NCBI GenBank assembly: GCA_963770835.1
Contig: CAVYRH010000002.1
Coordinates: 160,001 to 224,000, forward strand
Source: an uncultured Pseudomonadota bacterium
Lineage (GTDB): Bacteria; Oederibacteriota; Muellerivitia; Muellerivitales; Muellerivitaceae
Direction of reading: 5' to 3'
DNA length: 64,000 nt
Part shown: positions 1 through 64,000 of the stretch, in pieces
Numbering within the stretch: position 1 is the first letter of the stretch
How the letters are laid out: every line of letters starts with the position of its first letter
The notes under the pieces: model-generated
What the model was told of the DNA's origin: nothing
The model's input: the letters and a program-made list of their open reading frames with translations, nothing else
The model's database searches: none
Position numbers and translations under genes: made by a program

Positions 1-191
1 ACGTCATTAGAGGCTTTGCCGACCTGCGGCCTCATTTCCGGCGCGACTTGGTTCAAACCCTTGAGGATGTCGGTCACGAGGCCGTTTTTACCGAGGTATT
101 TGACCCGGGTTTCCTCTAAGGCTTTGGAATCCCCAGCGTTTTGGATGGCTTGTTCGGCTTCTTTTAAGAGAAGTTCAAGACGTTCAATCAA
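1..191 (-). CDS. pheS: Phenylalanine-tRNA ligase alpha subunit, N-terminal part (runs off window)
   Basis: Manual translation from TTG at 191: LIERLELLLKEAEQAIQNAGDSKALEETRVKYLGKNGLVTDILKGL; the RVKYLGKxG motif and position downstream of rplT/trmH fit pheS. Confidence 0.9.
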   Translation of the reverse strand, partial: MIERLELLLKEAEQAIQNAGDSKALEETRVKYLGKNGLVTDILKGLNQVAPEMRPQVGKASND

Positions 192-278
192 ATGATTCCC
201 CAATGGCAAATATGTTACGGACGCGCGAGGGTGTATTATTTAGATTTCAGGCGGAAATTTCACTAAGAAAACGCTGGA

Positions 279-443
279 TTAGGAAAGGAAGGGCAGGCCG
301 GATGGTTCTAATTCTTCGGACTTTTGGACTTTTTGAAGGTAGCGTAGATAAGCTTTGACCGAACCCGTTCTTTCAAAATCCTCCCACAAGGTTTCGGCGC
401 TCTTATCGACCGTCAGTTCGAATTCGGTTGGAATGATTTTCAT
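279..443 (-). CDS. Small YqzL-like protein (54 aa)
   Basis: Manual translation MKIIPTEFELTVDKSAETLWEDFERTGSVKAYLRYLQK...; W-x-x-F-x-x-TG-x-V-x-AYL-x-Y pattern; below the ORF-track size cutoff. Confidence 0.55.
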   Translation of the reverse strand: MKIIPTEFELTVDKSAETLWEDFERTGSVKAYLRYLQKVQKSEELEPSGLPFLS

Positions 444-501
444 GTTCAATTCTTCAGCTTTTTACTTGATTTTTGAAGTCTATCACCGCCCCACCACAGC
501 G

Positions 502-1302
502 TCAAGAAAGGGGGGCCTGAAAATGCGCCCAAAACATGGCGATACTTGTCGCAACTCCCACATTGAGGGACTCCACTTGCCCGGCCATGGGGATACGGAT
601 GGGCTCGCAAACTTTCAATAGTTCTTCCGGTAACCCTGCGCCTTCCGACCCCACCCAAAATGCCATGGGTGTTGAAAACTGCACTTCCTGCAATGGCCGC
701 GCGGCTTGGGCCGCCAGGGCGTAAGAGTGGAAGCTTTTTTCGCCAAGCCAATCCTGGCAGTCTTCCCATTTCTCATTTTGGATAAATGGTATGCGGAACA
801 AGGAACCCATGGAAGCCCGGACGACTTTCGGGTTGAAAGGATCACAGCACCCCCCAGTTAAAAACACCGACTGGATCCCAAAAGCCTCAGCGGACCGGAA
901 AAGCGTGCCCATGTTGCCGGCGTCCTGCACTTGATAAACGGCCAAAATTCGGGAGAAAGGTTCCATGGGCCACTGTGCCGCCATTTTCCCGACCACCGCC
1001 AGGATGCCTTGGGGCGTGACCGTGTCGGAAACGTAGGAAATGATCTTGGAGGTTACTTCAAAACAGCGGACCTTTTCACGGTGGGCGGAGGCCAGGATTT
1101 CCTTCCCTTCCAGGTGATTCCAAGCTTCTTTTGTTGCGAAGATGAACCGGCACTTCAAACCGCTTTTCAAAGCCTCCTTTACTAAATGAAACCCCTCGCA
1201 GAGAAAATCCTCCAAATCCTTGGATTTCTTGGGGATTTTCAAGGAATAGGCGTGCTTGACCATGGAGTTCTGCACGCTTTCGATTTTGGTTAACTGTGTC
1301 AT
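502..1302 (-). CDS. TrmH/SpoU family RNA methyltransferase
   Basis: QDAGNMGTLFRSAEAFG, VRASMGS, GSEGAGL and IPMAGQVESLNV SPOUT motifs. Confidence 0.92.
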   Translation of the reverse strand: MTQLTKIESVQNSMVKHAYSLKIPKKSKDLEDFLCEGFHLVKEALKSGLKCRFIFATKEAWNHLEGKEILASAHREKVRCFEVTSKIISYVSDTVTPQGILAVVGKMAAQWPMEPFSRILAVYQVQDAGNMGTLFRSAEAFGIQSVFLTGGCCDPFNPKVVRASMGSLFRIPFIQNEKWEDCQDWLGEKSFHSYALAAQAARPLQEVQFSTPMAFWVGSEGAGLPEELLKVCEPIRIPMAGQVESLNVGVATSIAMFWAHFQAPLS

Positions 1303-1378
1303 GTCATTCTCATTTTTATGCCCACGGTGATTCAACACCCTGGATAATTATGACCTCAAATAAACAACTTCTGAAAAC

Positions 1379-1422
1379 AAAAAAGCACCCCTCACATTCG
1401 CAGCGATGAAGGGTGCTTTTTT
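1379..1422. terminator. Intrinsic terminator downstream of rplT
   Basis: AAAAAAGCACCC...GGGTGCTTTTTT inverted repeat with A/T tracts on both sides. Confidence 0.8.
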
Positions 1423-1441
1423 GCTGAATCTATTGACTAGC

Positions 1442-1801
1442 TTAAGAAACCTTGGCTTTTTTTGCTTCTTCCACCAACTGGCGGAAAGCCTTGGGATCGG
1501 TAATGGCCAAATCGGCCAGGACCTTGCGGTCCAGGTCCACCGAGGCCAGTTTCAGCCCCCGGATGAACTGGCTGTACGACATCCCGTGCTCGCGGGTGGC
1601 CGCGTTGATGCGGGTGATCCAAAGGCGGCGGAAATCCCTTTTGCGGGCCTTGCGGTCGCGGAAAGCGTAATTCCCGGACCTTTTGGTTGCTTCCCGTACC
1701 GTGCGGTATTGGCGGCTCTTGGCCCCGAAATACCCTTTGGTGAGCTTGAAAAATTTCTTTTTTCTTTTTCTTTTCGCGACGGCGCGTTTGATTCTTGCCA
1801 T
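1442..1801 (-). CDS. rplT: 50S ribosomal protein L20
   Basis: MARIKRAV...YAFRDRKARKRDFRRLWITRINAA...LDRKVLADLA. Confidence 0.98.
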   Translation of the reverse strand: MARIKRAVAKRKRKKKFFKLTKGYFGAKSRQYRTVREATKRSGNYAFRDRKARKRDFRRLWITRINAATREHGMSYSQFIRGLKLASVDLDRKVLADLAITDPKAFRQLVEEAKKAKVS

Positions 1802-1814
1802 GGTCTCTCTCCCC

Positions 1815-2014
1815 TTAAATCATCATCATTTTTTTCATACTGCGGGTGGCAGTGGGCCCAAGACGGGCTGCCGCTTCAATTGCCGCTTACGCTTGGACGA
1901 CTTGTGGGCCAATAGATGGCTCCGCCCGGATGTTTTTTTCACCATCAGTTTCCCGGTACCCGTCACTTTGAACCTTTTCAGCATGCTGTTTCTTGTCTTA
2001 GAACCTTTAGCCAT
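1815..2014 (-). CDS. rpmI: 50S ribosomal protein L35 (apparent 1-nt frameshift near 1855)
   Basis: Manual translation [48 protein letters not shown]; adding one C gives the normal-length end [14 protein letters not shown]. Confidence 0.9.
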
Positions 2015-2580
2015 TTTCCTCTTCCTTTTCTGTTAGCTGCTTCTTTCGACGGAGCCTTTGGGGCTTCGGCCTTGGCGGTGAAAACTGCCACGATCTGCAT
2101 CCCTTCATCCTTCGGCGGGGCTTCCAAATCGGCGATTTCGCCCAAATCCAAAATCACCCGGTCCATCAGCTGGCGCCCCAATTCCTTGTGGCTCATTTCC
2201 CTTCCGCGGAACAGCAAGCTCACTTTTACCTTGTCCCCATGGTCGAAAAACTTCCAGGCCATGTGGAGCTTGGTCTGGTAGTCGTGTTCGTCGATCTTCG
2301 GGCGGATTTTGAGTTCTTTGACCCTGATGATCCGTTGCTTCTTGGACGCTTCCTTTTCTTTTTTCCGTTGGGCGTACCTGAATTTGCCGTAATTCAAGAT
2401 ACGGCAAACCGGCGGAACCCCTTCTGGGGCCACTTCCACCAGGTCGAGGTTCCTTTCACGGGCGATTGTGAGAGCCTTGCTTAAATCAACGATTCCGAGT
2501 TGTTCACCGGCGTCACCAACCAGGCGGACCTGCCGGGCACGAATTTGATGATTGATCCTTAATTCCTTTGACGAAGAAAT
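1978..2580 (-). CDS. infC: Translation initiation factor IF-3 with ATT start codon
   Basis: Frame extends upstream of the track ORF ([14 protein letters not shown]...DLVEVAP) to ATT at 2580, preceded by AGGAGG; 3' end uncertain because it overlaps rpmI. Confidence 0.95.
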
Positions 2581-2610
2581 GTGGGTTACCTCCTGTAATT
2601 AGGGTTAAAA

Positions 2611-2740
2611 CAAAAAAACGGACCTCGCAAAGCAAGGTCCGTCCTTTAAATGAAAATATCCAAAACAAAAATTGTGGATACCATCAAAACCCGTTTGCAC
2701 CTAAAAGGGCTGCGGGTGAGGGACGGAGGCCCCTGCTTAC
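2611..2740 (-). promoter_or_regulatory. L20 ribosomal protein leader (attenuator) upstream of infC-rpmI-rplT
   Basis: AGCAGGGGCCTCCGTCCCTCACCCG resembles the L20-leader core; TCCGTCC can pair with GGACGGA of the downstream terminator ACGGACCT..AGGTCCGT-T7. Confidence 0.7.
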
Positions 2741-2854
2741 CCTCATTTTCCTTGTCATTTCGGGCAAAGCCCGAACAGGGTAAATGAGGGTGACACAGTC
2801 TCCATTCGGGGCCAAAGGCCCCACCTGCCAAGGAAGAACTGTGTAGAGGGGAGA

Positions 2855-2883
2855 ATATTAGCGGTTGGGACTTTTTTTGTAAA
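2855..2883 (-). promoter_or_regulatory. Sigma70-type promoter for the infC operon leader
   Basis: TTTACA-N17-TAATAT on the minus strand. Confidence 0.65.
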
Positions 2884-2900
2884 GCCCTTTGAAGGGTTGG

Positions 2901-4726
2901 TTAAAGCGGCAATTCCACATCTTCGAAATTATCCATGGTTCGCAACTGAATCATTTGGGCAAGTATCCCTTTGGCTTTTTCGGACGGAACTTGGACTTGT
3001 TTTTCAACGGCATAGCGGCGCCAGGTGACCGTCTGGTCCTTCACCTCATTGGCCCCGACGATCCAAATATTGGGGATCTTCTTGGTGACGGCGTTCCGGA
3101 CCTTTTTACCGAAGGAATCATTGGTCGGGTCCACTTCGGAGCGGATCATTTGATCCCGCAACTCGGCGGAAAGTTTCTCGGCATAGGGCAAAAATTCCTC
3201 CGCCACGGGGACAATTCTCACCTGGACAGGCGAAAGCCATGTTGGAAAAGCTCCCCCAAACCTTTCAATCAGGAACGAAATAAACCGTTCATGGGTCCCC
3301 AGGGGGGCGCGATGGATTACCAAGGGCCTTTGCTTGGATCCATCGGCCGCGGTGAACTCTAATTTAAACCGTTCCGGCGCGGTAAAATCCAGCTGGATCG
3401 TCGAAAGCGTCTCTTCCCTTCCAATCACGTTTTCCGTTTGGTAGTCCAATTTGGGCCCGTAAAAGGCGGCTTCGCCGGTGGCCTCTTCATAATCCACCTT
3501 CAATTCTTTCAACACCTCACGTAAGGTGTTCTCCGTTTTGACCCATAGTTCTTCATTATCAACGAATTTTTCCTTGTCCTGGTCATGCAGGGACAGGCGG
3601 ACCCAAACCTTTCCATGCGGAATTTCTTATAATAAAACTCCTGCATGGCGACGATCTTCTTGATCTCTTCCTTGACTTGATCCACGGTGCAATAAATGTG
3701 GGCGTCATTCATGGCGAGGGACCGCACCCGCAAAAGTCCCGCCAATTGCCCCGATTTCTCGAAACGGTAACAAGTGCCGTATTCGGCCAACCTCAATGGC
3801 AATTCCCTGTAGCTGCGCGGCCGGTTCAGGTAAATCATGTGGTGGTGGGGACAGTTCATGGGTTTCAAATAAAACTCTTCCGCGGGGGAATCCGCGTCCT
3901 TTTCCACAGTGCGCATTGGCGGAAACATGATGTCCTTGTAAAGCTGGAGATGGCCGGAAAGTTTATAAAGCTCCCCGTTGGCGATATTGGGCGTTGCGAC
4001 CCGGACATAGCCGTCCTTGAATTCCAACTCCTTGGCCAATTTTTCCAGTTCTTCGCGGATAACCGTTCCGTTGGGAAGCCATAAGGGGAGGCCTTTCCCC
4101 ACATGTTCATCAATGGTGAAGAGTTCCAGTTCCTGGCCTAGTTTTCGGTGGTCGCGCTTCAGCGCCAGTTCCCGGTTTTTGATAAATTCCTTGAGTTCAT
4201 TTTCCGAGGGAAAAGCCAAGCCGTAAATGCGGGTCAGCATGGGGCGTTTGGAATCGCCCCGCCAATAGCTCCCGGCAACCGAATCCAGTTTGAAGGACAT
4301 GACCGGAATTTTTGAAGTGTCGGGAACATGGGGTCCCTCGCACATGTCCACGAAGGGCCCACTGCTGTAGAAGCTCAACGATTCACCGGCATTTAAAAGT
4401 TCCTGGGCGTATTCCACTTTCAATTCCTGGCCCATACCTTCCAATTTCTTGAGGGCCTGTTCCTTGGGAAGGTCTTCCCTTTTGAATTCCTGCTTTTCCT
4501 GGATAATCTTGCGCATGCGTTTTTCGATGTCAGGCAGGTCGGTCTCGGTCAGAGGTTCGTCGAGCTTGAAATCGTAGTAAAAACCCGTGCGGATGGGGGG
4601 GCCGAATCCCAATTGGGCCTTGGGGCGCACTTGGAGAACCGCCTCCGCTAGGATATGGGCCAGGGAATGCCGCATCCGGAAAAGCGATTCGTCCATTTTA
4701 TGTTTTGGTTCGTATTTTTCGGACAT
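2901..4726 (-). CDS. thrS: Threonine-tRNA ligase (split by an apparent 1-nt homopolymer frameshift near 3605)
   Basis: ORFs 3509-4726 and 2901-3515 together give ThrRS (RHSLAHIL, RDHRKLG, KPMNCP, AAFYGPK, IHRAPLG); adding one T restores RFWVRLSLHD. Confidence 0.95.
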
Positions 4727-4855
4727 GGGATTCGCCTATCGAGGATAAAAGATGACCTGCCATACGATGCCGCAATATTCAGGCCTAGCCCCCCCTACGC
4801 TGAAGCTCCGGAGGGCATACTTCGCAACAGATTGACTGTTGAAGGAAGCGAAGTA

Positions 4856-4932
4856 TGGTGGGCGTAACTGGACTCGAACCAGTGACCCCTTCCATGTCAA
4901 GGAAGTACTCTAACCAGCTGAGCTATACGCCC
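4856..4932 (-). tRNA. tRNA-Val(GAC)
   Basis: GGGCGTATAGCTCAGCTGGTTAGAG...TTGACAT...GGTTCGAGTCC...CGCCCACCA cloverleaf. Confidence 0.97.
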
Positions 4933-5022
4933 ACGTACCTAAAAACGGCTTTTCAAACATCTTCCCGAAAAGGGACTATTCTTATAAGGCTTTCACCGGC
5001 ATGTTTCAACAGTTTTGAGGCC

Positions 5023-5697
5023 TTATTGTGCCAGGATGCCCTTGATCCCTTCCGAAATGTCCAGGAACTTGTCGTTGTAATCCGCCTGGCTTAAGCGGAT
5101 CACCTCGAAAGCCTCGTCCCGGCCGTAGGTGTGGGTGATTTCCGTCCTGCCCAGGCTCACGGAGGGAAAATCCTTGTAGGTCAAAAAATAATGGCGCAAG
5201 CGGTCAATGAGGTTGTGGGGACAGTCATTGATGTCGGTCATATTCCCATAGACCAAGTCCCCCCGTAACACTGCGATGATTTTGTCATCCGCTTCGCCAT
5301 TGTCGATCATTCGCAAGCCGCCAATGGGCTTGGCCTCCACCATGATGTCGCTTTTGAAAATGGGCCTTTCGGACAAAATACAGATGTCCAGGGGATCCAA
5401 ATCGCCGCTGATGCGGTCCAATTTCATTTTTTTGGCGAAGAATTCGGCCACTTTGGGCCCGCAATAGGTCCGTGGAATGAAGCCATAAAGAGAAGGGCAT
5501 TGGCTGGAAAAAGCCTGCGGACGGTCCAGTTTCAGGAAGCCTGTCGCCTTGTCCACCTCATATTTGACCGTGTCCGTGGGAGTAATCTCAACATAGGCGT
5601 TAACAACCGTGGGGGCATTCTTCCCAAGGTCCATTCCATGCCATGGATGATGCCGAAAAAGGAACTTTGCGTATTTGGAAAAAACCTCATCCGCCAT
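5023..5697 (-). CDS. ppa: Inorganic pyrophosphatase (family I)
   Basis: HPWHG, VKYEVDK, YGFIPRTY, GDLDPLDI, DNGEADDKIIAV, FLTYK motifs. Confidence 0.95.
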   Translation of the reverse strand: MADEVFSKYAKFLFRHHPWHGMDLGKNAPTVVNAYVEITPTDTVKYEVDKATGFLKLDRPQAFSSQCPSLYGFIPRTYCGPKVAEFFAKKMKLDRISGDLDPLDICILSERPIFKSDIMVEAKPIGGLRMIDNGEADDKIIAVLRGDLVYGNMTDINDCPHNLIDRLRHYFLTYKDFPSVSLGRTEITHTYGRDEAFEVIRLSQADYNDKFLDISEGIKGILAQ

Positions 5698-6286
5698 TTA
5701 TGTCTCCTCCGTGATGCCCCTCAAGTCGTTCCATCCGGTAAAGCTCCAGAGATTCCTTGATGTCCTTAAAAAAGGGAAGATTTTTGTCTTTTTCCGACAA
5801 AGTGGGATTGGAGACAGGCCATTGGATTTTCAAGTCCGGATCATCCCAACGGACTCCGATCTCGTCCGAGGCGTCGTAATGATCCGTGCACTTATATTCC
5901 ACTTCAGCTGAAGGGCTGATTACGCAAAACCCATGAAAAAAACGAGGAGGCACGAAAAGCTGGAGGAAATTCTCGTGGGACAACAGCTCTCCCACCCACT
6001 GACCGAAAGTCGGTGAATCGGGCCGGGCATCCACGGCCACATCGAAAATCTCACCTTGGACCACCCGGATGAGTTTGCCTTGGGGCTTTCGAAGCTGGGC
6101 ATGCAGGCCCCGCAAAGTTCCCTTCATGGAATGGGAATGGTTGTCTTGGACAAAACGAACTTTTATGCCCGCTTCCTCGTATTTTTGGGAATCATAGGAC
6201 TCTAGAAAAAAACCGCGTTTGTCCCTATAAACATCCGGTTGAACTAAAATGACATCCTTGATTTGGGTCGGTGTGAAACGCATCAA
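5687..6286 (-). CDS. rfbC: dTDP-4-dehydrorhamnose 3,5-epimerase
   Basis: [38 protein letters not shown]. Confidence 0.96.
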
Positions 6287-7170
6287 TCGTCCTGTTTCAA
6301 GATGGTTTCGAGATACTGGGCGTAGCCGCTGGGACTGATCTTGCGGATCAGCGCTTCGAGTTCCCCCCGGGTGATAAAACCCTGTTTATAGGCGATTTCT
6401 TCCACGCAAGCCACTTTCAATCCTTGCCGGTCCTCGATGGTTTGGATGAATTGGGAAGCTTGCATCAAGGATTCGGGAGTCCCCGTGTCCAGCCACGCCA
6501 CACCCCGGCCCAGTTTTTCAACTTTCAAATGCCCAAGCCTCAGGTAAGCCCGGTTCACGTCCGTGATCTCCAACTCCCCCCGGGCCGATGGCTTCAAGGA
6601 AGCGGCGATGGAAACTACTTGGTTGTCGTAAAAGTAAAGACCCGTGACGGCAAAGGGTGATTTTGGTTTGATGGGTTTTTCCCGGATGTCCAAGGCTTTC
6701 CCATTACGGTCAAACTCTACTACCCCATAGCGTTCGGGGTCCCTGACCCAATAGGCGAAGATGGTGGCGCCCGACTTCTGCCGCGCGGCTTGTTGGAGCT
6801 GTCCCGTCAAACCATAGCCGTAGAAAATGTTATCGCCGAGCACAAGGGCCACTGGGTCCTTGCCGATGAACTTTTTCCCGATGCGGAAAGCCTGGGCGAT
6901 CCCTCCGGGGCGCTTTTGCGCCGCATATTGAAGCCGAAGTCCCAGGGAACGCCCGTCCCCCAGGAGTTTCCGGAAATGGGGCAAGTCGTGGGGCGTTGAA
7001 ATCACAAGAATTTCACGGATCCCCGCGAGCATCAAAACCGAAAGGGGATAATAAATCATGGGTTTGTTGTAGACCGGGAGGAGCTGTTTACTGACCGCCT
7101 TCGTTATCGGATAAAGGCGCGTGCCCGTGCCCCCGGCCAAAAGAATGCCCTTCATTTTTACCTTTCCCAC
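6283..7170 (-). CDS. rfbA: Glucose-1-phosphate thymidylyltransferase
   Basis: [50 protein letters not shown]. Confidence 0.97.
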
Positions 7171-7210
7171 GGCGTAGGTTTAAAAACCGTGGCTTTTCAA
7201 ATACCTATCG

Positions 7211-8296
7211 TTAGGCCAATAGTCCCAGTCTTTGCCGCCGATAATTTCCTTCTTGGACCTTCCGGCACCAATCCAAGTGGCCCAAGTACCACCGCACGGT
7301 CGCTTCCATACCCGTCTCAAAGGAATGGCGCGGTTTCCACCCCAATTCCAGGCGTATCTTGGTGGCATCGATAGCATACCGCCTGTCATGCCCCGGACGG
7401 TCCTTCACAAACGACACGAGATTACTATAGTCCGATAGCCCTTTTTTCAAAAGTGCCGGGTTGCCGGACGCAGGAAAAATCTTCTGTAATTGCCGGCAGA
7501 GGGTTTGCACGACCTCCAGGTTTGTTTTTTCACTGTTCCCCCCAACGTTGTACTTTTCCCCCGGCCGCCCGTGGCTCATAACCCGCCAAAGAGCCTCGCA
7601 ATGGTCTTCCACGTAAAGCCAGTCCCGGACGTTTTTACCATCACCGTAAACCGGCAAAGGCTTACCCTCCAGTGCGTTCAAGATCATTAAGGGAATCAGC
7701 TTTTCAGGGAATTGGAAGGGCCCATAATTATTCGAGCAGTTAGTCAACACGGCCGGCAGCCCATAGGTTTCGTGGTATGCCCTTACCAAGTGGTCGGCTC
7801 CCGCCTTTGTTGCGGCGTAAGGCGAATTGGGGGCATATGGGGTGTTTTCCGAGAAAAACCCCTTCGGTCCCAGGCTTCCGTAGACCTCGTCGGTGGAAAC
7901 GTGTAAAAACCGGAACCTCCTTCGGGCCGGTCCTTGAAGCCCCGCCCAATAAAACCGGGCCGCCTCCAAGAGCTGGAAAGTTCCCTCGACATTGGTGCGG
8001 ACAAAAGCGTCGGGGTCCTCGATAGACCGGTCGACGTGGCTTTCGGCGGCGAAATTAAAAATCAACCGCGGCTGGAATCGCCGGTAAAGGGCCCGGACTT
8101 GGCTCGGAAGGGCCACATCCCCCTTTACAAAAAAAAGCTTCCCGCTTTTAAGGGCTTTTTGAAGGTTGAGTTTGTTTCCCGCATAGGTCAGTTTGTCGAA
8201 GACAACAATACGGTAAGCGGGTGCATGGGAAAGAAGGTAATAAACGAAGTTGGAGCCGATGAACCCCGCCCCGCCCGTCACGATGATGGTTTGCAT
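7211..8296 (-). CDS. rfbB: dTDP-glucose 4,6-dehydratase
   Basis: VTGGAGFIGSNF, AAESHVDRSI, HVSTDEVYG, NCSNNYGP, DRPGHDRRYA. Confidence 0.97.
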   Translation of the reverse strand: MQTIIVTGGAGFIGSNFVYYLLSHAPAYRIVVFDKLTYAGNKLNLQKALKSGKLFFVKGDVALPSQVRALYRRFQPRLIFNFAAESHVDRSIEDPDAFVRTNVEGTFQLLEAARFYWAGLQGPARRRFRFLHVSTDEVYGSLGPKGFFSENTPYAPNSPYAATKAGADHLVRAYHETYGLPAVLTNCSNNYGPFQFPEKLIPLMILNALEGKPLPVYGDGKNVRDWLYVEDHCEALWRVMSHGRPGEKYNVGGNSEKTNLEVVQTLCRQLQKIFPASGNPALLKKGLSDYSNLVSFVKDRPGHDRRYAIDATKIRLELGWKPRHSFETGMEATVRWYLGHLDWCRKVQEGNYRRQRLGLLA

Positions 8297-8360
8297 AGAG
8301 TACCTGTCGGCTGAAATGGCGGCGTTTAATTATAACGAAACGGACCTGGAGACGGCCAGA

Positions 8361-9926
8361 TTACTGGTGGGCCGGTTTTAAAAGATCGAATACGCTCTTG
8401 ACGGGGTTGAAGGTTTCCAAGGGGACCTCCACAAACAGGGTGATCCAATGGGCCATGGCCCCATTCCAAAGGCCCGGCAACTCAAGGGCCTTCAGTTCCC
8501 GTCCACCCAGTGACTTTGTGCTGATAAAGATGGCGCTGGGGTCGGTGTATTTCTTCAAATTGAAGGGTTTTCCCTTCCAATCCCGGACCCCGCAAACCAA
8601 GTCCACGGGATTGAAATGGGTGGATCTTTCGAAGATTTCCCTTTGGTCCTTGCGCTCCAGGTCGATTTGGGGTTTTTCCACGATCTGAAGCGAAATTCCC
8701 CCCCCCGAATCCCTCAACCAGTAAGGCCCGCCACCAGGTTCCCCCTGGGCCGGTACGGCGCCGCAAACCCGCAAAGGACGGTTTAAAAGCTCCTTCAGGC
8801 GGCGGACTTGGACTTTCTCCGGAAGGTTTTTAAAATCCTCTCCCAAATCCAGACCCAGTTCCCCTTGGGCGAATAGGATGGCCTGTCGGAGGGTCCGGGG
8901 AGGAACCTTTTTGGCATGGAGTCTTTTCAGTGTCTTGAAGATTCCTTCCTGGACCTTGACCAAGTACCCCCCCAAGGCCTTTTTCCAGTGGACCGTCGTT
9001 TCCAATCGGTGCTCCAGGGTTACGTTGTCGATGTTTTTGATATAGACCAGGTCGGCCTTGAGCCGGTTGAGGTTTTCCAAAAGGGCGCCATGGCCCGCGG
9101 GACGGAACACCAGTTTCCCTCTCTCGTCGCGGAAGGGCTGATTTCCCTTATCCACCGCCAGGGTGTTAGTACCCGAGCCTTGGACGGAAAAATCCAGGTC
9201 AAATTCTACCTTGTATTTTTTCTCGTAATTCTCCCTCACTGTCATGAAATGGCCGCGGCAAGCCTCCTCATGCTCCTCAGAGACCGTGAAGTGGATACGG
9301 CACCGCTTTGAGCGGTCTTTCACATATTGGACTCCTTCCACAAGTTGTTCCTCCAAGGGAGTCCTTTCCCCGGAGGGGTAGCCGTGGAACTGGACCAGCC
9401 CTTTGGGCTTTTGTGCGTAATTAAGTCCCTCGGGTAGGAGAAGGATGCGGAGGATATCCTGGAACCGGCCCTCCCGGCGAAGAGTCTCCAAATTCTGGTC
9501 GTGCTTGGAAAGGACCCGGCCCAATTCGTTGAAGAAGGCGAACCGGGAAAGGGCATCCATGAACCCCAGGAATTGCCTGCTTTCTTCCTCACCTGCCAGC
9601 ACTTCCCTTTTCAAATCTTCGGCCGAAAAGGGTTCCCGTTGGAAAAACTTCATCAACAAGTGGAACATGCGGCTGGCGGCCCCCGATGCGGGGACGAATT
9701 TGCTGAACCGCCCCTGTAGCGCGGCTTTTCTATACTTTTTAAGGGATTGCTTTTGACGGGCGGGATTCAACCGCCGGATACCGTCGCCTAGCGTGGCGGG
9801 CCGGACCAACTCGGCAAAGGGAGGAGGATTCCGGAAAAGCTCTATTTGCCGGGAGGCTTCGGCCGGATCAACCCCCAGCGCCTTCATTTGGTTTAAGTCG
9901 TCGGTGGTCCAAGAAATGGAAGCCAT
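8361..9926 (-). CDS. DUF4301 family protein
   Basis: KFVPASGAASRMF, FRPAGHGALLENL, YIKNIDNV, GEPGGGP, LELPGLWNGAMA, TFNPVKSVFDLL. Confidence 0.88.
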   Translation of the reverse strand: MASISWTTDDLNQMKALGVDPAEASRQIELFRNPPPFAELVRPATLGDGIRRLNPARQKQSLKKYRKAALQGRFSKFVPASGAASRMFHLLMKFFQREPFSAEDLKREVLAGEEESRQFLGFMDALSRFAFFNELGRVLSKHDQNLETLRREGRFQDILRILLLPEGLNYAQKPKGLVQFHGYPSGERTPLEEQLVEGVQYVKDRSKRCRIHFTVSEEHEEACRGHFMTVRENYEKKYKVEFDLDFSVQGSGTNTLAVDKGNQPFRDERGKLVFRPAGHGALLENLNRLKADLVYIKNIDNVTLEHRLETTVHWKKALGGYLVKVQEGIFKTLKRLHAKKVPPRTLRQAILFAQGELGLDLGEDFKNLPEKVQVRRLKELLNRPLRVCGAVPAQGEPGGGPYWLRDSGGGISLQIVEKPQIDLERKDQREIFERSTHFNPVDLVCGVRDWKGKPFNLKKYTDPSAIFISTKSLGGRELKALELPGLWNGAMAHWITLFVEVPLETFNPVKSVFDLLKPAHQ

Positions 9927-10013
9927 GAAAAGTCCATGAGAAGGATGCGTTTTTCAGAGTTAGTGCCTTGAGTTTAAGGGAAGATCGTGAACTTAAACCC
10001 GTATTTAAAAAAG

Positions 10014-10089
10014 TGGAGGCGGCAGGCGGATTTGAACCGCCGAATCGCGGTTTTGCAGACCGCTCCCTTAACCACTTGGGTATGCCGCC
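10014..10089 (-). tRNA. tRNA-Cys(GCA)
   Basis: GGCGGCATACCCAAGTGG...CTGCAAA...GGTTCAAATCC...GCCGCCTCCA. Confidence 0.96.
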
Positions 10090-10190
10090 CCGTCCCCACG
10101 AAATAAGGGCCTAAAAGCAACAAGCCCAGGCTAAACCTGGGCATGTCGGACAGCCAATGCGTATTTTCAGCCTCCCGCCGGAGGAACAAA

Positions 10191-10265
<75 letters not shown>

Positions 10266-10288
10266 ATTTCAGGCTTTTCTGCGCTTTT

Positions 10289-11575
10289 TTAGTTCGCCAA
10301 GACCTGTGGCAAAGCTGTGGCAAACTCATTTTCGGTCTTTCCGTAGGACTTCTCCACCAGCTCCACCGCTTCCACCAGGTCGTTCTCCACCAAACCCACA
10401 TAATAATCTGTGGAGCGCCTGTCCCGGTGGCCGGCAAAGCGGCCAAGTATCCTATCCCCCACCCTTTGTAGGGCCAATCTGGTCAAGCAAAGGTGGCGGA
10501 GATCGTAAAAGCGGAGGCCTTTTTCCTTCAAATTCGGCATTGTCTGGGAAGTCAGGGCGATAGTTTTACCAAATAATCGCCTCATATTGCAAGTTTTTAA
10601 ACGCTTCCCGTCGACGGTAAACAAAAAATCCCCGGGCCCTTTACCCGTAACATTCCGTCTGACAATATCCTCAACCATCTTCAGAAGGGGGATAGTCCTT
10701 CCTTCCCCCGTCTTTCCAGGTTTAATGAAGACAAAGTACCTGTATCCCACGTACCGGTTATCCCGATCCTTAACTTCCTTCCTGGAAAAATCGCTGATTT
10801 GGATATCAAGGGCTTCCTGGACCCTCGTCCCCTGGTACAAGCGGAACAAGAACACATCCCGGAACAATGCCACCGGTATCCTATCCGGACGGGCTCCGTG
10901 TTGGTTTTGCTGTTCTTCCAGTTTGTCCATCGCGTCCAGCATCGCGGTTATTTCCTCATCCCTTACCGTTATCACGGGGCGCTTTGGAGGGGTCGGAAAA
11001 AATTTCGGGTTTGAATCAAGGATTTCACGGACGGGGTTTTCCCGGCCGATCTTTTTTCGAATCGCCCAACGGAACAACCGATCCAAATAGCCCTTGTATT
11101 CCAAAAGGTTCCACGCGTTCGTACAAACCTCGCGGTCCCTCTCGTCCCGCAACAGCTTCCGCCTGGCATTGAACCATTCCGAGACCCTTTTCACCGACAT
11201 CCGGCGGATTTCCAAATTCCCGAACTCCGCCTTCAGGAGATCAAGCTTCGGCTTGATATTCCTGGGGAAAGAAGGTTTCTCCCGGATATTCAACACGGGA
11301 TCGTCAAGATATTGTTCAACGACCTCCGAAAACTTCATGTTTCCGACTGGGACCCTGGTTGGGTCAAACCCGTCATTGAGCCGGGTTTGTAACTCGGCCC
11401 GCGCCCGCTCAAGCACGGCAGCTTTCTTGGCGGACAAATCCGGGTAGTCAACGACCGGAAAGCGGGTCGATTTGAAGCGAGCCCTGCCTTCCGGATCCAA
11501 CCAGTAGAAATACCAGTGGGGCCGCGGTTGTTTATCGCGGCCAATTCTTGTTTTAAGCTGGACGTTGATTGGCAT
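10289..11575 (-). CDS. Tyrosine recombinase/integrase
   Basis: Catalytic R (GTRVQE), K (KPGKTG), YDLRH, GH and Y (STDYY); N-terminal arm-binding-like region. Confidence 0.93.
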   Translation of the reverse strand: MPINVQLKTRIGRDKQPRPHWYFYWLDPEGRARFKSTRFPVVDYPDLSAKKAAVLERARAELQTRLNDGFDPTRVPVGNMKFSEVVEQYLDDPVLNIREKPSFPRNIKPKLDLLKAEFGNLEIRRMSVKRVSEWFNARRKLLRDERDREVCTNAWNLLEYKGYLDRLFRWAIRKKIGRENPVREILDSNPKFFPTPPKRPVITVRDEEITAMLDAMDKLEEQQNQHGARPDRIPVALFRDVFLFRLYQGTRVQEALDIQISDFSRKEVKDRDNRYVGYRYFVFIKPGKTGEGRTIPLLKMVEDIVRRNVTGKGPGDFLFTVDGKRLKTCNMRRLFGKTIALTSQTMPNLKEKGLRFYDLRHLCLTRLALQRVGDRILGRFAGHRDRRSTDYYVGLVENDLVEAVELVEKSYGKTENEFATALPQVLAN

Positions 11576-11858
11576 TTCTGCCTCCCTTCGCCCCAGCCTC
11601 CTGACCCCCTGATAATATCAAATCGATGGAATGTTGGGAACTTGGAACAGCCGGCATCCGTTGGATCGACCATTTAAGGGACCCGAAACTGATCCGTGGA
11701 TTCTTCCCAAAAAGATAACGCGCTTTCAACTTCCCGGATTTGACCCACCGGATGATGGTACGACGGGAAACACCGGCATACCCCGCCGCTTCCCCATAGG
11801 TCAGCATTCTTTCTTCCGAGTCCCTCCTGCGGTCCCCACCTTTTCTACGTTCTTCCAT
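11553..11858 (-). CDS. Excisionase-like HTH protein
   Basis: MLTYGEAAGYAGVSRRTIIRWVKSGKLKA (HTH_17/Xis pattern); GAGGAGG RBS. Confidence 0.8.
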   Translation of the reverse strand: MEERRKGGDRRRDSEERMLTYGEAAGYAGVSRRTIIRWVKSGKLKARYLFGKNPRISFGSLKWSIQRMPAVPSSQHSIDLILSGGQEAGAKGGRNANQRPA

Positions 11859-11868
11859 GGGGTCCTCC

Positions 11869-12090
11869 TCATCTCTTCGAATCAATTGAAGGATTTTGAA
11901 AAACCTTCAGGAATAAAGAATGCCAAACACGGGGGTGTCTCCCCACTTTCACAAAGGGGAGAACGCCGGCCTGCCGCCAATACCTGACCGTATTTGGGGA
12001 GACTTTCGCCAATTGGGCTACATCTCTATCAGTCATGAGGTAATCCCGGTCTTTGCTCCGGCGGCCCGGAGAATTCCTGCGGTTTTTCAT
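11869..12090 (-). CDS. Excisionase-like HTH protein
   Basis: LMTDRDVAQLAKVSPNTVRYWRQAGVLPFVKVGRHPR; GGAGG RBS. Confidence 0.8.
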   Translation of the reverse strand: MKNRRNSPGRRSKDRDYLMTDRDVAQLAKVSPNTVRYWRQAGVLPFVKVGRHPRVWHSLFLKVFQNPSIDSKR

Positions 12091-12115
12091 AAAAACCTCC
12101 AGCCACAAGGGCCAA

Positions 12116-13123
12116 TCAGAATCCAATAAGCCTGTGAATCCCATCATGGGCAATATCGTTGGCCATGCTATTCAACATCCCGTCCAAGACCTTATTGAGA
12201 TCCACGTTGAAGTTGGTCAGGGATTTCTCCATTGAGCAGTTCAAATAAGCCAAGACATAGGTGGAAAGGGGCCCCTCAACATAAGCCTGGGCAATGGGCT
12301 GGCCGGTTTTCCTTTGGAACTCCAGACGGTCCTTGGTCAATATGTCGTAATCCGCCTTCAGGCAGGCCTTCTTGAATTCGCCCATGTGATAGTCGTTCTT
12401 GTCATCCCCTGACCCCCATTGGTTGATCCATCCTTGGCAGAGTTTCTTGACGTGGGTCACATAAGCATCGTCCTGATCCCCAGGGGTTTTAACCGGGTTA
12501 GGCCCAAGGTCCTTTCCCTTGCTTGCCTCCCAATCTTTTTGAATATCGTCCATCACGGAATGACGCACTTTATCGGCCATGCCGGAATTGGCACCGTCCA
12601 GAACTCCCTTGGGGTCCTTCAGTTCCTCATCCGTCAGGTGGACCATGAAAGGGGTATTCTTGTTTTCATCCGCGAAATTAGCCCGCCAATTGGCTAATTT
12701 GAGGGCTCCGGCGTAAGTCTCTACAGCATCCTTGTTGAGTTTGCCTTTGAACACCTCATCGCTAACTCGGTTGAAATCCTTTTGGAAAAATTCATCCTTG
12801 GCCTCGTCAAACAGACTATCCGGTACCCGGCCTCCGTAGGCTTTCCTCAACTTCTTTTCGAATCCTTCCAATCGGAAGTAGATTTCATTGGCCGACATCC
12901 TTTTGGCGGCCAGGTTCTCGTCCTGGTCCACACCCTTCTTTTTCCCCTCTTCCAAGCCCTCCGTAATTTGTTTCCGGATAACCCCAATGGCGTCTTTTTT
13001 TTCAAGGATTGTGGGTTCGTAAATTGAGGTTGGTTGGGTGTCGGTTTGAGCCCACCCCCTTAATACCCCCAAACTGAACACCGCCACAAATAATCCAATA
13101 GTAAAAACAGAAAAGTTACGCAT
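12116..13123 (-). CDS. Secreted hypothetical protein
   Basis: 335-aa ORF with signal peptide (..GWAQ) and AGGAGG RBS. Confidence 0.75.
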   Translation of the reverse strand: MRNFSVFTIGLFVAVFSLGVLRGWAQTDTQPTSIYEPTILEKKDAIGVIRKQITEGLEEGKKKGVDQDENLAAKRMSANEIYFRLEGFEKKLRKAYGGRVPDSLFDEAKDEFFQKDFNRVSDEVFKGKLNKDAVETYAGALKLANWRANFADENKNTPFMVHLTDEELKDPKGVLDGANSGMADKVRHSVMDDIQKDWEASKGKDLGPNPVKTPGDQDDAYVTHVKKLCQGWINQWGSGDDKNDYHMGEFKKACLKADYDILTKDRLEFQRKTGQPIAQAYVEGPLSTYVLAYLNCSMEKSLTNFNVDLNKVLDGMLNSMANDIAHDGIHRLIGF

Positions 13124-13161
13124 ATCGCCTCCTAAAATATTGAGCTGGTTATAAAAATCAG

Positions 13162-13197
13162 GTTGGCGGCTTTCGACAATTCCTAAAAGCCGCCAAC
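13162..13197. terminator. Stem-loop after the spoVG-like gene
   Basis: GTTGGCGGCTTT...AAAGCCGCCAAC inverted repeat. Confidence 0.55.
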
Positions 13198-13231
13198 GAA
13201 ATTGACCTACATATCTTGAAACCGACCGTCC

Positions 13232-13537
13232 TTATGAACCGGTCTGCACCTCCGCTTCCATGAGCTTCATCTTCTTGTTGAAGGAAGCGATTGCCGCCTT
13301 CTGGATTTCCTTCTTGGTTTGGGAGTCGGTGTAGGAATAATCGAAGTAGGCCCCTTCCTCCGTTCCCGGCTTGCTGGGATTGGCGCTGAATAACTCGCCG
13401 GTTTCCTTGTTCCTCACGAGCCTCATATCGTTGAACCCGAAAACCCTTTTCCCCAAGGTCACCTTGACGTCGAAAAAGGCCTTCACGTTGCCTTCTCCCT
13501 CATAGGGGTACATCCTTTTGATAATGATTCGAAACAT
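13232..13537 (-). CDS. SpoVG-like nucleic-acid-binding protein
   Basis: GNVKAFFDV...FNDMRLV...LFSANPSK...YFDYSY...KEIQKAAIASF matches the SpoVG pattern. Confidence 0.7.
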   Translation of the reverse strand: MFRIIIKRMYPYEGEGNVKAFFDVKVTLGKRVFGFNDMRLVRNKETGELFSANPSKPGTEEGAYFDYSYTDSQTKKEIQKAAIASFNKKMKLMEAEVQTGS

Positions 13538-13577
13538 GACTTTCCTCCTTGAAATAAATTCAGCTAAATAAACAGCG

Positions 13578-15030
13578 TTACATTCCTTGTGGTTTCACCC
13601 CCTTTTCGGTGTTCCTCGCGTATTCCAAAACCTCTTCCCGCGCTTTTTCGGACAAGCCAGCGGAATACTCCCACCAGTCTTTGGCCCCTTTTGGGGCCGC
13701 GTACTGGTGGAGCACTTCAAGCAGTTCCTTGGTGTAATGGACAGGCTTTTTCCCCTGAAAATGGACAATTCCCCGGAAAACAATCGCGTTTCGGCCAGTC
13801 GCTTTTGCGCCATACAAGCCGTCGTCAGCTGCCGTGACAAGAGTCTCCAGGTTCACCCCATCCTCCCCCCACTCCACAATGGCCTGGGAAATAGTGACGG
13901 GGTAATGGATCACGTAAAGGTCATCCTTTTTGTGGCCCGTTCCATCCGTAAAATGCCGGATGTTCTCGGCCTTGATGATCTCATTGGCCTCCGCCACCAC
14001 CTTCTCCTCGACGTATTTGCGGAATTCCCCCGCTTTCTCCAGGGCTTCTTTTTCATCCCCGTCCAGGATCCAAATGACCTCCTCGCCCCCATACCGCCAA
14101 ATTCGTTCCTTGGAAAAGATCCCCTGGCCCGCCTTGGCTAATGTTCTCAAGACGGCGTTCCCCACTTGGTGGTTGGAATGCACATCATTGAAACTTTTGA
14201 AATAGTCGATATCGGCCATGCAAAGGTAAATCTTGGCTTTCTTCTTGGCGGCATAGGCGGGAATCTGGTTTCTCGCCGCGCGGAAGTTCAAAAGGCCCGT
14301 GAGGTCATCCATCACAGTTTGCTTGACGAGGTTTTCCTTTGTGGTTTTGTCCTGGCAATCCGCCGCTGTATCCAGGATGAAAGGGAACATTTGGGCCAAG
14401 AGCCATTTGCCAGGCTTTGTTTTCCTCAATTTCCCCAAGGTTGCTCTCTTTTCCAGTTTTTGGGCCTTCTCCAGCAAGGCCTTGATCCTCGGGTCTTTCA
14501 TCCCCGCATCCCTCAAAACGGAACAAACGTGGACCGTCCAGTGGAATTTCCCCAGTGAGAAATAAGCCGAAGCCAAAAGAACCAGGTACTCGGGTTCCTT
14601 GGGGAACCTCATATTCAGGCTTTGGAGCATCTCAACCGCCGTCTCGGCCCTGCCGGTCAGGGTGAAAAGTTCCGCTTGCAGGGCCACCGCTTCGGGGAAA
14701 TCCCGCACAGCCTCGAAAATTTCCTTGAGCGTGGTTTCGCATTCGGCGTATTGGGCCTTCAAAAGATAGGCTTTCGCCAGCAGAACCCGGCTTTCGGATG
14801 ACGGGTGGGAAAAGTTATGTAGCCTTTCGATGACCTTGAGGATGGAATTAGGTTTATTTAATTTGGCGTAGATCTTCCCGGCTTCCAGATAGGCTTCCAC
14901 GTTGTGGGGCTGGTAGGAGTGGATCACCTCGTCAAAAAATGGAAAGGGCCTTCCGGTACGATTTGGCCTTCATGTAGAGATGCGCGGCCTGGAGGCTTTG
15001 GCGGGCCAATTCGGGATTGAGAGTTTCCAT
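13578..15030 (-). CDS. TPR-repeat + GGDEF diguanylate cyclase (apparent +1 homopolymer frameshift at 14934-14939)
   Basis: DDLTGLLN, DIDYFKSFND, RYGGEEV, ADDGLYGAKATGRN; removing one T joins METLNPELARQ... (ATG 15030) to the 13578-14927 ORF. Confidence 0.88.
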
Positions 15031-15031
15031 G

Positions 15032-15619
15032 TCAAAACTCCTGGAAGTTTGATATTTGCAGGGTTCCGTTGTCGTCTTTCACCACGACCAAAAGGTTCAT
15101 GGGCAGCTCCAATTGGGAGGGAGGATTGGTGTTGTCGGAGTTGTAGATGCTTTTCCCGATGACCTTGACCCAATAATGGGTTCCATCGGAATTGACGACA
15201 CTGGAGCGGTCGATCCTCTGGTAGATGACGTAGGCCTTGGACTGCCTAATGAATTCCACCCATTTGGGGTCCAGGAACGCCTCGCTATATTGGGACATGA
15301 GGTTGTCCACCATGAGGCCGGATACTTTGTCCGTCTGGCGGTCGATGTCCGTGTAGCTCAGGTTGAAGGCCATGATGGAGAACTTCTCGGCAAAATCGAT
15401 GACCCCGGTGTCTTGGGTCGCCGTTTCAACCGCCTGAAAGTCCTTGTTCTCCTGGGGGTGGGTTACAACAGCGCCAATCCTCGCCTTACCCCACCAAAGG
15501 GTGAAAAGGATCCCGGATAGGGTGATGGCCACAACCAATAGGATCATCGGCCATGCCTTATTGCCCTTGCGTTCTTCCTCCACCTCATCCAAAAAATTCA
15601 TTTCCTTTTTCTCATTCAT
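15032..15619 (-). CDS. VirB8/TcpC-like bitopic T4SS protein
   Basis: Single N-terminal TM followed by an NTF2-like pattern (FAEKFSIMAFNLSY...); directly downstream of virB4. Confidence 0.55.
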   Translation of the reverse strand: MNEKKEMNFLDEVEEERKGNKAWPMILLVVAITLSGILFTLWWGKARIGAVVTHPQENKDFQAVETATQDTGVIDFAEKFSIMAFNLSYTDIDRQTDKVSGLMVDNLMSQYSEAFLDPKWVEFIRQSKAYVIYQRIDRSSVVNSDGTHYWVKVIGKSIYNSDNTNPPSQLELPMNLLVVVKDDNGTLQISNFQEF

Positions 15620-15646
15620 ATATCACCTCGAATATTTCCCGTCATA

Positions 15647-18139
15647 TCAGCCGGCTTTCATTACCTTGTTGTTTTCCTTGTCGTCGATCCATTGGCAGAT
15701 GGCGGATAGGACTTTTTCAGGGTCCTCATCCTTGGCGTAGGCCTCCAAATACCGGTCCCTGACCGCCGCCTCGGGGCCATAGGTGGTGGCGATGTGGTAG
15801 GAGAGTTCATCGGGATAAATGTTGACGATCCCCTGGCGGTGGGTCTGGTGGATCATGGCCTGGGAATAGACCCCTTTGACCTGGTGGAGGCCCGAAACCA
15901 TGTCCATCTGGGTTGGATTGAGTTGAAGGAGGTTTTTGGCGTGGCGGACATCGTCCCCGACGAGTTTCAACAGAATCTTAGTGGCGGTATTCTTGAGGAT
16001 GGCTTCCACCCCCTTAACCCCATTGAATTCCCCGATTTCCTGGGTAGCGAAGATGGGTTGGAGCCTCAGGTGCCGGGCCGTTTTCGCGATCCTCAAAAGG
16101 AAGGAAAGACCAGTGGGGAATTGGGCCAAATGCCAAGCTTCGTCAAGGACCAGTTGGGAGAGACGGTTCAAACCCATATTTTCCTTGGCTTTTCTCAAGC
16201 AGTAGTTGGAGATGACGAAAACGGCTAGGCCAATGGCCTTCTTGTCGTTGTCACTAATGCCGGAGGTATCGAATACAGTGAAATTGTCGTCCCCCTCAAC
16301 GGTGGATTCCCGGTCAGTCAGGTTGGCGTAGATTCCTTTTCCCGTATAGAGCTTCAGGATTTCAGCCTGCTTGCGGCATATATATTGGAACTGGACAGGC
16401 GTCTTTTTCTCTTCCGACATCCTTATCAATGTTTCCTTGAGGTCCGAGAGAAGGGGAACCCGGTTTTGGGATATGACGTTCCGGTAAGTCGTCTTTATCG
16501 CTTCCTGAAGCAAGGCCTTGTCCAGTTCCTCCGCTTCCTCGATTGAGTTGCCCTTGACGTTGGCAAGCACGACCCCCAAGAACATGATGATGCTGGAGAT
16601 TTGGTCGGGGTCGATTTCGCCGTCCAATTCCTTTATTTCATCCAAGGGATAATCAAAGATGTTCAGGTGGTGGCGGCTGTCCAGGTCGTAATTGAGGTAC
16701 TTGCCCCCGGACAAAAGGCAGAGAGTTTTGTACGATTTCGATTTGTCGATGACCATCACGTAGGGGTTCAGGTGCCTGTTTCGGATCAAGAGCTGGTTGA
16801 TGGTGAAGGATTTGCCGGTACCCGAACTTCCCACCACCAGGAAGTTCCAGTTTTCCGCCTCCTTTCCCCACAAGTCCAAATGGACCATCTGGTTGGAAAG
16901 GGTTTTCCCGATGGGCACACCGTCCGTTTCGGCGATGGGCTCGTATAAAACAGGAATCGCGTTGGCGATAACGGCCGTGGCTTGCAGGTGCTCGTGGGAA
17001 GCGTAATCGGTGGCCTGGGGCGTGGTGGAAAGGAAAAGCCTCTTTTGTTCCGCGTAACCAGACAAGGGGTGGACGTTCTTGAACTTCCGGGCCAGGTTCT
17101 CGTAAATCGTCAGGAGGGATTCTTTTGTGTCCGCGAACAAGGTCACGTAAAGGGAAAACTTGGCAAGGGAGGTCTTCTTCTCCGAGACCATGGACAACAC
17201 TTCCTGGCGGTAATCCAGGTTGGCCTGGGCCTCGAAATTGACCACGTTTTTGCGCTTCCAAAGGGCCCCCTGGTCGGCCTGGATTTGGCGCTCAACCACC
17301 CCCTGGGCCCGGAACAAATCCACCCCTTTCACGAACAAGGAAACCTTGAAATCATCCGTTTCCCCGTAAAGTTCCTGGAAGAAAAGGCTTTGTTCGTTGA
17401 AAGACGGGAATTCGGTCACGTAGAGGGTCTTGGCCAACTTGTCCCCAATCTTGAAAAAATGGGGGTTGGTGAAATCCCAGGGGACCGTGGAGAGCATTTC
17501 CCGGAGTGTCTGGAACCCGAATTCCCCACCCGACATGGAAATACCCCGTTTGAAAAGGGACGGATTCCCGTGGAATTTCCTAAGCGAGAATTCCTCATAT
17601 AAGAGGGTGTAAATCTCCTCCTCACTAGCCTCTTCCAGTTCCATCCCCAAGAGTGATAGCTGGGAAGCCCAGGATTTGGCCCTCCTCAATACCTCCTCAA
17701 GGGGTCCAAAGGACCCCTTTTCATCTTTTGCGGGATTTGAAGGAATTACGGTGAACAGGACATACGAAAGAAAGCGGCAAATACGGTGGTCCTTGTAAAA
17801 CAGCCGCAAGGAGTTTTCCAGGAACCGGGGATACTGGTTTTTGAAGATCGTCGGCGCGTTTTCGTGGATATGGCCCTTGAACTTATCGATTCCCACCTCA
17901 ACATCCGCAGGGACCCTTTTGGTGAGGAACTGGACTTGCTCGTCTTTCCGCAAGTCCCCCAAAGCTGAGTTCAATTTCATCACTTTCTCGCCCAATACCT
18001 CCGGGTCTTCCATCCAGGGATTGAGCCCGCCTTCAACCTTGAATACGGCCACGAACTGGCGGGGGTTCCTCAAAACAAGGAATCCCGGGCCAACCGATGA
18101 AATCCTCAAGAGTTCGGGAATGACGTTTTTCATGTTCAA
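15647..18139 (-). CDS. virB4: VirB4 family T4SS ATPase
   Basis: 830 aa; Walker A VVGSSGTGKS, VIDKSKSY, Walker B LVLDEAWH, ARHLR..ATQ. Confidence 0.9.
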   Translation of the reverse strand: MNMKNVIPELLRISSVGPGFLVLRNPRQFVAVFKVEGGLNPWMEDPEVLGEKVMKLNSALGDLRKDEQVQFLTKRVPADVEVGIDKFKGHIHENAPTIFKNQYPRFLENSLRLFYKDHRICRFLSYVLFTVIPSNPAKDEKGSFGPLEEVLRRAKSWASQLSLLGMELEEASEEEIYTLLYEEFSLRKFHGNPSLFKRGISMSGGEFGFQTLREMLSTVPWDFTNPHFFKIGDKLAKTLYVTEFPSFNEQSLFFQELYGETDDFKVSLFVKGVDLFRAQGVVERQIQADQGALWKRKNVVNFEAQANLDYRQEVLSMVSEKKTSLAKFSLYVTLFADTKESLLTIYENLARKFKNVHPLSGYAEQKRLFLSTTPQATDYASHEHLQATAVIANAIPVLYEPIAETDGVPIGKTLSNQMVHLDLWGKEAENWNFLVVGSSGTGKSFTINQLLIRNRHLNPYVMVIDKSKSYKTLCLLSGGKYLNYDLDSRHHLNIFDYPLDEIKELDGEIDPDQISSIIMFLGVVLANVKGNSIEEAEELDKALLQEAIKTTYRNVISQNRVPLLSDLKETLIRMSEEKKTPVQFQYICRKQAEILKLYTGKGIYANLTDRESTVEGDDNFTVFDTSGISDNDKKAIGLAVFVISNYCLRKAKENMGLNRLSQLVLDEAWHLAQFPTGLSFLLRIAKTARHLRLQPIFATQEIGEFNGVKGVEAILKNTATKILLKLVGDDVRHAKNLLQLNPTQMDMVSGLHQVKGVYSQAMIHQTHRQGIVNIYPDELSYHIATTYGPEAAVRDRYLEAYAKDEDPEKVLSAICQWIDDKENNKVMKAG

Positions 18140-18420
18140 ACCTCGCTTTCTTCCCCGCCACTGTTGTAATACCGTGGTTCCCGGTGGAACCGGACGATGT
18201 TCTCGAAATGTTTCTCAGGCCAGAAACTCTTCAAAACGTAAAAAACGGTGGCCACAACTAAAGCCGAGAAGAATAGAACCAGGCTCCCTTCTAGGCCCCA
18301 AACACTGAAAAGCAATATGAACCCGAAGGCGTCGGCGATGAAGATGAACATCAAGCGAGTGAAGTCCGAGGCATAGAACAAGCCCCACATCCTGGATTCC
18401 TTCTCAAGTGGGATTGCCAT
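18136..18420 (-). CDS. VirB3/PrgI-like small membrane protein
   Basis: 94 aa with 2 TMs, overlaps the virB4 start, ends in a PRYY-type tail. Confidence 0.6.
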   Translation of the reverse strand: MAIPLEKESRMWGLFYASDFTRLMFIFIADAFGFILLFSVWGLEGSLVLFFSALVVATVFYVLKSFWPEKHFENIVRFHREPRYYNSGGEESEV

Positions 18421-20326
18421 CGCCGCCCCTCCTTTCCTTGCCCATGCCCCTGACCGTGGGCGGAGGCCCGCCCCTTTGAAGGCGTTTGGCGTAGGAGCCG
18501 ATCAAGCGCCGCTTCTCCATTTCCTCCTTGGAGAAATCCCCCTTGCTCCTGGTGAATTCCTTGTCCATTCCCTTGGAGATGCTGTCCCCGGCGAATTTCC
18601 GCACCAAACCTGAGACGGGGTTGTCCGTTCCTTCCCCGCCCCGGTCGCGGCCTCCGATTCCCCCAACGTTTCCGATCATGTTGAGGCCCTTGACGAATCG
18701 CCCCCCGGCCACGGCTCCGGCTGTGGTTCCGACAAAAGGGATGATGGAACCCACCGCCGCCCCCGCCGCCGTCCCCACCGCCTGCCCTGTTTCACCCGTC
18801 GCGGCCTTGATGCCCCCGGCGGTCTTGAGCCTAGCCGCGTTCATGGCCCCCATCGCGGCCAGGTTGTCCCTTGCGAAATCCTTGATTCCGTCCCCCCGTA
18901 AGTTCCCTCCTTGGAAGGTGGTGAAAAGGGAGGCGAACTCCTGGACATTGGCGATCATCTGGAGCCCCGCGATAACCGCGCAGGCGGTTAAGAGGCTGTT
19001 CACCCCGATGGTTTCGATCCCCCAATCGATGTTGGGAATGAGGTAAAGCCCTACCAGGGTGATGGCCCAAAAGACGGAATATAGGAGTTGTTTTACGAAG
19101 TACCGGAGAGCCCCCCAGAAAATGGGGGCGGTCGCTGGGTGCCCCAGGCAACCGATAAAAGCGGGCCCCAGGAGGAACAGGACCCAGAGATTCAAGACTT
19201 GGAAAAACTTCGCAAAAATGACAGAAAAACAGACGATTAAACCCCAGAGAGCGGCCCCGCATTTGAGTAAGCCCCCTCCAAACTTGGCGATGCGGCTCTC
19301 ATCCTGCGGCTGGTTGCCTGCCGTTGCGAGATTGGGGCCTGATGATGCCTGTTGGGGCGGGTATTGGACGCCGTTGTTACCCATCAACCCTTGGACCGAA
19401 TAAGGAACCAGTGTTTCCCCGGATATGGCCGGGGTGCTTCCCACCGTGTCGGCCCCTCTCGCCAAAAGGACGTGGACAAGGGTGGGGACGCTCAAAATCA
19501 GGATGATCCCGGAAACCGCCTGGATGAATTTGTAATTGCCGCTTTTGGAGTCCCCTGCCGCCACCGCCGAGTAACAGTTGTAAAAACCCAGGATGACCAG
19601 GGAAAGGGAAACGAGGAAGAAAAAGTCCCAGATAATCCCCTGGGTTTTGATGAAGTTCCCCCGAAAGTCGATCTGGTTCACCTGAACCGCACTCAAGCCT
19701 GAAGGCCCGCCCAAGTTGATGTCGGCGAACCCTTCCAGGACCCCGCTGGTTTTGAGGGTATTTTGGTTGTAGAGGTAGTACCCCAAAGCTGTCACACCGT
19801 TGGTCAAAAGGGAATGGATGAAAGGCCAGGCGAAGATGGCGGTGAAAGCGCCCACAAAGACAAGGACCATCGAGGGCTCAACCGGCCTCCCCCAAAACCC
19901 TGAGGAGCGCTGGCCCACGTCCACCAGGAAAAAAACAAGGAGAAGATAGAGCCCGAAGCCGCTGGTTATCTTGAGCAGGTTCAAAACCTCGGCCACGGCT
20001 AGGGAGGCCTCACCGGCCATCCCCGGTTGTTTGGACATGGCGGTGTAGGTGATAGGCGAGGCCAAATCCGGAATCTTGATGAGGAATGTCCCAATGTACT
20101 TGTCGTATACGTCGAAGAGGGTTTGAAGGGCCCAATTGCCTAGGCTGTCCATTCCGTTGGCGACCCAATCCGCCGCGTTCTTGGCGACGGTTTCCACGAT
20201 TCCTTGGGATACCCCCTGCTGGATGGCGCCTTCCGAAGGGCCGCTATCGGTCGAGAGGACCGTAACGGCGCCCGCGCCCGGCGCCACCATCAGGGTCAAA
20301 CCCGCTATATATAAAAGCTTCTTCAT
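18404..20326 (-). CDS. VirB6/TrbL-like polytopic membrane protein
   Basis: Multiple TMs, LWVLFLLGPAFIGCLGHPAT motif, Gly/Ala-rich C-terminal tail. Confidence 0.7.
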   Translation of the reverse strand: MKKLLYIAGLTLMVAPGAGAVTVLSTDSGPSEGAIQQGVSQGIVETVAKNAADWVANGMDSLGNWALQTLFDVYDKYIGTFLIKIPDLASPITYTAMSKQPGMAGEASLAVAEVLNLLKITSGFGLYLLLVFFLVDVGQRSSGFWGRPVEPSMVLVFVGAFTAIFAWPFIHSLLTNGVTALGYYLYNQNTLKTSGVLEGFADINLGGPSGLSAVQVNQIDFRGNFIKTQGIIWDFFFLVSLSLVILGFYNCYSAVAAGDSKSGNYKFIQAVSGIILILSVPTLVHVLLARGADTVGSTPAISGETLVPYSVQGLMGNNGVQYPPQQASSGPNLATAGNQPQDESRIAKFGGGLLKCGAALWGLIVCFSVIFAKFFQVLNLWVLFLLGPAFIGCLGHPATAPIFWGALRYFVKQLLYSVFWAITLVGLYLIPNIDWGIETIGVNSLLTACAVIAGLQMIANVQEFASLFTTFQGGNLRGDGIKDFARDNLAAMGAMNAARLKTAGGIKAATGETGQAVGTAAGAAVGSIIPFVGTTAGAVAGGRFVKGLNMIGNVGGIGGRDRGGEGTDNPVSGLVRKFAGDSISKGMDKEFTRSKGDFSKEEMEKRRLIGSYAKRLQRGGPPPTVRGMGKERRGGDGNPT

Positions 20327-20389
20327 ATGAAACCTTCCAAATATCAAACTGCTTTAAGGGGGATATGCCCCCGTTCACTTCATAAACCG

Positions 20390-20749
20390 TCAATTACCCG
20401 CCAACACCGAGGAAACCGGACGAGCCCCGAATTCCCCGGCTTTCAGGATGAGGACGTTCACCACCACCCCCACCATGAGAATCCCCACGAAAGCCAGGAC
20501 CGAGTTCCATACCCTGTCCTTGGCCGTCGTGTCCCCCTTGCTGGAATCCGCCAGGTGGTCGAAAACGTTCTTGATGCAGCCGAACAATTTCCAGAGCCCG
20601 TAGGCGTCCAGGACGAAAAGGATCAGCGTCTTGACCGGCGAAAGCTCCGGGATGCTGACCACGGCTTGGGCGAAGGCTGCCTCGGCCTCCAAAAAGATCC
20701 AAAGCGCCAAAACCACCCTTTTCTTCCCCTTAAATATTTCTTTCTTCAT
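20390..20749 (-). CDS. VirB2/TrbC-like pilin
   Basis: Signal peptide (AAFA/Q) followed by two hydrophobic helices; GGAGG RBS; upstream of virB6. Confidence 0.55.
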   Translation of the reverse strand: MKKEIFKGKKRVVLALWIFLEAEAAFAQAVVSIPELSPVKTLILFVLDAYGLWKLFGCIKNVFDHLADSSKGDTTAKDRVWNSVLAFVGILMVGVVVNVLILKAGEFGARPVSSVLAGN

Positions 20750-20785
20750 ATCGAACCTCCGAAATAAAACATCAATACACATTCC

Positions 20786-21643
20786 TCATTGGGCCGGCGG
20801 TGCGCCTCCGGCATTTGCCGAGTTCTGGGGCTCTCGGGGTTGGACATTGACGGTCCCCAATTGCTGGATGGCGACCGAACCCCCGGTTTGAACGGCAACT
20901 GCCCCCGCAGTGTTCAACCCTTGGACCCCATTGCCGCTTGTGGCGATGTTGGAACCCGTTGACTGCCCCAAGCCGACCAGGGATCCCAGGTTCGTGATGC
21001 CAAGGGAGGAGAGGATCTGGGACACCACCAGGGACCCGATGACGCCTCCTAGGGCCGCAATCGCGGTCCCAATGACCTGGTTGAAGGCCGAAACCAAGGC
21101 GCTTTCCTGGCTGGTTGGTTGGTATCCAGGGGCGACGGTGGGCCCAGGAAGGGCCGATATCTGCCCTGAAATCGTATTGGCCTGGGCAACGTTCCCTGTC
21201 TGGATGGCCTGTGCTTCCTGCTGGTAAAGGCCCCCGATCTGTTGGAAATCCGGGTCGCTACTCCCCTGAAGCTGGACGGAATAACCCTGGAGTTCCGTGA
21301 CAGACTGGGGCGCGAAAGCCGTTCCCACCGTTTGGGAAAGTTGGGCGCTCAAGGTGGCAAGGCCGCTCATGACCTGGCTCTTCACCCAATCGGACTTCGC
21401 CGCCTGGTTGTATTGGGTGGACGTGAAGGGACAGGGTTTCCTCGTGCCCCGCGAAACAACCCCCGTTGGGACGTAACGCCTTGCCGATTCCTTGGGAAAC
21501 ACCAATTCCTTCATGAGAAAATCCCTGAACCCAACCACGTTTTGCCTTATCTCATCGTTGGTCTTGGAGTCGTCCGAAAAGGTATCGGCCGATAGGGGCT
21601 GTACGCAAAACAAGAAGATAATTGAAATCCATATACCTTTCAT
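20786..21643 (-). CDS. Secreted hypothetical protein (Gln/Gly-rich, possible VirB5-like)
   Basis: Signal peptide; translationally coupled within the T4SS operon. Confidence 0.6.
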   Translation of the reverse strand: MKGIWISIIFLFCVQPLSADTFSDDSKTNDEIRQNVVGFRDFLMKELVFPKESARRYVPTGVVSRGTRKPCPFTSTQYNQAAKSDWVKSQVMSGLATLSAQLSQTVGTAFAPQSVTELQGYSVQLQGSSDPDFQQIGGLYQQEAQAIQTGNVAQANTISGQISALPGPTVAPGYQPTSQESALVSAFNQVIGTAIAALGGVIGSLVVSQILSSLGITNLGSLVGLGQSTGSNIATSGNGVQGLNTAGAVAVQTGGSVAIQQLGTVNVQPREPQNSANAGGAPPAQ

Positions 21644-22107
21644 TCAGCCCCTCCCTTCTTGAGGGCCAGGATGAACTGGGCAACCTCAAACGGGTTTTCC
21701 ACTCCCTGGAAGGCCATCTCGAATTGCCCCCGCCTGTCGGATGCCCCGGCGGTCTTGATGAAGATGTTCCCGATTCCAAAGGGCTTCTGGAGAAGGGTTT
21801 GTTCGACTGTGACATCCACTATTTTTTCAATCGGGATGCTCCTGACCTCCCTCACCAGGATTCCCTCCCTCTGCTCGACCAAGTCCTTCTTGACGACGTA
21901 AATTGTGTTGGAGAGGGCCGCCCAAGAGAAAACAGCCAACAAGGATTCCAAGAGAATAAACAACGAGAGAACCAGCAAGGGGTCTACCCCAAGCGGTATG
22001 AGGCAAAGGAAAACCAAAGGGGCGGCAAGGACATCCAGGTAATGCGGGAAGGAAGGGTGAAGAACCTTCAGGACTTCAAATTTGATTTCGTTCAAGTTCT
22101 TTTCCAT
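21640..22107 (-). CDS. Bacterial PH-domain membrane protein
   Basis: 2 TMs then REGILVREVRSIPIEKIVDVTVEQTLLQKPFGIGNIFIKTAG (bPH_2 pattern). Confidence 0.8.
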   Translation of the reverse strand: MEKNLNEIKFEVLKVLHPSFPHYLDVLAAPLVFLCLIPLGVDPLLVLSLFILLESLLAVFSWAALSNTIYVVKKDLVEQREGILVREVRSIPIEKIVDVTVEQTLLQKPFGIGNIFIKTAGASDRRGQFEMAFQGVENPFEVAQFILALKKGGAE

Positions 22108-22116
22108 GTCAGCACC

Positions 22117-22587
22117 TCAAAAAAGCCGGACGTAGGCCGGATCGCTGTCTTCCGTCACGAAAACCGTGATTCCAAAATCGGGAAAATAGGGCCGGTTGAC
22201 CCGGATTCGAAGCTTGCGGGCTCCCGACGCCACGCCTTTCCCAAAAACCTGCCGTGTGGACTGCCGCCTCAAAATCCACCCCTGGATGGCTTGGTCGCTC
22301 GATAAGTCGAGGATGAATCCACCATCGAGTGAGGTCAGGGTGACTTCGATTTTTGCCTTGTCCGTCTCCGTCCCGAATTCAAGGGTCTGGGTTTTGAAAG
22401 GAACCGCTACCTGGGCCGTTCTTTTCCTTGTTGGCCCCGCAAACTTTGGCGGCTGGTGGTACTGGCCCAATTCCTCGATGGCCCATTGGTACCGGTCCCT
22501 GACCACGTCGAAGGGGTTATCAGTGGCCAGGACCAGCCCTGGAACAAAAAGGACTAAAGATGATATAAAGGCAGCTTTGCTGCTCAA
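22117..22587 (-). CDS. Secreted hypothetical protein
   Basis: Signal peptide; overlaps the upstream gene. Confidence 0.6.
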   Translation of the reverse strand: MSSKAAFISSLVLFVPGLVLATDNPFDVVRDRYQWAIEELGQYHQPPKFAGPTRKRTAQVAVPFKTQTLEFGTETDKAKIEVTLTSLDGGFILDLSSDQAIQGWILRRQSTRQVFGKGVASGARKLRIRVNRPYFPDFGITVFVTEDSDPAYVRLF

Positions 22588-23771
22588 AATGACACCCCCA
22601 TATCGACGGCAACAGCGGGATTGACGTAGCTGGTTGAGGAAAGCGGCAATTCCAATCCATCAGTTTCGTTTCCCTTCCCCACCGGCAGGGGTAAGGGGAA
22701 ATTTGTGTTCGAAGTATTCAAGCGGGCCAAGGTGAAGTCGTTCATCGAATTGGTTATTTGCAGATCAATGAAGATGGAACGGATTCGAATCCGAGCTTTC
22801 CCATACCAGGCCATTTGGGGTAAGCCCGCCAGGGAGGGATTGATGCCGTTCCCGCCCGTAAAGGGGTTGTTTAAGTTGGAACACAAGGGAACCTGGCTCT
22901 CAAACGTCACCTCATCCAGTGACAGGAACTCCCAGGAAAAGAGGTGTCCTATTCTTGCCCCAAAGGTGAAGGCGTTCGTGTCGAAGCTGCGGGCTGAATC
23001 CTCAACGCCATATTCGAAATAAAGCTCGTAATTCCCGGAGAGATCCGCTTTCCCGCAGATGGAATAAGACGGGTTCCCGCTTAACGATCCGTAGGTGAAG
23101 TAGTCGGAAGTACTTTCCGCCATATTGAAAAGAAGGACGGTTGTGAGGTCTTTCCCGAAATCGAGCTTCATCCGGGCCTGGCCCATGAAAAAACCCTGGG
23201 AGCCGTCCAAAACCGCGTTATCCTCAGCCAACAGGGTCGGGAAGTAAAAGAAGCTCAAGGAAGTCGGCGGGCTTGAGAGGCCCTTGTCGTCCTCCAAGCC
23301 GAAGGAGAACTTGAACGGGATATAGACCTTTATCCCGTCCAGCCTCCTTTCCCCCATCAAGGGATACCGCCCGAAAAAGCTCGTTGGGGAGACGATGCCG
23401 GACAAATCCATGCGGCCGGCCCGGGCCTCGAACCAGGGCTCGGACAGGGAGATATTCGCCTCCCTCACTTCAACCGTTTCCACCCCATCGGAAGACGAAA
23501 GGCTTTTCCCGAAACGGATGCGGCCTTCCGCCGACACGTCGTTTTCATCGATGGGGCGTACAACCGACAAATCCACCAGGGAACCGGCTTCGCCGTTTGA
23601 GTAGGCGAGGGCCACGGTCGAGCTGACTGCTCCACTCTGCGTCTCAGGGGTCAACGCCGCCGTTGGCGTGGGCATAACCATTGGAGCCGGTGTGGGTGTG
23701 GTTTTACCCATGGCGGCTGGGACGGATACCGCGACTATCAAACACAAAATAAAGAGCGTCTTCATTTTCAT
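22584..23771 (-). CDS. Putative outer-membrane beta-barrel protein
   Basis: Signal peptide, amphipathic beta-strand periodicity, VEVREA..EARAGR porin-like motif, C-terminal DMGVSF. Confidence 0.55.
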   Translation of the reverse strand: MKMKTLFILCLIVAVSVPAAMGKTTPTPAPMVMPTPTAALTPETQSGAVSSTVALAYSNGEAGSLVDLSVVRPIDENDVSAEGRIRFGKSLSSSDGVETVEVREANISLSEPWFEARAGRMDLSGIVSPTSFFGRYPLMGERRLDGIKVYIPFKFSFGLEDDKGLSSPPTSLSFFYFPTLLAEDNAVLDGSQGFFMGQARMKLDFGKDLTTVLLFNMAESTSDYFTYGSLSGNPSYSICGKADLSGNYELYFEYGVEDSARSFDTNAFTFGARIGHLFSWEFLSLDEVTFESQVPLCSNLNNPFTGGNGINPSLAGLPQMAWYGKARIRIRSIFIDLQITNSMNDFTLARLNTSNTNFPLPLPVGKGNETDGLELPLSSTSYVNPAVAVDMGVSF

Positions 23772-23777
23772 ATCCTC

Positions 23778-24854
23778 TCAATAACTGGTGTTCAATACGG
23801 TGAAGGACCCGTTCCCAACCGAGGCGCTGCCCGTTGCCCCGTTGGAACCGCATGACGCGTGGAAGGCCGGGAATCCCCCGTCGCTGTAATAGCTGCAAGA
23901 GTAGTTGCCGGGGGAAAAGGTGATGACCCCGCCCTCGGCGTTGGTGTTCCCATTCGGGGTGTCAAAATAACCGGAGGTGCAGTTGGTGGAAGGTTCGTTG
24001 ATCCACACCCTTACGGTGGCGCAGGAATTACTGCTTGAGACCGTCAAGGTTCCGTTGGCCTGTTTGACGAGGTTGCAAGAGTCATAATTGTTGAAATTAG
24101 GCTGGCTCCAGGTGACGGTCACGGTACTCGTGAAGTTTTTGGCGATGGTCTGAGGGGAACTTTCCGCTCTTGGGTAGGGAGTGGGCTCCAAGTCCAGTGC
24201 CGTCACCGAGAAGTATGCCGGCTCGTCCACGCAACCGCTCCCCGTTACCGTCACCGCCGCCGTGTCGTCCTCAAGGTAGCCAATAGTCGTTGGCCCATAT
24301 CTCGTATTCCAACCCGAGGGTAGTTGGGAAAGCTTGAGCGTCACGGGAACCAGCAGGCTTCCCTGGTTGTAGGAGAGGCCGTAAAGGAAGATTCCGCCGT
24401 TGGTGCCGCTGATGCCGCTTGGAACCGGCGGCGTCAACTGAAGGGTCGCCCCCGACGTGGTGAACTGGACTTCCTCAAACGACTGGGTAACCCCCATCGT
24501 CACCGTGGAGGGTGCATAGGGAAAAGGCGTCTGGGCCGGAATTACGAAGGTCCAGGTTCCAACTTCCAAATAAGGCGGGTTGAAGGTCGCAATTCCGGTT
24601 GTTGTGGTGGGAGCCGAAAAAGTCGTGGAGCCGGAGGGAGGTATTGCCTCAACCGTCAAACCCGCCACGCCCGCCCCCTTATCCACCACCGCGACCTGGA
24701 CAGAGCCGGTGATCCTGGCAATAGGCGTGGGCGTCGGAGAAAAGGCCGTGTCTAGGGGTGAGGAAGGACTATTGGAGTGGCACCCCACCATGATTCCAAC
24801 AATTCCAACCGGAAAGAGCATCAAAAGCACCAAGTAAACAAACGCGTTCCTCAT
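23778..24854 (-). CDS. Ser/Thr-rich beta-sandwich lipoprotein (putative adhesin)
   Basis: Lipobox-like MVGC, PTPTP linker, Cys pairs; AGGAGG RBS. Confidence 0.65.
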   Translation of the reverse strand: MRNAFVYLVLLMLFPVGIVGIMVGCHSNSPSSPLDTAFSPTPTPIARITGSVQVAVVDKGAGVAGLTVEAIPPSGSTTFSAPTTTTGIATFNPPYLEVGTWTFVIPAQTPFPYAPSTVTMGVTQSFEEVQFTTSGATLQLTPPVPSGISGTNGGIFLYGLSYNQGSLLVPVTLKLSQLPSGWNTRYGPTTIGYLEDDTAAVTVTGSGCVDEPAYFSVTALDLEPTPYPRAESSPQTIAKNFTSTVTVTWSQPNFNNYDSCNLVKQANGTLTVSSSNSCATVRVWINEPSTNCTSGYFDTPNGNTNAEGGVITFSPGNYSCSYYSDGGFPAFHASCGSNGATGSASVGNGSFTVLNTSY

Positions 24855-25373
24855 ATCGAACCTCCTATACCTTTTCTTTGAACCCGTGATTCCCCGGCGG
24901 ATTCCGCTTGAGGAACGGGGATTCAATTGTTCAAATACGCTTCCTTGCGGGCCAAGGCATCCAATATCCAGCTAGGTTCCTTTTCCTGGCCGGCTTCTCC
25001 CACGGACGGATCGGCTTTTCCAATAACGCTTGGCGAGGCAGATTGGGTTTTACGCAAGACGAAAACCAAGGTGTGTTTCTTTTTGTGCGGGGTGGCGCAA
25101 GATGAAGCGCCCTGTTTCGAGGGAGTTCCTTTTTTCTCCAGGAAGGCAATGAGGAAGACGGTGGGGGAATTCAGCCGGAGGGCGGCCGAAAGCAACCCGG
25201 ACGCCCCACGGCCGGTGAATCCCAATGCCGTAAGAACGGACCCCACCTTGAAATATACGACTCCGGCTAATACCGGCTTTTCCTGGTTCATATGGTTCAC
25301 CCAATATTCCCGTTTCACTTTTTATGGCATCGACGGGAGGCCGCAAGAAAGAATACCTTTGTATACTTCCTTG

Positions 25374-25402
25374 AACATAGAAAGCCTTTCCCTCTTAGTC
25401 AA
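25374..25402 (-). promoter_or_regulatory. Putative promoter of the T4SS operon
   Basis: TTGACT-N17-TATGTT. Confidence 0.5.
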
Positions 25403-25786
25403 TGCTCGCTGAAAAATATTTCCGGGATTTGTCAAAAACCTGGAAAGGAATGGGAAGACGCGGTGTTGTTCCGGTTTTTCTTGGGCCCCAAGGTTTCGCT
25501 TCTTGAAAGCCGAAGGGATTAAGACGGACGGCCCTAGGAAAAGTTCCAAGATTTCAAAAATATTTTTTCCGGCAGTTATGCCGCTTTTTGTGCGGCCTCT
25601 AAGTTATCCACCGTTGTTCGTCCCTAAATTCACGGGTCCACCGTTAAACGGACGGGTTATCCACAATCATCAGTTACCAGCGTTAACCGTCATTTATACG
25701 GGCCGATATTCCACGGTTTAGTGGCGCAATTTGAATTTGTTGATACAAGGAAATGAAAATTTGGGTGGGTGGGAATTCACGGAAAA

Positions 25787-26245
25787 CTAATCGTCCAGGC
25801 TTCCCTCGTACTCAAAGGAACTTTCGATCTTCTTCTCGTGCCCGCAGGAGGAACAAGCCCAGACTTCCTTGAGGGAAGTTTCAACATACGGCATATCCAC
25901 CGGGTGGATGAACTCAATATCCTGGTTGGGCGAAAAAAGCCGGTTGGAATAAAGAACCCCTCTTTCCGTTCGGGGGATGGCCCTGACCACTTCCCTCTCT
26001 TGGGTCACCTCGGTCTTGACCCGGTGAAGGGCGAAAAACTGGCCGCAGTTGGGACAGCGGGATTTGATAACTTTTTTGATACCGTAGACGATGGGGCCCA
26101 AGGTCAGGACATAAAGCGGGTTCAAGATATAAAAAACCGCCGTCCCGGCGTCAAAAACGAATTTGAGGATGTAGCCCATGATCCCTAGGGCCACAAAGGC
26201 ACCGATTGAGAGGAAAAAAGAAAAGATAAAAAAATGATGAGTCAT
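25787..26245 (-). CDS. Membrane protein with a C-terminal Zn-ribbon
   Basis: 2 TMs, then CPNC and CSSC. Confidence 0.65.
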   Translation of the reverse strand: MTHHFFIFSFFLSIGAFVALGIMGYILKFVFDAGTAVFYILNPLYVLTLGPIVYGIKKVIKSRCPNCGQFFALHRVKTEVTQEREVVRAIPRTERGVLYSNRLFSPNQDIEFIHPVDMPYVETSLKEVWACSSCGHEKKIESSFEYEGSLDD

Positions 26246-26419
26246 CAGTCACCGCCCAGCGCCACTCATTTCTTGATTCAATGCTATTACCCGAAGTAAC
26301 CAGGGTCAAGAGAGGGAATAAACGGGCAAACGATTTTATTTTTAACCGCCTCTTTTTTGACCCAACCGTCTAAGAACTATCTTTCAATCCAATTCCCGGC
26401 GGTGAGTGACGCTCATGAG

Positions 26420-27097
26420 TTACCTCACTGGTACCGGATGCGCATCAAAGGATATATTCTTTTTTGGCCGTCCTGGCTTCTTGTACGGACGCCAATCCAA
26501 GGCCGTTGGGTTGAAGGGCGCAAACCAGTAATAGGTAATAGAGCCGGGGGCCTTTAATGTCCTTGTGTATTGCAAGTAATGGTTCCGGTGCCTGAACTTT
26601 AATACTTCCATGATCCACTTGCGCCCCTTGCCCTTTCGATGGGCCCATAAAAGGAAGCTGGCTTTAATCATCTTATAAGGGAATCCGGTTTTCCAGAGAT
26701 CGTTCAGGGCCTTGCTTTGCATTAATGTTATTTTTGGTCCGAATCCCCTTTTGTTCCAGAAGCGAAAAAACCTGTGGCCGAAAGGTTCCTGGGGGTGCCT
26801 TTCCTTGATTTTTTGCCAGGTGTACCTCCAACCTATTGATTTCCCTTTCCCGAACAACTTGCAAAAGTACCAATAAACGTTGTTCCTGTGGGCATTCATT
26901 GCCTTGGCGCTTCGGGCTAGGTTTCCTTCGTGGAGGGCAAACCATGTCATGTGATGGTGGAAGCGGAATACCTCGGGAGGGTTGCCGGCTTCCCATAGGG
27001 TGTTTAGGGTTTCTAAACCCTTTCTCAAATCCTTAAGAGAGTAGACGGGTTCAAAGACTGCATCCTTTAGTTTAAAAGGTCTTTTACGGGTGGTCAT
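26420..27097 (-). CDS. Basic HTH-containing hypothetical protein (paralog of 27238-27882)
   Basis: GNLARSAKAMNAHRNNVY Fis-like HTH; C-terminal KPGRPKK AT-hook-like motif. Confidence 0.7.
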   Translation of the reverse strand: MTTRKRPFKLKDAVFEPVYSLKDLRKGLETLNTLWEAGNPPEVFRFHHHMTWFALHEGNLARSAKAMNAHRNNVYWYFCKLFGKGKSIGWRYTWQKIKERHPQEPFGHRFFRFWNKRGFGPKITLMQSKALNDLWKTGFPYKMIKASFLLWAHRKGKGRKWIMEVLKFRHRNHYLQYTRTLKAPGSITYYWFAPFNPTALDWRPYKKPGRPKKNISFDAHPVPVR

Positions 27098-27237
27098 GAT
27101 GGGGCCTAGTTTTTTTACACTCTCGGCCCTTAAAGCGGGCTAGGCATGACGAAAATTTCATAAGGCCGGAGAAACTACCCAAGAACTCAAAAAAAGAATA
27201 CCGCTCGTAACTCTCGGGCTTTGGGTGAAATATTTTT

Positions 27238-27882
27238 TCATTTTTCAATCCTCGGCCTTCCCTTCATTCCCTTAGGATACCAATCCCCTATCGAAGGATT
27301 AAGCGGTTGGAGCCATTTCCAGGCCGGGGAACCCCTTTTGACAGCGGCAAAACGAATACGGTGGAGTGTCCGCAAATTGAATCTCAGCCGTTTTATAACC
27401 TCATCCCAACCCATTCCCCTCCTGAAAGACCAAAGAACATAATGCGACCTCAAAAGTTTGTAAGGAAACCCAGTCAGCCAAAAATCCACCAGGACCCGGT
27501 TTTCGGGAATGTTCAATCGCGGGCGTCCACCAGCGAATTTATATAATTCCAAAACCATTAAAGGGAAGGGCCAGACCGGCTTCTTTTTGCATAAGGAATT
27601 CCATTTGGCCCTGAACCGGTAGGTCTTGGGCGTTCCCACCAAAGCCTTGAAGACATATAAAATTTTGTTACGGTGGAATCCAGTGATCCGGGCCATAGCA
27701 GTCACGTAGCCATTAGTCTGGGCGAACCATGTGAAGTAAAAATGGAATTTTAAATCCTTGGGGGTGAGTCCCTTCGACCAAAGCCGGTCTAAAACCTTAA
27801 AGCCGTTTCTTAAAGCCCCGCCCTTCCCTTTGCGGTTATCCATTTCGACAAAAGGGATATTGTTCCACATCCTCTTACTCAA
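27238..27882 (-). CDS. Basic HTH-containing hypothetical protein (paralog of 26420-27097)
   Basis: Shares TWFA, HRN, WxTGFPYK, PxNP and DWxP motifs and a GRP tail with its neighbour. Confidence 0.7.
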   Translation of the reverse strand: MSKRMWNNIPFVEMDNRKGKGGALRNGFKVLDRLWSKGLTPKDLKFHFYFTWFAQTNGYVTAMARITGFHRNKILYVFKALVGTPKTYRFRAKWNSLCKKKPVWPFPLMVLELYKFAGGRPRLNIPENRVLVDFWLTGFPYKLLRSHYVLWSFRRGMGWDEVIKRLRFNLRTLHRIRFAAVKRGSPAWKWLQPLNPSIGDWYPKGMKGRPRIEK

Positions 27883-27885
27883 AAC

Positions 27886-28212
27886 TTATTCCCCCTTATA
27901 CTCGATTCCGATATTTTTAAAATAATTGACGATCCGGCGCTTCATCAGATTCAACTCAAGGGGGTTCGGCCCCCTTCCCAAAACGCCGTAAACTTCCAAA
28001 CTGGCCATCCGGAAAAGTTCACAGAAGGTGTATTCCACCCATTGCCGTTTTCCATCCCCGTCCAGGTCGTCGTAATCGCGTTGAAGGCTTTCCGGGCAAG
28101 GAATCTCCTCGAGGATTTCCAATGATAAATAACCATTCATGAACCTGGCTACCCGCTCGATATCGGATGTTTTCTTGTCCTTCGGGTTGTAGGGGGCTGG
28201 GACTTCCGACAT
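27886..28212 (-). CDS. Hypothetical protein
   Basis: 108-aa ORF with GGAGG RBS. Confidence 0.6.
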   Translation of the reverse strand: MSEVPAPYNPKDKKTSDIERVARFMNGYLSLEILEEIPCPESLQRDYDDLDGDGKRQWVEYTFCELFRMASLEVYGVLGRGPNPLELNLMKRRIVNYFKNIGIEYKGE

Positions 28213-28258
28213 TAAACCTCCACCAAGTAAGTATTTTGATATTTTAACCTATCCAAAT

Positions 28259-28290
28259 AAAAAAAGGGTTAGCCCTCGGAGCTAACCCCA
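28259..28290 (-). terminator. Intrinsic terminator ending the leading-region operon
   Basis: GGGTTAGC..GCTAACCC followed by a T tract on the minus strand. Confidence 0.7.
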
Positions 28291-28367
28291 ATTCCCAACA
28301 GTTTCAATTTCCAATCCCTCAACGCCGCCACCTTTGGTCACAAAGGACACACCGGCAAAGGTGGCGG

Positions 28368-28916
28368 TTAACTCCCTTGTTTACACCGGCAAGGCATGAT
28401 GACCCCATAATTCCTCTGGTTGCCCTCGCCCTTGTTATTGGTGACTCGGATTGCCTCAAAAGTTATCAAGTTTCCCTTCCCGTCAAGGGGAAGGTGAAGC
28501 TTGACGCTCCCCTCATACCCTATGGCCCGGGCCAGACGGAATAGGAGCCCTGGGTCCAGGGCCAGGACTGACTCCCGGCGCTCCCCCGGTACGACGTTCT
28601 GCCATTTGGGGAACTCGCAATCCTTCAAGGGTCGCTCCGCCTTTAGAAGGCCTTCCTTCCGGTGTTGCCCTTCCAAGTCCCCGTTGGCCGACAGGTATAC
28701 CGCATTTCCACATGAGGTGGTCCCTGCCCTCAACCGTTTCAAAAAGGAACCCGAAATATACCCTGGCGTGTCGTTCTGACCCCCATCCACAGGTATCACC
28801 GCCAGAATGTTTCCATCGGTCGCGACAACCTCCTTTCCCGTGAAATAAGGCTCCGATAAGGCCTCTTTATCCGGCGAGGCCGCAAATTCGATTTTGCAGT
28901 CGTTTTGAATGATCAT
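28368..28916 (-). CDS. Beta-clamp-like domain protein
   Basis: VVATDGNILAV, FPKWQNVVP, ALDPGLL, GVIMP; pattern typical of mobile-element DnaN-like domains. Confidence 0.65.
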   Translation of the reverse strand: MIIQNDCKIEFAASPDKEALSEPYFTGKEVVATDGNILAVIPVDGGQNDTPGYISGSFLKRLRAGTTSCGNAVYLSANGDLEGQHRKEGLLKAERPLKDCEFPKWQNVVPGERRESVLALDPGLLFRLARAIGYEGSVKLHLPLDGKGNLITFEAIRVTNNKGEGNQRNYGVIMPCRCKQGS

Positions 28917-29236
28917 TTTTCCGTTCCTTTCCGTTCCATTTCGAATTCCTTAATTTTTGAATCCAGGCATTCCAACAAAGCCCCGCAAACATCCCAGCCC
29001 CTGGCCTCACTCAAACCCGTGAAGCTGAAATCCCCCCTGTCCAGATCGACCTCCCCGAAAGCTTCCTCGGTTTTATCCCAAAAGTAGTTTTTCAACTGTT
29101 CTAATAAGACCCCTATCCCCCGCTTGCGGATGAGGTAAGCCAACACGCCGTAAACGTCGGCTTCCTTGAGCCTTAACGGCTTCAACCTCCTTTCCATGCG
29201 TTTTTCCAGTTCCCGGAGTTTCTTCTGCGTTTCCAT
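28913..29236 (-). CDS. Hypothetical protein
   Basis: METQKKLRELEK..., RBS GGAGG, coupled to the next gene. Confidence 0.55.
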   Translation of the reverse strand: METQKKLRELEKRMERRLKPLRLKEADVYGVLAYLIRKRGIGVLLEQLKNYFWDKTEEAFGEVDLDRGDFSFTGLSEARGWDVCGALLECLDSKIKEFEMERKGTEK

Positions 29237-29723
29237 GGTTCCCTCCCCTTTTCGATTGAACAACATTCCTGAAAATCCGCCTGGTGTTCTTCGGGGAAAA
29301 TTCAGCTTCCCCCCAAATGCCGACATAAGCAGGTTCGTAATTCTTCTTCCCTTCGCCGTTATCTTGTAAAACCCGCTTGATCTCCCCCCGCTTACCCCCC
29401 TCGGTGTCGTAGTCCACCAGTGCCACCCGGATGCAGGGTTTATTGGCAAGGATGGACTGAACGTTGCCGCCTTCCAGCACAAGGACGATCCGGGTGGGTT
29501 CCTGGTTCACGCTCACCAGGGAAAACAGGAGAAAGGCCAACCTCTCAGCCTCCACCTTTGAAATCCTCAAGGAAATAGGTTCAGTCTTTCCCGGCTTTTT
29601 GGACAAAACCGAAAGGTTGATCTCTCCTCTCACGTTCTTGAAAAGCTCCACCTTGCGGGGTACGAAGTAACCGTTCCTCCCCCGCGCCCACCCAATTCCG
29701 TTTAAATTTATTTCCTTTACCAT
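29073..29723 (-). CDS. Hypothetical protein (3' end uncertain)
   Basis: AGGAG RBS; IVLVLEGGNVQSILA..VALVDYD motif; ORF reads through the next RBS. Confidence 0.5.
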   Translation of the reverse strand: MVKEINLNGIGWARGRNGYFVPRKVELFKNVRGEINLSVLSKKPGKTEPISLRISKVEAERLAFLLFSLVSVNQEPTRIVLVLEGGNVQSILANKPCIRVALVDYDTEGGKRGEIKRVLQDNGEGKKNYEPAYVGIWGEAEFSPKNTRRIFRNVVQSKRGGNHGNAEETPGTGKTHGKEVEAVKAQGSRRLRRVGLPHPQAGDRGLIRTVEKLLLG

Positions 29724-29768
29724 TTTCTTACTCCTTCCAGAGGCGCCCGCTTTACAAGCGTCCCTTAT

Positions 29769-30005
29769 TTAGTCCGGCTTACAACCCGCGCCGGGCATAA
29801 GCCCGACAACTTCGATCACCTGGGCCACACGTGGGAAAATCTCGTTGAAACGAACCGGGCTCGCCCAATGAACCGGCTGGTTTGAGTCCGTTGGGTCCCA
29901 CACCACGAACATGGCCGCCCTCATGCCAACCGCCGCCGTCCTTGCCTCCTCCCGGACGGCCTCGTAAACCTCCGGCCAAAGCTCCCTTGCGATTTCCTTA
30001 GTCAT
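29769..30005 (-). CDS. Hypothetical protein
   Basis: 78-aa ORF with AGGAG RBS in the leading-region operon. Confidence 0.5.
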   Translation of the reverse strand: MTKEIARELWPEVYEAVREEARTAAVGMRAAMFVVWDPTDSNQPVHWASPVRFNEIFPRVAQVIEVVGLMPGAGCKPD

Positions 30006-30044
30006 GCTCTTTCCTCCTTTCCTAAAGAATCCGGCCCATGCTGT

Positions 30045-30466
30045 TCAGGCCGCCGCCTTCTCCAATTTGGTTTTAAAAATAAAGTCCATCGCGGCCTGGG
30101 CCTTTGCCGCCGCTGACAAAATGGCCCGCTTGTCATCCTTCAAGACCCGAATCCAATCCCCGATGTAATCAGAGTGCTGGGTGGCATAGGGGATTCCGAC
30201 CGAGGCGCAAAGGAAAGCCGCCCCCATTTCCGCCACCAGTTCCTCGAAAGCGTAGGCCCTGTCCCCGAAACGCTTCCCGTTTTCCCGGTCCAGGCGGCTC
30301 CCGTGGCCGGTCCAATGATGTTGATTCCCCGGTAGGGTTTCCTCGTGCTGGCGTTGACGGGAAGGGGAAGCCCCCTTCCCTCCCCCCAGGGCTTCTCCCA
30401 AGGGGCGACACCCCGCCCCAAATCCCCCAAAACCCTGCTGGTGATTTCCTCCGCAATGTTCCTCAT
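30045..30466 (-). pseudogene. ardC: ArdC-like antirestriction protein with internal deletion
   Basis: N-terminus EITSRVL..GVAPWEKPW..PVNASTRKPYRGIN joined out of frame to the C-terminus HWTGHGSRLDR..YAFEELVAEMGAAFLC..AAAKAQAA. Confidence 0.85.
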
Positions 30467-30960
30467 TTCTTTTCCTCCCATCTGTGCCCCGGCTACTAGC
30501 TGGGGCAAACGGTTTGATTGTGCCGGGCCTCAAACAAAGGCCCGGCTTAAGTTCCTTAAAGTGACTCAACAAGCCTTTGGAACTCCAAAAGCTCCAAGGG
30601 GTCCAGGGCGCATCCCACCGCCCCCAGAAACTCCGCCTCGGTCAGGCCGTCTTTCGAGTCCACCAGGGCGCGGTTCTCCATGGTCCTCCATCTCGTAAAA
30701 GAAGAAGCCTCCGGCCCTCCTTCCCAAAGTGGATTTCGTACCGGCCCCAAACCTTGAAGCTCCCAGACCCGAAACGATGGATGCGCCATAACCCCTCCTC
30801 AAAAACTCCAACCTTCCTCAAGCTTCCGGATGACCCGGTCGATCTCCTCATCCGAAACCTTCCAGTCCCCTTTGGGCCTTCGGCTCCTCGGCCTGACCCC
30901 CCTTCCGGTTTTCTTTCCTGCTTCTTTTCCTCTTCCATTCCCATCACCCCCTTTCTTTTT

Positions 30961-31835
30961 GGTTTTTTTTGATGGCTTCGCATTCAAAAAACCGCCTTCC
31001 CCCTCCCCCCTCAAAAACCAGAGGGGGGAGGGGAAGGCAAAGCGGGAGTTTTGGGAGATCGTGAGTGGAAAGCGCGAAACTGCCGGAGGGAGAAAAAGGA
31101 AGGCCACCCTTTACTTTTGTGCGCCGCGCCTTTTGCTGGCGCAAAAGTTGCCGTGCAAGGGTGGCCGTGTAAGTAAACAAAGCCCTATGGGGCCTCGGGA
31201 CGGGCTCCCGAAACTATCCGTCGTCCAAAGACCTCAAGTCCCGGACTTCACTGTCTGCTTTGGAGTTTGCTTTTAAACAGCCAAGGAAGGAACGAGCCAG
31301 ATCTACCGGGAAGGTTTGAAAGGAATCCCCGCTACCCGAAGGCCCTTTCCCCGGCGGCAAACCGAGGCGGTTTTTTCATGTCACGCCGAAATTTGCCGCT
31401 GGGGAAAGGGCTTACTGAGGCCTCAAACGCCCCATCCATTTATCGGCGGCGTGCCAGGGCCGCATTTGGCGGTGGCCCAGGCGTGCCGCCGCCTTTGCGG
31501 GGGGACCAATCCGAAATCCCCCTCACCGGATTGTCGACTCCAAAACACCTTCCCCCGGAGGGCTAACTTACTTTGGCTGGCGGGCAAACCGGTGAGGGGG
31601 ATTTCGGCTTGGTGGGGACCCCAAAGGAAAATGGATGGGAGGTGTGTCCGTGAACACCAAACCCCCAAGCGCGGTTTTGGGAGTCAAAGAGGGGCTTTAC
31701 CCCTCTTTTAGGGGTTTGGGGGCGACGCCCCCCAAGGAAAGGGGTGGGCCAAGATCATCCCACAGTCTTTGTGGGATAGCTTGGCCCAGGGGGAAGGCCC
31801 ACGTTCCAAGGCGCTTTCCCTTGGAACGTTCCCCC
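30961..31835. other. Highly palindromic non-coding tract (candidate oriT / single-strand origin / ssDNA promoter, or large ncRNA)
   Basis: About ten long GC-rich inverted repeats, some nested; no convincing ORF. Confidence 0.6.
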
Positions 31836-31861
31836 AAACAAACAAAACACTGAATCGCCTA

Positions 31862-33128
31862 TGACCGGCCCCCCAAGTTTGTGCCACCAATTAAGTCACT
31901 CCCGGAGTAGGAGTTCCTGAGGTCGTCATGGGCAAGGTGTTGCCTTTGGGCCCCATGACGACCGCCTCCGGGGCAGGCGGTTTATACCCCAGAGAGCTGT
32001 GCGGCCGTTTCGTATTGTACTCCTTCCTCCACCTCTCAGCGAGCACTCGGCCTTCCCACACCGTGTCGAGCAGTTCGCCGTTCAATAGTTCGTCCCTGAA
32101 TTTGCCGTTGAAGCTTTCGTTATAGCCGTTCTCCCAAGGGCTTCCCGGTTCGATGAAAAGGGTCTTTACTCCCACCTTCGGGAGCCAGTCCTTCACCCTC
32201 TCCGCTGTGAATTCAGGCCCATTGTCGGAGCGGATGTGCTCCGGCACTCCCCGTTGGACGAACAAGTCCGTCAGCACTGCCTGCACGTCGTCCGCCGTAA
32301 ACTTCCGAGCTACCGGCAGGGCCAGGCATTCACGGGTGAACTCATCGATCAGCGTCAGGAACCGAAGAGGCCGTCCGTCGCTGGTCCTCTCGGCGACGAA
32401 GTCATAGCTCCAAACGTGGTTGGGGTGTTCCGCCCTCAACCTGACACAGGAACCATCCGTAAACCACAACCTCCTTCGTTTCGGCTGTTTTTTCGGTACT
32501 TTCAACCCTTCCTGCTTCCAAATCCTTTCCACCCGCTTCTTGTTGACCCTCCAGCCCTCCTCCTGAAGCATCTTGGTAATCCGCTTATACCCATACCGCC
32601 CGTACTGGCAGGCCAGCCGGAGAATGGCGGTCGTCAGGAGGTCCTCATCGGGCAGGATCTGAGGGATATATCGCTGGGTGCTCCGGGGTTGGCCGAGGGC
32701 CCGGCATACGCGCCGCTGGGAGGCTCGGTGGGTTTCACACGCTTCCCGAACCGCTTTTCGGCGCTTTTCCGGGCTTAGGAGTTTCCCCGGGCCAAGTCTT
32801 TCAGGATGCGGTTATCCAGGGAGAGGTCGGCCACCACCCGCTTGAGCTGGGTATTCTCTTTCTCCAATTCCTTTAGGCGTTTGGCCTGGTCCAGCTTGAG
32901 ACCGCCGTATTCTTTTCGCCAGCGGTAGTAGGTATGTGGGGTTATTTGAAGCTCACGGCAGACTTCTTCAACAGCACGGCCTTTGGACTGCTCAACCTCG
33001 GCCTGGCGCAACATGGAAATGATCTGCTCGGCGTTGTGTTTCTTCCTTGGCATAAATGCCCCCTTTTTCTTGGCCCATTATAGAAAAGTATGACTTTTCA
33101 ACTGGACCAGGTTGAGGGGGGCGGGTCA
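31862..33128 (-). mobile_element. IS3-family insertion sequence
   Basis: Terminal IRs TGACCGGCCCCCCAA / TGACCCGCCCCCCTCAA; orfA and orfB with GGGAAAC slippery site at 32781-32787; no target duplication. Confidence 0.93.
31891..33053 (-). CDS. IS3 transposase OrfAB (-1 programmed frameshift)
   Basis: OrfA HTH 32775-33053; OrfB DDE motifs WSYDF, SDNGPEF, ENGYNESFNG. Confidence 0.92.
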
Positions 33129-33432
33129 AAGAAGGGTCGGAGACCATGAAATCATCAACAAAACAAACTTTTCCGCCCGGGTTATAGACTGGCGGGGAAT
33201 TGACGACGGCCCCAATGATGAAACCGTTGATCTTTTGCGCACCATCCCCATATATCAAGGCGATCACGTTCTCCTTCGACAGGAAGTCTTTCAAAAAAAC
33301 GGTTTGCAACTCAACTGCGCCTTCAGCCTCTTTATGGAATTGTGGCTGGTAATTTTCATACTGCTTTCTTTTGAGGGCGGAAAGGGACGCAATGATCTTT
33401 ACATCATCGGTGGTAGCTTTTCGGATAGTCAT
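33129..33432 (-). pseudogene. GNAT acetyltransferase truncated by IS3
   Basis: MTIRKATTDD...PPVYNPGGKVCFVDDFMV, ending at the IS3 IR. Confidence 0.8.
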
Positions 33433-33464
33433 TCTCTTCTCCTGATGGACTTAAACCGTAAATC

Positions 33465-33496
33465 ATTGTCCACGATGGCTCCCCGTCGTGGACAAC
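33465..33496 (-). repeat. 32-bp palindromic site A
   Basis: GTTGTCCACGACGGG-GA-GCCATCGTGGACAAT, 4 nt after the PIN stop codon. Confidence 0.85.
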
Positions 33497-33500
33497 CAGC

Positions 33501-33902
33501 CTATAGGTTTTTCAGAAAATTGGACGGATTCACGACTTTTACATTTTGGTAAACCCCAACATCCAACAAAGCATTATCACCCGAGACGATGAATTCAGCG
33601 CCCCCCGCCAATGCCGCTGCAATAAACTTATCATCATCTGGGTCTTTGCAAATACCTTGGACAGGCTTGGCGTTCACCAGTTCGCAATTCAACTCGATGA
33701 TTTCAAGTATGGTCCCAACCTCAACGCCAGGGTGTCGTTTAGCTAAGTCTTCCAAAACGCGGTGGTACTCCTCAAGGATTTCCGGGGATGCCAATAACTT
33801 GAAGTCACCTCGTTCCCAAGATTCAATGACTTGGTAAGGCTTCCCCTTCCAGAAGATTCCAGAAACAAGAACATTCGTGTCTATTACAACAATCCTTTTC
33901 AT
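33501..33902 (-). CDS. PIN-domain toxin
   Basis: VVIDTNVLVS, EILEEY, DPDDDKFI, IVSGD. Confidence 0.92.
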   Translation of the reverse strand: MKRIVVIDTNVLVSGIFWKGKPYQVIESWERGDFKLLASPEILEEYHRVLEDLAKRHPGVEVGTILEIIELNCELVNAKPVQGICKDPDDDKFIAAALAGGAEFIVSGDNALLDVGVYQNVKVVNPSNFLKNL

Positions 33903-34159
33903 TTACCGCGCCGGACACGGGTTATGGCGGTCTTCACGTCCGACGGACGCAATCCAGCTTCACTCGCTTGCTTTCGTGCGGTGGCAAGTAAACCGCCCAG
34001 ATGGCTTAAGGATGGCGGGGTGATCGCTCTGAAAATCACCGAATCACCTTGGCCGACAACGACGAACTGATCCCCTTCTTTGAGATGCAGACTTTTGCGG
34101 ATGGATTCGGGAATAACTACCTGCCCTTTCGAGGAAAGCTTTGTGGTTGCTATGGTCAT
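33899..34159 (-). CDS. AbrB/MazE-type antitoxin
   Basis: TTKLSSKGQVVIPESIRKSLHL; own promoter TTGAAA-N17-TATTCT (34188-34216) and operator-like palindrome CCAGTAAGATTACTGG. Confidence 0.92.
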   Translation of the reverse strand: MTIATTKLSSKGQVVIPESIRKSLHLKEGDQFVVVGQGDSVIFRAITPPSLSHLGGLLATARKQASEAGLRPSDVKTAITRVRRGK

Positions 34160-34246
34160 AGGTCACCTCCCAGTAATCTTACTGGTAAGAATATACGTAA
34201 ATCCAGGTCATTTCAACTGTCTGTTTTCATGTCCAATAGGGGTCCC

Positions 34247-36187
34247 GTAGGGTCGAGGACTGGTGCGGTGGCCTTCTGGCTCCGTTTCCAGTCCCCGCCT
34301 CCTCGAACGTAGCGTGCGGATTTCCCGCACTACGCTCACCTGTTGCTTTCCTGTCAAAGTTTATGTGACCTATCAGACGGGTAGCGCTTTCGGTTCTTGG
34401 TAATATCGTATTTGGTAGCTTCTGTACAACCCCAGATACTTATATATCCACTCCCTACTCCACCTATCCCGCCCAAAACCGTCGAGCTTCTTCGCACGCA
34501 TCATATGCCGTCTGATTTTATTCTCGACCCATCTTTCCACGTAGTTAAAACAGCGCCTAGAATTCCCTATCCGAAAGTAATTCACCCACCCACGCAGTTT
34601 GGGATTGATAATCTCAATCACCCTCTGCACCGGCTGAGATTGGAAGCTTCCAAATGTTTCCTTGAGCTTACCCAGAAGTGTTGCTCGCGCCTTCATTTTC
34701 GGCGTGAACTTCACCCCCCATTTCCCTCGACGGGTTTTCACCTGTCGAAAGTCAAACCCCAGAAACCCGAAACTTTCACCTTTCGTTAAGTCTGCTATCC
34801 GCGTCTTGTCCGTGTTGATTTGCAAGTCGAGCTTGGTCAATTCTTCAAGTAACCTTCGGTAGGCAGCCTTTGCCAACCATTCCCATTGCGGATATCCATT
34901 AACAAGGATCACCATATCGTCAGCGAACCTCGCATATTCGATATAGTTGTTCTTCCCTTGCCGAGTCACTTCTTTTGCCTTTTCCAGCATCTTATCCACC
35001 TCGTTGAGGTAGAGATTAGCCAGAAGAGGGGAAATAACCCCTCCCTGCGGGACTCCTCTTTTGCCGCTGGCCTTCAGGATCATCCTCAACAATCTCAACA
35101 CCGTTTCATCCTCAACCCTTCGGGCAACTTTCTTCATCAGAAGGTCGTGCCTTACCGTGTCGAAATATGCCTTGAGGTCTACATCAATGACTCGGGTTTT
35201 TCTACAGACGATTGCCGATGCTACCCTGTTCACAGCCGCATGAGCGGTCCGCTTGGGTCGATACCCATAGGACCCTTCTTGAAAATCGGCCTCAAAAATC
35301 GGTTCCAGAATAAACTTCAGTGCTCCCTGGACTACTCTATCCCGAATGTTGGGTATCCCAAGGACTCTTACCTTCCCATTTCCCTTGGGTATTTCCTTCT
35401 TCCGGTTTCGAACGGGCTTATACGTGCCTTGAACTAATTCACCCCGGATGCTTTCCAGAAACGACTCCACTCCGGCCTCCTCAATGGCATCAAACGTCAC
35501 CCCATCTATTCCAGGGGCTCCGTTATTTACCTTAGCCATTCGGTAAGCCTGTTGAAGCGTTTCCATCTTGCAAACATGGGTGTACAGTCCCCAGAAACTC
35601 CAGTTCTTTTCAGCCTTCGCTTTGACGTATATCTCTCGTCTCAGGTCTTGCAGGTTAATTGACGTCTTTTTCATACCGTCACTGCCTTCCGTTTTGTCGA
35701 GGGACTTAACAACAGCAGGGTTCCTTCGCTCCACGGGCATTACCCCGCTTCATCGCTACCATGAACCCATCCTAAACCCTCTCACCTTCGACCGTTTTCC
35801 CGCGTCACGGTTATACGGCCTACCTTTCTCCAAGCATTTCTGCCTGGGGCAAGGAGGGTTTCTCCAGTTGCTTGGCGTGTCCTTGTCTTCGTGCCGTTGC
35901 TATCACCCCGTCGGAGTGTTCCAGCGCTTCAGCCATTTCTCCGCGCTGTCCCATGATGCTTTCGTCCCACGACGGCGGACTCAGCCTCCGAGGCAAGTGT
36001 TTTCGGGGCCACCTGTGCATTTACTTTCGTTACGGCCCGACGACTCGCTCACCATCCTTTCGATGGCTTTGTTGATGGGCTTCAGGCATTTGGTTTCCCG
36101 CTTGCCTGCCATCCTAGCTAATGGGCTTTGGCTATTACCCATGCAAGACTATCTCTTGCTGAACACACCTGCCTTTTCTGGACGCAC
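34247..36187 (-). mobile_element. Group II intron 1
   Basis: 5' GTGCG; domain V (GAGCGTAGTGCGGGAAATCCGCACGCTACGTTC) and domain VI ending CCCTAC; RT ORF; EBS1 loop at 35968-35974. Confidence 0.93.
34373..35674 (-). CDS. Group II intron reverse transcriptase/maturase
   Basis: APGIDG, LGIPNIRDRVVQ, DLKAYFD, PQGGVISPLLAN, RFADD, GWVNYF; no endonuclease domain. Confidence 0.95.
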   Translation of the reverse strand: MKKTSINLQDLRREIYVKAKAEKNWSFWGLYTHVCKMETLQQAYRMAKVNNGAPGIDGVTFDAIEEAGVESFLESIRGELVQGTYKPVRNRKKEIPKGNGKVRVLGIPNIRDRVVQGALKFILEPIFEADFQEGSYGYRPKRTAHAAVNRVASAIVCRKTRVIDVDLKAYFDTVRHDLLMKKVARRVEDETVLRLLRMILKASGKRGVPQGGVISPLLANLYLNEVDKMLEKAKEVTRQGKNNYIEYARFADDMVILVNGYPQWEWLAKAAYRRLLEELTKLDLQINTDKTRIADLTKGESFGFLGFDFRQVKTRRGKWGVKFTPKMKARATLLGKLKETFGSFQSQPVQRVIEIINPKLRGWVNYFRIGNSRRCFNYVERWVENKIRRHMMRAKKLDGFGRDRWSREWIYKYLGLYRSYQIRYYQEPKALPV

Positions 36188-36221
36188 CGTCGTGGACAAC
36201 CTCAAAAGCGACTTTGATTTT

Positions 36222-36818
36222 TCACCTTTTGTTAAATAATTCTTTGATCGTCTTAATGGGCAAAAATAAGGTTTTAGGATCGCTCGACAATGGGACAAAC
36301 CCATATTTCCGATAAAATCGGACGGCGTTTTCATCCTTGGCGTCAACCACCACGGCATATATGCCAACTTCTTCCGATAAGCGATCGGCCTTGCCAAGGG
36401 CATTCCATAAAAGCTCTCCCCCGATTCCTTGGCCTTTGTGATGCTTGTCTACCCCTAACCTTCCAATTCTAACGGCAGGGACGGGATAGCGAGGTAGGTG
36501 TTTAGAGTGGATTGCAGGAATACTTTGGGCGTCAATCTCGGAAGCAACAAGGGTGTAAAAGCCCAATGCCTTCCGGCCCCCCTGCGCCGAGGTCTCAAAC
36601 CGAGGCTCTCGCTTGGGTTGTGCCGGTTCCAAATGGGAACCGGCCCCGCCCTTTTCCACGGCCACAAAAGTTTTGCTGATATTCCGATCGTGATTTTGCC
36701 GGGCGTATTTTTGGAGATAGTCATTCAGGGCCGGTGCGCCGCAATCGAAAGACCCCAAGTCCAAATGGCGGGATATTGGCTGAATGTCCATATTCAAAGG
36801 TTTTTCAGAATGGCTCAA
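36222..36818 (-). CDS. GNAT toxin (TacT/AtaT type)
   Basis: FDCGAPALNDYL, LPRYPVPAVRIGRLGVD, GQGIG, VVDAKDENAVRFYRKYGF. Confidence 0.9.
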   Translation of the reverse strand: MSHSEKPLNMDIQPISRHLDLGSFDCGAPALNDYLQKYARQNHDRNISKTFVAVEKGGAGSHLEPAQPKREPRFETSAQGGRKALGFYTLVASEIDAQSIPAIHSKHLPRYPVPAVRIGRLGVDKHHKGQGIGGELLWNALGKADRLSEEVGIYAVVVDAKDENAVRFYRKYGFVPLSSDPKTLFLPIKTIKELFNKR

Positions 36819-37090
36819 GCGCGGCTATGCTTCTTGGCGAGGGCCAAAAGGGCCTTAGTGGGGCGGGGCGGATGCTCCATGACTTTCATGAAGGAATTCC
36901 ACTCGTTTTCCGAAAGGGTGATGCGGCTTTGGGCCGTAAGCCCTTCCTGGGCGGCTTTCAAAGAATTAAAAAGCATGAAGGCGCTGAGACTTAGCCCGAA
37001 GATCGAGGCGGCTTTTTCAAGCATGGCCTTGTCCTTCGGTCGGATGCGAATTTCGATTCGTTGTTCCCTTGATTGCGTTTCCGTCGCCAT
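36815..37090 (-). CDS. DUF1778 (TacA/AtaR-type) antitoxin
   Basis: REQRIEIR..KAMLEKAA..LSAFM..ITLS..WNSF..HPPRPT; own promoter TGGACA-N17-TATACT (37116-37144). Confidence 0.9.
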   Translation of the reverse strand: MATETQSREQRIEIRIRPKDKAMLEKAASIFGLSLSAFMLFNSLKAAQEGLTAQSRITLSENEWNSFMKVMEHPPRPTKALLALAKKHSRA

Positions 37091-37314
37091 AAACCCTCCT
37101 TATACCTTTAAAAGAAGTATACATTAACGTACGGATGATGTCCACACATAAGGTGTAGAGTAGAACACAGGCGCAGTAATGTGCAGGTTAACCCTTGGCT
37201 TGTTTCCCTGTTTCCAGTTCCGTGCCCGTTTAGGATCGCCCATCATTCCGTTTCCTGCATCCCCTCATCAAACCGTACGTGACCTTTTCGATCATACGGC
37301 TTTCCGACAACCTT

Positions 37315-38595
37315 TCATCCGGCGGCATACGAGCTAAAAGTTGGAATCCAGTTCAAACCAAGGCGTTTCACTTCCTCGATCGGCCATGTTCGTCCTTCCC
37401 AGGCGTACTTACGCCTCCGGAACAAAGTCAGCCTCTCCAGTACGTAAAATTGGAGCTTAGAAAAGTACTGCTGGCTATCCCCGATACGAAAATAGTTGGC
37501 CCATCCCCTCAACACCGGGTTCAAAGCCTTCGCTAAATCCTCCATTGGAGATAAGAGTCGCTCTCGGCCCGCCGTCATCTGCTTCACCTTCTCGGCGATT
37601 TTCTTCATAGCCTTCCGACTCGGCCAGCTCAGGCAACAGGTCTTTCCCAATCCTACCACTGGCATACCTACTTGAAAATGAAACCCCAGGAAGTCAAAAC
37701 CTTCCTTTGCAGGCCCCATTTCCACCAGCCGTGTCTTTTCCGGGTGCAGTTCGAGCCCCATACGTCCCATCAATTGCTTGATGACCTCCAGGCTCTTTTC
37801 CGCATTGGCTTGGCTACCGCACAGCACCACAAAATCATCTGCGTACCGTACCAGCCTTCCCAATTTCCTGTGCCTCTTATTCCAAACCTTGTCCAACAAG
37901 TGGAGGTAAACATTGGATAACAGCGGTGAAATTACTCCGCCTTGGGGCGTCCCTTGGACGGTCGGCCTAAGCCTACCTTCCTCAAACACACCCGCCTTCA
38001 GCCACCCTTGGATCAGGTTCAAAATATTCCTGTCACTGACCCTCTGGCGCACTAGCACCATCAGTTTGTCATGGTCGATGGAATCGAAATACTTCCTGAT
38101 GTCTCCATCCACTACCCATGTGTACCCCCCGTTGATCCACTTCTTGATCTCCCGGTGGGCCTGTTGGGCTCCGCGTTTTGGCCGAAATCCAAACGAGCCT
38201 TCCAGAAAGTCCGCCTCAAAAATAGGTTCTACCACCTTCCGGCAAGCCGCTTGGACTACCCGATCCCGGATTACCGGAATTCCCAACGGTCTCTTACTTC
38301 CGTCAGGCTTGGGTATTTCCACTCGTCTCACCGGCTTAGGCCGGTACTTCCCAGATTTGAGTTCCTCCTGGATTCCCTTCAGGAATGGAATAATCCCTAC
38401 CTTCTTTTCAATCCATTCCAGTGTTTCCCCGTCCACTCCTCCTTGGCCTTTGTTAGCCTTCACCTGTTTCCATGCCGCTACCAGGACATCCCATCGGGTC
38501 ATCCTGTCGTACAGCACATGGAACCTTCGGTTCGGGCTCCTCTTGGCCGCTCGGTATAGCTCCCTTTGAAGGATTCGCGCCTTGTCTTCGGAGAT
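37315..38595 (-). pseudogene. Group II intron RT/maturase, N-terminus cut off by the IS
   Basis: GVDG, LGIPVIRDRVVQ, PQGGVISPLLSN, RYADD; removing the IS restores ..PTTD|ISEDKARILQRELYRAAK. Confidence 0.88.
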
Positions 38596-40111
38596 AACAT
38601 GAATGAGCCAGCGGCCTGCGTAAAATAAAACGGGCCTTGTTGAAGGGCCCTAATTCGCGGGTTGCTCCTTGAGGGAGCCTATCCGCATACGGAGGGCTGG
38701 CTCATGGAAAATAATATCACGGTGGTCGGGTTGGATGTCCATAAGGATACGGTGGTAGGTGCGGTCCTGCCGGCTAGGGCCGAAAATGTGAAGGATATTT
38801 TTACAATCGAGAACACCCCAAAAGCATTGGGGAAAATGCTGGGTAAGTACGAAGGACGAGGGTCAATAACGTTTGTGTACGAGGCGGGCCCTTGTGGATA
38901 TGACATCCACCGGCAATTAACCCAAAAGGGGTTGAAGTGCGTCGTAATCGCCCCTGGGAAAATTCCAGTGAAAGCCGGGGATCGGGTGAAGACAGACCGC
39001 CGAGATGCGGAAAAGTTGGCCCGTCTTTGGAGGGCGGGAGAGCTGACGGAAGTGCGGGTTCCGACCATCCAAGAGGAAGCCTGTCGGGATCTGGTTCGAG
39101 TTCGTGAGGATGCCCTAGAAGACCGGCAAAAGGCCCGGCACCGGTTGTCGAATTTCTTTCTTCGGCAAGGTCGTATCTTTCGAGAAGCTAAGAATTGGAG
39201 ATCAGCCCATGAGGCATGGCTGAAAACCCAAAAGTTCGAACCTCTGGAACTGCATGAGACTTTCGAGGCATATGTCCGCGGGAAGCAAGAGGCAGATGAG
39301 CGGTTGAGGAGTTTGACGAGCCGAGTGGAGGAGATGGCCAGCCAAGAACCCTACAGGAAACTGGTCAAGCATTTGAGGTGCCTGAAAGGGGTTGATACCT
39401 TGAGCGCCATGACCTTGGCGGTGGAAGGCCAAGATTTGAGGCGATTTGAGAGCGCTCGTAATTTCATGGGTTACGCGGGTTTGGGGATATGTGAAAGCAG
39501 TTCAGGTGGAAAAATCCGTCGGGGAGGAATCACCAAGACCGGGAACGCCCATTTGAGACGGATTCTTGTGGAATCGGCTTGGAGTTACCGCCATGGGAAG
39601 TCGGTCGGCGTGGTTTTAGAAAAAAGGCGGGAGGGTTGTCCGGTGGAGATTTTAAAGATCGCCCGCAGAGCACAGGATCGTCTGTACAAAAAGTTTCTAA
39701 AAATGACCCAACGTAACAAGCCCATCCAAAAAGTAGTGGTGGCCGTAGCCCGGGAGTTGGCTGGATTTGTGTGGGCCATCGCCCAGGAAACAACAGGAAT
39801 GGTTTAACAAGGTCATGAAGGAAGAACCCTGTTTCCGGAAGCTTGGCAACGATTTGGAGAACCCTCGGTACAACTCTGTGGCGCAAAGGCCTAAGCCTGC
39901 GACGACCCACGATCAGAGATCGAGGCAGCTCCCGACGAATGAAAATCTTGCGTCCCTGGAACCAGCAATGGGTCTAACACGCGAATATCAGTTTGATTCA
40001 TCGTCGAAACAAGCCGGGCTTTCGAGATCAGGGCTTTTCGCAGGGCCTTGAGGTGGAAAAGAGTAGGATAAAACCAAAGGAAAAACCAGCGGGCTTGACT
40101 GGCTCATTCAT
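38596..40111 (+). mobile_element. IS110 family, IS1111-type insertion sequence
   Basis: IRs ATGAATGAGCCA (38599-38610) and TGGCTCATTCAT (40100-40111); ~300-nt non-coding region 3' of the transposase; no target duplication. Confidence 0.88.
38704..39807 (+). CDS. IS110-family DEDD transposase/recombinase
   Basis: VGLDVHKD, YEAGPCG, VKTDRRDA, ESSSGG..GGITKTGNAHLRRILVESAW. Confidence 0.95.
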   Translation: MENNITVVGLDVHKDTVVGAVLPARAENVKDIFTIENTPKALGKMLGKYEGRGSITFVYEAGPCGYDIHRQLTQKGLKCVVIAPGKIPVKAGDRVKTDRRDAEKLARLWRAGELTEVRVPTIQEEACRDLVRVREDALEDRQKARHRLSNFFLRQGRIFREAKNWRSAHEAWLKTQKFEPLELHETFEAYVRGKQEADERLRSLTSRVEEMASQEPYRKLVKHLRCLKGVDTLSAMTLAVEGQDLRRFESARNFMGYAGLGICESSSGGKIRRGGITKTGNAHLRRILVESAWSYRHGKSVGVVLEKRREGCPVEILKIARRAQDRLYKKFLKMTQRNKPIQKVVVAVARELAGFVWAIAQETTGMV

Positions 40112-40661
40112 ATCAGTTGTTGGCCTTTTGGGGCATGCTCCAGCGCCTCCCTTTTCCGGTTGCTTGGTTGAAGCAGGGGTCCTTCCCTCCAGGTGGTTTT
40201 GTTGTCCACCCTTCAGCGGTAGTGTGACCCCCTCCGACTTCCTCTCGCCCTTACCACTTTTCGGTTTTAGCCTTATAGCGGCAAGTCTTTTGGCGGGTAG
40301 GATCTCCCAGGTTGCTTGCATAGCCTTTCCAACATTCCGTTCCCCATACGCCGGAGGATTTGCCCCGCTTGCTCCAGATTCTTTAGCGGGATAATAGCCT
40401 TCGCCGGTAGACACGCGGCTCGGCATCCTCTTGCACCTTTCGGTGTCCCTTTCACGACGCGGCAAGATTCACTTGATGTTGCGGACTGCTGAATTGTTCC
40501 CTCACCAAATGAGGTTTATGACCCCGTTTCGGGCAGGACCTCTCGGCCCTACGCCGGGGGCTGACTTCCAGGCTCTCTGGCGATTACCTGGTCAGGACTT
40601 GGGCTGGCCCTCCTCGACCTACTCCCTCACCTGCTGGCTCTGCAAACCTTCGCTGGCACGC

Positions 40662-40691
40662 TGTCCACGAAGGGTCCCCGTCGTGGACAAC
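40662..40691 (-). repeat. 32-bp palindromic site C (last 2 nt at 37153-37154, beyond intron 2)
   Basis: GTTGTCCACGACGGG-GA-CCCTTCGTGGACA|AC; 15-bp arms with one mismatch. Confidence 0.85.
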
Positions 40692-40799
40692 AAACATAAT
40701 TAGGTTGCACATTACACAAGAGACACAAATTTGATCCAAAGAATGCTTTGCCACATCTTTGACAAAAATAAAAAAATTTTAAAACATCTAAAATCTAAG

Positions 40800-41852
40800 C
40801 CGAATTCACGGAGTAAGTGCAACACTTCGCCGGAAGACTTCCGCCGGAGTTTGAAAGCCCAGACACTTCTTAGGCCTGTTATTGAGGGACCTTTCGATTG
40901 CCTTGAGCTTCTTGGAGGACACTTTAGCAAGGTCAGTCTTTTTTGGCAAATAGCGGCGAACAAGACCAATGATATTTTCCACGGAACCTTTTTCCCAACT
41001 GTGGAAAGGAGCGCAGAAAAAGGATTTTGTACCAAGGACTTGATTGGTTTCCAGATGGTTGGTGTTTTCGGTTCCATTGTCATAGGTCAGACTCAGGCGA
41101 GCCTGTTGCGGGAAGCGGCTTAAAGTACGGTTAAGGCTATGACTCATTTGGAGAGCTGTCTTTCGTTTGAGCTTTCCCAGCTTGGAGAACCGGCTTTGAC
41201 GCTCGACGAGAGCGCGTACAGCAGCCTTACTTTGACGGGAAACCATAGTGTCCGTTTCCCAATGGCCAAACTGCTTGCGATGCTTGACGGTCTCTGGTCT
41301 CTTGTCGATGGAAACACGGCCTGGGATATGGCTTTTGGCGTGCCTGTGGCTGTGACCAAAGGCGAGCCGCCGCCGGTGGTGACGGACCAGGCAAGGAATC
41401 AGATCAGTGGCCTCAGCGTAAATCCACTGGTAGATGGCTTCGGGACCAATGGTTTGCTTAGGCCGCAGGTGGCCTAAACGGCCTGAAATGAGTTCGGGAG
41501 ACCAACCGCGTTTCAATTGGCGACGGACGTAGGCACGAATTCGTTTTGTTTTCAGGCGTAAACGACGAGCCCGTTGTTGGTTACGGGCCACATACCGTTG
41601 ATGGGCCCGATGGGAAAGATAGTAACCAGAACGGATGGGGGGAGCGTTGCGCTTGAGTTCCCTGGAGAGGGTGGAAGGAGACCTCTTCAAGGCGCGGGAG
41701 ATGGCCCGAAGGCTAAGGCCTTTTCCCTTCAAGACGGATAAATGATCTCTTTCCTCAACACTTAAATGCTTGTAGTTCTTTTTCATGGCCGCATATCCTA
41801 TGGATGCGGCCTTCTTCAGGCACTAAGTGTTGCACTTACTAATGGAACTCGG
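40800..41852 (-). mobile_element. IS30-family insertion sequence
   Basis: IRs CCGAATTCACGGAGTAAGTGCAACACTT / CCGAGTTCCATTAGTAAGTGCAACACTT. Confidence 0.9.
40806..41786 (-). CDS. IS30 transposase
   Basis: YKHLSVEER, STLSRELKRN, WSPELIS, GHWETDT, TYDNGTE, WEKGSVEN, LNNRPKKCLGF. Confidence 0.95.
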   Translation of the reverse strand: MKKNYKHLSVEERDHLSVLKGKGLSLRAISRALKRSPSTLSRELKRNAPPIRSGYYLSHRAHQRYVARNQQRARRLRLKTKRIRAYVRRQLKRGWSPELISGRLGHLRPKQTIGPEAIYQWIYAEATDLIPCLVRHHRRRLAFGHSHRHAKSHIPGRVSIDKRPETVKHRKQFGHWETDTMVSRQSKAAVRALVERQSRFSKLGKLKRKTALQMSHSLNRTLSRFPQQARLSLTYDNGTENTNHLETNQVLGTKSFFCAPFHSWEKGSVENIIGLVRRYLPKKTDLAKVSSKKLKAIERSLNNRPKKCLGFQTPAEVFRRSVALTP

Positions 41853-42170
41853 GTAATAAATTTTCATTATTAAAATAACATTGGGAATTTTGGGGATAAC
41901 TGCAACTGTGCGAGGTTGCATTCAACTACAACAATTTGTAGTAAGTGGCAACCAACTCCAACCTGTTGAAATGTTGGAACACACAATCGGTTTTCAATAT
42001 TGGGGTTTGTGGCTAAGGGGTGGCAAAGTTTTGGTGTCACACCCTGTCATTTACTGGCATTTTGTGACACCTTGACTTTGTCTTGTGGTTAGGAGGCAGG
42101 AGCAAAAAAATTTAAATTTTTATTTGTTTACAATGCTTTTTACAGAAGAGAGTGAAACCGGGAAATGGCA

Positions 42171-42207
42171 TTGGCAAGGTTGCACTCTACCACTGAGTTA
42201 TTCCCGC
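42171..42207 (-). repeat. att direct repeat = displaced 5' half of tRNA-Gly
   Basis: Identical to 10229-10265. Confidence 0.92.
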
Positions 42208-42244
42208 GTTTCCGGGCCTTGGAAGGCCTTGTGAACGGAGCGAA

Positions 42245-42273
42245 ATTATACTTTTCACGGCACCGGGAGTCAA
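42245..42273 (-). promoter_or_regulatory. Native tRNA-Gly/Cys promoter
   Basis: TTGACT-N17-TATAAT just upstream of the tRNA 5' fragment. Confidence 0.75.
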
Positions 42274-42333
42274 TAAAAGTGGATCAACCTCTACCCAAAC
42301 CTCGAGGCTATAACCGCCGGAGAACCAAAGGGT

Positions 42334-43156
42334 TTAGTCCTTTTTCAAGCCCAAATCCTTCACCACTTGTTCAATGATGTCGGCGTCGATTTGTTCCCGT
42401 TTCAACAAGATAGCCCTCCAACATCGCGTTGTCGCAAGTGGTATTGATAAGCCTGGGAATGCCCTTGGTGTAGTCGAATATCCTTTGGTAGGCGTTGGGC
42501 GTGAAAACTTCCTTCTCACAACCCGCCACGCTCAACCGGTGCTTGCAATATTGCTCGCTGGTCTCCCGCGTGAGGGATTTGATGAAAAATTTCATTGCCA
42601 CCCGTTGGAGCAAAGGCGGATCCAGACCCAGGTAGGTTTCCAATTCAGGGAGCCCCAAAAGCACGATGGAAATGAGCTTGCGGCCCGGAACCTCCAAATT
42701 CAAGAGGCCACGGAACTCCTCAAAAATTTCCTTTTTCTGGAGCATGTTGGCCTCGTCGATCAAGACCACCGCCTTACGTCCCTCCTCGTAAATTTTCATG
42801 AGGCGTTCGTAAAGCTGCGAGATGACCTGGCCCTTGGTTTCCGCCGGCGAGTCCACGCCCAATTGATGGGCTATCTTTTTGAGCATCCATTCGGCCGAAA
42901 TCTCGCTATGGACAATGACGAGGAGGGTGGCTTCGTATTGGGGATCTTGCTCGAGTTTTTCGAGCGCTTTACGGGCCAGGAGGGTTTTGCCTGCGCCGAT
43001 ATCGCCCACCACCACTGTAAGGCCCTTCATGGTGTCCACCGCATGAAGCATGCGCACCATGGCCTCGGCGTGTTGGCTGCTCTCGTAATAAAAACGGCTG
43101 TCCGGCGCGTTGGAAAAGGCTTGCTCTTTTAAACCGTAGAAGTTCTCGTAGCTCAT
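42334..43156 (-). CDS. ExeA/GspA-like AAA ATPase (apparent frameshift near the C-terminus)
   Basis: YENFYGLKEQAFSNAPD, GDIGAGKT, LIDEAN, GLPEL, GIPRLINT. Confidence 0.9.
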
Positions 43157-43251
43157 CGGGCAGTCCTTGGAACAGGCAAGAGCTACTCAACAGCCTGTCT
43201 TCCCGGTCGGGCCACCGGAAGGAGCTCCAGGCCCGGGATTCGTCGAATACG

Positions 43252-43280
43252 GGAAAAAGCCCTTCAACTAAGGCTTTTCC
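43252..43280 (-). terminator. Stem-loop after the TPR gene
   Basis: GGAAAAGCC..GGCTTTTTCC. Confidence 0.45.
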
Positions 43281-43288
43281 GCCTAAAA

Positions 43289-45784
43289 TCAGACGTAGCC
43301 TACCCTATTTGATTTCTTTTTGCCACCCGAATCTTTTTCCGGCTCAGTTGGATGGTTAGCCGGCGCAGGAGTCTCAATAGGCTTGGCGGACCCGGGGCTT
43401 GTGGGAGCGGCCTGGGAGGCCGCAGGTTTTTCAGGAACGCCGCCGGCGCCCTTGGCTTTGATCAAGGCTTCTACATCCCCCAATTTCTTCTTGGCTTCCA
43501 GGTTATCCGGTTCCGTTTGTGTAATACGGCGGTAAATCTTGGCAGCCTCCTCCAAAAGCCCCTGGCGCACGTAAATATCAGCCACGGCGATCGTCATGAA
43601 TTCGTCCCGACTATCCTCCAGTGAGTCTCCCCGCGATGGCGGCGGCGTACGGGAGGTCGCCGTTAGGCTGTTCGCAGCGGACTTTTCCCTTTCATCCCGC
43701 ACCCTTTTCTCAACTTCTTCCCGGATTTTCCGATCGGTCGCGTCTTGCGATTCCCGCGCCTTCCGTTCAGCCTCTTCTTGGGCCTTTTTAAGCGTGTCAT
43801 CCCTAAGACGTCTTTCTAATTCTTCCTTGTATTTTTTCTCAGCTTCCGCCTTGGCCAGCCGTTCCATTTCTTCCTGGGCCTTCTTCTCCGCTTCCTCCCG
43901 GGCCTTTTTCTCCAGCTCGGCCCTGGCCCTTTTATCCGCTTCTTGGCGCGCCTTCATCTCCAATTCTTCACGAAGGTGCTTGGCTTCCTCCTGGGCCTTT
44001 CTCTCCATCTCGGCCCTCAGGTGTTTTTCTTCCTCTTCTTTGGCCTTCTTTTCGGCCTCCAGTGCGCCGATGACATCTTCACCGGTTTTGACGTAGGCAG
44101 TATAGGCCTGGTTTAACTTTTGTTTCACTTGGGCGTCATGGGGATGGGCTTCCGCCATTTGCTGATAAATTTCGATGGCTTCCTCCACCATACCTTGCTT
44201 CAAGTAATTATCGGCGATGGCGAGCTGGGCTTTCAGCTCTTCCTGTGAATCCATTTCAGCGGAAAGCCCTGCTTTTTCCAAAGTTTCAGCCGGGGGAGGG
44301 GTGGCCGCCGGCCTCGGTGGCTGTGAAAAAGGTTTCGCGACTTCCTGTTCCAAATCCAAAACACCGGCGGTCGGGGTTTTGGATTCCGGGGTTTTCGCAT
44401 GACCGGCATCGGCCTTTACCGAAGATGCCGGCGTCGATACCACCATGGGCTCGGCGGATTTCGCGGGAGCCGCAGTCCCAGTGGCGACTTCTCCCATCAC
44501 CCTTTTCTGGGCTTCGGAATGGCTAGGGTTCAATTCCAAAGTTTTATGGACTGCCTCCATCATGGGTTCCTTCTTACCTTGCTTCTCATAGAGAAGGGCC
44601 AACTTGAAATAAGCGTCGGAGGCGCCTTGCGTGTCCCCGATTTGTCTTAGGGCCTCGGCTAGTTTGGAATGAGCCGAAATTGAATTTTCATCCAGGGAAA
44701 GCAGCGCCCGGGCGAACTCAGCGGTTTTGGCATGGTCGTTTTTGGAGGCATAATGGTCGATCAGTGTTCCTAAATTGGTAATAGCATCGTGCTTACTCCC
44801 CTTTTTAATGCAAAGCTCCACCCAGGCTTCCAAGGCGGCGGGGTTGTCCTTCTCGAGTTTCAGGGCTTTCTGGATATTCTCCGAGGCCTTGTCCGCCTGG
44901 TTAAGTTCCAGAAGAACCCTCCCCAGGTTCGTCAGCGCCCCTACATGGGCCACTTTGAAGCGCAGGAGACTCTCGAATTCCGCCTTGGCTTCGGATAGTT
45001 TTTGTTTTTTGAAAAACACCATGCCAAGGACGTAATGGGCCTCGATACTCTTAAGTTCCACCGCCTTAGCGGCATAAGTGTTGGCGTTTTCCAGGTCCCC
45101 GGTGTTAAGGGCTTGTTCGGCGGCGTTCAGGTATTCTTTTTTGGCTTCCCCATCCGAACCCTGTTTGATGTGGATTTGGGCCAGATTGACCCGGGCCTCG
45201 ATGTTGTTGGGGTCCAGCAGAACCACTTTCTGGAAAATCTCTTGGGCTTTTTTGAAGAGACGATTTTTCAGGAAGGCCCCGCCCAGCATCTGGTACTGTT
45301 TGAGGGCTTCGGGGATTTGCCCCTTCTTTTCGTACAGCTCGCCTAATTTGTAGAAGGCGGCGAGATTCTCGAGGTCGAGCTTCAACACCTCCGTCAAGGC
45401 CTCAATGGCGACGTCCATATCGCCTTGTTCCATGGCCGTCTCGGCTTTAAGGGTCTGCTTGATGAGGTTTTGTTTTTTTTGGGCTTCGGCGGGAAGGAGG
45501 CTCGCGTCAAGCGCGGCAATCTTTTTGTTGACGATGACAGCCTTGTCGGTTTGGCCGCGGGAGGAGAAATCCGTGGAAACCTTGATATATTCCTCGAAGG
45601 CTTCCCGGCTAGACCCCTTCTTGACGTAAACATCCCCCAGCATGTTATGGGTGTTGATATCCTCAGGATCCAGGGCGAGGAGTTTTTTATATTCCTCAAT
45701 GGCCTTATCCCAGCGCCCTTCCTGGAAATAAATATAGGCCATTTTAACGATATTTTTTTTATCCCCACCTGCTGGAGTGCTCAT
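43289..45784 (-). CDS. Large TPR-repeat protein with coiled-coil region
   Basis: Many TPR helices and an EEAERKA-type coiled coil. Confidence 0.85.
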   Translation of the reverse strand: MSTPAGGDKKNIVKMAYIYFQEGRWDKAIEEYKKLLALDPEDINTHNMLGDVYVKKGSSREAFEEYIKVSTDFSSRGQTDKAVIVNKKIAALDASLLPAEAQKKQNLIKQTLKAETAMEQGDMDVAIEALTEVLKLDLENLAAFYKLGELYEKKGQIPEALKQYQMLGGAFLKNRLFKKAQEIFQKVVLLDPNNIEARVNLAQIHIKQGSDGEAKKEYLNAAEQALNTGDLENANTYAAKAVELKSIEAHYVLGMVFFKKQKLSEAKAEFESLLRFKVAHVGALTNLGRVLLELNQADKASENIQKALKLEKDNPAALEAWVELCIKKGSKHDAITNLGTLIDHYASKNDHAKTAEFARALLSLDENSISAHSKLAEALRQIGDTQGASDAYFKLALLYEKQGKKEPMMEAVHKTLELNPSHSEAQKRVMGEVATGTAAPAKSAEPMVVSTPASSVKADAGHAKTPESKTPTAGVLDLEQEVAKPFSQPPRPAATPPPAETLEKAGLSAEMDSQEELKAQLAIADNYLKQGMVEEAIEIYQQMAEAHPHDAQVKQKLNQAYTAYVKTGEDVIGALEAEKKAKEEEEKHLRAEMERKAQEEAKHLREELEMKARQEADKRARAELEKKAREEAEKKAQEEMERLAKAEAEKKYKEELERRLRDDTLKKAQEEAERKARESQDATDRKIREEVEKRVRDEREKSAANSLTATSRTPPPSRGDSLEDSRDEFMTIAVADIYVRQGLLEEAAKIYRRITQTEPDNLEAKKKLGDVEALIKAKGAGGVPEKPAASQAAPTSPGSAKPIETPAPANHPTEPEKDSGGKKKSNRVGYV

Positions 45785-46163
45785 AAAACCTCAGGGAATC
45801 TGGCAGTAAGGGAAAAAAACCTTACCCGGCCCGACGCAAAAGCCGAATGTTTATCGGAGTTAAAATCGGCTAAAAATTAATGGTTTTGTCCGATTGCAAA
45901 ACTGAAAGAAGGACCTGCATCCCGCAAAAATCCTTTAATTCACTATAACATCGGCATTTTACCAACGCAAGAAAAGAGGCTCATGGCCGCCGTAAAGGAA
46001 TAAAGAAGATCCAAAAACATCCTTGGGGGCAAACCAGCGCGGCAGGATCGGGAAAACCCCTTTCTTTCTGCTTCGAAAGCGCCGGGTAAGTCGACCGAGC
46101 CGAAATCGAAGCCGGACTGGGTTCCTTCGCGCCAAATTTTCGAAACTTGGATATCGGATAACC

Positions 46164-46751
46164 CTAGGTTTTCCAGGTAAATTTGAGCTGCCGGTGTCGG
46201 AAACAGGTTGTGACATGGTCGTTGACCATGCCCACCGCCTGCATATGGGCGTAAACGACCGTAGGCCCCAGGAACTTGAACCCCTTTGCCTTAAGGTCTT
46301 TCGCCCAACCTTCAGCTTCCTTGGTAAAAGCCGGATAATCCCTCAAACGCCGGTACCGGTGGACAATAGGCCTTTCCTTAACCCAAGACCACATATACCG
46401 CGAAAAGGTCCCGAATTCGCGCCGTACTTCCTGGAACCTTCTGGCGTTGTGGATTGCCGCAACAATTTTGGCCCGGTTGCGGATAATGCCCTTGTCCCGA
46501 AGAAGGCGGGCTATTTCCTTCGCTCCAAACTTGGCAACCTTCCGAAAATCAAACGCCGCGAAGGCTTTGCGGAAATTTTCCCGTTTGTACAGAACCGTTC
46601 TCCAGGACAATCCAGCCTGAAAGGTTTCCAAAACGAGGAACTCGTAGATCTTCCGGTCGTCACGGAGGGGTTTCCCCCATTCTTTGTCATGGTAGGCGGT
46701 CATTAGCGGATCATCGGAGGGCCAGGGACAGCGGGAGAGGGACTTCTTCAT
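46164..46751 (-). CDS. tag: DNA-3-methyladenine glycosylase I
   Basis: RCPW, YHDKEWG, LETFQAGLSW, IIRNRAKI, HMQAVGMVNDH. Confidence 0.95.
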   Translation of the reverse strand: MKKSLSRCPWPSDDPLMTAYHDKEWGKPLRDDRKIYEFLVLETFQAGLSWRTVLYKRENFRKAFAAFDFRKVAKFGAKEIARLLRDKGIIRNRAKIVAAIHNARRFQEVRREFGTFSRYMWSWVKERPIVHRYRRLRDYPAFTKEAEGWAKDLKAKGFKFLGPTVVYAHMQAVGMVNDHVTTCFRHRQLKFTWKT

Positions 46752-46982
46752 GAAATTAACCGCAGGTCGTGGTATTTGAACATGTTTTTTCCTCTCCATG
46801 GAGTTTTGGTGAGTTCTATAATCCGCTTCAACGTCACTTTAACCTAACCTTCAATTCCAACAGTGGCAACACCGCTACGACCAACGCTTCTTCCTAGGGT
46901 TTGCTGCTTTCCGGCTATCCTAAAAAAAATCCGCCTTTATACCGTACTTGAATAATTGCTTTTTAAATGTTAAAGAATTCCC

Positions 46983-47558
46983 ATGCATAAGGGAAGGTTG
47001 GAAGCTTTCAGCGACGGCGTCATCGCCATCATCATCACCATCATGGTGTTGAACCTGCAGCCTCCCCAGGGCGCCGATACCTCCGCCCTAGCGCCCCTTC
47101 TCCCCCGCCTGGCTGGCTATGCCCTCAGTTTTGTTTTCCTGGGCATTTATTGGAGCAACCACCATCACCTCTTGCAAGCAGCCCAAAAGGTGAACGGCGC
47201 CATCCTTTGGGCCAACCTTCATTTGCTGTTCTGGCTTTCCCTGACACCCTTCGTGACGGCCTGGATGGATGAAACCGGTTTCGCGGCCCTGCCCACGGCC
47301 CTCTATGGGGTAATCCTGTTCCTGGCGGCGGTGGCCTATTACATCCTGGTGCGTGCCCTTATCGCCCATCACGGCAAAAATTCAACCCTAGCTCAGGCAA
47401 TCGGCCAGGATTTCAAGGGCAAGTTGTCGGTCATCCTTTATGCCGCGGCGATCCCCCTTTCCTTCCTTCAACACTCGGTCGCTTTGGGAATCTACGTCTT
47501 GGTGGCCGTCATTTGGCTCGTTCCCGACCAGCGCATTGAGAAGAATCTGTCGGCCTGA
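46983..47558 (+). CDS. TMEM175 family (DUF1211) potassium channel
   Basis: RLEAFSDGVIAIIITIMVL, YWSNHH, WLVPDQRIE. Confidence 0.92.
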   Translation: MHKGRLEAFSDGVIAIIITIMVLNLQPPQGADTSALAPLLPRLAGYALSFVFLGIYWSNHHHLLQAAQKVNGAILWANLHLLFWLSLTPFVTAWMDETGFAALPTALYGVILFLAAVAYYILVRALIAHHGKNSTLAQAIGQDFKGKLSVILYAAAIPLSFLQHSVALGIYVLVAVIWLVPDQRIEKNLSA

Positions 47559-47580
47559 CTTACGGCGCCGAAGACATATC

Positions 47581-49374
47581 TCATCCGATATACCCGCCCT
47601 TCTGAAGATTCCAAAGTTTCCGGTAAAGGCCCGGCTTCCGGATCAATTCCCGGTGATTCCCCTGCTGGACCACCCTGCCTTTGTCTAAGACGACGATGAT
47701 ATCCGCGCTCATGATGGTGGAAAGACGGTGGGCGATGAGGATGCAGGTCCTTCCTTTCATCAAGTCCTTCAAACCCTTTTGAATTTCATGCTCCGTTTCC
47801 GAATCCAGCGAGGAAGTGGCTTCGTCCAGGATGAGGATTTTCTTGTCCGCGAGGAGGGCCCGGGCAATGGAAACCCTCTGCTTTTCCCCACCGGAAAGTT
47901 TCACCCCCCGCTCCCCCACGATGGTTTTTTCCTTGGAAGGCAGGCCCTCGATGAATTTCGCGAGTTGGGCGAACCGGATGGCGGCGAAAACCTGTTGGCG
48001 GGAGGCCCCGGGGTTGGAGAAGGCGATATTGTTGTAGAGGGTGTCATCGAAGAGAATGCATTCTTGCGGCACCATGGAAAGGGAATCCCGGAGGGAGGTT
48101 TGGGTCACCTCCCGGACACCCTGCCCATCCAATCGGATAGAACCCTTTTCCACATCGTAAAGCCGGTAGAGAAGGCGAATCAGGGTGGTCTTGCCCGCGC
48201 CCGAGGGCCCGACCACCGCCACCCTCTTATGCGCGGGTACTTTGAGGGTAAATCCGGCAAGAATGGGCCTTTTTCGGTAAGTAAAGACCACATCCTTGAA
48301 CTCGATGGTCCCTTTCTCCAAATGAAGCGCCTTGGCACCCGGTTTGTCCTTGATCTCATTGCCGGTCTTTCCGTATTGGAACAAGTCCTCGAAGTCGGCG
48401 ACGGCCCGGTACATATTGCGGATGCCCATGACGAAGCCTGAAAGGTACTGGAGGAGCGTTCCAAATTGGGTGAAGACGAAAACAAACTCGCCCATGCTCA
48501 GGGTTTTGTCCTTAATGTCCTCCATGGAAAAATAAATGAGGAAAAAAGTCCCCATCCCAACAATGAAGTACTGACCAGCCTCCGAAAGCTTGTACTGGTC
48601 CCAAAAATGCAGCTGGAGCTCCCGGGTCTTCTCGCTGATGTCGAAAAAACGCCTCTCCACGTCCCTTTCCTTGGCGAAATACTTGATGGACTCGATATTG
48701 GTGAAGACGTCGCTGATGTTAGCCTTCTCGATGTCGGAGATGTTGTTGTACATGGCGTTGGGTTTCCTTTGCCGCAAAACGAAGTAATAGGAAAAACCCA
48801 TGTAGGACACCACCGTCGCCAGCACCACACACCCCACCTGCCGGGTGAAATGGGCGATGAGGACGCCCGAAAGGGCCATCTGGAAAAGAATGGGGATGAA
48901 CTGGAAAACGAAGACGTCGGTCATGGTTTCAACCGCCCCCGACCCGCGGATCAGTCGCGAAATGAGCGACCCGGTCTTGTGGGAGGTATGGAAGCCGTGG
49001 GAAAGCGCGAGGATATGGTTAAAAAAATGGCGTTTGATGTCGGCGATCAGGCGGGATTCGAGCCGGTTAATCCAGGAAAGGTTCTGCCAACGCGCCAGCG
49101 CCCGGGCAAAGGGAATAGCCAGGAGAACCCATAGGAGGGGCTGGAGAAGATCCTCGAATTCCCCCAGGGTCTTTTGATGATTCAGGTATTGGGTGGCCGC
49201 GTCCACGACCCGCCCGAAGTAAATGTTGAAAAGGGGATCCAGGGCCGTGACAAAAAAGATCAACCCGGCCAAGAAGAAACATCCCCATTTATACTTCTTC
49301 AAGAACCCGAAATAGACCTTGAAGTTGTACCGGAAGTCGATGAATTCCTTGTCAGAGACTTCAATGTCCGACAT
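47581..49374 (-). CDS. ABC exporter, fused permease/ATPase
   Basis: GPSGAGKT, LSGGEKQR, ILDEATSSLD; N-terminal TMD. Confidence 0.93.
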   Translation of the reverse strand: MSDIEVSDKEFIDFRYNFKVYFGFLKKYKWGCFFLAGLIFFVTALDPLFNIYFGRVVDAATQYLNHQKTLGEFEDLLQPLLWVLLAIPFARALARWQNLSWINRLESRLIADIKRHFFNHILALSHGFHTSHKTGSLISRLIRGSGAVETMTDVFVFQFIPILFQMALSGVLIAHFTRQVGCVVLATVVSYMGFSYYFVLRQRKPNAMYNNISDIEKANISDVFTNIESIKYFAKERDVERRFFDISEKTRELQLHFWDQYKLSEAGQYFIVGMGTFFLIYFSMEDIKDKTLSMGEFVFVFTQFGTLLQYLSGFVMGIRNMYRAVADFEDLFQYGKTGNEIKDKPGAKALHLEKGTIEFKDVVFTYRKRPILAGFTLKVPAHKRVAVVGPSGAGKTTLIRLLYRLYDVEKGSIRLDGQGVREVTQTSLRDSLSMVPQECILFDDTLYNNIAFSNPGASRQQVFAAIRFAQLAKFIEGLPSKEKTIVGERGVKLSGGEKQRVSIARALLADKKILILDEATSSLDSETEHEIQKGLKDLMKGRTCILIAHRLSTIMSADIIVVLDKGRVVQQGNHRELIRKPGLYRKLWNLQKGGYIG

Positions 49375-49721
49375 AGATGAAAGCCCTCTTTAACCCATGA
49401 TGGATGATATTTTTACCGGCTTTGACTAATGAACAAGCACATTTATGAATCCCAAGACAGCATCTTAGAATAATAAAATTGATTTGAGCGGGTGAGAAAA
49501 TGGGTAAAAAGAGGTTCTCACGCCAAAAAGGACAGTTTATTTAAATAAAAAACAAAATAAACGTCCAGACCCAGATTTATAAACTTAACAGATCGATTAA
49601 GGTCCAAACAAACACCGTTGAGTCGGGTAAAACCTTGAGCGGCGGAAAAGAAGAAGCTTATGATCCAGTCCATGCAAAAAATTCCTGTCCGATTTACAAT
49701 GGTGCGAATGGATGGCACTGC

Positions 49722-50093
49722 ATGAAGAAGGACAACCTTCGAAAAAACAAGCGGCTCTCGGTCCGGACACCGGTCGAAATCTATCCCGTGTTCCCGAGCT
49801 ATGAGGAATGGCTGGCGGATTCAGGTAGGAATTATTTGACGGGCCGTTTGAACGACTTAAGCCGGGGCGGATTGGGCCTGACCTCGAAAAGGCGTCTCTT
49901 GGAGGGCTCCGTCCTCAAGTTCCGTTTTTCCCTCCGGGGGAACCGGCGGGTGGAGATTTTCGGAAAAATCGTCTGGGCTCGGCGCCAGCGGGCCGGCGCG
50001 AGGTTTTTTTTACTGGTGGGGGATTCGTCAAAAACCGATGCGACCCAGCTTTCACCCATCGGAGCCGGACCCCTACTATTATCCCTTTCTTAA
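49722..50093 (+). CDS. PilZ-domain protein
   Basis: RKNKR (RxxxR), DLSRGG (DxSxxG), GKIVW. Confidence 0.75.
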   Translation: MKKDNLRKNKRLSVRTPVEIYPVFPSYEEWLADSGRNYLTGRLNDLSRGGLGLTSKRRLLEGSVLKFRFSLRGNRRVEIFGKIVWARRQRAGARFFLLVGDSSKTDATQLSPIGAGPLLLSLS

Positions 50094-50189
50094 AACGAGA
50101 AAACCGGTGTATGCCAGGCTTCGTCCCGGCACATATCAAATTTCAATATTAATAGCTCTTGCCAAGCGTTTTTCTCCAGGAAAATTTAG

Positions 50190-50240
50190 GCCCGAGGTCG
50201 GACTTGAACCGACATGACCGTGAGGTCGATAGATTTTGAG
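50190..50240 (-). pseudogene. 3' half of tRNA-Leu(CAA); att end of a second island
   Basis: CTCAAAATCTA + long variable arm + GTCGGTTCAAGTCCGAC + CTCGGGC; 5' half absent; integrase 126 nt away. Confidence 0.78.
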
Positions 50241-50366
50241 AGTCGCAATGGGTTGCTTGATTTTGTTTTCTTAAAGCTTCTAAAACCCTTACAGCTAAAG
50301 CGAAAAACGAACTTTTTTCCTTCTCCTTTCCCGCCCCGAAAAGGGCGTTTGTCATTCCCGTGTCAT

Positions 50367-51437
50367 TCAGGTCCCGAATTTGGTGTCATTGAACACCCGA
50401 ACTCGCTCTAAAGCCAATTTTCGGTCTTCCCTATCAACCTTGTCATATCGCCTGAAAACCGCGTTGGTCTTATGCCCGCTGACGCTCATGATGACCGAAT
50501 CTGGCACCCCCGCCTTGCGCATATTCGTGATCGCGCAATGTCGAAGGTCGTGAAAATGGAAATTATCCAATCCGGCCTTTTGACAGGCGTTTTTGAACCC
50601 GGTCTTACAAGCCGTTAGCCTCTTTCCTTTATAAGTGAAAACTAACGGGCTACCTATTGTCTTGGGAACCCTTTTGATGATTTCCTTTAACTTCTCATCA
50701 ACTGGTATTTCCCTCTTTTCCTGAGTCTTCGTATCCTCCGCCTCAAGAAAAATAACACCCTTTTGGAAATCCACCTGATCCCATCTTAGACCTAGGATTT
50801 CACCCTTCCTCATGGCCGTGTAGTAAGCCAACTCGACCATTGATTTCAGGTGAGGCGGACAGCATTCCAAAAGCCGTTTAATCTCAGCCGGTGAAAGGGT
50901 CCTATCCCTGGGGATTTCCTTAAATAACCTGATCCCCTCGATTGGATTCCTGTCGATCTGCCTGTTTAACTTCGCTCTATTAATAATCGTTTTTAAGCAG
51001 GCAATATCCCGGTTGAGGGTGGCCGCCTTCATTTCCTCCCCTTTGGGTTTTCCGGTTTTCCTTCTCCAAGTTAAATACTTTTCAGCCAGGTCAAGGTTCA
51101 GGCTTTCCAAAAGCTTATCGCCAAAAAAAGCCTTAAGGTTTGCCACGTAATACTTGTCCCGATGAAAACTTCTCTTCCTGGACACCGAATAAGCCATAAA
51201 GGAATCGGCGGCTTCGTTGAAAGTGATCTTCGGCTTATCCTGCGCCAAATAACTGTTTTCAACGATCTCTTGCATGTGTTGGGCCAAGACCTTCTTTGCC
51301 TGAGGCAAAGGGATCTGTCCCAAACGCACTCTTTTACGTTTATTAACTCCTTCCTCCTGGATAAAAAAATCCAGGAAATATCCCCCTCTATCTTTCCGAA
51401 GATGTTGGGGCAATCCGTGAACATTAGGCTTACTCAT
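50367..51437 (-). CDS. Tyrosine integrase
   Basis: TAMRKGE, DTKT, HFHDLRH, SGHKT, RRY. Confidence 0.94.
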   Translation of the reverse strand: MSKPNVHGLPQHLRKDRGGYFLDFFIQEEGVNKRKRVRLGQIPLPQAKKVLAQHMQEIVENSYLAQDKPKITFNEAADSFMAYSVSRKRSFHRDKYYVANLKAFFGDKLLESLNLDLAEKYLTWRRKTGKPKGEEMKAATLNRDIACLKTIINRAKLNRQIDRNPIEGIRLFKEIPRDRTLSPAEIKRLLECCPPHLKSMVELAYYTAMRKGEILGLRWDQVDFQKGVIFLEAEDTKTQEKREIPVDEKLKEIIKRVPKTIGSPLVFTYKGKRLTACKTGFKNACQKAGLDNFHFHDLRHCAITNMRKAGVPDSVIMSVSGHKTNAVFRRYDKVDREDRKLALERVRVFNDTKFGT

Positions 51438-51563
51438 ACTGCCTCCTAATGTCCCTTGCTTTTTGGCATTTTACCAAATTTCGAAATAAATTCCTTAAGC
51501 AGTTGGATTCATTTTTTTGAAATAAACGATATCCGCCACGGCACCTTAAAAACGGTTATTCCA

Positions 51564-52715
51564 TTAACTTTGTGCCAGTTTCATCCACCAAGGCGGTTGA
51601 AGTTCATGTGGCTTTCGCCCCACAGCAAAGGGAGCGAGATCCAGTTCCGTCTTCCTATCCAAGATCAATTGGGCCATCAGATATCCGCTGGCGGCCGCAA
51701 GCAGATGGCCGTGCGTGTGGTGTCCGGCGGCAATGTAAAGTCCTTCCGTACCTGGGACAGTGCCCAAAAAAGGATGGCCATCCACCGAACCGGGGCGGAA
51801 ACCAGAGAAATAACCCGATACCCGTAGCGGTGACAAAACCGGTGCCATGCGTCTGGCTGCGGTCGCCAGCGTCGCAATGCCTTCAGGCGTCACGGCTCGT
51901 TCAAACCCAGCTTTTTCCAAGGTACTGCCGACGTACAATTCGCCGCCCCGGCGCGGCACCATGTAGTAACCGGATGCGAAAAGAATGTGCTTGATCCCTG
52001 AAAGGGGCCCTTGAAGGAGCAGCACCTGTCCCCGAAGGGGATACACGGGCAACCGGATTCCCAAGGGGCTTAACAGTTCCGGAGCCCAAGCCCCGGTGGC
52101 CAACACCACGGCCTCGGCCTTGATGGTCCGCATTGCGGTTTTGACGCCTTCCACCCGCCCAGCGCGCACCACTAACCGCTCCACCGGTTCGTTGGTATGG
52201 ATGGGCACCCTTGCGCGCCGCACCGCTTCCACCGTCGTCCGGCACATGGCGGACGGGCGAATCTGCGTGGTATCGGGCAGGAACATGGCCCTTCGAACGT
52301 CTTTCGGCAAGGCGGGTTCCTTGCGGCGGGCTTCCTTGCCACCCAACCATACAACCTCCATGCCCAATTTCACCAGGCGTTTGGAGAGCATCCGCGCGTT
52401 CTTTTCTTCGTTTTCGGAAAACAAAAGCCCCATCGATCCCGACGTTTCCCATTCGGGGTCCAACCCAGAAGCACGTTTTAATTCCTTCACCCAGGACGGG
52501 TACAGGCGGTAGGACAAACGGCTCAGCTCATAGAGTTCCGGGGTGTCGAATGCCACACTGTGGAGCGGCAACATCCCCGCCCCTGCGGCGGAAGCTTCTT
52601 GCGCGGGCGCTTGACGATCCAGAACGATGGGGCGCGCGCCGCGTTTTTTGAGATGCCAGGCGACGGAGAGGCCGACGAGACCGCCACCAATAACTATAAT
52701 TTTCGGGTTTTTCAT
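51564..52715 (-). CDS. thiO: Glycine oxidase / DAO-family FAD oxidoreductase
   Basis: IGGGLVG, ASAAGAGML, VLATGAW, RGQ, YMVPR, GFRPG. Confidence 0.8.
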   Translation of the reverse strand: MKNPKIIVIGGGLVGLSVAWHLKKRGARPIVLDRQAPAQEASAAGAGMLPLHSVAFDTPELYELSRLSYRLYPSWVKELKRASGLDPEWETSGSMGLLFSENEEKNARMLSKRLVKLGMEVVWLGGKEARRKEPALPKDVRRAMFLPDTTQIRPSAMCRTTVEAVRRARVPIHTNEPVERLVVRAGRVEGVKTAMRTIKAEAVVLATGAWAPELLSPLGIRLPVYPLRGQVLLLQGPLSGIKHILFASGYYMVPRRGGELYVGSTLEKAGFERAVTPEGIATLATAARRMAPVLSPLRVSGYFSGFRPGSVDGHPFLGTVPGTEGLYIAAGHHTHGHLLAAASGYLMAQLILDRKTELDLAPFAVGRKPHELQPPWWMKLAQS

Positions 52716-53019
52716 GATTTCTCTCAATTTTTTGAATCGTTGAAGGCGAGGATGAGATGCGCGCTTTCGAGGCGTCTTTCGATATGAAACATTTACTTTC
52801 CGAAGAGCGAATCGGACCCCTGATCAAAAGAGCTTCATTTTAAAGTTTTTTTGGGGCGCGAGTTGAAATAGTTTCTTTTATGAATGGAGACCAGCTTGTA
52901 TATTTCAAGTTTAACGCAGTTCAACAATTTAAGTTCCTCCGGCTCTTTCTTTAGCAGCTTCTTCCTTGCCGAAACAACTCCGGCTCATACTGGTCGTTAC
53001 TAATTCTCACGTGAGACCT

Positions 53020-54096
53020 TTAAAAACACCGGATCGAGCTGGATTTCAGGAGAAGATATATCTTCTTACCCTGGACAAGTCCCAACTGCTCCACAGCGTC
53101 CGGAGTCAACCTCACCCTCAAGGAAAAACCGGCCCAAACCTTTAGCAAAACGGTTCCTCCAAAGCTTTCTAATGATTCCAGATGTCCTTCAAGTATGTTT
53201 CTGGCCGATATATCCGCCGGGGAAGACAGGGCCACCAGAATATCCTCCGATGGAATGTCCACTTGAATCCGGGTCCCCCGGGACACATCCAACAAGGGAG
53301 TCCAAAGGAAGGTTTCACCCACCCGAACCCGGCTCATGCCCTTTTCGGGAAAATGCGATTCCACTTCCCCAAGCAATAGGTTTTCAACGGGCTGAGAGAC
53401 CCATTGGGCCAATACATCGGTTTTTTTCAAGGTCCGTTCCGGTTCGCCCTGGGCCACCACCTTTCCCTTTTCCAAAATGATAATTTCGTCCCCCAAAGCT
53501 AAAATGTCGGAAACGTCGTGGGTGACATACAGGATGGGAATATGGAAATCATCCCGAATAAGGTTCAAATAGGGAAGGATGCGGGTTTTCAATCCCCTAT
53601 CCAGCGAAGAAAAGGGCTCATCCAACAACAGCAAATTCGGCGACGCCATCAAGGCACGGGCCAAACCCACCCTTTGCTTTTCTCCGCCGGAAATTTCTCC
53701 GGGGGAAGAATCCATCAAATCACCGATTTCCAAAGTTTCCACTGCCGTCTTGAAGGACAGCCCGTTCGGGGCGACGCGGCTTGCCCCATAGAGGATGTTT
53801 TCCCGGACAGTGCGATGAGGAAAAAGAAGGACATCTTGAGGTAAGAAACCTATCATCCGTTTTTCGGGAGGAAGCCTGCGCTTACCGGTTGTATCTTCCA
53901 AGACCCTGCCCCTCACGGTCACATAGGCGAAGGAAGGCTTGCGGAGTCCCGCCACCAGCTCCAAGAGGGAGGTTTTTCCTGAACCCGAGGGCCCTAAAAC
54001 GGCCGTGACGGGTTCGCGCAAGACTAAATCCACATCCAGGAAAAAAGAATCCAATGGAAGTTGGGCCCTCACCTCCAATACCGGGGGAAGGCTCAT
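53020..54096 (-). CDS. modC: Molybdate ABC transporter ATP-binding protein
   Basis: GPSGSGKT, SGGEKQR, C-terminal TOBE SARNIL. Confidence 0.93.
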   Translation of the reverse strand: MSLPPVLEVRAQLPLDSFFLDVDLVLREPVTAVLGPSGSGKTSLLELVAGLRKPSFAYVTVRGRVLEDTTGKRRLPPEKRMIGFLPQDVLLFPHRTVRENILYGASRVAPNGLSFKTAVETLEIGDLMDSSPGEISGGEKQRVGLARALMASPNLLLLDEPFSSLDRGLKTRILPYLNLIRDDFHIPILYVTHDVSDILALGDEIIILEKGKVVAQGEPERTLKKTDVLAQWVSQPVENLLLGEVESHFPEKGMSRVRVGETFLWTPLLDVSRGTRIQVDIPSEDILVALSSPADISARNILEGHLESLESFGGTVLLKVWAGFSLRVRLTPDAVEQLGLVQGKKIYLLLKSSSIRCF

Positions 54097-54794
54097 GGTG
54101 TTTCTCTCGGTGCAACCCTGCTTTTTTTACCCCTATGCTTGGCCGTTAGATATCCCGCCGCCCCGATAGCCAAGAAAGCCAACAGAATCGATATTCCCAT
54201 TAACCGCCAGGCCTCGTCATCCTTGCCCAATTCAATCATTTGAAAGATGTCGACGGCCAAAGTGGTTGTCCTGCCGGGGATATTTCCGGCCACCAAAACT
54301 GTCGCACCGAATTCTCCAAGAGCCCTGGCGAAAGCCAACACCAAGCCCGCGGCCACACCCTTTTTGGAAAGGGGTAGCGTCACCGTCCAAAAAACCCAAA
54401 AGGGTCCCGCTCCCAAGGTCCGGGCCACTTCTTCCAGCCGGGGGTCCACACTCTCAAAAGCCGTCCGGGCCGTCCTCATTAAAAGGGGAAATGACATCAC
54501 CGCCATGGCCAAAACGACGGCCTTCCAGGTGAAGATCACATCCCAGCCGAAATAACCCTCAAGGACCGAACCCAAGGGGCCTCTCCGACCGAAAAGTTTG
54601 AGAAGAATCAAGCCCGTCGCCACCGGGGGCATAACCAGGGGAAGGGAGGCCGCCGTTTCCACCAATGCTTTGCCCCGCCATTCTTTGCGGGCCAAGATCC
54701 AAGCCAATCCAACACCAAACGGCGCTATCAGGGCCATAGCAAGGAAAGCCGTTTCTAAAGTGAACCACAGGACTTGCCACTCCTCGGGATTCAT
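54093..54794 (-). CDS. modB: Molybdate ABC transporter permease
   Basis: LPLVMPPVATG, FARALGEFGAT, GNIPGRT. Confidence 0.94.
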   Translation of the reverse strand: MNPEEWQVLWFTLETAFLAMALIAPFGVGLAWILARKEWRGKALVETAASLPLVMPPVATGLILLKLFGRRGPLGSVLEGYFGWDVIFTWKAVVLAMAVMSFPLLMRTARTAFESVDPRLEEVARTLGAGPFWVFWTVTLPLSKKGVAAGLVLAFARALGEFGATVLVAGNIPGRTTTLAVDIFQMIELGKDDEAWRLMGISILLAFLAIGAAGYLTAKHRGKKSRVAPRETP

Positions 54795-54800
54795 GCCGGA

Positions 54801-55520
54801 TCACCGAGTTGCCAGGGTAAGGAACCCGTACTTTTTGAATATTGCCAGTCCCACTTTGGATTCCAAATATCCCAAAAAAGACTTCGCCGCACTAGTGTCT
54901 TTCGATGCTTTTATAACCGCCGCCGGATATACAATTCGAGGCGCATTCTCCCCGGGAACCTCAAAAGCGACTCTCACCTTGGAAGAAATGGCGGCATCGG
55001 TTTTGAAAACCACACCGGCGTCTGCGTCTCCACATTCCACCGCAGACAAAGCGATCCTTACGTTTTGGGCAGGGACAACCCTGTCCTTCACTTTGTCCCA
55101 AACGCCCTTGTTCTCGAAATATTTGCGGGCGTAGGTACCGGCGGGCACACCCTCTGGATCAGCCAAAGCGAGTTTTTGTACTTGAGCCCCAATTAAAGCC
55201 TCAAGATTCGGAATATCCAACCCGCCCGATTTGGGCACAATCGCAACCAATGAATTGGAAAGAATATCCTTTCGGGAATCCTTCAATAACAGGTCTTTTT
55301 TTTGGAGTTTATTCATTTTGGCCTCACCTGCCGGAATATAGAGATCCGCCGGTATCCGGTTCTCGATTTGACGGCCAAGATAATTAGAGCCCGCGAAATT
55401 AAAATATACCTTTACCGCAGGATGTACTGCTTCATAGGCCTTTCCAATCTCCCTCAAGACATCCGTCAGGCTGGTTGCCGCGAAGACCATCACGCTTCTA
55501 TTAGGGGCCATAACACGCAC
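54801..55520 (-). CDS. modA: Molybdate-binding protein (N-terminus/signal peptide unclear)
   Basis: VFAATSLTD, NFAGS, VPAGTYA, VFKTDA, YPAAV. Confidence 0.85.
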   Translation of the reverse strand: MRVMAPNRSVMVFAATSLTDVLREIGKAYEAVHPAVKVYFNFAGSNYLGRQIENRIPADLYIPAGEAKMNKLQKKDLLLKDSRKDILSNSLVAIVPKSGGLDIPNLEALIGAQVQKLALADPEGVPAGTYARKYFENKGVWDKVKDRVVPAQNVRIALSAVECGDADAGVVFKTDAAISSKVRVAFEVPGENAPRIVYPAAVIKASKDTSAAKSFLGYLESKVGLAIFKKYGFLTLATR

Positions 55521-55630
55521 CTTCTTACCTCGGGTTTATATTTGGATAAAAACTCTATTCCCGTTATCGGCTAATTCCCTTACCTGTGCGGATTTTCTCG
55601 CTCAAAAACATTCATAGGATCAAAAAAGGC

Positions 55631-55840
55631 TCAATCCACGCCGATCATCACGTTGGATGACTTGACGATTGCATAAGCCGTGATACCCGGCTTGAGGCCG
55701 AGACTTTTCACCGAACTTTTGGTAATGATCGAAGTGATCGATTCCCCGCCGGGAAGTTGAACCACCACTTCACAGTTGATGGGGCCCGCCGTGATCTTCT
55801 TAACTTTTCCCTTGAGCTGGTTCTTCGCGCTGATTCTCAT
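55631..55840 (-). CDS. Molbindin (Mop/TOBE) protein
   Basis: MRISAKNQLKGKV..SIITKSSVKSLGL..AIVKSSNVMI. Confidence 0.9.
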   Translation of the reverse strand: MRISAKNQLKGKVKKITAGPINCEVVVQLPGGESITSIITKSSVKSLGLKPGITAYAIVKSSNVMIGVD

Positions 55841-55925
55841 GATGCCCTCCAAATAGTTGATGGATTGCGATGGTCCTGCTGTTCTGAAGCCATCCTACAG
55901 GCCCGTCCAAGGCGGAAGCCATCCC

Positions 55926-56702
55926 CTAAGGCTTTAGGAGCGTGACAAACCCATATTTTTCAAACACCGCCAGGCCTTCTTTTGACTCCAAGTATGCCAG
56001 GAAATTTTCGGTTTCATCCCTTTCTTTCGATCCTTTCAAAACCGCCACAGGATAGGCGATGGTGGGCGCATCCCCTGCGGGAACCTCGTACGCCACCTTG
56101 ACCTTGGGGGATATGGCCGCATCGGTCTTGAAAACAACGCCCGCATCCACATTGCCCGATTCCACGGCGGCAAGCGCGGCCCGGACGTTCAAAGTGGATA
56201 CCACCCGGTCCTTTAATTTGTCCCAAACCCCCTTTTTCTCAAAATATTTCTTGGCGTAGATTCCACAGGGCACCCCGTTCGTATCAGCCAGGGCGAGTTT
56301 GCGGACCTTCGGCCCCGTCAGGGCGTCCAGCCCAGGAATATCCAGTCCTCCCAATTTTTCCACGACCACCACCAAGGAATTTGAAAGAAGGTCCTTGCGG
56401 GAACCATTCAACAGGAGACCCTTTTTCTCAAGTTCATCCATCTTGGCTTCGTCTGCCGAGAGGAAGAGGTCCGCCGGGGCCCCCGCCTCGATCTGCCGGA
56501 CCAGGAGATTGGATCCCCCGAAGTTGAAAACCACTTTCTCACCGGGATGCCCTCTTTCACAAGCTTTCCCGATCTCCTGGAGCACATCCGTCAAGCTGGC
56601 GGCCCCGAAAACCGTCACTTCTCCGGCTCGGGCCCAACCAAAAAGAGATAAAAAGGCGGCCACCCCAAAAATGCATATTGTTGATCTTCTTTTTGGGGCC
56701 AT
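55926..56702 (-). CDS. modA: Second molybdate-binding protein
   Basis: Signal peptide MAPKRRS..WARA, FGAASLTD, IEAGAPADLFLSA. Confidence 0.88.
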   Translation of the reverse strand: MAPKRRSTICIFGVAAFLSLFGWARAGEVTVFGAASLTDVLQEIGKACERGHPGEKVVFNFGGSNLLVRQIEAGAPADLFLSADEAKMDELEKKGLLLNGSRKDLLSNSLVVVVEKLGGLDIPGLDALTGPKVRKLALADTNGVPCGIYAKKYFEKKGVWDKLKDRVVSTLNVRAALAAVESGNVDAGVVFKTDAAISPKVKVAYEVPAGDAPTIAYPVAVLKGSKERDETENFLAYLESKEGLAVFEKYGFVTLLKP

Positions 56703-56733
56703 TGTTAACACCTTAGTTAACAATCCGATAATA

Positions 56734-56983
56734 ATCTTTGGCCTTTCTTGAGCCAAATAACTGTTTTCAACGATGGCTTGCATATGTTGGGCCAAAACCT
56801 TCTTTGCCTGAGGCAAAGGTATCTGTCCCAAACGCACTCTTTTACGTTTATTAACCCCTTTCTCCTGGATAAAAAAATCCAGGAAATATCCCCCTCTATC
56901 TTTCCGAAGATGTTGGGGAAGTCCGTGAACATTAGGCTTACTCATACTGCCTCCTAATGTCCCTTGCCAATTGCATTTTACCA
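56734..56983 (-). pseudogene. Duplicated 5' end of the integrase gene, in frame with modA
   Basis: Near-identical to ~51226-51476 (first ~71 codons, RBS and TGGTAAAAT -10). Confidence 0.88.
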
Positions 56984-57191
56984 GGCAGTTAAATGAATTT
57001 CAGGTGAGATTTTTATTAGGGGAGAACTGCGATACGAACAAGTGAATTGTCTGGAATAAATCGAAAACTAAACTTGTTCATATTTGGAAAGAGGTGAAAT
57101 TGGGCTTCGCGCTAGGAAGACCTGGCCCGGGTTACCCCGGTAACCAGGTCGCCGCTTCGCACTATAGATTATTTAGACCATGCCTTTAAAA

Positions 57192-59411
<2,220 letters not shown>

Positions 59412-59539
59412 CTATCAATAAAGTATAAACCCGGAAAAAAACACGGCCCATATTATAAAATTCTAGGCAATTAGACCGATCCCCTTCCACTAACTTTCAT
59501 TCGATTTCATTGATTGATCATCTTCAACTCGAACTTCCC

Positions 59540-60742
59540 TTACCCGAATATCTTCTCTAAGAAAGGCAACATGCTTATTACGCCTGTTACAAAAATTAAA
59601 ATGATAGTGATCCAATAGATGTATTTATTGATCCCCTTCAAAATAAAGTCGCCCATTAATTTTTTGTTGGAAGCAATCATTCCCAAAATGATCGCGGGCG
59701 CGATCAGCACGACAATCTGTAAAACCATCAAGTCGAGGGCAAGCTTGATGAGGTTGTAGGAAAAGAGCGGGATGATCACGGCGGGAAGGGACTCAACCAG
59801 ATAAACCTTGAACCAGTGCTTCCGGCCCCAACCCATGGCCTCCGTCACCCCCCAGCAGCTCCCAAGGGAAATAACAATAAGGGCGATAAAAGACGCTGTA
59901 ACGAGGCCGGTTCCAAACACATAAGGGGCATAATGCCCGGCCACCGAAGAGAGGCTTTGGGAGAGGCCTTTGGGCGACGTAAAATCCAACACGGCGGCGT
60001 TTATACCGATGGCAGATATGGCTATGGCAACCATAATTAATTCGGAAAAGAGGGCGCCCACCATGGTTTCAAACCGTATGGCCCAAATACTGCCTTTACC
60101 CGTGCCCTTTTCCGCCGTTGCGGAAACTTGGTAAAAGAGCATAAAAGGCATGATCACGGCCCCGATATTGGCGGCTAGCATGAAAATAAAGTCGGAGGAC
60201 GTGGAGAAATAAAACGGCGTGAGAACAACGTTCCCGTTCCGGGCCGTCATAAATGCGGCCACGATCCATACCACCGTAAAAATGACGGAGATGACAAGCA
60301 AAGGCTTCTCCGCCTCCACATACTTCCTCTTATATACCACAATCACATGGGCCAGGAAGGCGATGGGGATTGATACCCAGGGAGAAACACCCATCATCTC
60401 AAAACCAACCGCGATGCCGGTATACTCAACGACATAACTGATGATGTCCACCAGAGCCATCGGTACGGCACAAAACACCGCGACACGACGGCTGTAATTC
60501 TCCCGAATCAGTTCCCCCAGCCCTTTGCCCGCAACAGCTCCCACGCGGCCCGCCACTTCCTGGATCACGTACAAAGGGAATGTCAGCACCATGATGAACC
60601 AAACGAGTTTGGTGCCATATTGTGCCCCGCTTTCGGCGGCGGTTATGGCGCTGGCCGCATCTACATCCGCGATCATGACAAGCCAAGCCGGGCCCCACGT
60701 CTTTGCGATACGGCCCAATTTTTCCTTTAACTCCCTTACCAT
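59540..60742 (-). CDS. NRAMP-family divalent metal transporter
   Basis: GPAWLVMIADVDA, QEVAGRVG, ANIGAVIMPFMLFYQ; many TMs. Confidence 0.85.
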   Translation of the reverse strand: MVRELKEKLGRIAKTWGPAWLVMIADVDAASAITAAESGAQYGTKLVWFIMVLTFPLYVIQEVAGRVGAVAGKGLGELIRENYSRRVAVFCAVPMALVDIISYVVEYTGIAVGFEMMGVSPWVSIPIAFLAHVIVVYKRKYVEAEKPLLVISVIFTVVWIVAAFMTARNGNVVLTPFYFSTSSDFIFMLAANIGAVIMPFMLFYQVSATAEKGTGKGSIWAIRFETMVGALFSELIMVAIAISAIGINAAVLDFTSPKGLSQSLSSVAGHYAPYVFGTGLVTASFIALIVISLGSCWGVTEAMGWGRKHWFKVYLVESLPAVIIPLFSYNLIKLALDLMVLQIVVLIAPAIILGMIASNKKLMGDFILKGINKYIYWITIILIFVTGVISMLPFLEKIFG

Positions 60743-60859
60743 GGCGCGACCTCGTTTCCACAATGTTTGCTCACCAACTCAACCCGCAAGTCAAATGATA
60801 ACCATTCTCAAATAATTGCCGCATGACTTGTGTCACACACCATCGAAGAGCCCCCGGCT

Positions 60860-62191
60860 TTATTCGAACAATTCCTGGCCGATGTATTTTCCCGGCTGGG
60901 CCCCCGGCGGACAGGCGAAGATGCCGCTGCCCACGTGGGTTAAAAACTGGTTCATCATGTCGAAGCGCGACATTTTTTCAAACATCGGGATAAAGGCCTT
61001 GCGGGGGTCTTTTTGATAGCACTGGAACAGAAGGCCCGCGTCCATTTCCATGCCCTGCCGCCAGGGCGGCCACCGTTCGGCGGTAAAAACCAGGTTGTTG
61101 TCATAGGAATAAGCTCGACGAAGCATCTGAGCACCGTTATTTTCCTCGGGAGCGCCCAGCCTAGCATGGGAGTTTTCGGGGATCACGGAGTTCCCTTCCT
61201 TGTCGTTAGCGGCCAAATCCAATTTGTCGTTTTCGTTCTGACCGGTGAGTGGGGCCCCCGAATATTTTTTACGCCCCACAGTTTGTTCTTGGAAAGACTT
61301 TTTCATCCGATCCCAATGTTCCAGGGAGATTCGGATTGGCCTTACCACCATATAGGACCCCCCGCGCATCCATGCAGGCCCCTCTTGACCCACCCAAACG
61401 AATTTATCCATGGCTACGGGGTCGTCGGTCTTTGGATTCATGGTGCCATCCTTGAAACCCATCAAATTGCGCGGGGTTTGTCCTTTGGGTGTCTTGGGCA
61501 CGAAACCATTTTGTTCCCAACGTAAAGTCGCTACGCCATCCGCCAAGCGAGTTAATTGACGCACTGCGTGCAAAGCTACCTCGGCGTCATCTGAACAGGC
61601 TTGAACCGAGAGGTCACCACCCGTGTGGCTCTCAATTAACTGTTCCCCCGGAAAACGGGGCAGGTCAACGAGAGCGGGAGGGCGATGCCCTGCCAACCCA
61701 TAGCGGTCCTTCCCGTCCTTGACGAATATTCCCGGCCCGAAACCAAAGGTAATGGTCAGCCGGCCTGGGGAAATATCCAGAACATCACCCGAATCCCCCG
61801 GGACTTGTTGCGGATCGGTCCCCAGGTCCTGACCGGTTTTACCACTAGTCATCCGCGCGGAGGATTTAGTCCAGCTTTTCAGCAGAGCAATGAGTTGCTT
61901 ACGGTCTTTTGCGGTAAGGTCGAAAACCGCGAAACAGGTATAGGTTTGCATCGGCGTGAGAATGCCCCCCTGATGGCTGCCATTGAAAGGCTCGATCTCG
62001 GAGGCTGGAAAATCGTTCGCTTCGGGTACCGCGTCTTGTTCGCTGACAGAAGCCCCGGGCGGCAAATCCTGGTCCGTGACGGCTGTCGCCGGGGAGGCAT
62101 AGTCGTTGTCCGTTCCCGCACGACAAAACGGCGCCCCCCAAAAAACACTGACAGCCATCAACACAGAAAACGTGAAATGGGATTTTTTCAT
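60860..62191 (-). CDS. Secreted Dyp-type peroxidase (EfeB-like)
   Basis: HQGGILTP, LTITFGFGP, RNLMGFKDGT, MLRRAYSY, THVGSGIFACPPG. Confidence 0.92.
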   Translation of the reverse strand: MKKSHFTFSVLMAVSVFWGAPFCRAGTDNDYASPATAVTDQDLPPGASVSEQDAVPEANDFPASEIEPFNGSHQGGILTPMQTYTCFAVFDLTAKDRKQLIALLKSWTKSSARMTSGKTGQDLGTDPQQVPGDSGDVLDISPGRLTITFGFGPGIFVKDGKDRYGLAGHRPPALVDLPRFPGEQLIESHTGGDLSVQACSDDAEVALHAVRQLTRLADGVATLRWEQNGFVPKTPKGQTPRNLMGFKDGTMNPKTDDPVAMDKFVWVGQEGPAWMRGGSYMVVRPIRISLEHWDRMKKSFQEQTVGRKKYSGAPLTGQNENDKLDLAANDKEGNSVIPENSHARLGAPEENNGAQMLRRAYSYDNNLVFTAERWPPWRQGMEMDAGLLFQCYQKDPRKAFIPMFEKMSRFDMMNQFLTHVGSGIFACPPGAQPGKYIGQELFE

Positions 62192-63432
62192 GGGATAGCT
62201 TCCATCAGCGTATTGGTATCGTCCTGGACATAGTAGAAACCCGTGCCATCCGGCGTCATGGCCAAGCCAAAGAGATCTCCGTTACCCGGTGGGGTCTGGG
62301 CCTGATCGGGGTCGATCCACTGCGCGTAGATCTGTTGGCCCGTGATCGGGTCCACTTCCACGGCCTTGCCGTCCTTGCCGTTACAAACCAACAAATGGCC
62401 CTCGGGGGTCATGACCATCGCGAGAGGCCAAACCAATTGCCCGTTTTGAGTGACGACTTTTCCCGTACCGGCGCTATCCGCGCGGGTAGCCGGGTCTGAA
62501 ATAGCCGCGATGAGATTGTCCAAGCCGTCGGTCACATAAAGGGTTTTCTGGTCCTGTGAAAGCACCAAGCCCGTGGGGCCAAACAGGAAATTGTCCCGGT
62601 CCGCGCGTTGCGAAAAGCCGCTCCCAATAACGGTCTGATCAACCAACACGGGAGGCTTGCCTTCTTCGATGGATAGCTTGAGCCGCAAAACGGTTGAACT
62701 GTGCAAAATAGGCGGATAGCCTGTCTTGGGATCGGTCACATCAGGCCCGGGCACATCAAACCCAGCCATGCTGATGAACAACACTGCGCTGTCGCCGTTA
62801 TCGATCACCGCCATGTCACCCCAGGGACCATTGATGTTCTTGTCGGTCCAAACCGAAACCAAATGGCCATTCGCATCCAGGACCAAAAGGCAGCCGTCCC
62901 CTTTGGTCTTGGTCGTTCCATCCGTGCTGGGCATACTGCCCACGATGACCCAACCGCTCTTGAGCATGGCCATCGCAGTCGTCAAACCCACGCCTACTGG
63001 GCTTTGAGGCAGTTTTTGAGGGATCGTCGCGAAGAGGGTCATTTTTTTAGTCGAGGGCCGGTAGTCCATCAATGTCGTGCCGGTACCTTGCAGGTTGGAA
63101 ATGGAATTAAAGTTAGAGATGAGAACATCACCCTTTTCAATAATTCCCGCCGAGACTGGCGCCACGATGACAGCGTAAGGATTCACATCCCCGTTATCCG
63201 GAATGGTGGAACCCAGGGTAATGTGCTTATGAAGGGTTTCTAAGAACCCCTTTCGGCCATTGGCCTGAACGGTCGGTGGGAGCCCGGAGGGTAGGACGGT
63301 TGGCGTGGATTGGGAGGCCGCATCCGAACCATAATCCCCCCCGTCACCTGAGCTTCTGGACGCCGACATGGAAGGCGCCGTCACAAGGGCTCCAATCAAT
63401 AAAAAGAATGTGGTGGTTTTTTTCAGTTTCAT
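62188..63432 (-). CDS. Secreted beta-propeller (NHL-like) protein
   Basis: Signal peptide; NGDVNPY, INGPWGD, GPTGL, LFGLA repeats. Confidence 0.75.
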   Translation of the reverse strand: MKLKKTTTFFLLIGALVTAPSMSASRSSGDGGDYGSDAASQSTPTVLPSGLPPTVQANGRKGFLETLHKHITLGSTIPDNGDVNPYAVIVAPVSAGIIEKGDVLISNFNSISNLQGTGTTLMDYRPSTKKMTLFATIPQKLPQSPVGVGLTTAMAMLKSGWVIVGSMPSTDGTTKTKGDGCLLVLDANGHLVSVWTDKNINGPWGDMAVIDNGDSAVLFISMAGFDVPGPDVTDPKTGYPPILHSSTVLRLKLSIEEGKPPVLVDQTVIGSGFSQRADRDNFLFGPTGLVLSQDQKTLYVTDGLDNLIAAISDPATRADSAGTGKVVTQNGQLVWPLAMVMTPEGHLLVCNGKDGKAVEVDPITGQQIYAQWIDPDQAQTPPGNGDLFGLAMTPDGTGFYYVQDDTNTLMEAIP

Positions 63433-63458
63433 TTTTTCTCCTTTTTTTATACTTCGGA

Positions 63459-64000
63459 TCACAATTGCAAAATACTGCGAACACCCACAACTAATTCATT
63501 GTTGATGAGTTGTCCCGGCGCGTTGGGGTTTTCTATGCCGCCCGCCGGGTTAAAAATGTACTGTAGATCGGGCTGAAGCTGGAACCACGTAAAGACAAAA
63601 TATTGATAGGTTGCTTCAATAAATGCCTCACCCGAAGGCTGCGGGTTAAAGGTGCCTGGATTAAAAGAACCCGTATCCGACGCCAAACCTGCCAATGCGG
63701 GGCTGAGATGGGCATAGCCCATTCCCAGTCCAAAAACATCGTCAGTGCGATAAGTAAATGGGTCTTTGAGTATTAAGCAAAAGTTCGCGCTGAAATCCAC
63801 AGAGTTTCTGTCCGAGGGAGCCCACATGGCGCGTGCGAATAAACTTAAAGTACGGTTCGGATCTTTACCACTGCGCCAGATCATTTGATCACCCACCCCA
63901 TAGATGGAGTAATCGCCAGCATGATTTTGCGGATTGCCGTCGCTGTTGGGGTCGGCCAAAGACAAACCCTGGTCATCGTAGCGCAAGTCCGCGAAATTCT
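63459..64000 (-). CDS. OprB-family porin, C-terminal part
   Basis: YGVGDQMIW, EATYQY, LQPDLQYIFNPAGG, VVGVRS. Confidence 0.85.
   Translation of the reverse strand, partial: NFADLRYDDQGLSLADPNSDGNPQNHAGDYSIYGVGDQMIWRSGKDPNRTLSLFARAMWAPSDRNSVDFSANFCLILKDPFTYRTDDVFGLGMGYAHLSPALAGLASDTGSFNPGTFNPQPSGEAFIEATYQYFVFTWFQLQPDLQYIFNPAGGIENPNAPGQLINNELVVGVRSILQL

Follow-up and report, generated by a model that had tools for sequence, protein, structure and literature searches.

A row of small, co-oriented gene cassettes was identified in the window, i.e., the whole 64,000-nt stretch of DNA analyzed here, and is likely a serine-recombinase analogue of integrons, apparently derived from unrelated parts, for which a candidate enzyme is encoded in the same genome. 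We consider it quite probable that the row belongs to an integron-like cassette system employing serine-recombinase chemistry on double-stranded DNA with this predicted enzyme. The host is an uncultured soil bacterium, and its genome is 96% complete.

Architecture of the cassette array

The array lies in an ICE-like island, and the features of both are as follows (coordinates are those of the window).

10194-42215 (no strand assigned): host island, ICE-like, with tRNA, duplicate, integrase and conjugation-type genes
10194-10265 (no strand assigned): tRNA (anticodon GCC), with a 45-bp duplicate at 42171-42215
10289-11575: tyrosine integrase of the host island
15647-18139: TraG/VirB4-type ATPase of the host island
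18404-20347: TrbL/VirB6 of the host island
29900-31861 (-): ArdC remnant (30045-30572) and upstream DNA, homologous to contig C9 of genome G020
31862-33128 (-): IS3-family element, without a 3-bp target duplication
33129-33466 (-): cassette 3 stub, 5' portion of an ORF (start at 33432) truncated by the IS3 element
33467-33494 (-): site A, 28-bp core (pattern match)
33495-34229 (-): cassette 2 body, AbrB/MazE antitoxin (33899-34159) and PIN toxin (33501-33902), consensus promoter 34216-34188
34230-34246 (-): site B, last 17 bp
34247-36187 (-): group II intron 2 (1941 nt), splitting site B after base 11; RT ORF 34373-35740
36188-36198 (-): site B, first 11 bp
36199-37154 (-): cassette 1 body, TacA1 antitoxin (36815-37090) and GNAT toxin (36222-36818), consensus promoter 37144-37116
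37155-40661 (-): group II intron 1, immediately following the right arm of site C, interrupted by an IS110 element; RT ORF 37315-38517
38662-39807 (+): IS110-family transposase inside intron 1 (PF01548, PF02371)
40662-40689 (-): site C, 28-bp core (13-GA-13; pattern match), the first site of the array
40806-41786 (-): transposase upstream of the array, presumably of the IS30 type as named from its domain set (HTH_38 plus rve)

The site consensus was TGTCCACGACGGG-GA-CCCGTCGTGGACA. An earlier note on this DNA had described a 32-bp palindrome (15-2-15); its 2-bp center was confirmed and its length was not, the conserved unit being 28 bp (13-2-13), beyond which the outer two base pairs were conserved at only 68% and 42% on the left and 52% and 34% on the right. 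The three directly oriented copies were found where they had been placed on the minus strand, against 0.27 matches expected, and none of 100 shuffles reached three. Rebuilding the sites by removal of the two introns, both supported by Rfam and Pfam, was likewise backed by intron-free copies of the cassettes in other genomes: cassette 1 (TacAT) is flanked by a site on either side in G020 and G041, and cassette 2 (AbrB-PIN) is exactly site-bounded in G004. Introns related to intron 1 occupied the same position after the right arm in 15 of 17 genome copies, and those of the intron 2 type were inserted after base 11 of the site in 10 of 12. Some homologues of the window cassettes, however, were accompanied by decayed sites or by none, which counts against our preferred explanation.

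The distance from the stop codon to the 28-bp core is 23 and 6 nt in the two toxin-antitoxin pairs, equivalent to the 21 and 4 nt noted earlier for the 32-mer. Consensus promoters were present in front of both pairs, as had been claimed, and are weak evidence alone because 11 such sites were found against 6.5 in shuffled sequences. The assignment of the third module as GNAT was corrected to a resemblance, since the stub cut by the IS3 element gave no Pfam hit. Nor was the first copy of a row generally the most perfect one, the mean numbers of right-arm mismatches being 1.89 in first, 1.70 in internal and 2.58 in last sites. The left arms of first sites were intact, which counts against the preferred explanation as regards the origin of rows and cassettes. 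Seeding of rows at degenerate secondary sites was considered and rejected, with three right-half-only sites found against six in the reversed control.

Within the site, the central GGGA was nearly invariant and the inner right arm was the variable part. The window sites were predicted to fold stably (z -4.0 and -4.6), whereas the enzyme-side site described below was not (z 0.35), and left-arm variants were seldom compensated (0 of 12 at position 6 and 5 of 27 at position 10). A non-folding enzyme-side site and non-covarying arms are as expected for recognition of the site as a duplex. No accessory sequence was conserved past the 28 bp.

Distribution of the site across the genome and lineage

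The site was by no means local to the window: the genome carries 99 copies in 34 clusters, 15 of which are single sites, and a search with the arms only gave 89 matches against 3 in the reversed genome. In the order, 28 of 32 genomes had the site, against none of the 67 remaining genomes of the phylum (candidate division FCPU426), and viral contigs gave no match to the site pattern. A scan of a genome collection returned at least 149 stretches; among the matches listed, those in records named as other phyla occurred singly and in most cases had no right arm, and were therefore treated as chance.

All 62 pairs of neighboring sites were co-oriented, none being inverted. At 86 of 98 sites the 150 nt preceding the left arm contained the end of a same-strand ORF; the frequency was 228 of 1000 at random places and, in the mirror-side control, 30 of 96. 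The cassettes were mostly 0.3-4 kb and enzyme-free, mostly containing one gene or one toxin-antitoxin pair, and the same cassettes recurred beside different neighbors, identical ones being found in several rows of the genome. A Cas1 module, the introns and an IS110 also sit directly at sites, and some sites follow housekeeping-like genes. No match was obtained with PADLOC at 1e-8 for 30 unannotated cargo and flank proteins. A role of TGGACA in the right arm as a -35 box was dismissed, since a -10-like hexamer at a distance of 16-18 nt was present in 7 of 140 flanks, a frequency not above that at other spacings.

Exchange within the site center

To locate the exchange point, the inheritance of the two arms was compared among 171 sites, one further pair sharing an IS110 end being set aside. 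Where the downstream flank was shared, the right arm was identical in all 25 pairs (7 groups) and the left arm differed up to position 10; where the upstream cassette was shared, the left arm was identical in all 10 pairs and the right arm differed in 7, from position 16, with positions 16-17 differing between partners of the same cassette. This pattern places the exchange within the central GGGGA (positions 11-15, including GA at 14-15). Cassettes were shown to be framed by a right arm at the start and a left arm at the end, to lie in same-orientation rows, and to have been swapped between rows and genera, the joint falling inside the central GGGGA. Homology between genomes breaks at the site center, and in six loci different cassettes adjoin the same enzyme-side right arm.

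Contigs of soil run X1 included one of 826 nt that runs across one cassette between its two sites, and a second that departs from the reference right after GA. Among the contigs of four runs, whose word shares were 0.06-0.25, no back-joints of circles were found, which cannot exclude circles. Contig ends lying loose at sites may be other repeat copies, and uncovered parts prove nothing.

These results sustain two central proposals of the earlier note. An integron-like cassette array on a non-attC site is supported by orientation, cargo position and shuffled neighbors, and a serine-type 2-bp center by the presence of GA in 85 of the 89 arms-only matches together with the mapped exchange at positions 11-15. 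A dispersed REP or terminator, fixed island content and a canonical attC, the outcomes that the same note had set against its own reading, were not encountered.

A short serine recombinase as the candidate enzyme

The sole serine recombinase of the genome is a 275-aa protein of the large-serine type, encoded on contig C17 only 14 nt from a site; PF00239 and PF07508 each gave one match in the genome, both in this gene, and domain searches found no full-length relative there. It belongs to a short clade of 19 proteins of 275-283 aa that comprise the catalytic and recombinase domains (PF00239, PF07508) and end before the zinc ribbon of their long relatives, having neither zinc ribbon nor coiled coil. 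The clade received a support of 100 (SH-aLRT, quick tree) and nests among 500-aa tRNA-associated relatives. Its dN/dS values in the catalytic part were 0.02-0.09, by which measure it is under purifying selection. The short enzyme carries the YxRVS motif, from which S18 of the C17 protein is taken as the catalytic serine, and its structure model, of modest quality (mean pLDDT 65.5, pTM 0.43), matched the SPbeta, Bxb1 and phiC31 integrases.

The genes of the clade lie on ArdC-bearing ICE-like elements, and in 15 of 15 loci the 3' end was 8-36 nt from the array-terminal site, with the gene facing the cassettes. Among long relatives from the same order the count was 0 of 8, these ending at tRNA-like sequences with no site nearby, and among the other metagenome loci it was 0 of 78. 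Targeting can by itself produce such adjacency, since introns, a Cas1 module and an IS110 adjoin sites as well. In addition, only 8 of the 28 site-bearing genomes were found to contain the enzyme or a remnant of it (an intact one in 5), and no remnant was found at the other clusters of the genome, all of which counts against the preferred explanation.

In the window itself, no recombinase remnant was detected at E values up to 1. The IS3 element, however, occupies the place of the terminal site and serine recombinase in the homologous G020 element, and the DNA to its left (29900-31861) is 67-82% identical, in pieces, to G020 C9 DNA located ~1.7 kb upstream of an intact short recombinase. The serine recombinase of the window was probably lost at the IS3 element, in line with the deletion suggested earlier. 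The other suggestion, a recombinase acting in trans, gained support from the enzyme abutting the C17 site in the same genome, whose action on the site is predicted.

Work on large serine integrases bears on such a protein: as reported in PMC3783163, the recombinase domain has a contact area of 13 bp, deletion of the coiled coil leaves excision with all site pairs and abolishes intermolecular integration, and deletion of the zinc domain weakens binding ~25-fold. Since the engineered deletions described there integrate or bind poorly, integration by a natural truncation needs an explanation.

Alternative explanations

The exchange might instead be performed by a tyrosine recombinase, either the core Xer-like protein encoded on C11 or another, acting at an 11-6-11 site with the serine gene as a hitchhiker. 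The 28 bp can be parsed in this way, as in dif (PMC6449649), the mapped interval includes position 11/12 and thereby the top-strand cut of such a site, which counts against the serine reading, and an Xer-like gene, present in all five genomes tested, would account for rows where the serine enzyme is missing. However, dif sites as described in PMC6449649 have a variable center between conserved inner arms, and the sites of pdif modules are inversely oriented; here GGGA is nearly invariant, the inner right arm varies, positions 16-17 differ between same-cassette partners, and all 62 neighbors are direct. Moreover, G009, G019 and G022 (85, 97 and 82% complete) have the Xer-like gene and no match to the site pattern, and among the 12 tyrosine recombinases of the present genome none is IntI, seven end at a tRNA-like sequence or at the end of a contig, and a RIT-like trio accounts for another three. 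Inspected as row enzymes, none of the 12 was tied to a row, apart from one tRNA-type integrase 0.7 kb from the single C26 site. On balance, we regard a tyrosine enzyme as unlikely. Slightly less likely still is that the short enzyme only excises or resolves, circles being inserted by a full-length large serine recombinase in trans or by homologous recombination at repeats after DNA uptake. The engineered coiled-coil deletion that excises and does not integrate (PMC3783163) and the full-length relatives in the same order, at 45-55% identity, speak for it. Against it stand the tRNA-like ends of those relatives, the identical cassettes in several rows of a genome without any of them, and the six loci with different cassettes against one enzyme-side right arm. 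Twenty-eight base pairs, furthermore, are short for RecA.

Far less credit was given to two readings of the palindrome itself. If it were a dispersed REP-like repeat, a terminator or a protein-binding site after stops, and the shuffling incidental, the stable folding of the window sites, their targeting by group II introns and IS110, the many single-site clusters and the sites after housekeeping-like genes would be accommodated. Yet a T-rich tail followed only 4 of 85 sites, left-arm variants were rarely compensated, inverted neighbors were absent, homology breaks at the palindrome center, and none of 11 Y1/HUH transposase matches had flanking inverted sites, one lying inside a row as an insertion. 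Arm inheritance already appears largely to refute this reading, which we hold to be very improbable. An ordinary CALIN with unusual attC sites, suggested by layout, cargo and intron targeting (PMC4889954, PMC7923331), is hardly conceivable: no IntI was found in the genome, none of 12 matches to TIGR02249 exceeding the cut-off of 265 bits (best 44.6), and the exchange occurs at the center of the palindrome rather than its end. The absence of attC boxes asserted earlier was upheld as well, a RYYYAAC...GTTRRRY pair lying within 60 nt of only 2 of 99 sites, and an Rfam search gave no match at the sites.

Proposed mechanism and its implications

In the serine-recombinase reading that we prefer, an enzyme dimer would bind the two 13-bp arms and cut around GA, the asymmetry of which would set the direction of exchange. 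Lacking the coiled coil, the enzyme would be free of attP/attB versus attL/attR control, so that any two direct sites could excise a circle with one hybrid site; the circles would re-enter at another site, probably often the enzyme-side one. The enzyme would travel on ICEs, decay often and serve enzyme-less rows in trans, the window row being one such row whose enzyme was presumably removed at the IS3 element. We lean, with less assurance, toward the wider view that the integron evolved twice: a tRNA-targeting large serine integrase may have lost its zinc and coiled-coil domains to become a stand-alone, direction-free recombinase of ~275 aa that excises and captures cassettes at a 28-bp duplex site, giving an order-wide pool of up to ~100 sites per genome with its own site-targeting introns and IS.

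To our knowledge, cassette capture and array shuffling are known from one chemistry, the tyrosine recombinase IntI acting on folded attC strands, and we found no prior description of such a cassette system in a search of the open-access literature. If the proposal is true, cassette shuffling by a serine enzyme at a short duplex site would have been invented independently, and attC-based tools would not be expected to find such arrays. It would also provide a second system for asking how cassettes first arise and, given that integration is lost in engineered deletions (PMC3783163), a natural test of the need for zinc ribbon and coiled coil. Furthermore, with 275 aa, a 28-bp site and a 2-bp direction code, the enzyme would make a compact Cre-like tool.

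Comparison with known systems

The rows share with integrons and CALINs, as characterized in PMC4889954, co-oriented one-gene cassettes whose stop codon closely precedes the site, cargo that is toxin-antitoxin or of unknown function, many enzyme-less rows, and group II introns or IS at sites. Integrons, however, have IntI, attI and attC (PMC4889954), whereas the present system has neither IntI nor attC boxes and uses a fixed 28-bp site without arm covariation. Because the exchange falls at the palindrome center, each site is a hybrid of two cassettes, unlike in integrons, and because the 3' end of the candidate enzyme gene faces the cassettes, a Pc-type promoter cannot read them from the enzyme side. 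The pdif modules of Acinetobacter plasmids, attributed to XerC/XerD in PMC6449649, similarly place 28-bp sites around small adaptive modules in different contexts, and differ in their inverse sites, variable center and host tyrosine recombinases, the sites here being direct with an invariant center.

With the large serine integrases described in PMC3783163 (LI/A118, Bxb1, phiC31, SPbeta), the candidate enzyme shares the catalytic and recombinase domains and YxRVS, and its predicted site has a 2-bp asymmetric center as theirs do. Unlike them, it has neither zinc ribbon nor coiled coil, would act on one near-symmetric 28-bp site in ~100 copies rather than distinct 40-50-bp attP/attB sites, and would move passive cassettes instead of its own element. 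Serine recombinases also stack or excise units between direct sites in SCC/SCCmec (CcrAB/CcrC) and Tn4451-type elements (TnpX); those units are large, usually have a full-length enzyme and occupy one or few loci, whereas most of the present units measure 0.3-4 kb, and they encode no enzyme and are distributed among 34 clusters. A short crossover site with a 2-bp center, as proposed here, is also employed by small resolvases and invertases (gamma-delta/Tn3 res site I, Hin/Gin); these, however, have a helix-turn-helix where the candidate enzyme carries a recombinase domain (PF07508), and in the present system no accessory sites are conserved beyond the 28 bp.

Sites in the Window and Across the Order

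Three copies of the palindrome were recovered in the window at the positions reported in the earlier note, against 0.27 expected, and three matches were reached in none of 100 shuffles. Their 28-bp cores are as follows.

40689-40662, minus strand, site C
36198-36188 + 34246-34230, minus strand, site B
33494-33467, minus strand, site A

In the source genome (4.58 Mb, 26 contigs, 96% complete), 99 sites were identified in 34 clusters of 1 to 16 (102 sites in a looser scan), with the consensus TGTCCACGACGGG-GA-CCCGTCGTGGACA. A search with the arms only gave 89 matches versus 3 in the reversed genome, and 85 of the 89 carried the GA centre. The description of an invariant left arm and GA with a varying right arm was largely borne out, the left arm being nearly fixed and the inner right arm variable. 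The 15-2-15 palindrome proposed along with it was not; since conservation ends at 28 bp with this arm pattern, the conserved unit is 13-2-13. With one mismatch allowed, an 18-nt site pattern was present in 28 of 32 genomes from the order (source genome included) and absent from all 67 genomes taken from elsewhere in the phylum; control matches never exceeded 2 per genome. Full-site records, among the matches listed, belonged mostly to candidate division FCPU426 or to bins without a lineage name.

Cassettes and Elements Adjoining Them

Rfam and Pfam matches in and beside the window's row comprise two group II introns, one each of IS110 and IS3, and an IS30-type transposase. Two cassettes encode the pairs TacA1-GNAT toxin and AbrB/MazE-PIN, and the third module, cut short by the IS3, gave no Pfam match. 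The intron boundaries assumed earlier were backed by further intron copies in the genome. The second intron lies after base 11 of a site in 10 of 12 copies, and introns of the first type start immediately 3' of the right arm in 15 of 17.

An ORF-less group II intron of ~800 nt was also found directly 3' of the right arm, with copies >99% identical; the 5' end of these introns and of the window's first intron is TCGTG or GCGTG, not GTGYG. IS110 abuts the outer palindrome end on either side and in either orientation. A 1.5-kb module of a lone Cas1 (346 aa) and a 111-aa ORF lies 3' of a site in three places, its copies being 99.7% identical before the sequences diverge without a site. Positions on contigs (C) or on stretches used as coordinate handles (L) are as follows.

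ORF-less group II intron: source genome (G000) C3, C4, C5, C11, C15, C20, C24; e.g., L054:6926-7730
IS110 at palindrome end: L044:10329-11700, L045:3922-5290, L046:3119, L052:3072
Cas1 module: L059:3973-5476, L057:2756-4259, L044:12168-13671; fourth, partial copy C3:60753

Within the GNAT toxin gene, an in-frame insertion of ~70 nt (window 36577-36647), missing in homologues, matches short repeats that most of the order's genomes carry; it is probably a MITE- or REP-like element.

All 62 neighbouring site pairs within 6 kb had the same orientation. The left arm was preceded within 150 nt by the end of a same-strand ORF (≥75 aa) in 86 of 98 sites (median distance 28 nt); such ORF ends were seen at 228 of 1000 random positions and in 30 of 96 cases on the mirror side. 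The mean GC content was 46% in 40 short segments without introns at the start, versus 54% for the genome. No Pfam family was assigned to 61 of 137 cargo and flank proteins, while the others included many toxin-antitoxin proteins, GNATs, and TPR/Sel1 proteins, and some enzymes and transporters.

Identical cassettes were found beside differing neighbours, as exemplified by an 891-bp cassette on four contigs, and the window's own cassettes were intron-free at other loci. Among six homologous TacAT loci, two had both flanking sites, a third had a decayed upstream site, two had the downstream site only, and one had none. The AbrB-PIN cassette is exactly site-bounded in G004, another genome of the order; at least a left-arm remnant occupied the same place 3' of the PIN stop in 9/9 loci, with intact sites on both sides in only one of them (one 45-nt match was left out of the TacAT and AbrB-PIN counts). 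The only HflX-like GTPase gene of the source genome (L046:4535-6045) is likewise a site-bounded cassette, patchy across the order (12 of 32 genomes, 83-95% protein identity); of its 13 loci, 2 have good sites at both ends and most of the rest have one at a single end.

Position of the Exchange

Arm inheritance was compared among 171 sites of 8 genomes. In 25 pairs (7 groups, not independent) sharing the downstream but not the upstream flank, the right arm was always identical, and the left arm differed in 16, up to position 10. Of 11 upstream-sharing pairs, one was set aside for a common IS110 end; in the remaining 10 the left arm was always identical, and the right arm differed in 7, from position 16. 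These patterns place the joint in positions 11-15, GGGGA. In the soil metagenome run X1, one 826-nt contig covers a single cassette from site to site, and another runs through a cassette and left arm and departs from the reference directly 3' of GA; no circle joints were found among the assembled contigs of the four runs covered.

Candidate Recombinase

No IntI was found in the genome. Its 12 tyrosine recombinases comprise tRNA-type integrases, three members of a RIT-like trio, and an Xer-like protein, the gene for which also occurs in three genomes lacking any match to the site. The sole serine recombinase, encoded on contig C17 (275 aa, PF00239 and PF07508), lacks a zinc ribbon. A distance of 14 nt separates the stop codon of its gene from the right arm of a site, the last one in a row with cassettes facing the gene. 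A short clade is made up of 19 database proteins (275-283 aa, 65-100% identity), which formed one side of a branch with support of 100 among 30 long relatives in a quick tree. Pairwise dN/dS was 0.02-0.09 for the catalytic part; for the recombinase domain it was 0.09-0.36, and several pairs had saturated dS. A site followed the gene 3' end by 8-36 nt in 15/15 short-clade loci retaining that end (one site is truncated by the contig end and another split by an intron, and one gene has lost its stop; four fragments without the 3' end and one short match were left out). Eight long relatives from the order's site-bearing genomes lacked a neighbouring site, as did 78 other metagenome loci. ArdC lies upstream of the enzyme, facing away, in C17 and in genomes G043 and G020, with a TraG/VirB4-type ATPase also upstream in G043. 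In L069 and L068, a variant site after the recombinase stop has other arms and the same GA centre and 13-2-13 symmetry.

The window's row occupies one end of an ICE-like island of 32 kb that extends from a tRNA-Gly gene to its 45-bp duplicate, and no recombinase remnant was found in the window. The DNA immediately left of the IS3 matches (67-82%) G020 DNA starting ~1.7 kb upstream of an intact enzyme, and in G020 the row is found on the same side. On the simplest reading, a deletion at the IS3 would have removed the enzyme together with the terminal site and the remainder of cassette 3, as the earlier note guessed for the recombinase; this is inferred from a single homologue.

Window 30562-31835 matches C9:183-1455 and C10:3819-5085 (78%), where the elements carry on without a site or serine recombinase. 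Two related basic proteins (225 and 214 aa, no Pfam family) are encoded in the ICE at 26420-27882 (minus strand). Six paralogous tyrosine integrases of ~360 aa, 55-80% identical, occur at window 50367-51437 and five other contig positions; tRNA-like sequence follows five of them, and a contig end truncates the sixth. The first 70 residues of the ORF at 55926-56945 (minus strand) copy the start of the integrase at 50367-51437; the remainder is a ModA-like binding protein.

Proposed Mechanism

According to the relevant part of PMC3783163, the recombinase domain makes contact with 13 bp per half-site and the zinc domain with 9 distal bp, and a protein whose coiled coil is deleted excises with all four pairings of sites. 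An enzyme consisting of the catalytic and recombinase domains only fits a 13-2-13 site and is predicted to have lost direction control. The same part reports that intermolecular integration was not observed once the coiled coil was deleted and that binding was ~25-fold weaker after removal of the zinc domain, which count against the proposed mechanism. The arms show no covariation and the enzyme-side site does not fold, favouring recognition of the site as a duplex. Taken together, we hold with high confidence that the cassette system itself is real, and consider the whole explanation, serine enzyme included, likely. The system is order-wide and new in its parts, with the serine recombinase as its candidate enzyme.

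Comparison with Known Systems

Searches of full-text literature outside subscription journals turned up neither serine-recombinase cassette arrays nor the 28-bp site. The earlier note's view of a non-attC, integron-like array is upheld, in that co-oriented cassettes are exchanged as in an integron, but the system falls outside integrons by the integrase (no IntI found), by the missing attC boxes, and by a site that is not of the folded type. The 28-bp length is common to dif/pdif sites, as far as the relevant part of PMC6449649 describes them, whereas the conservation pattern is opposite and the orientation is direct here. In integrons, too, cassette sites are known to carry group II introns, as noted in part of PMC7923331. 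Finally, the enzyme, intact or broken, occurs in only 8 of 28 site-bearing genomes, which we liken to CALINs, half of which, by the pertinent passage of PMC4889954, lie in genomes without intI.
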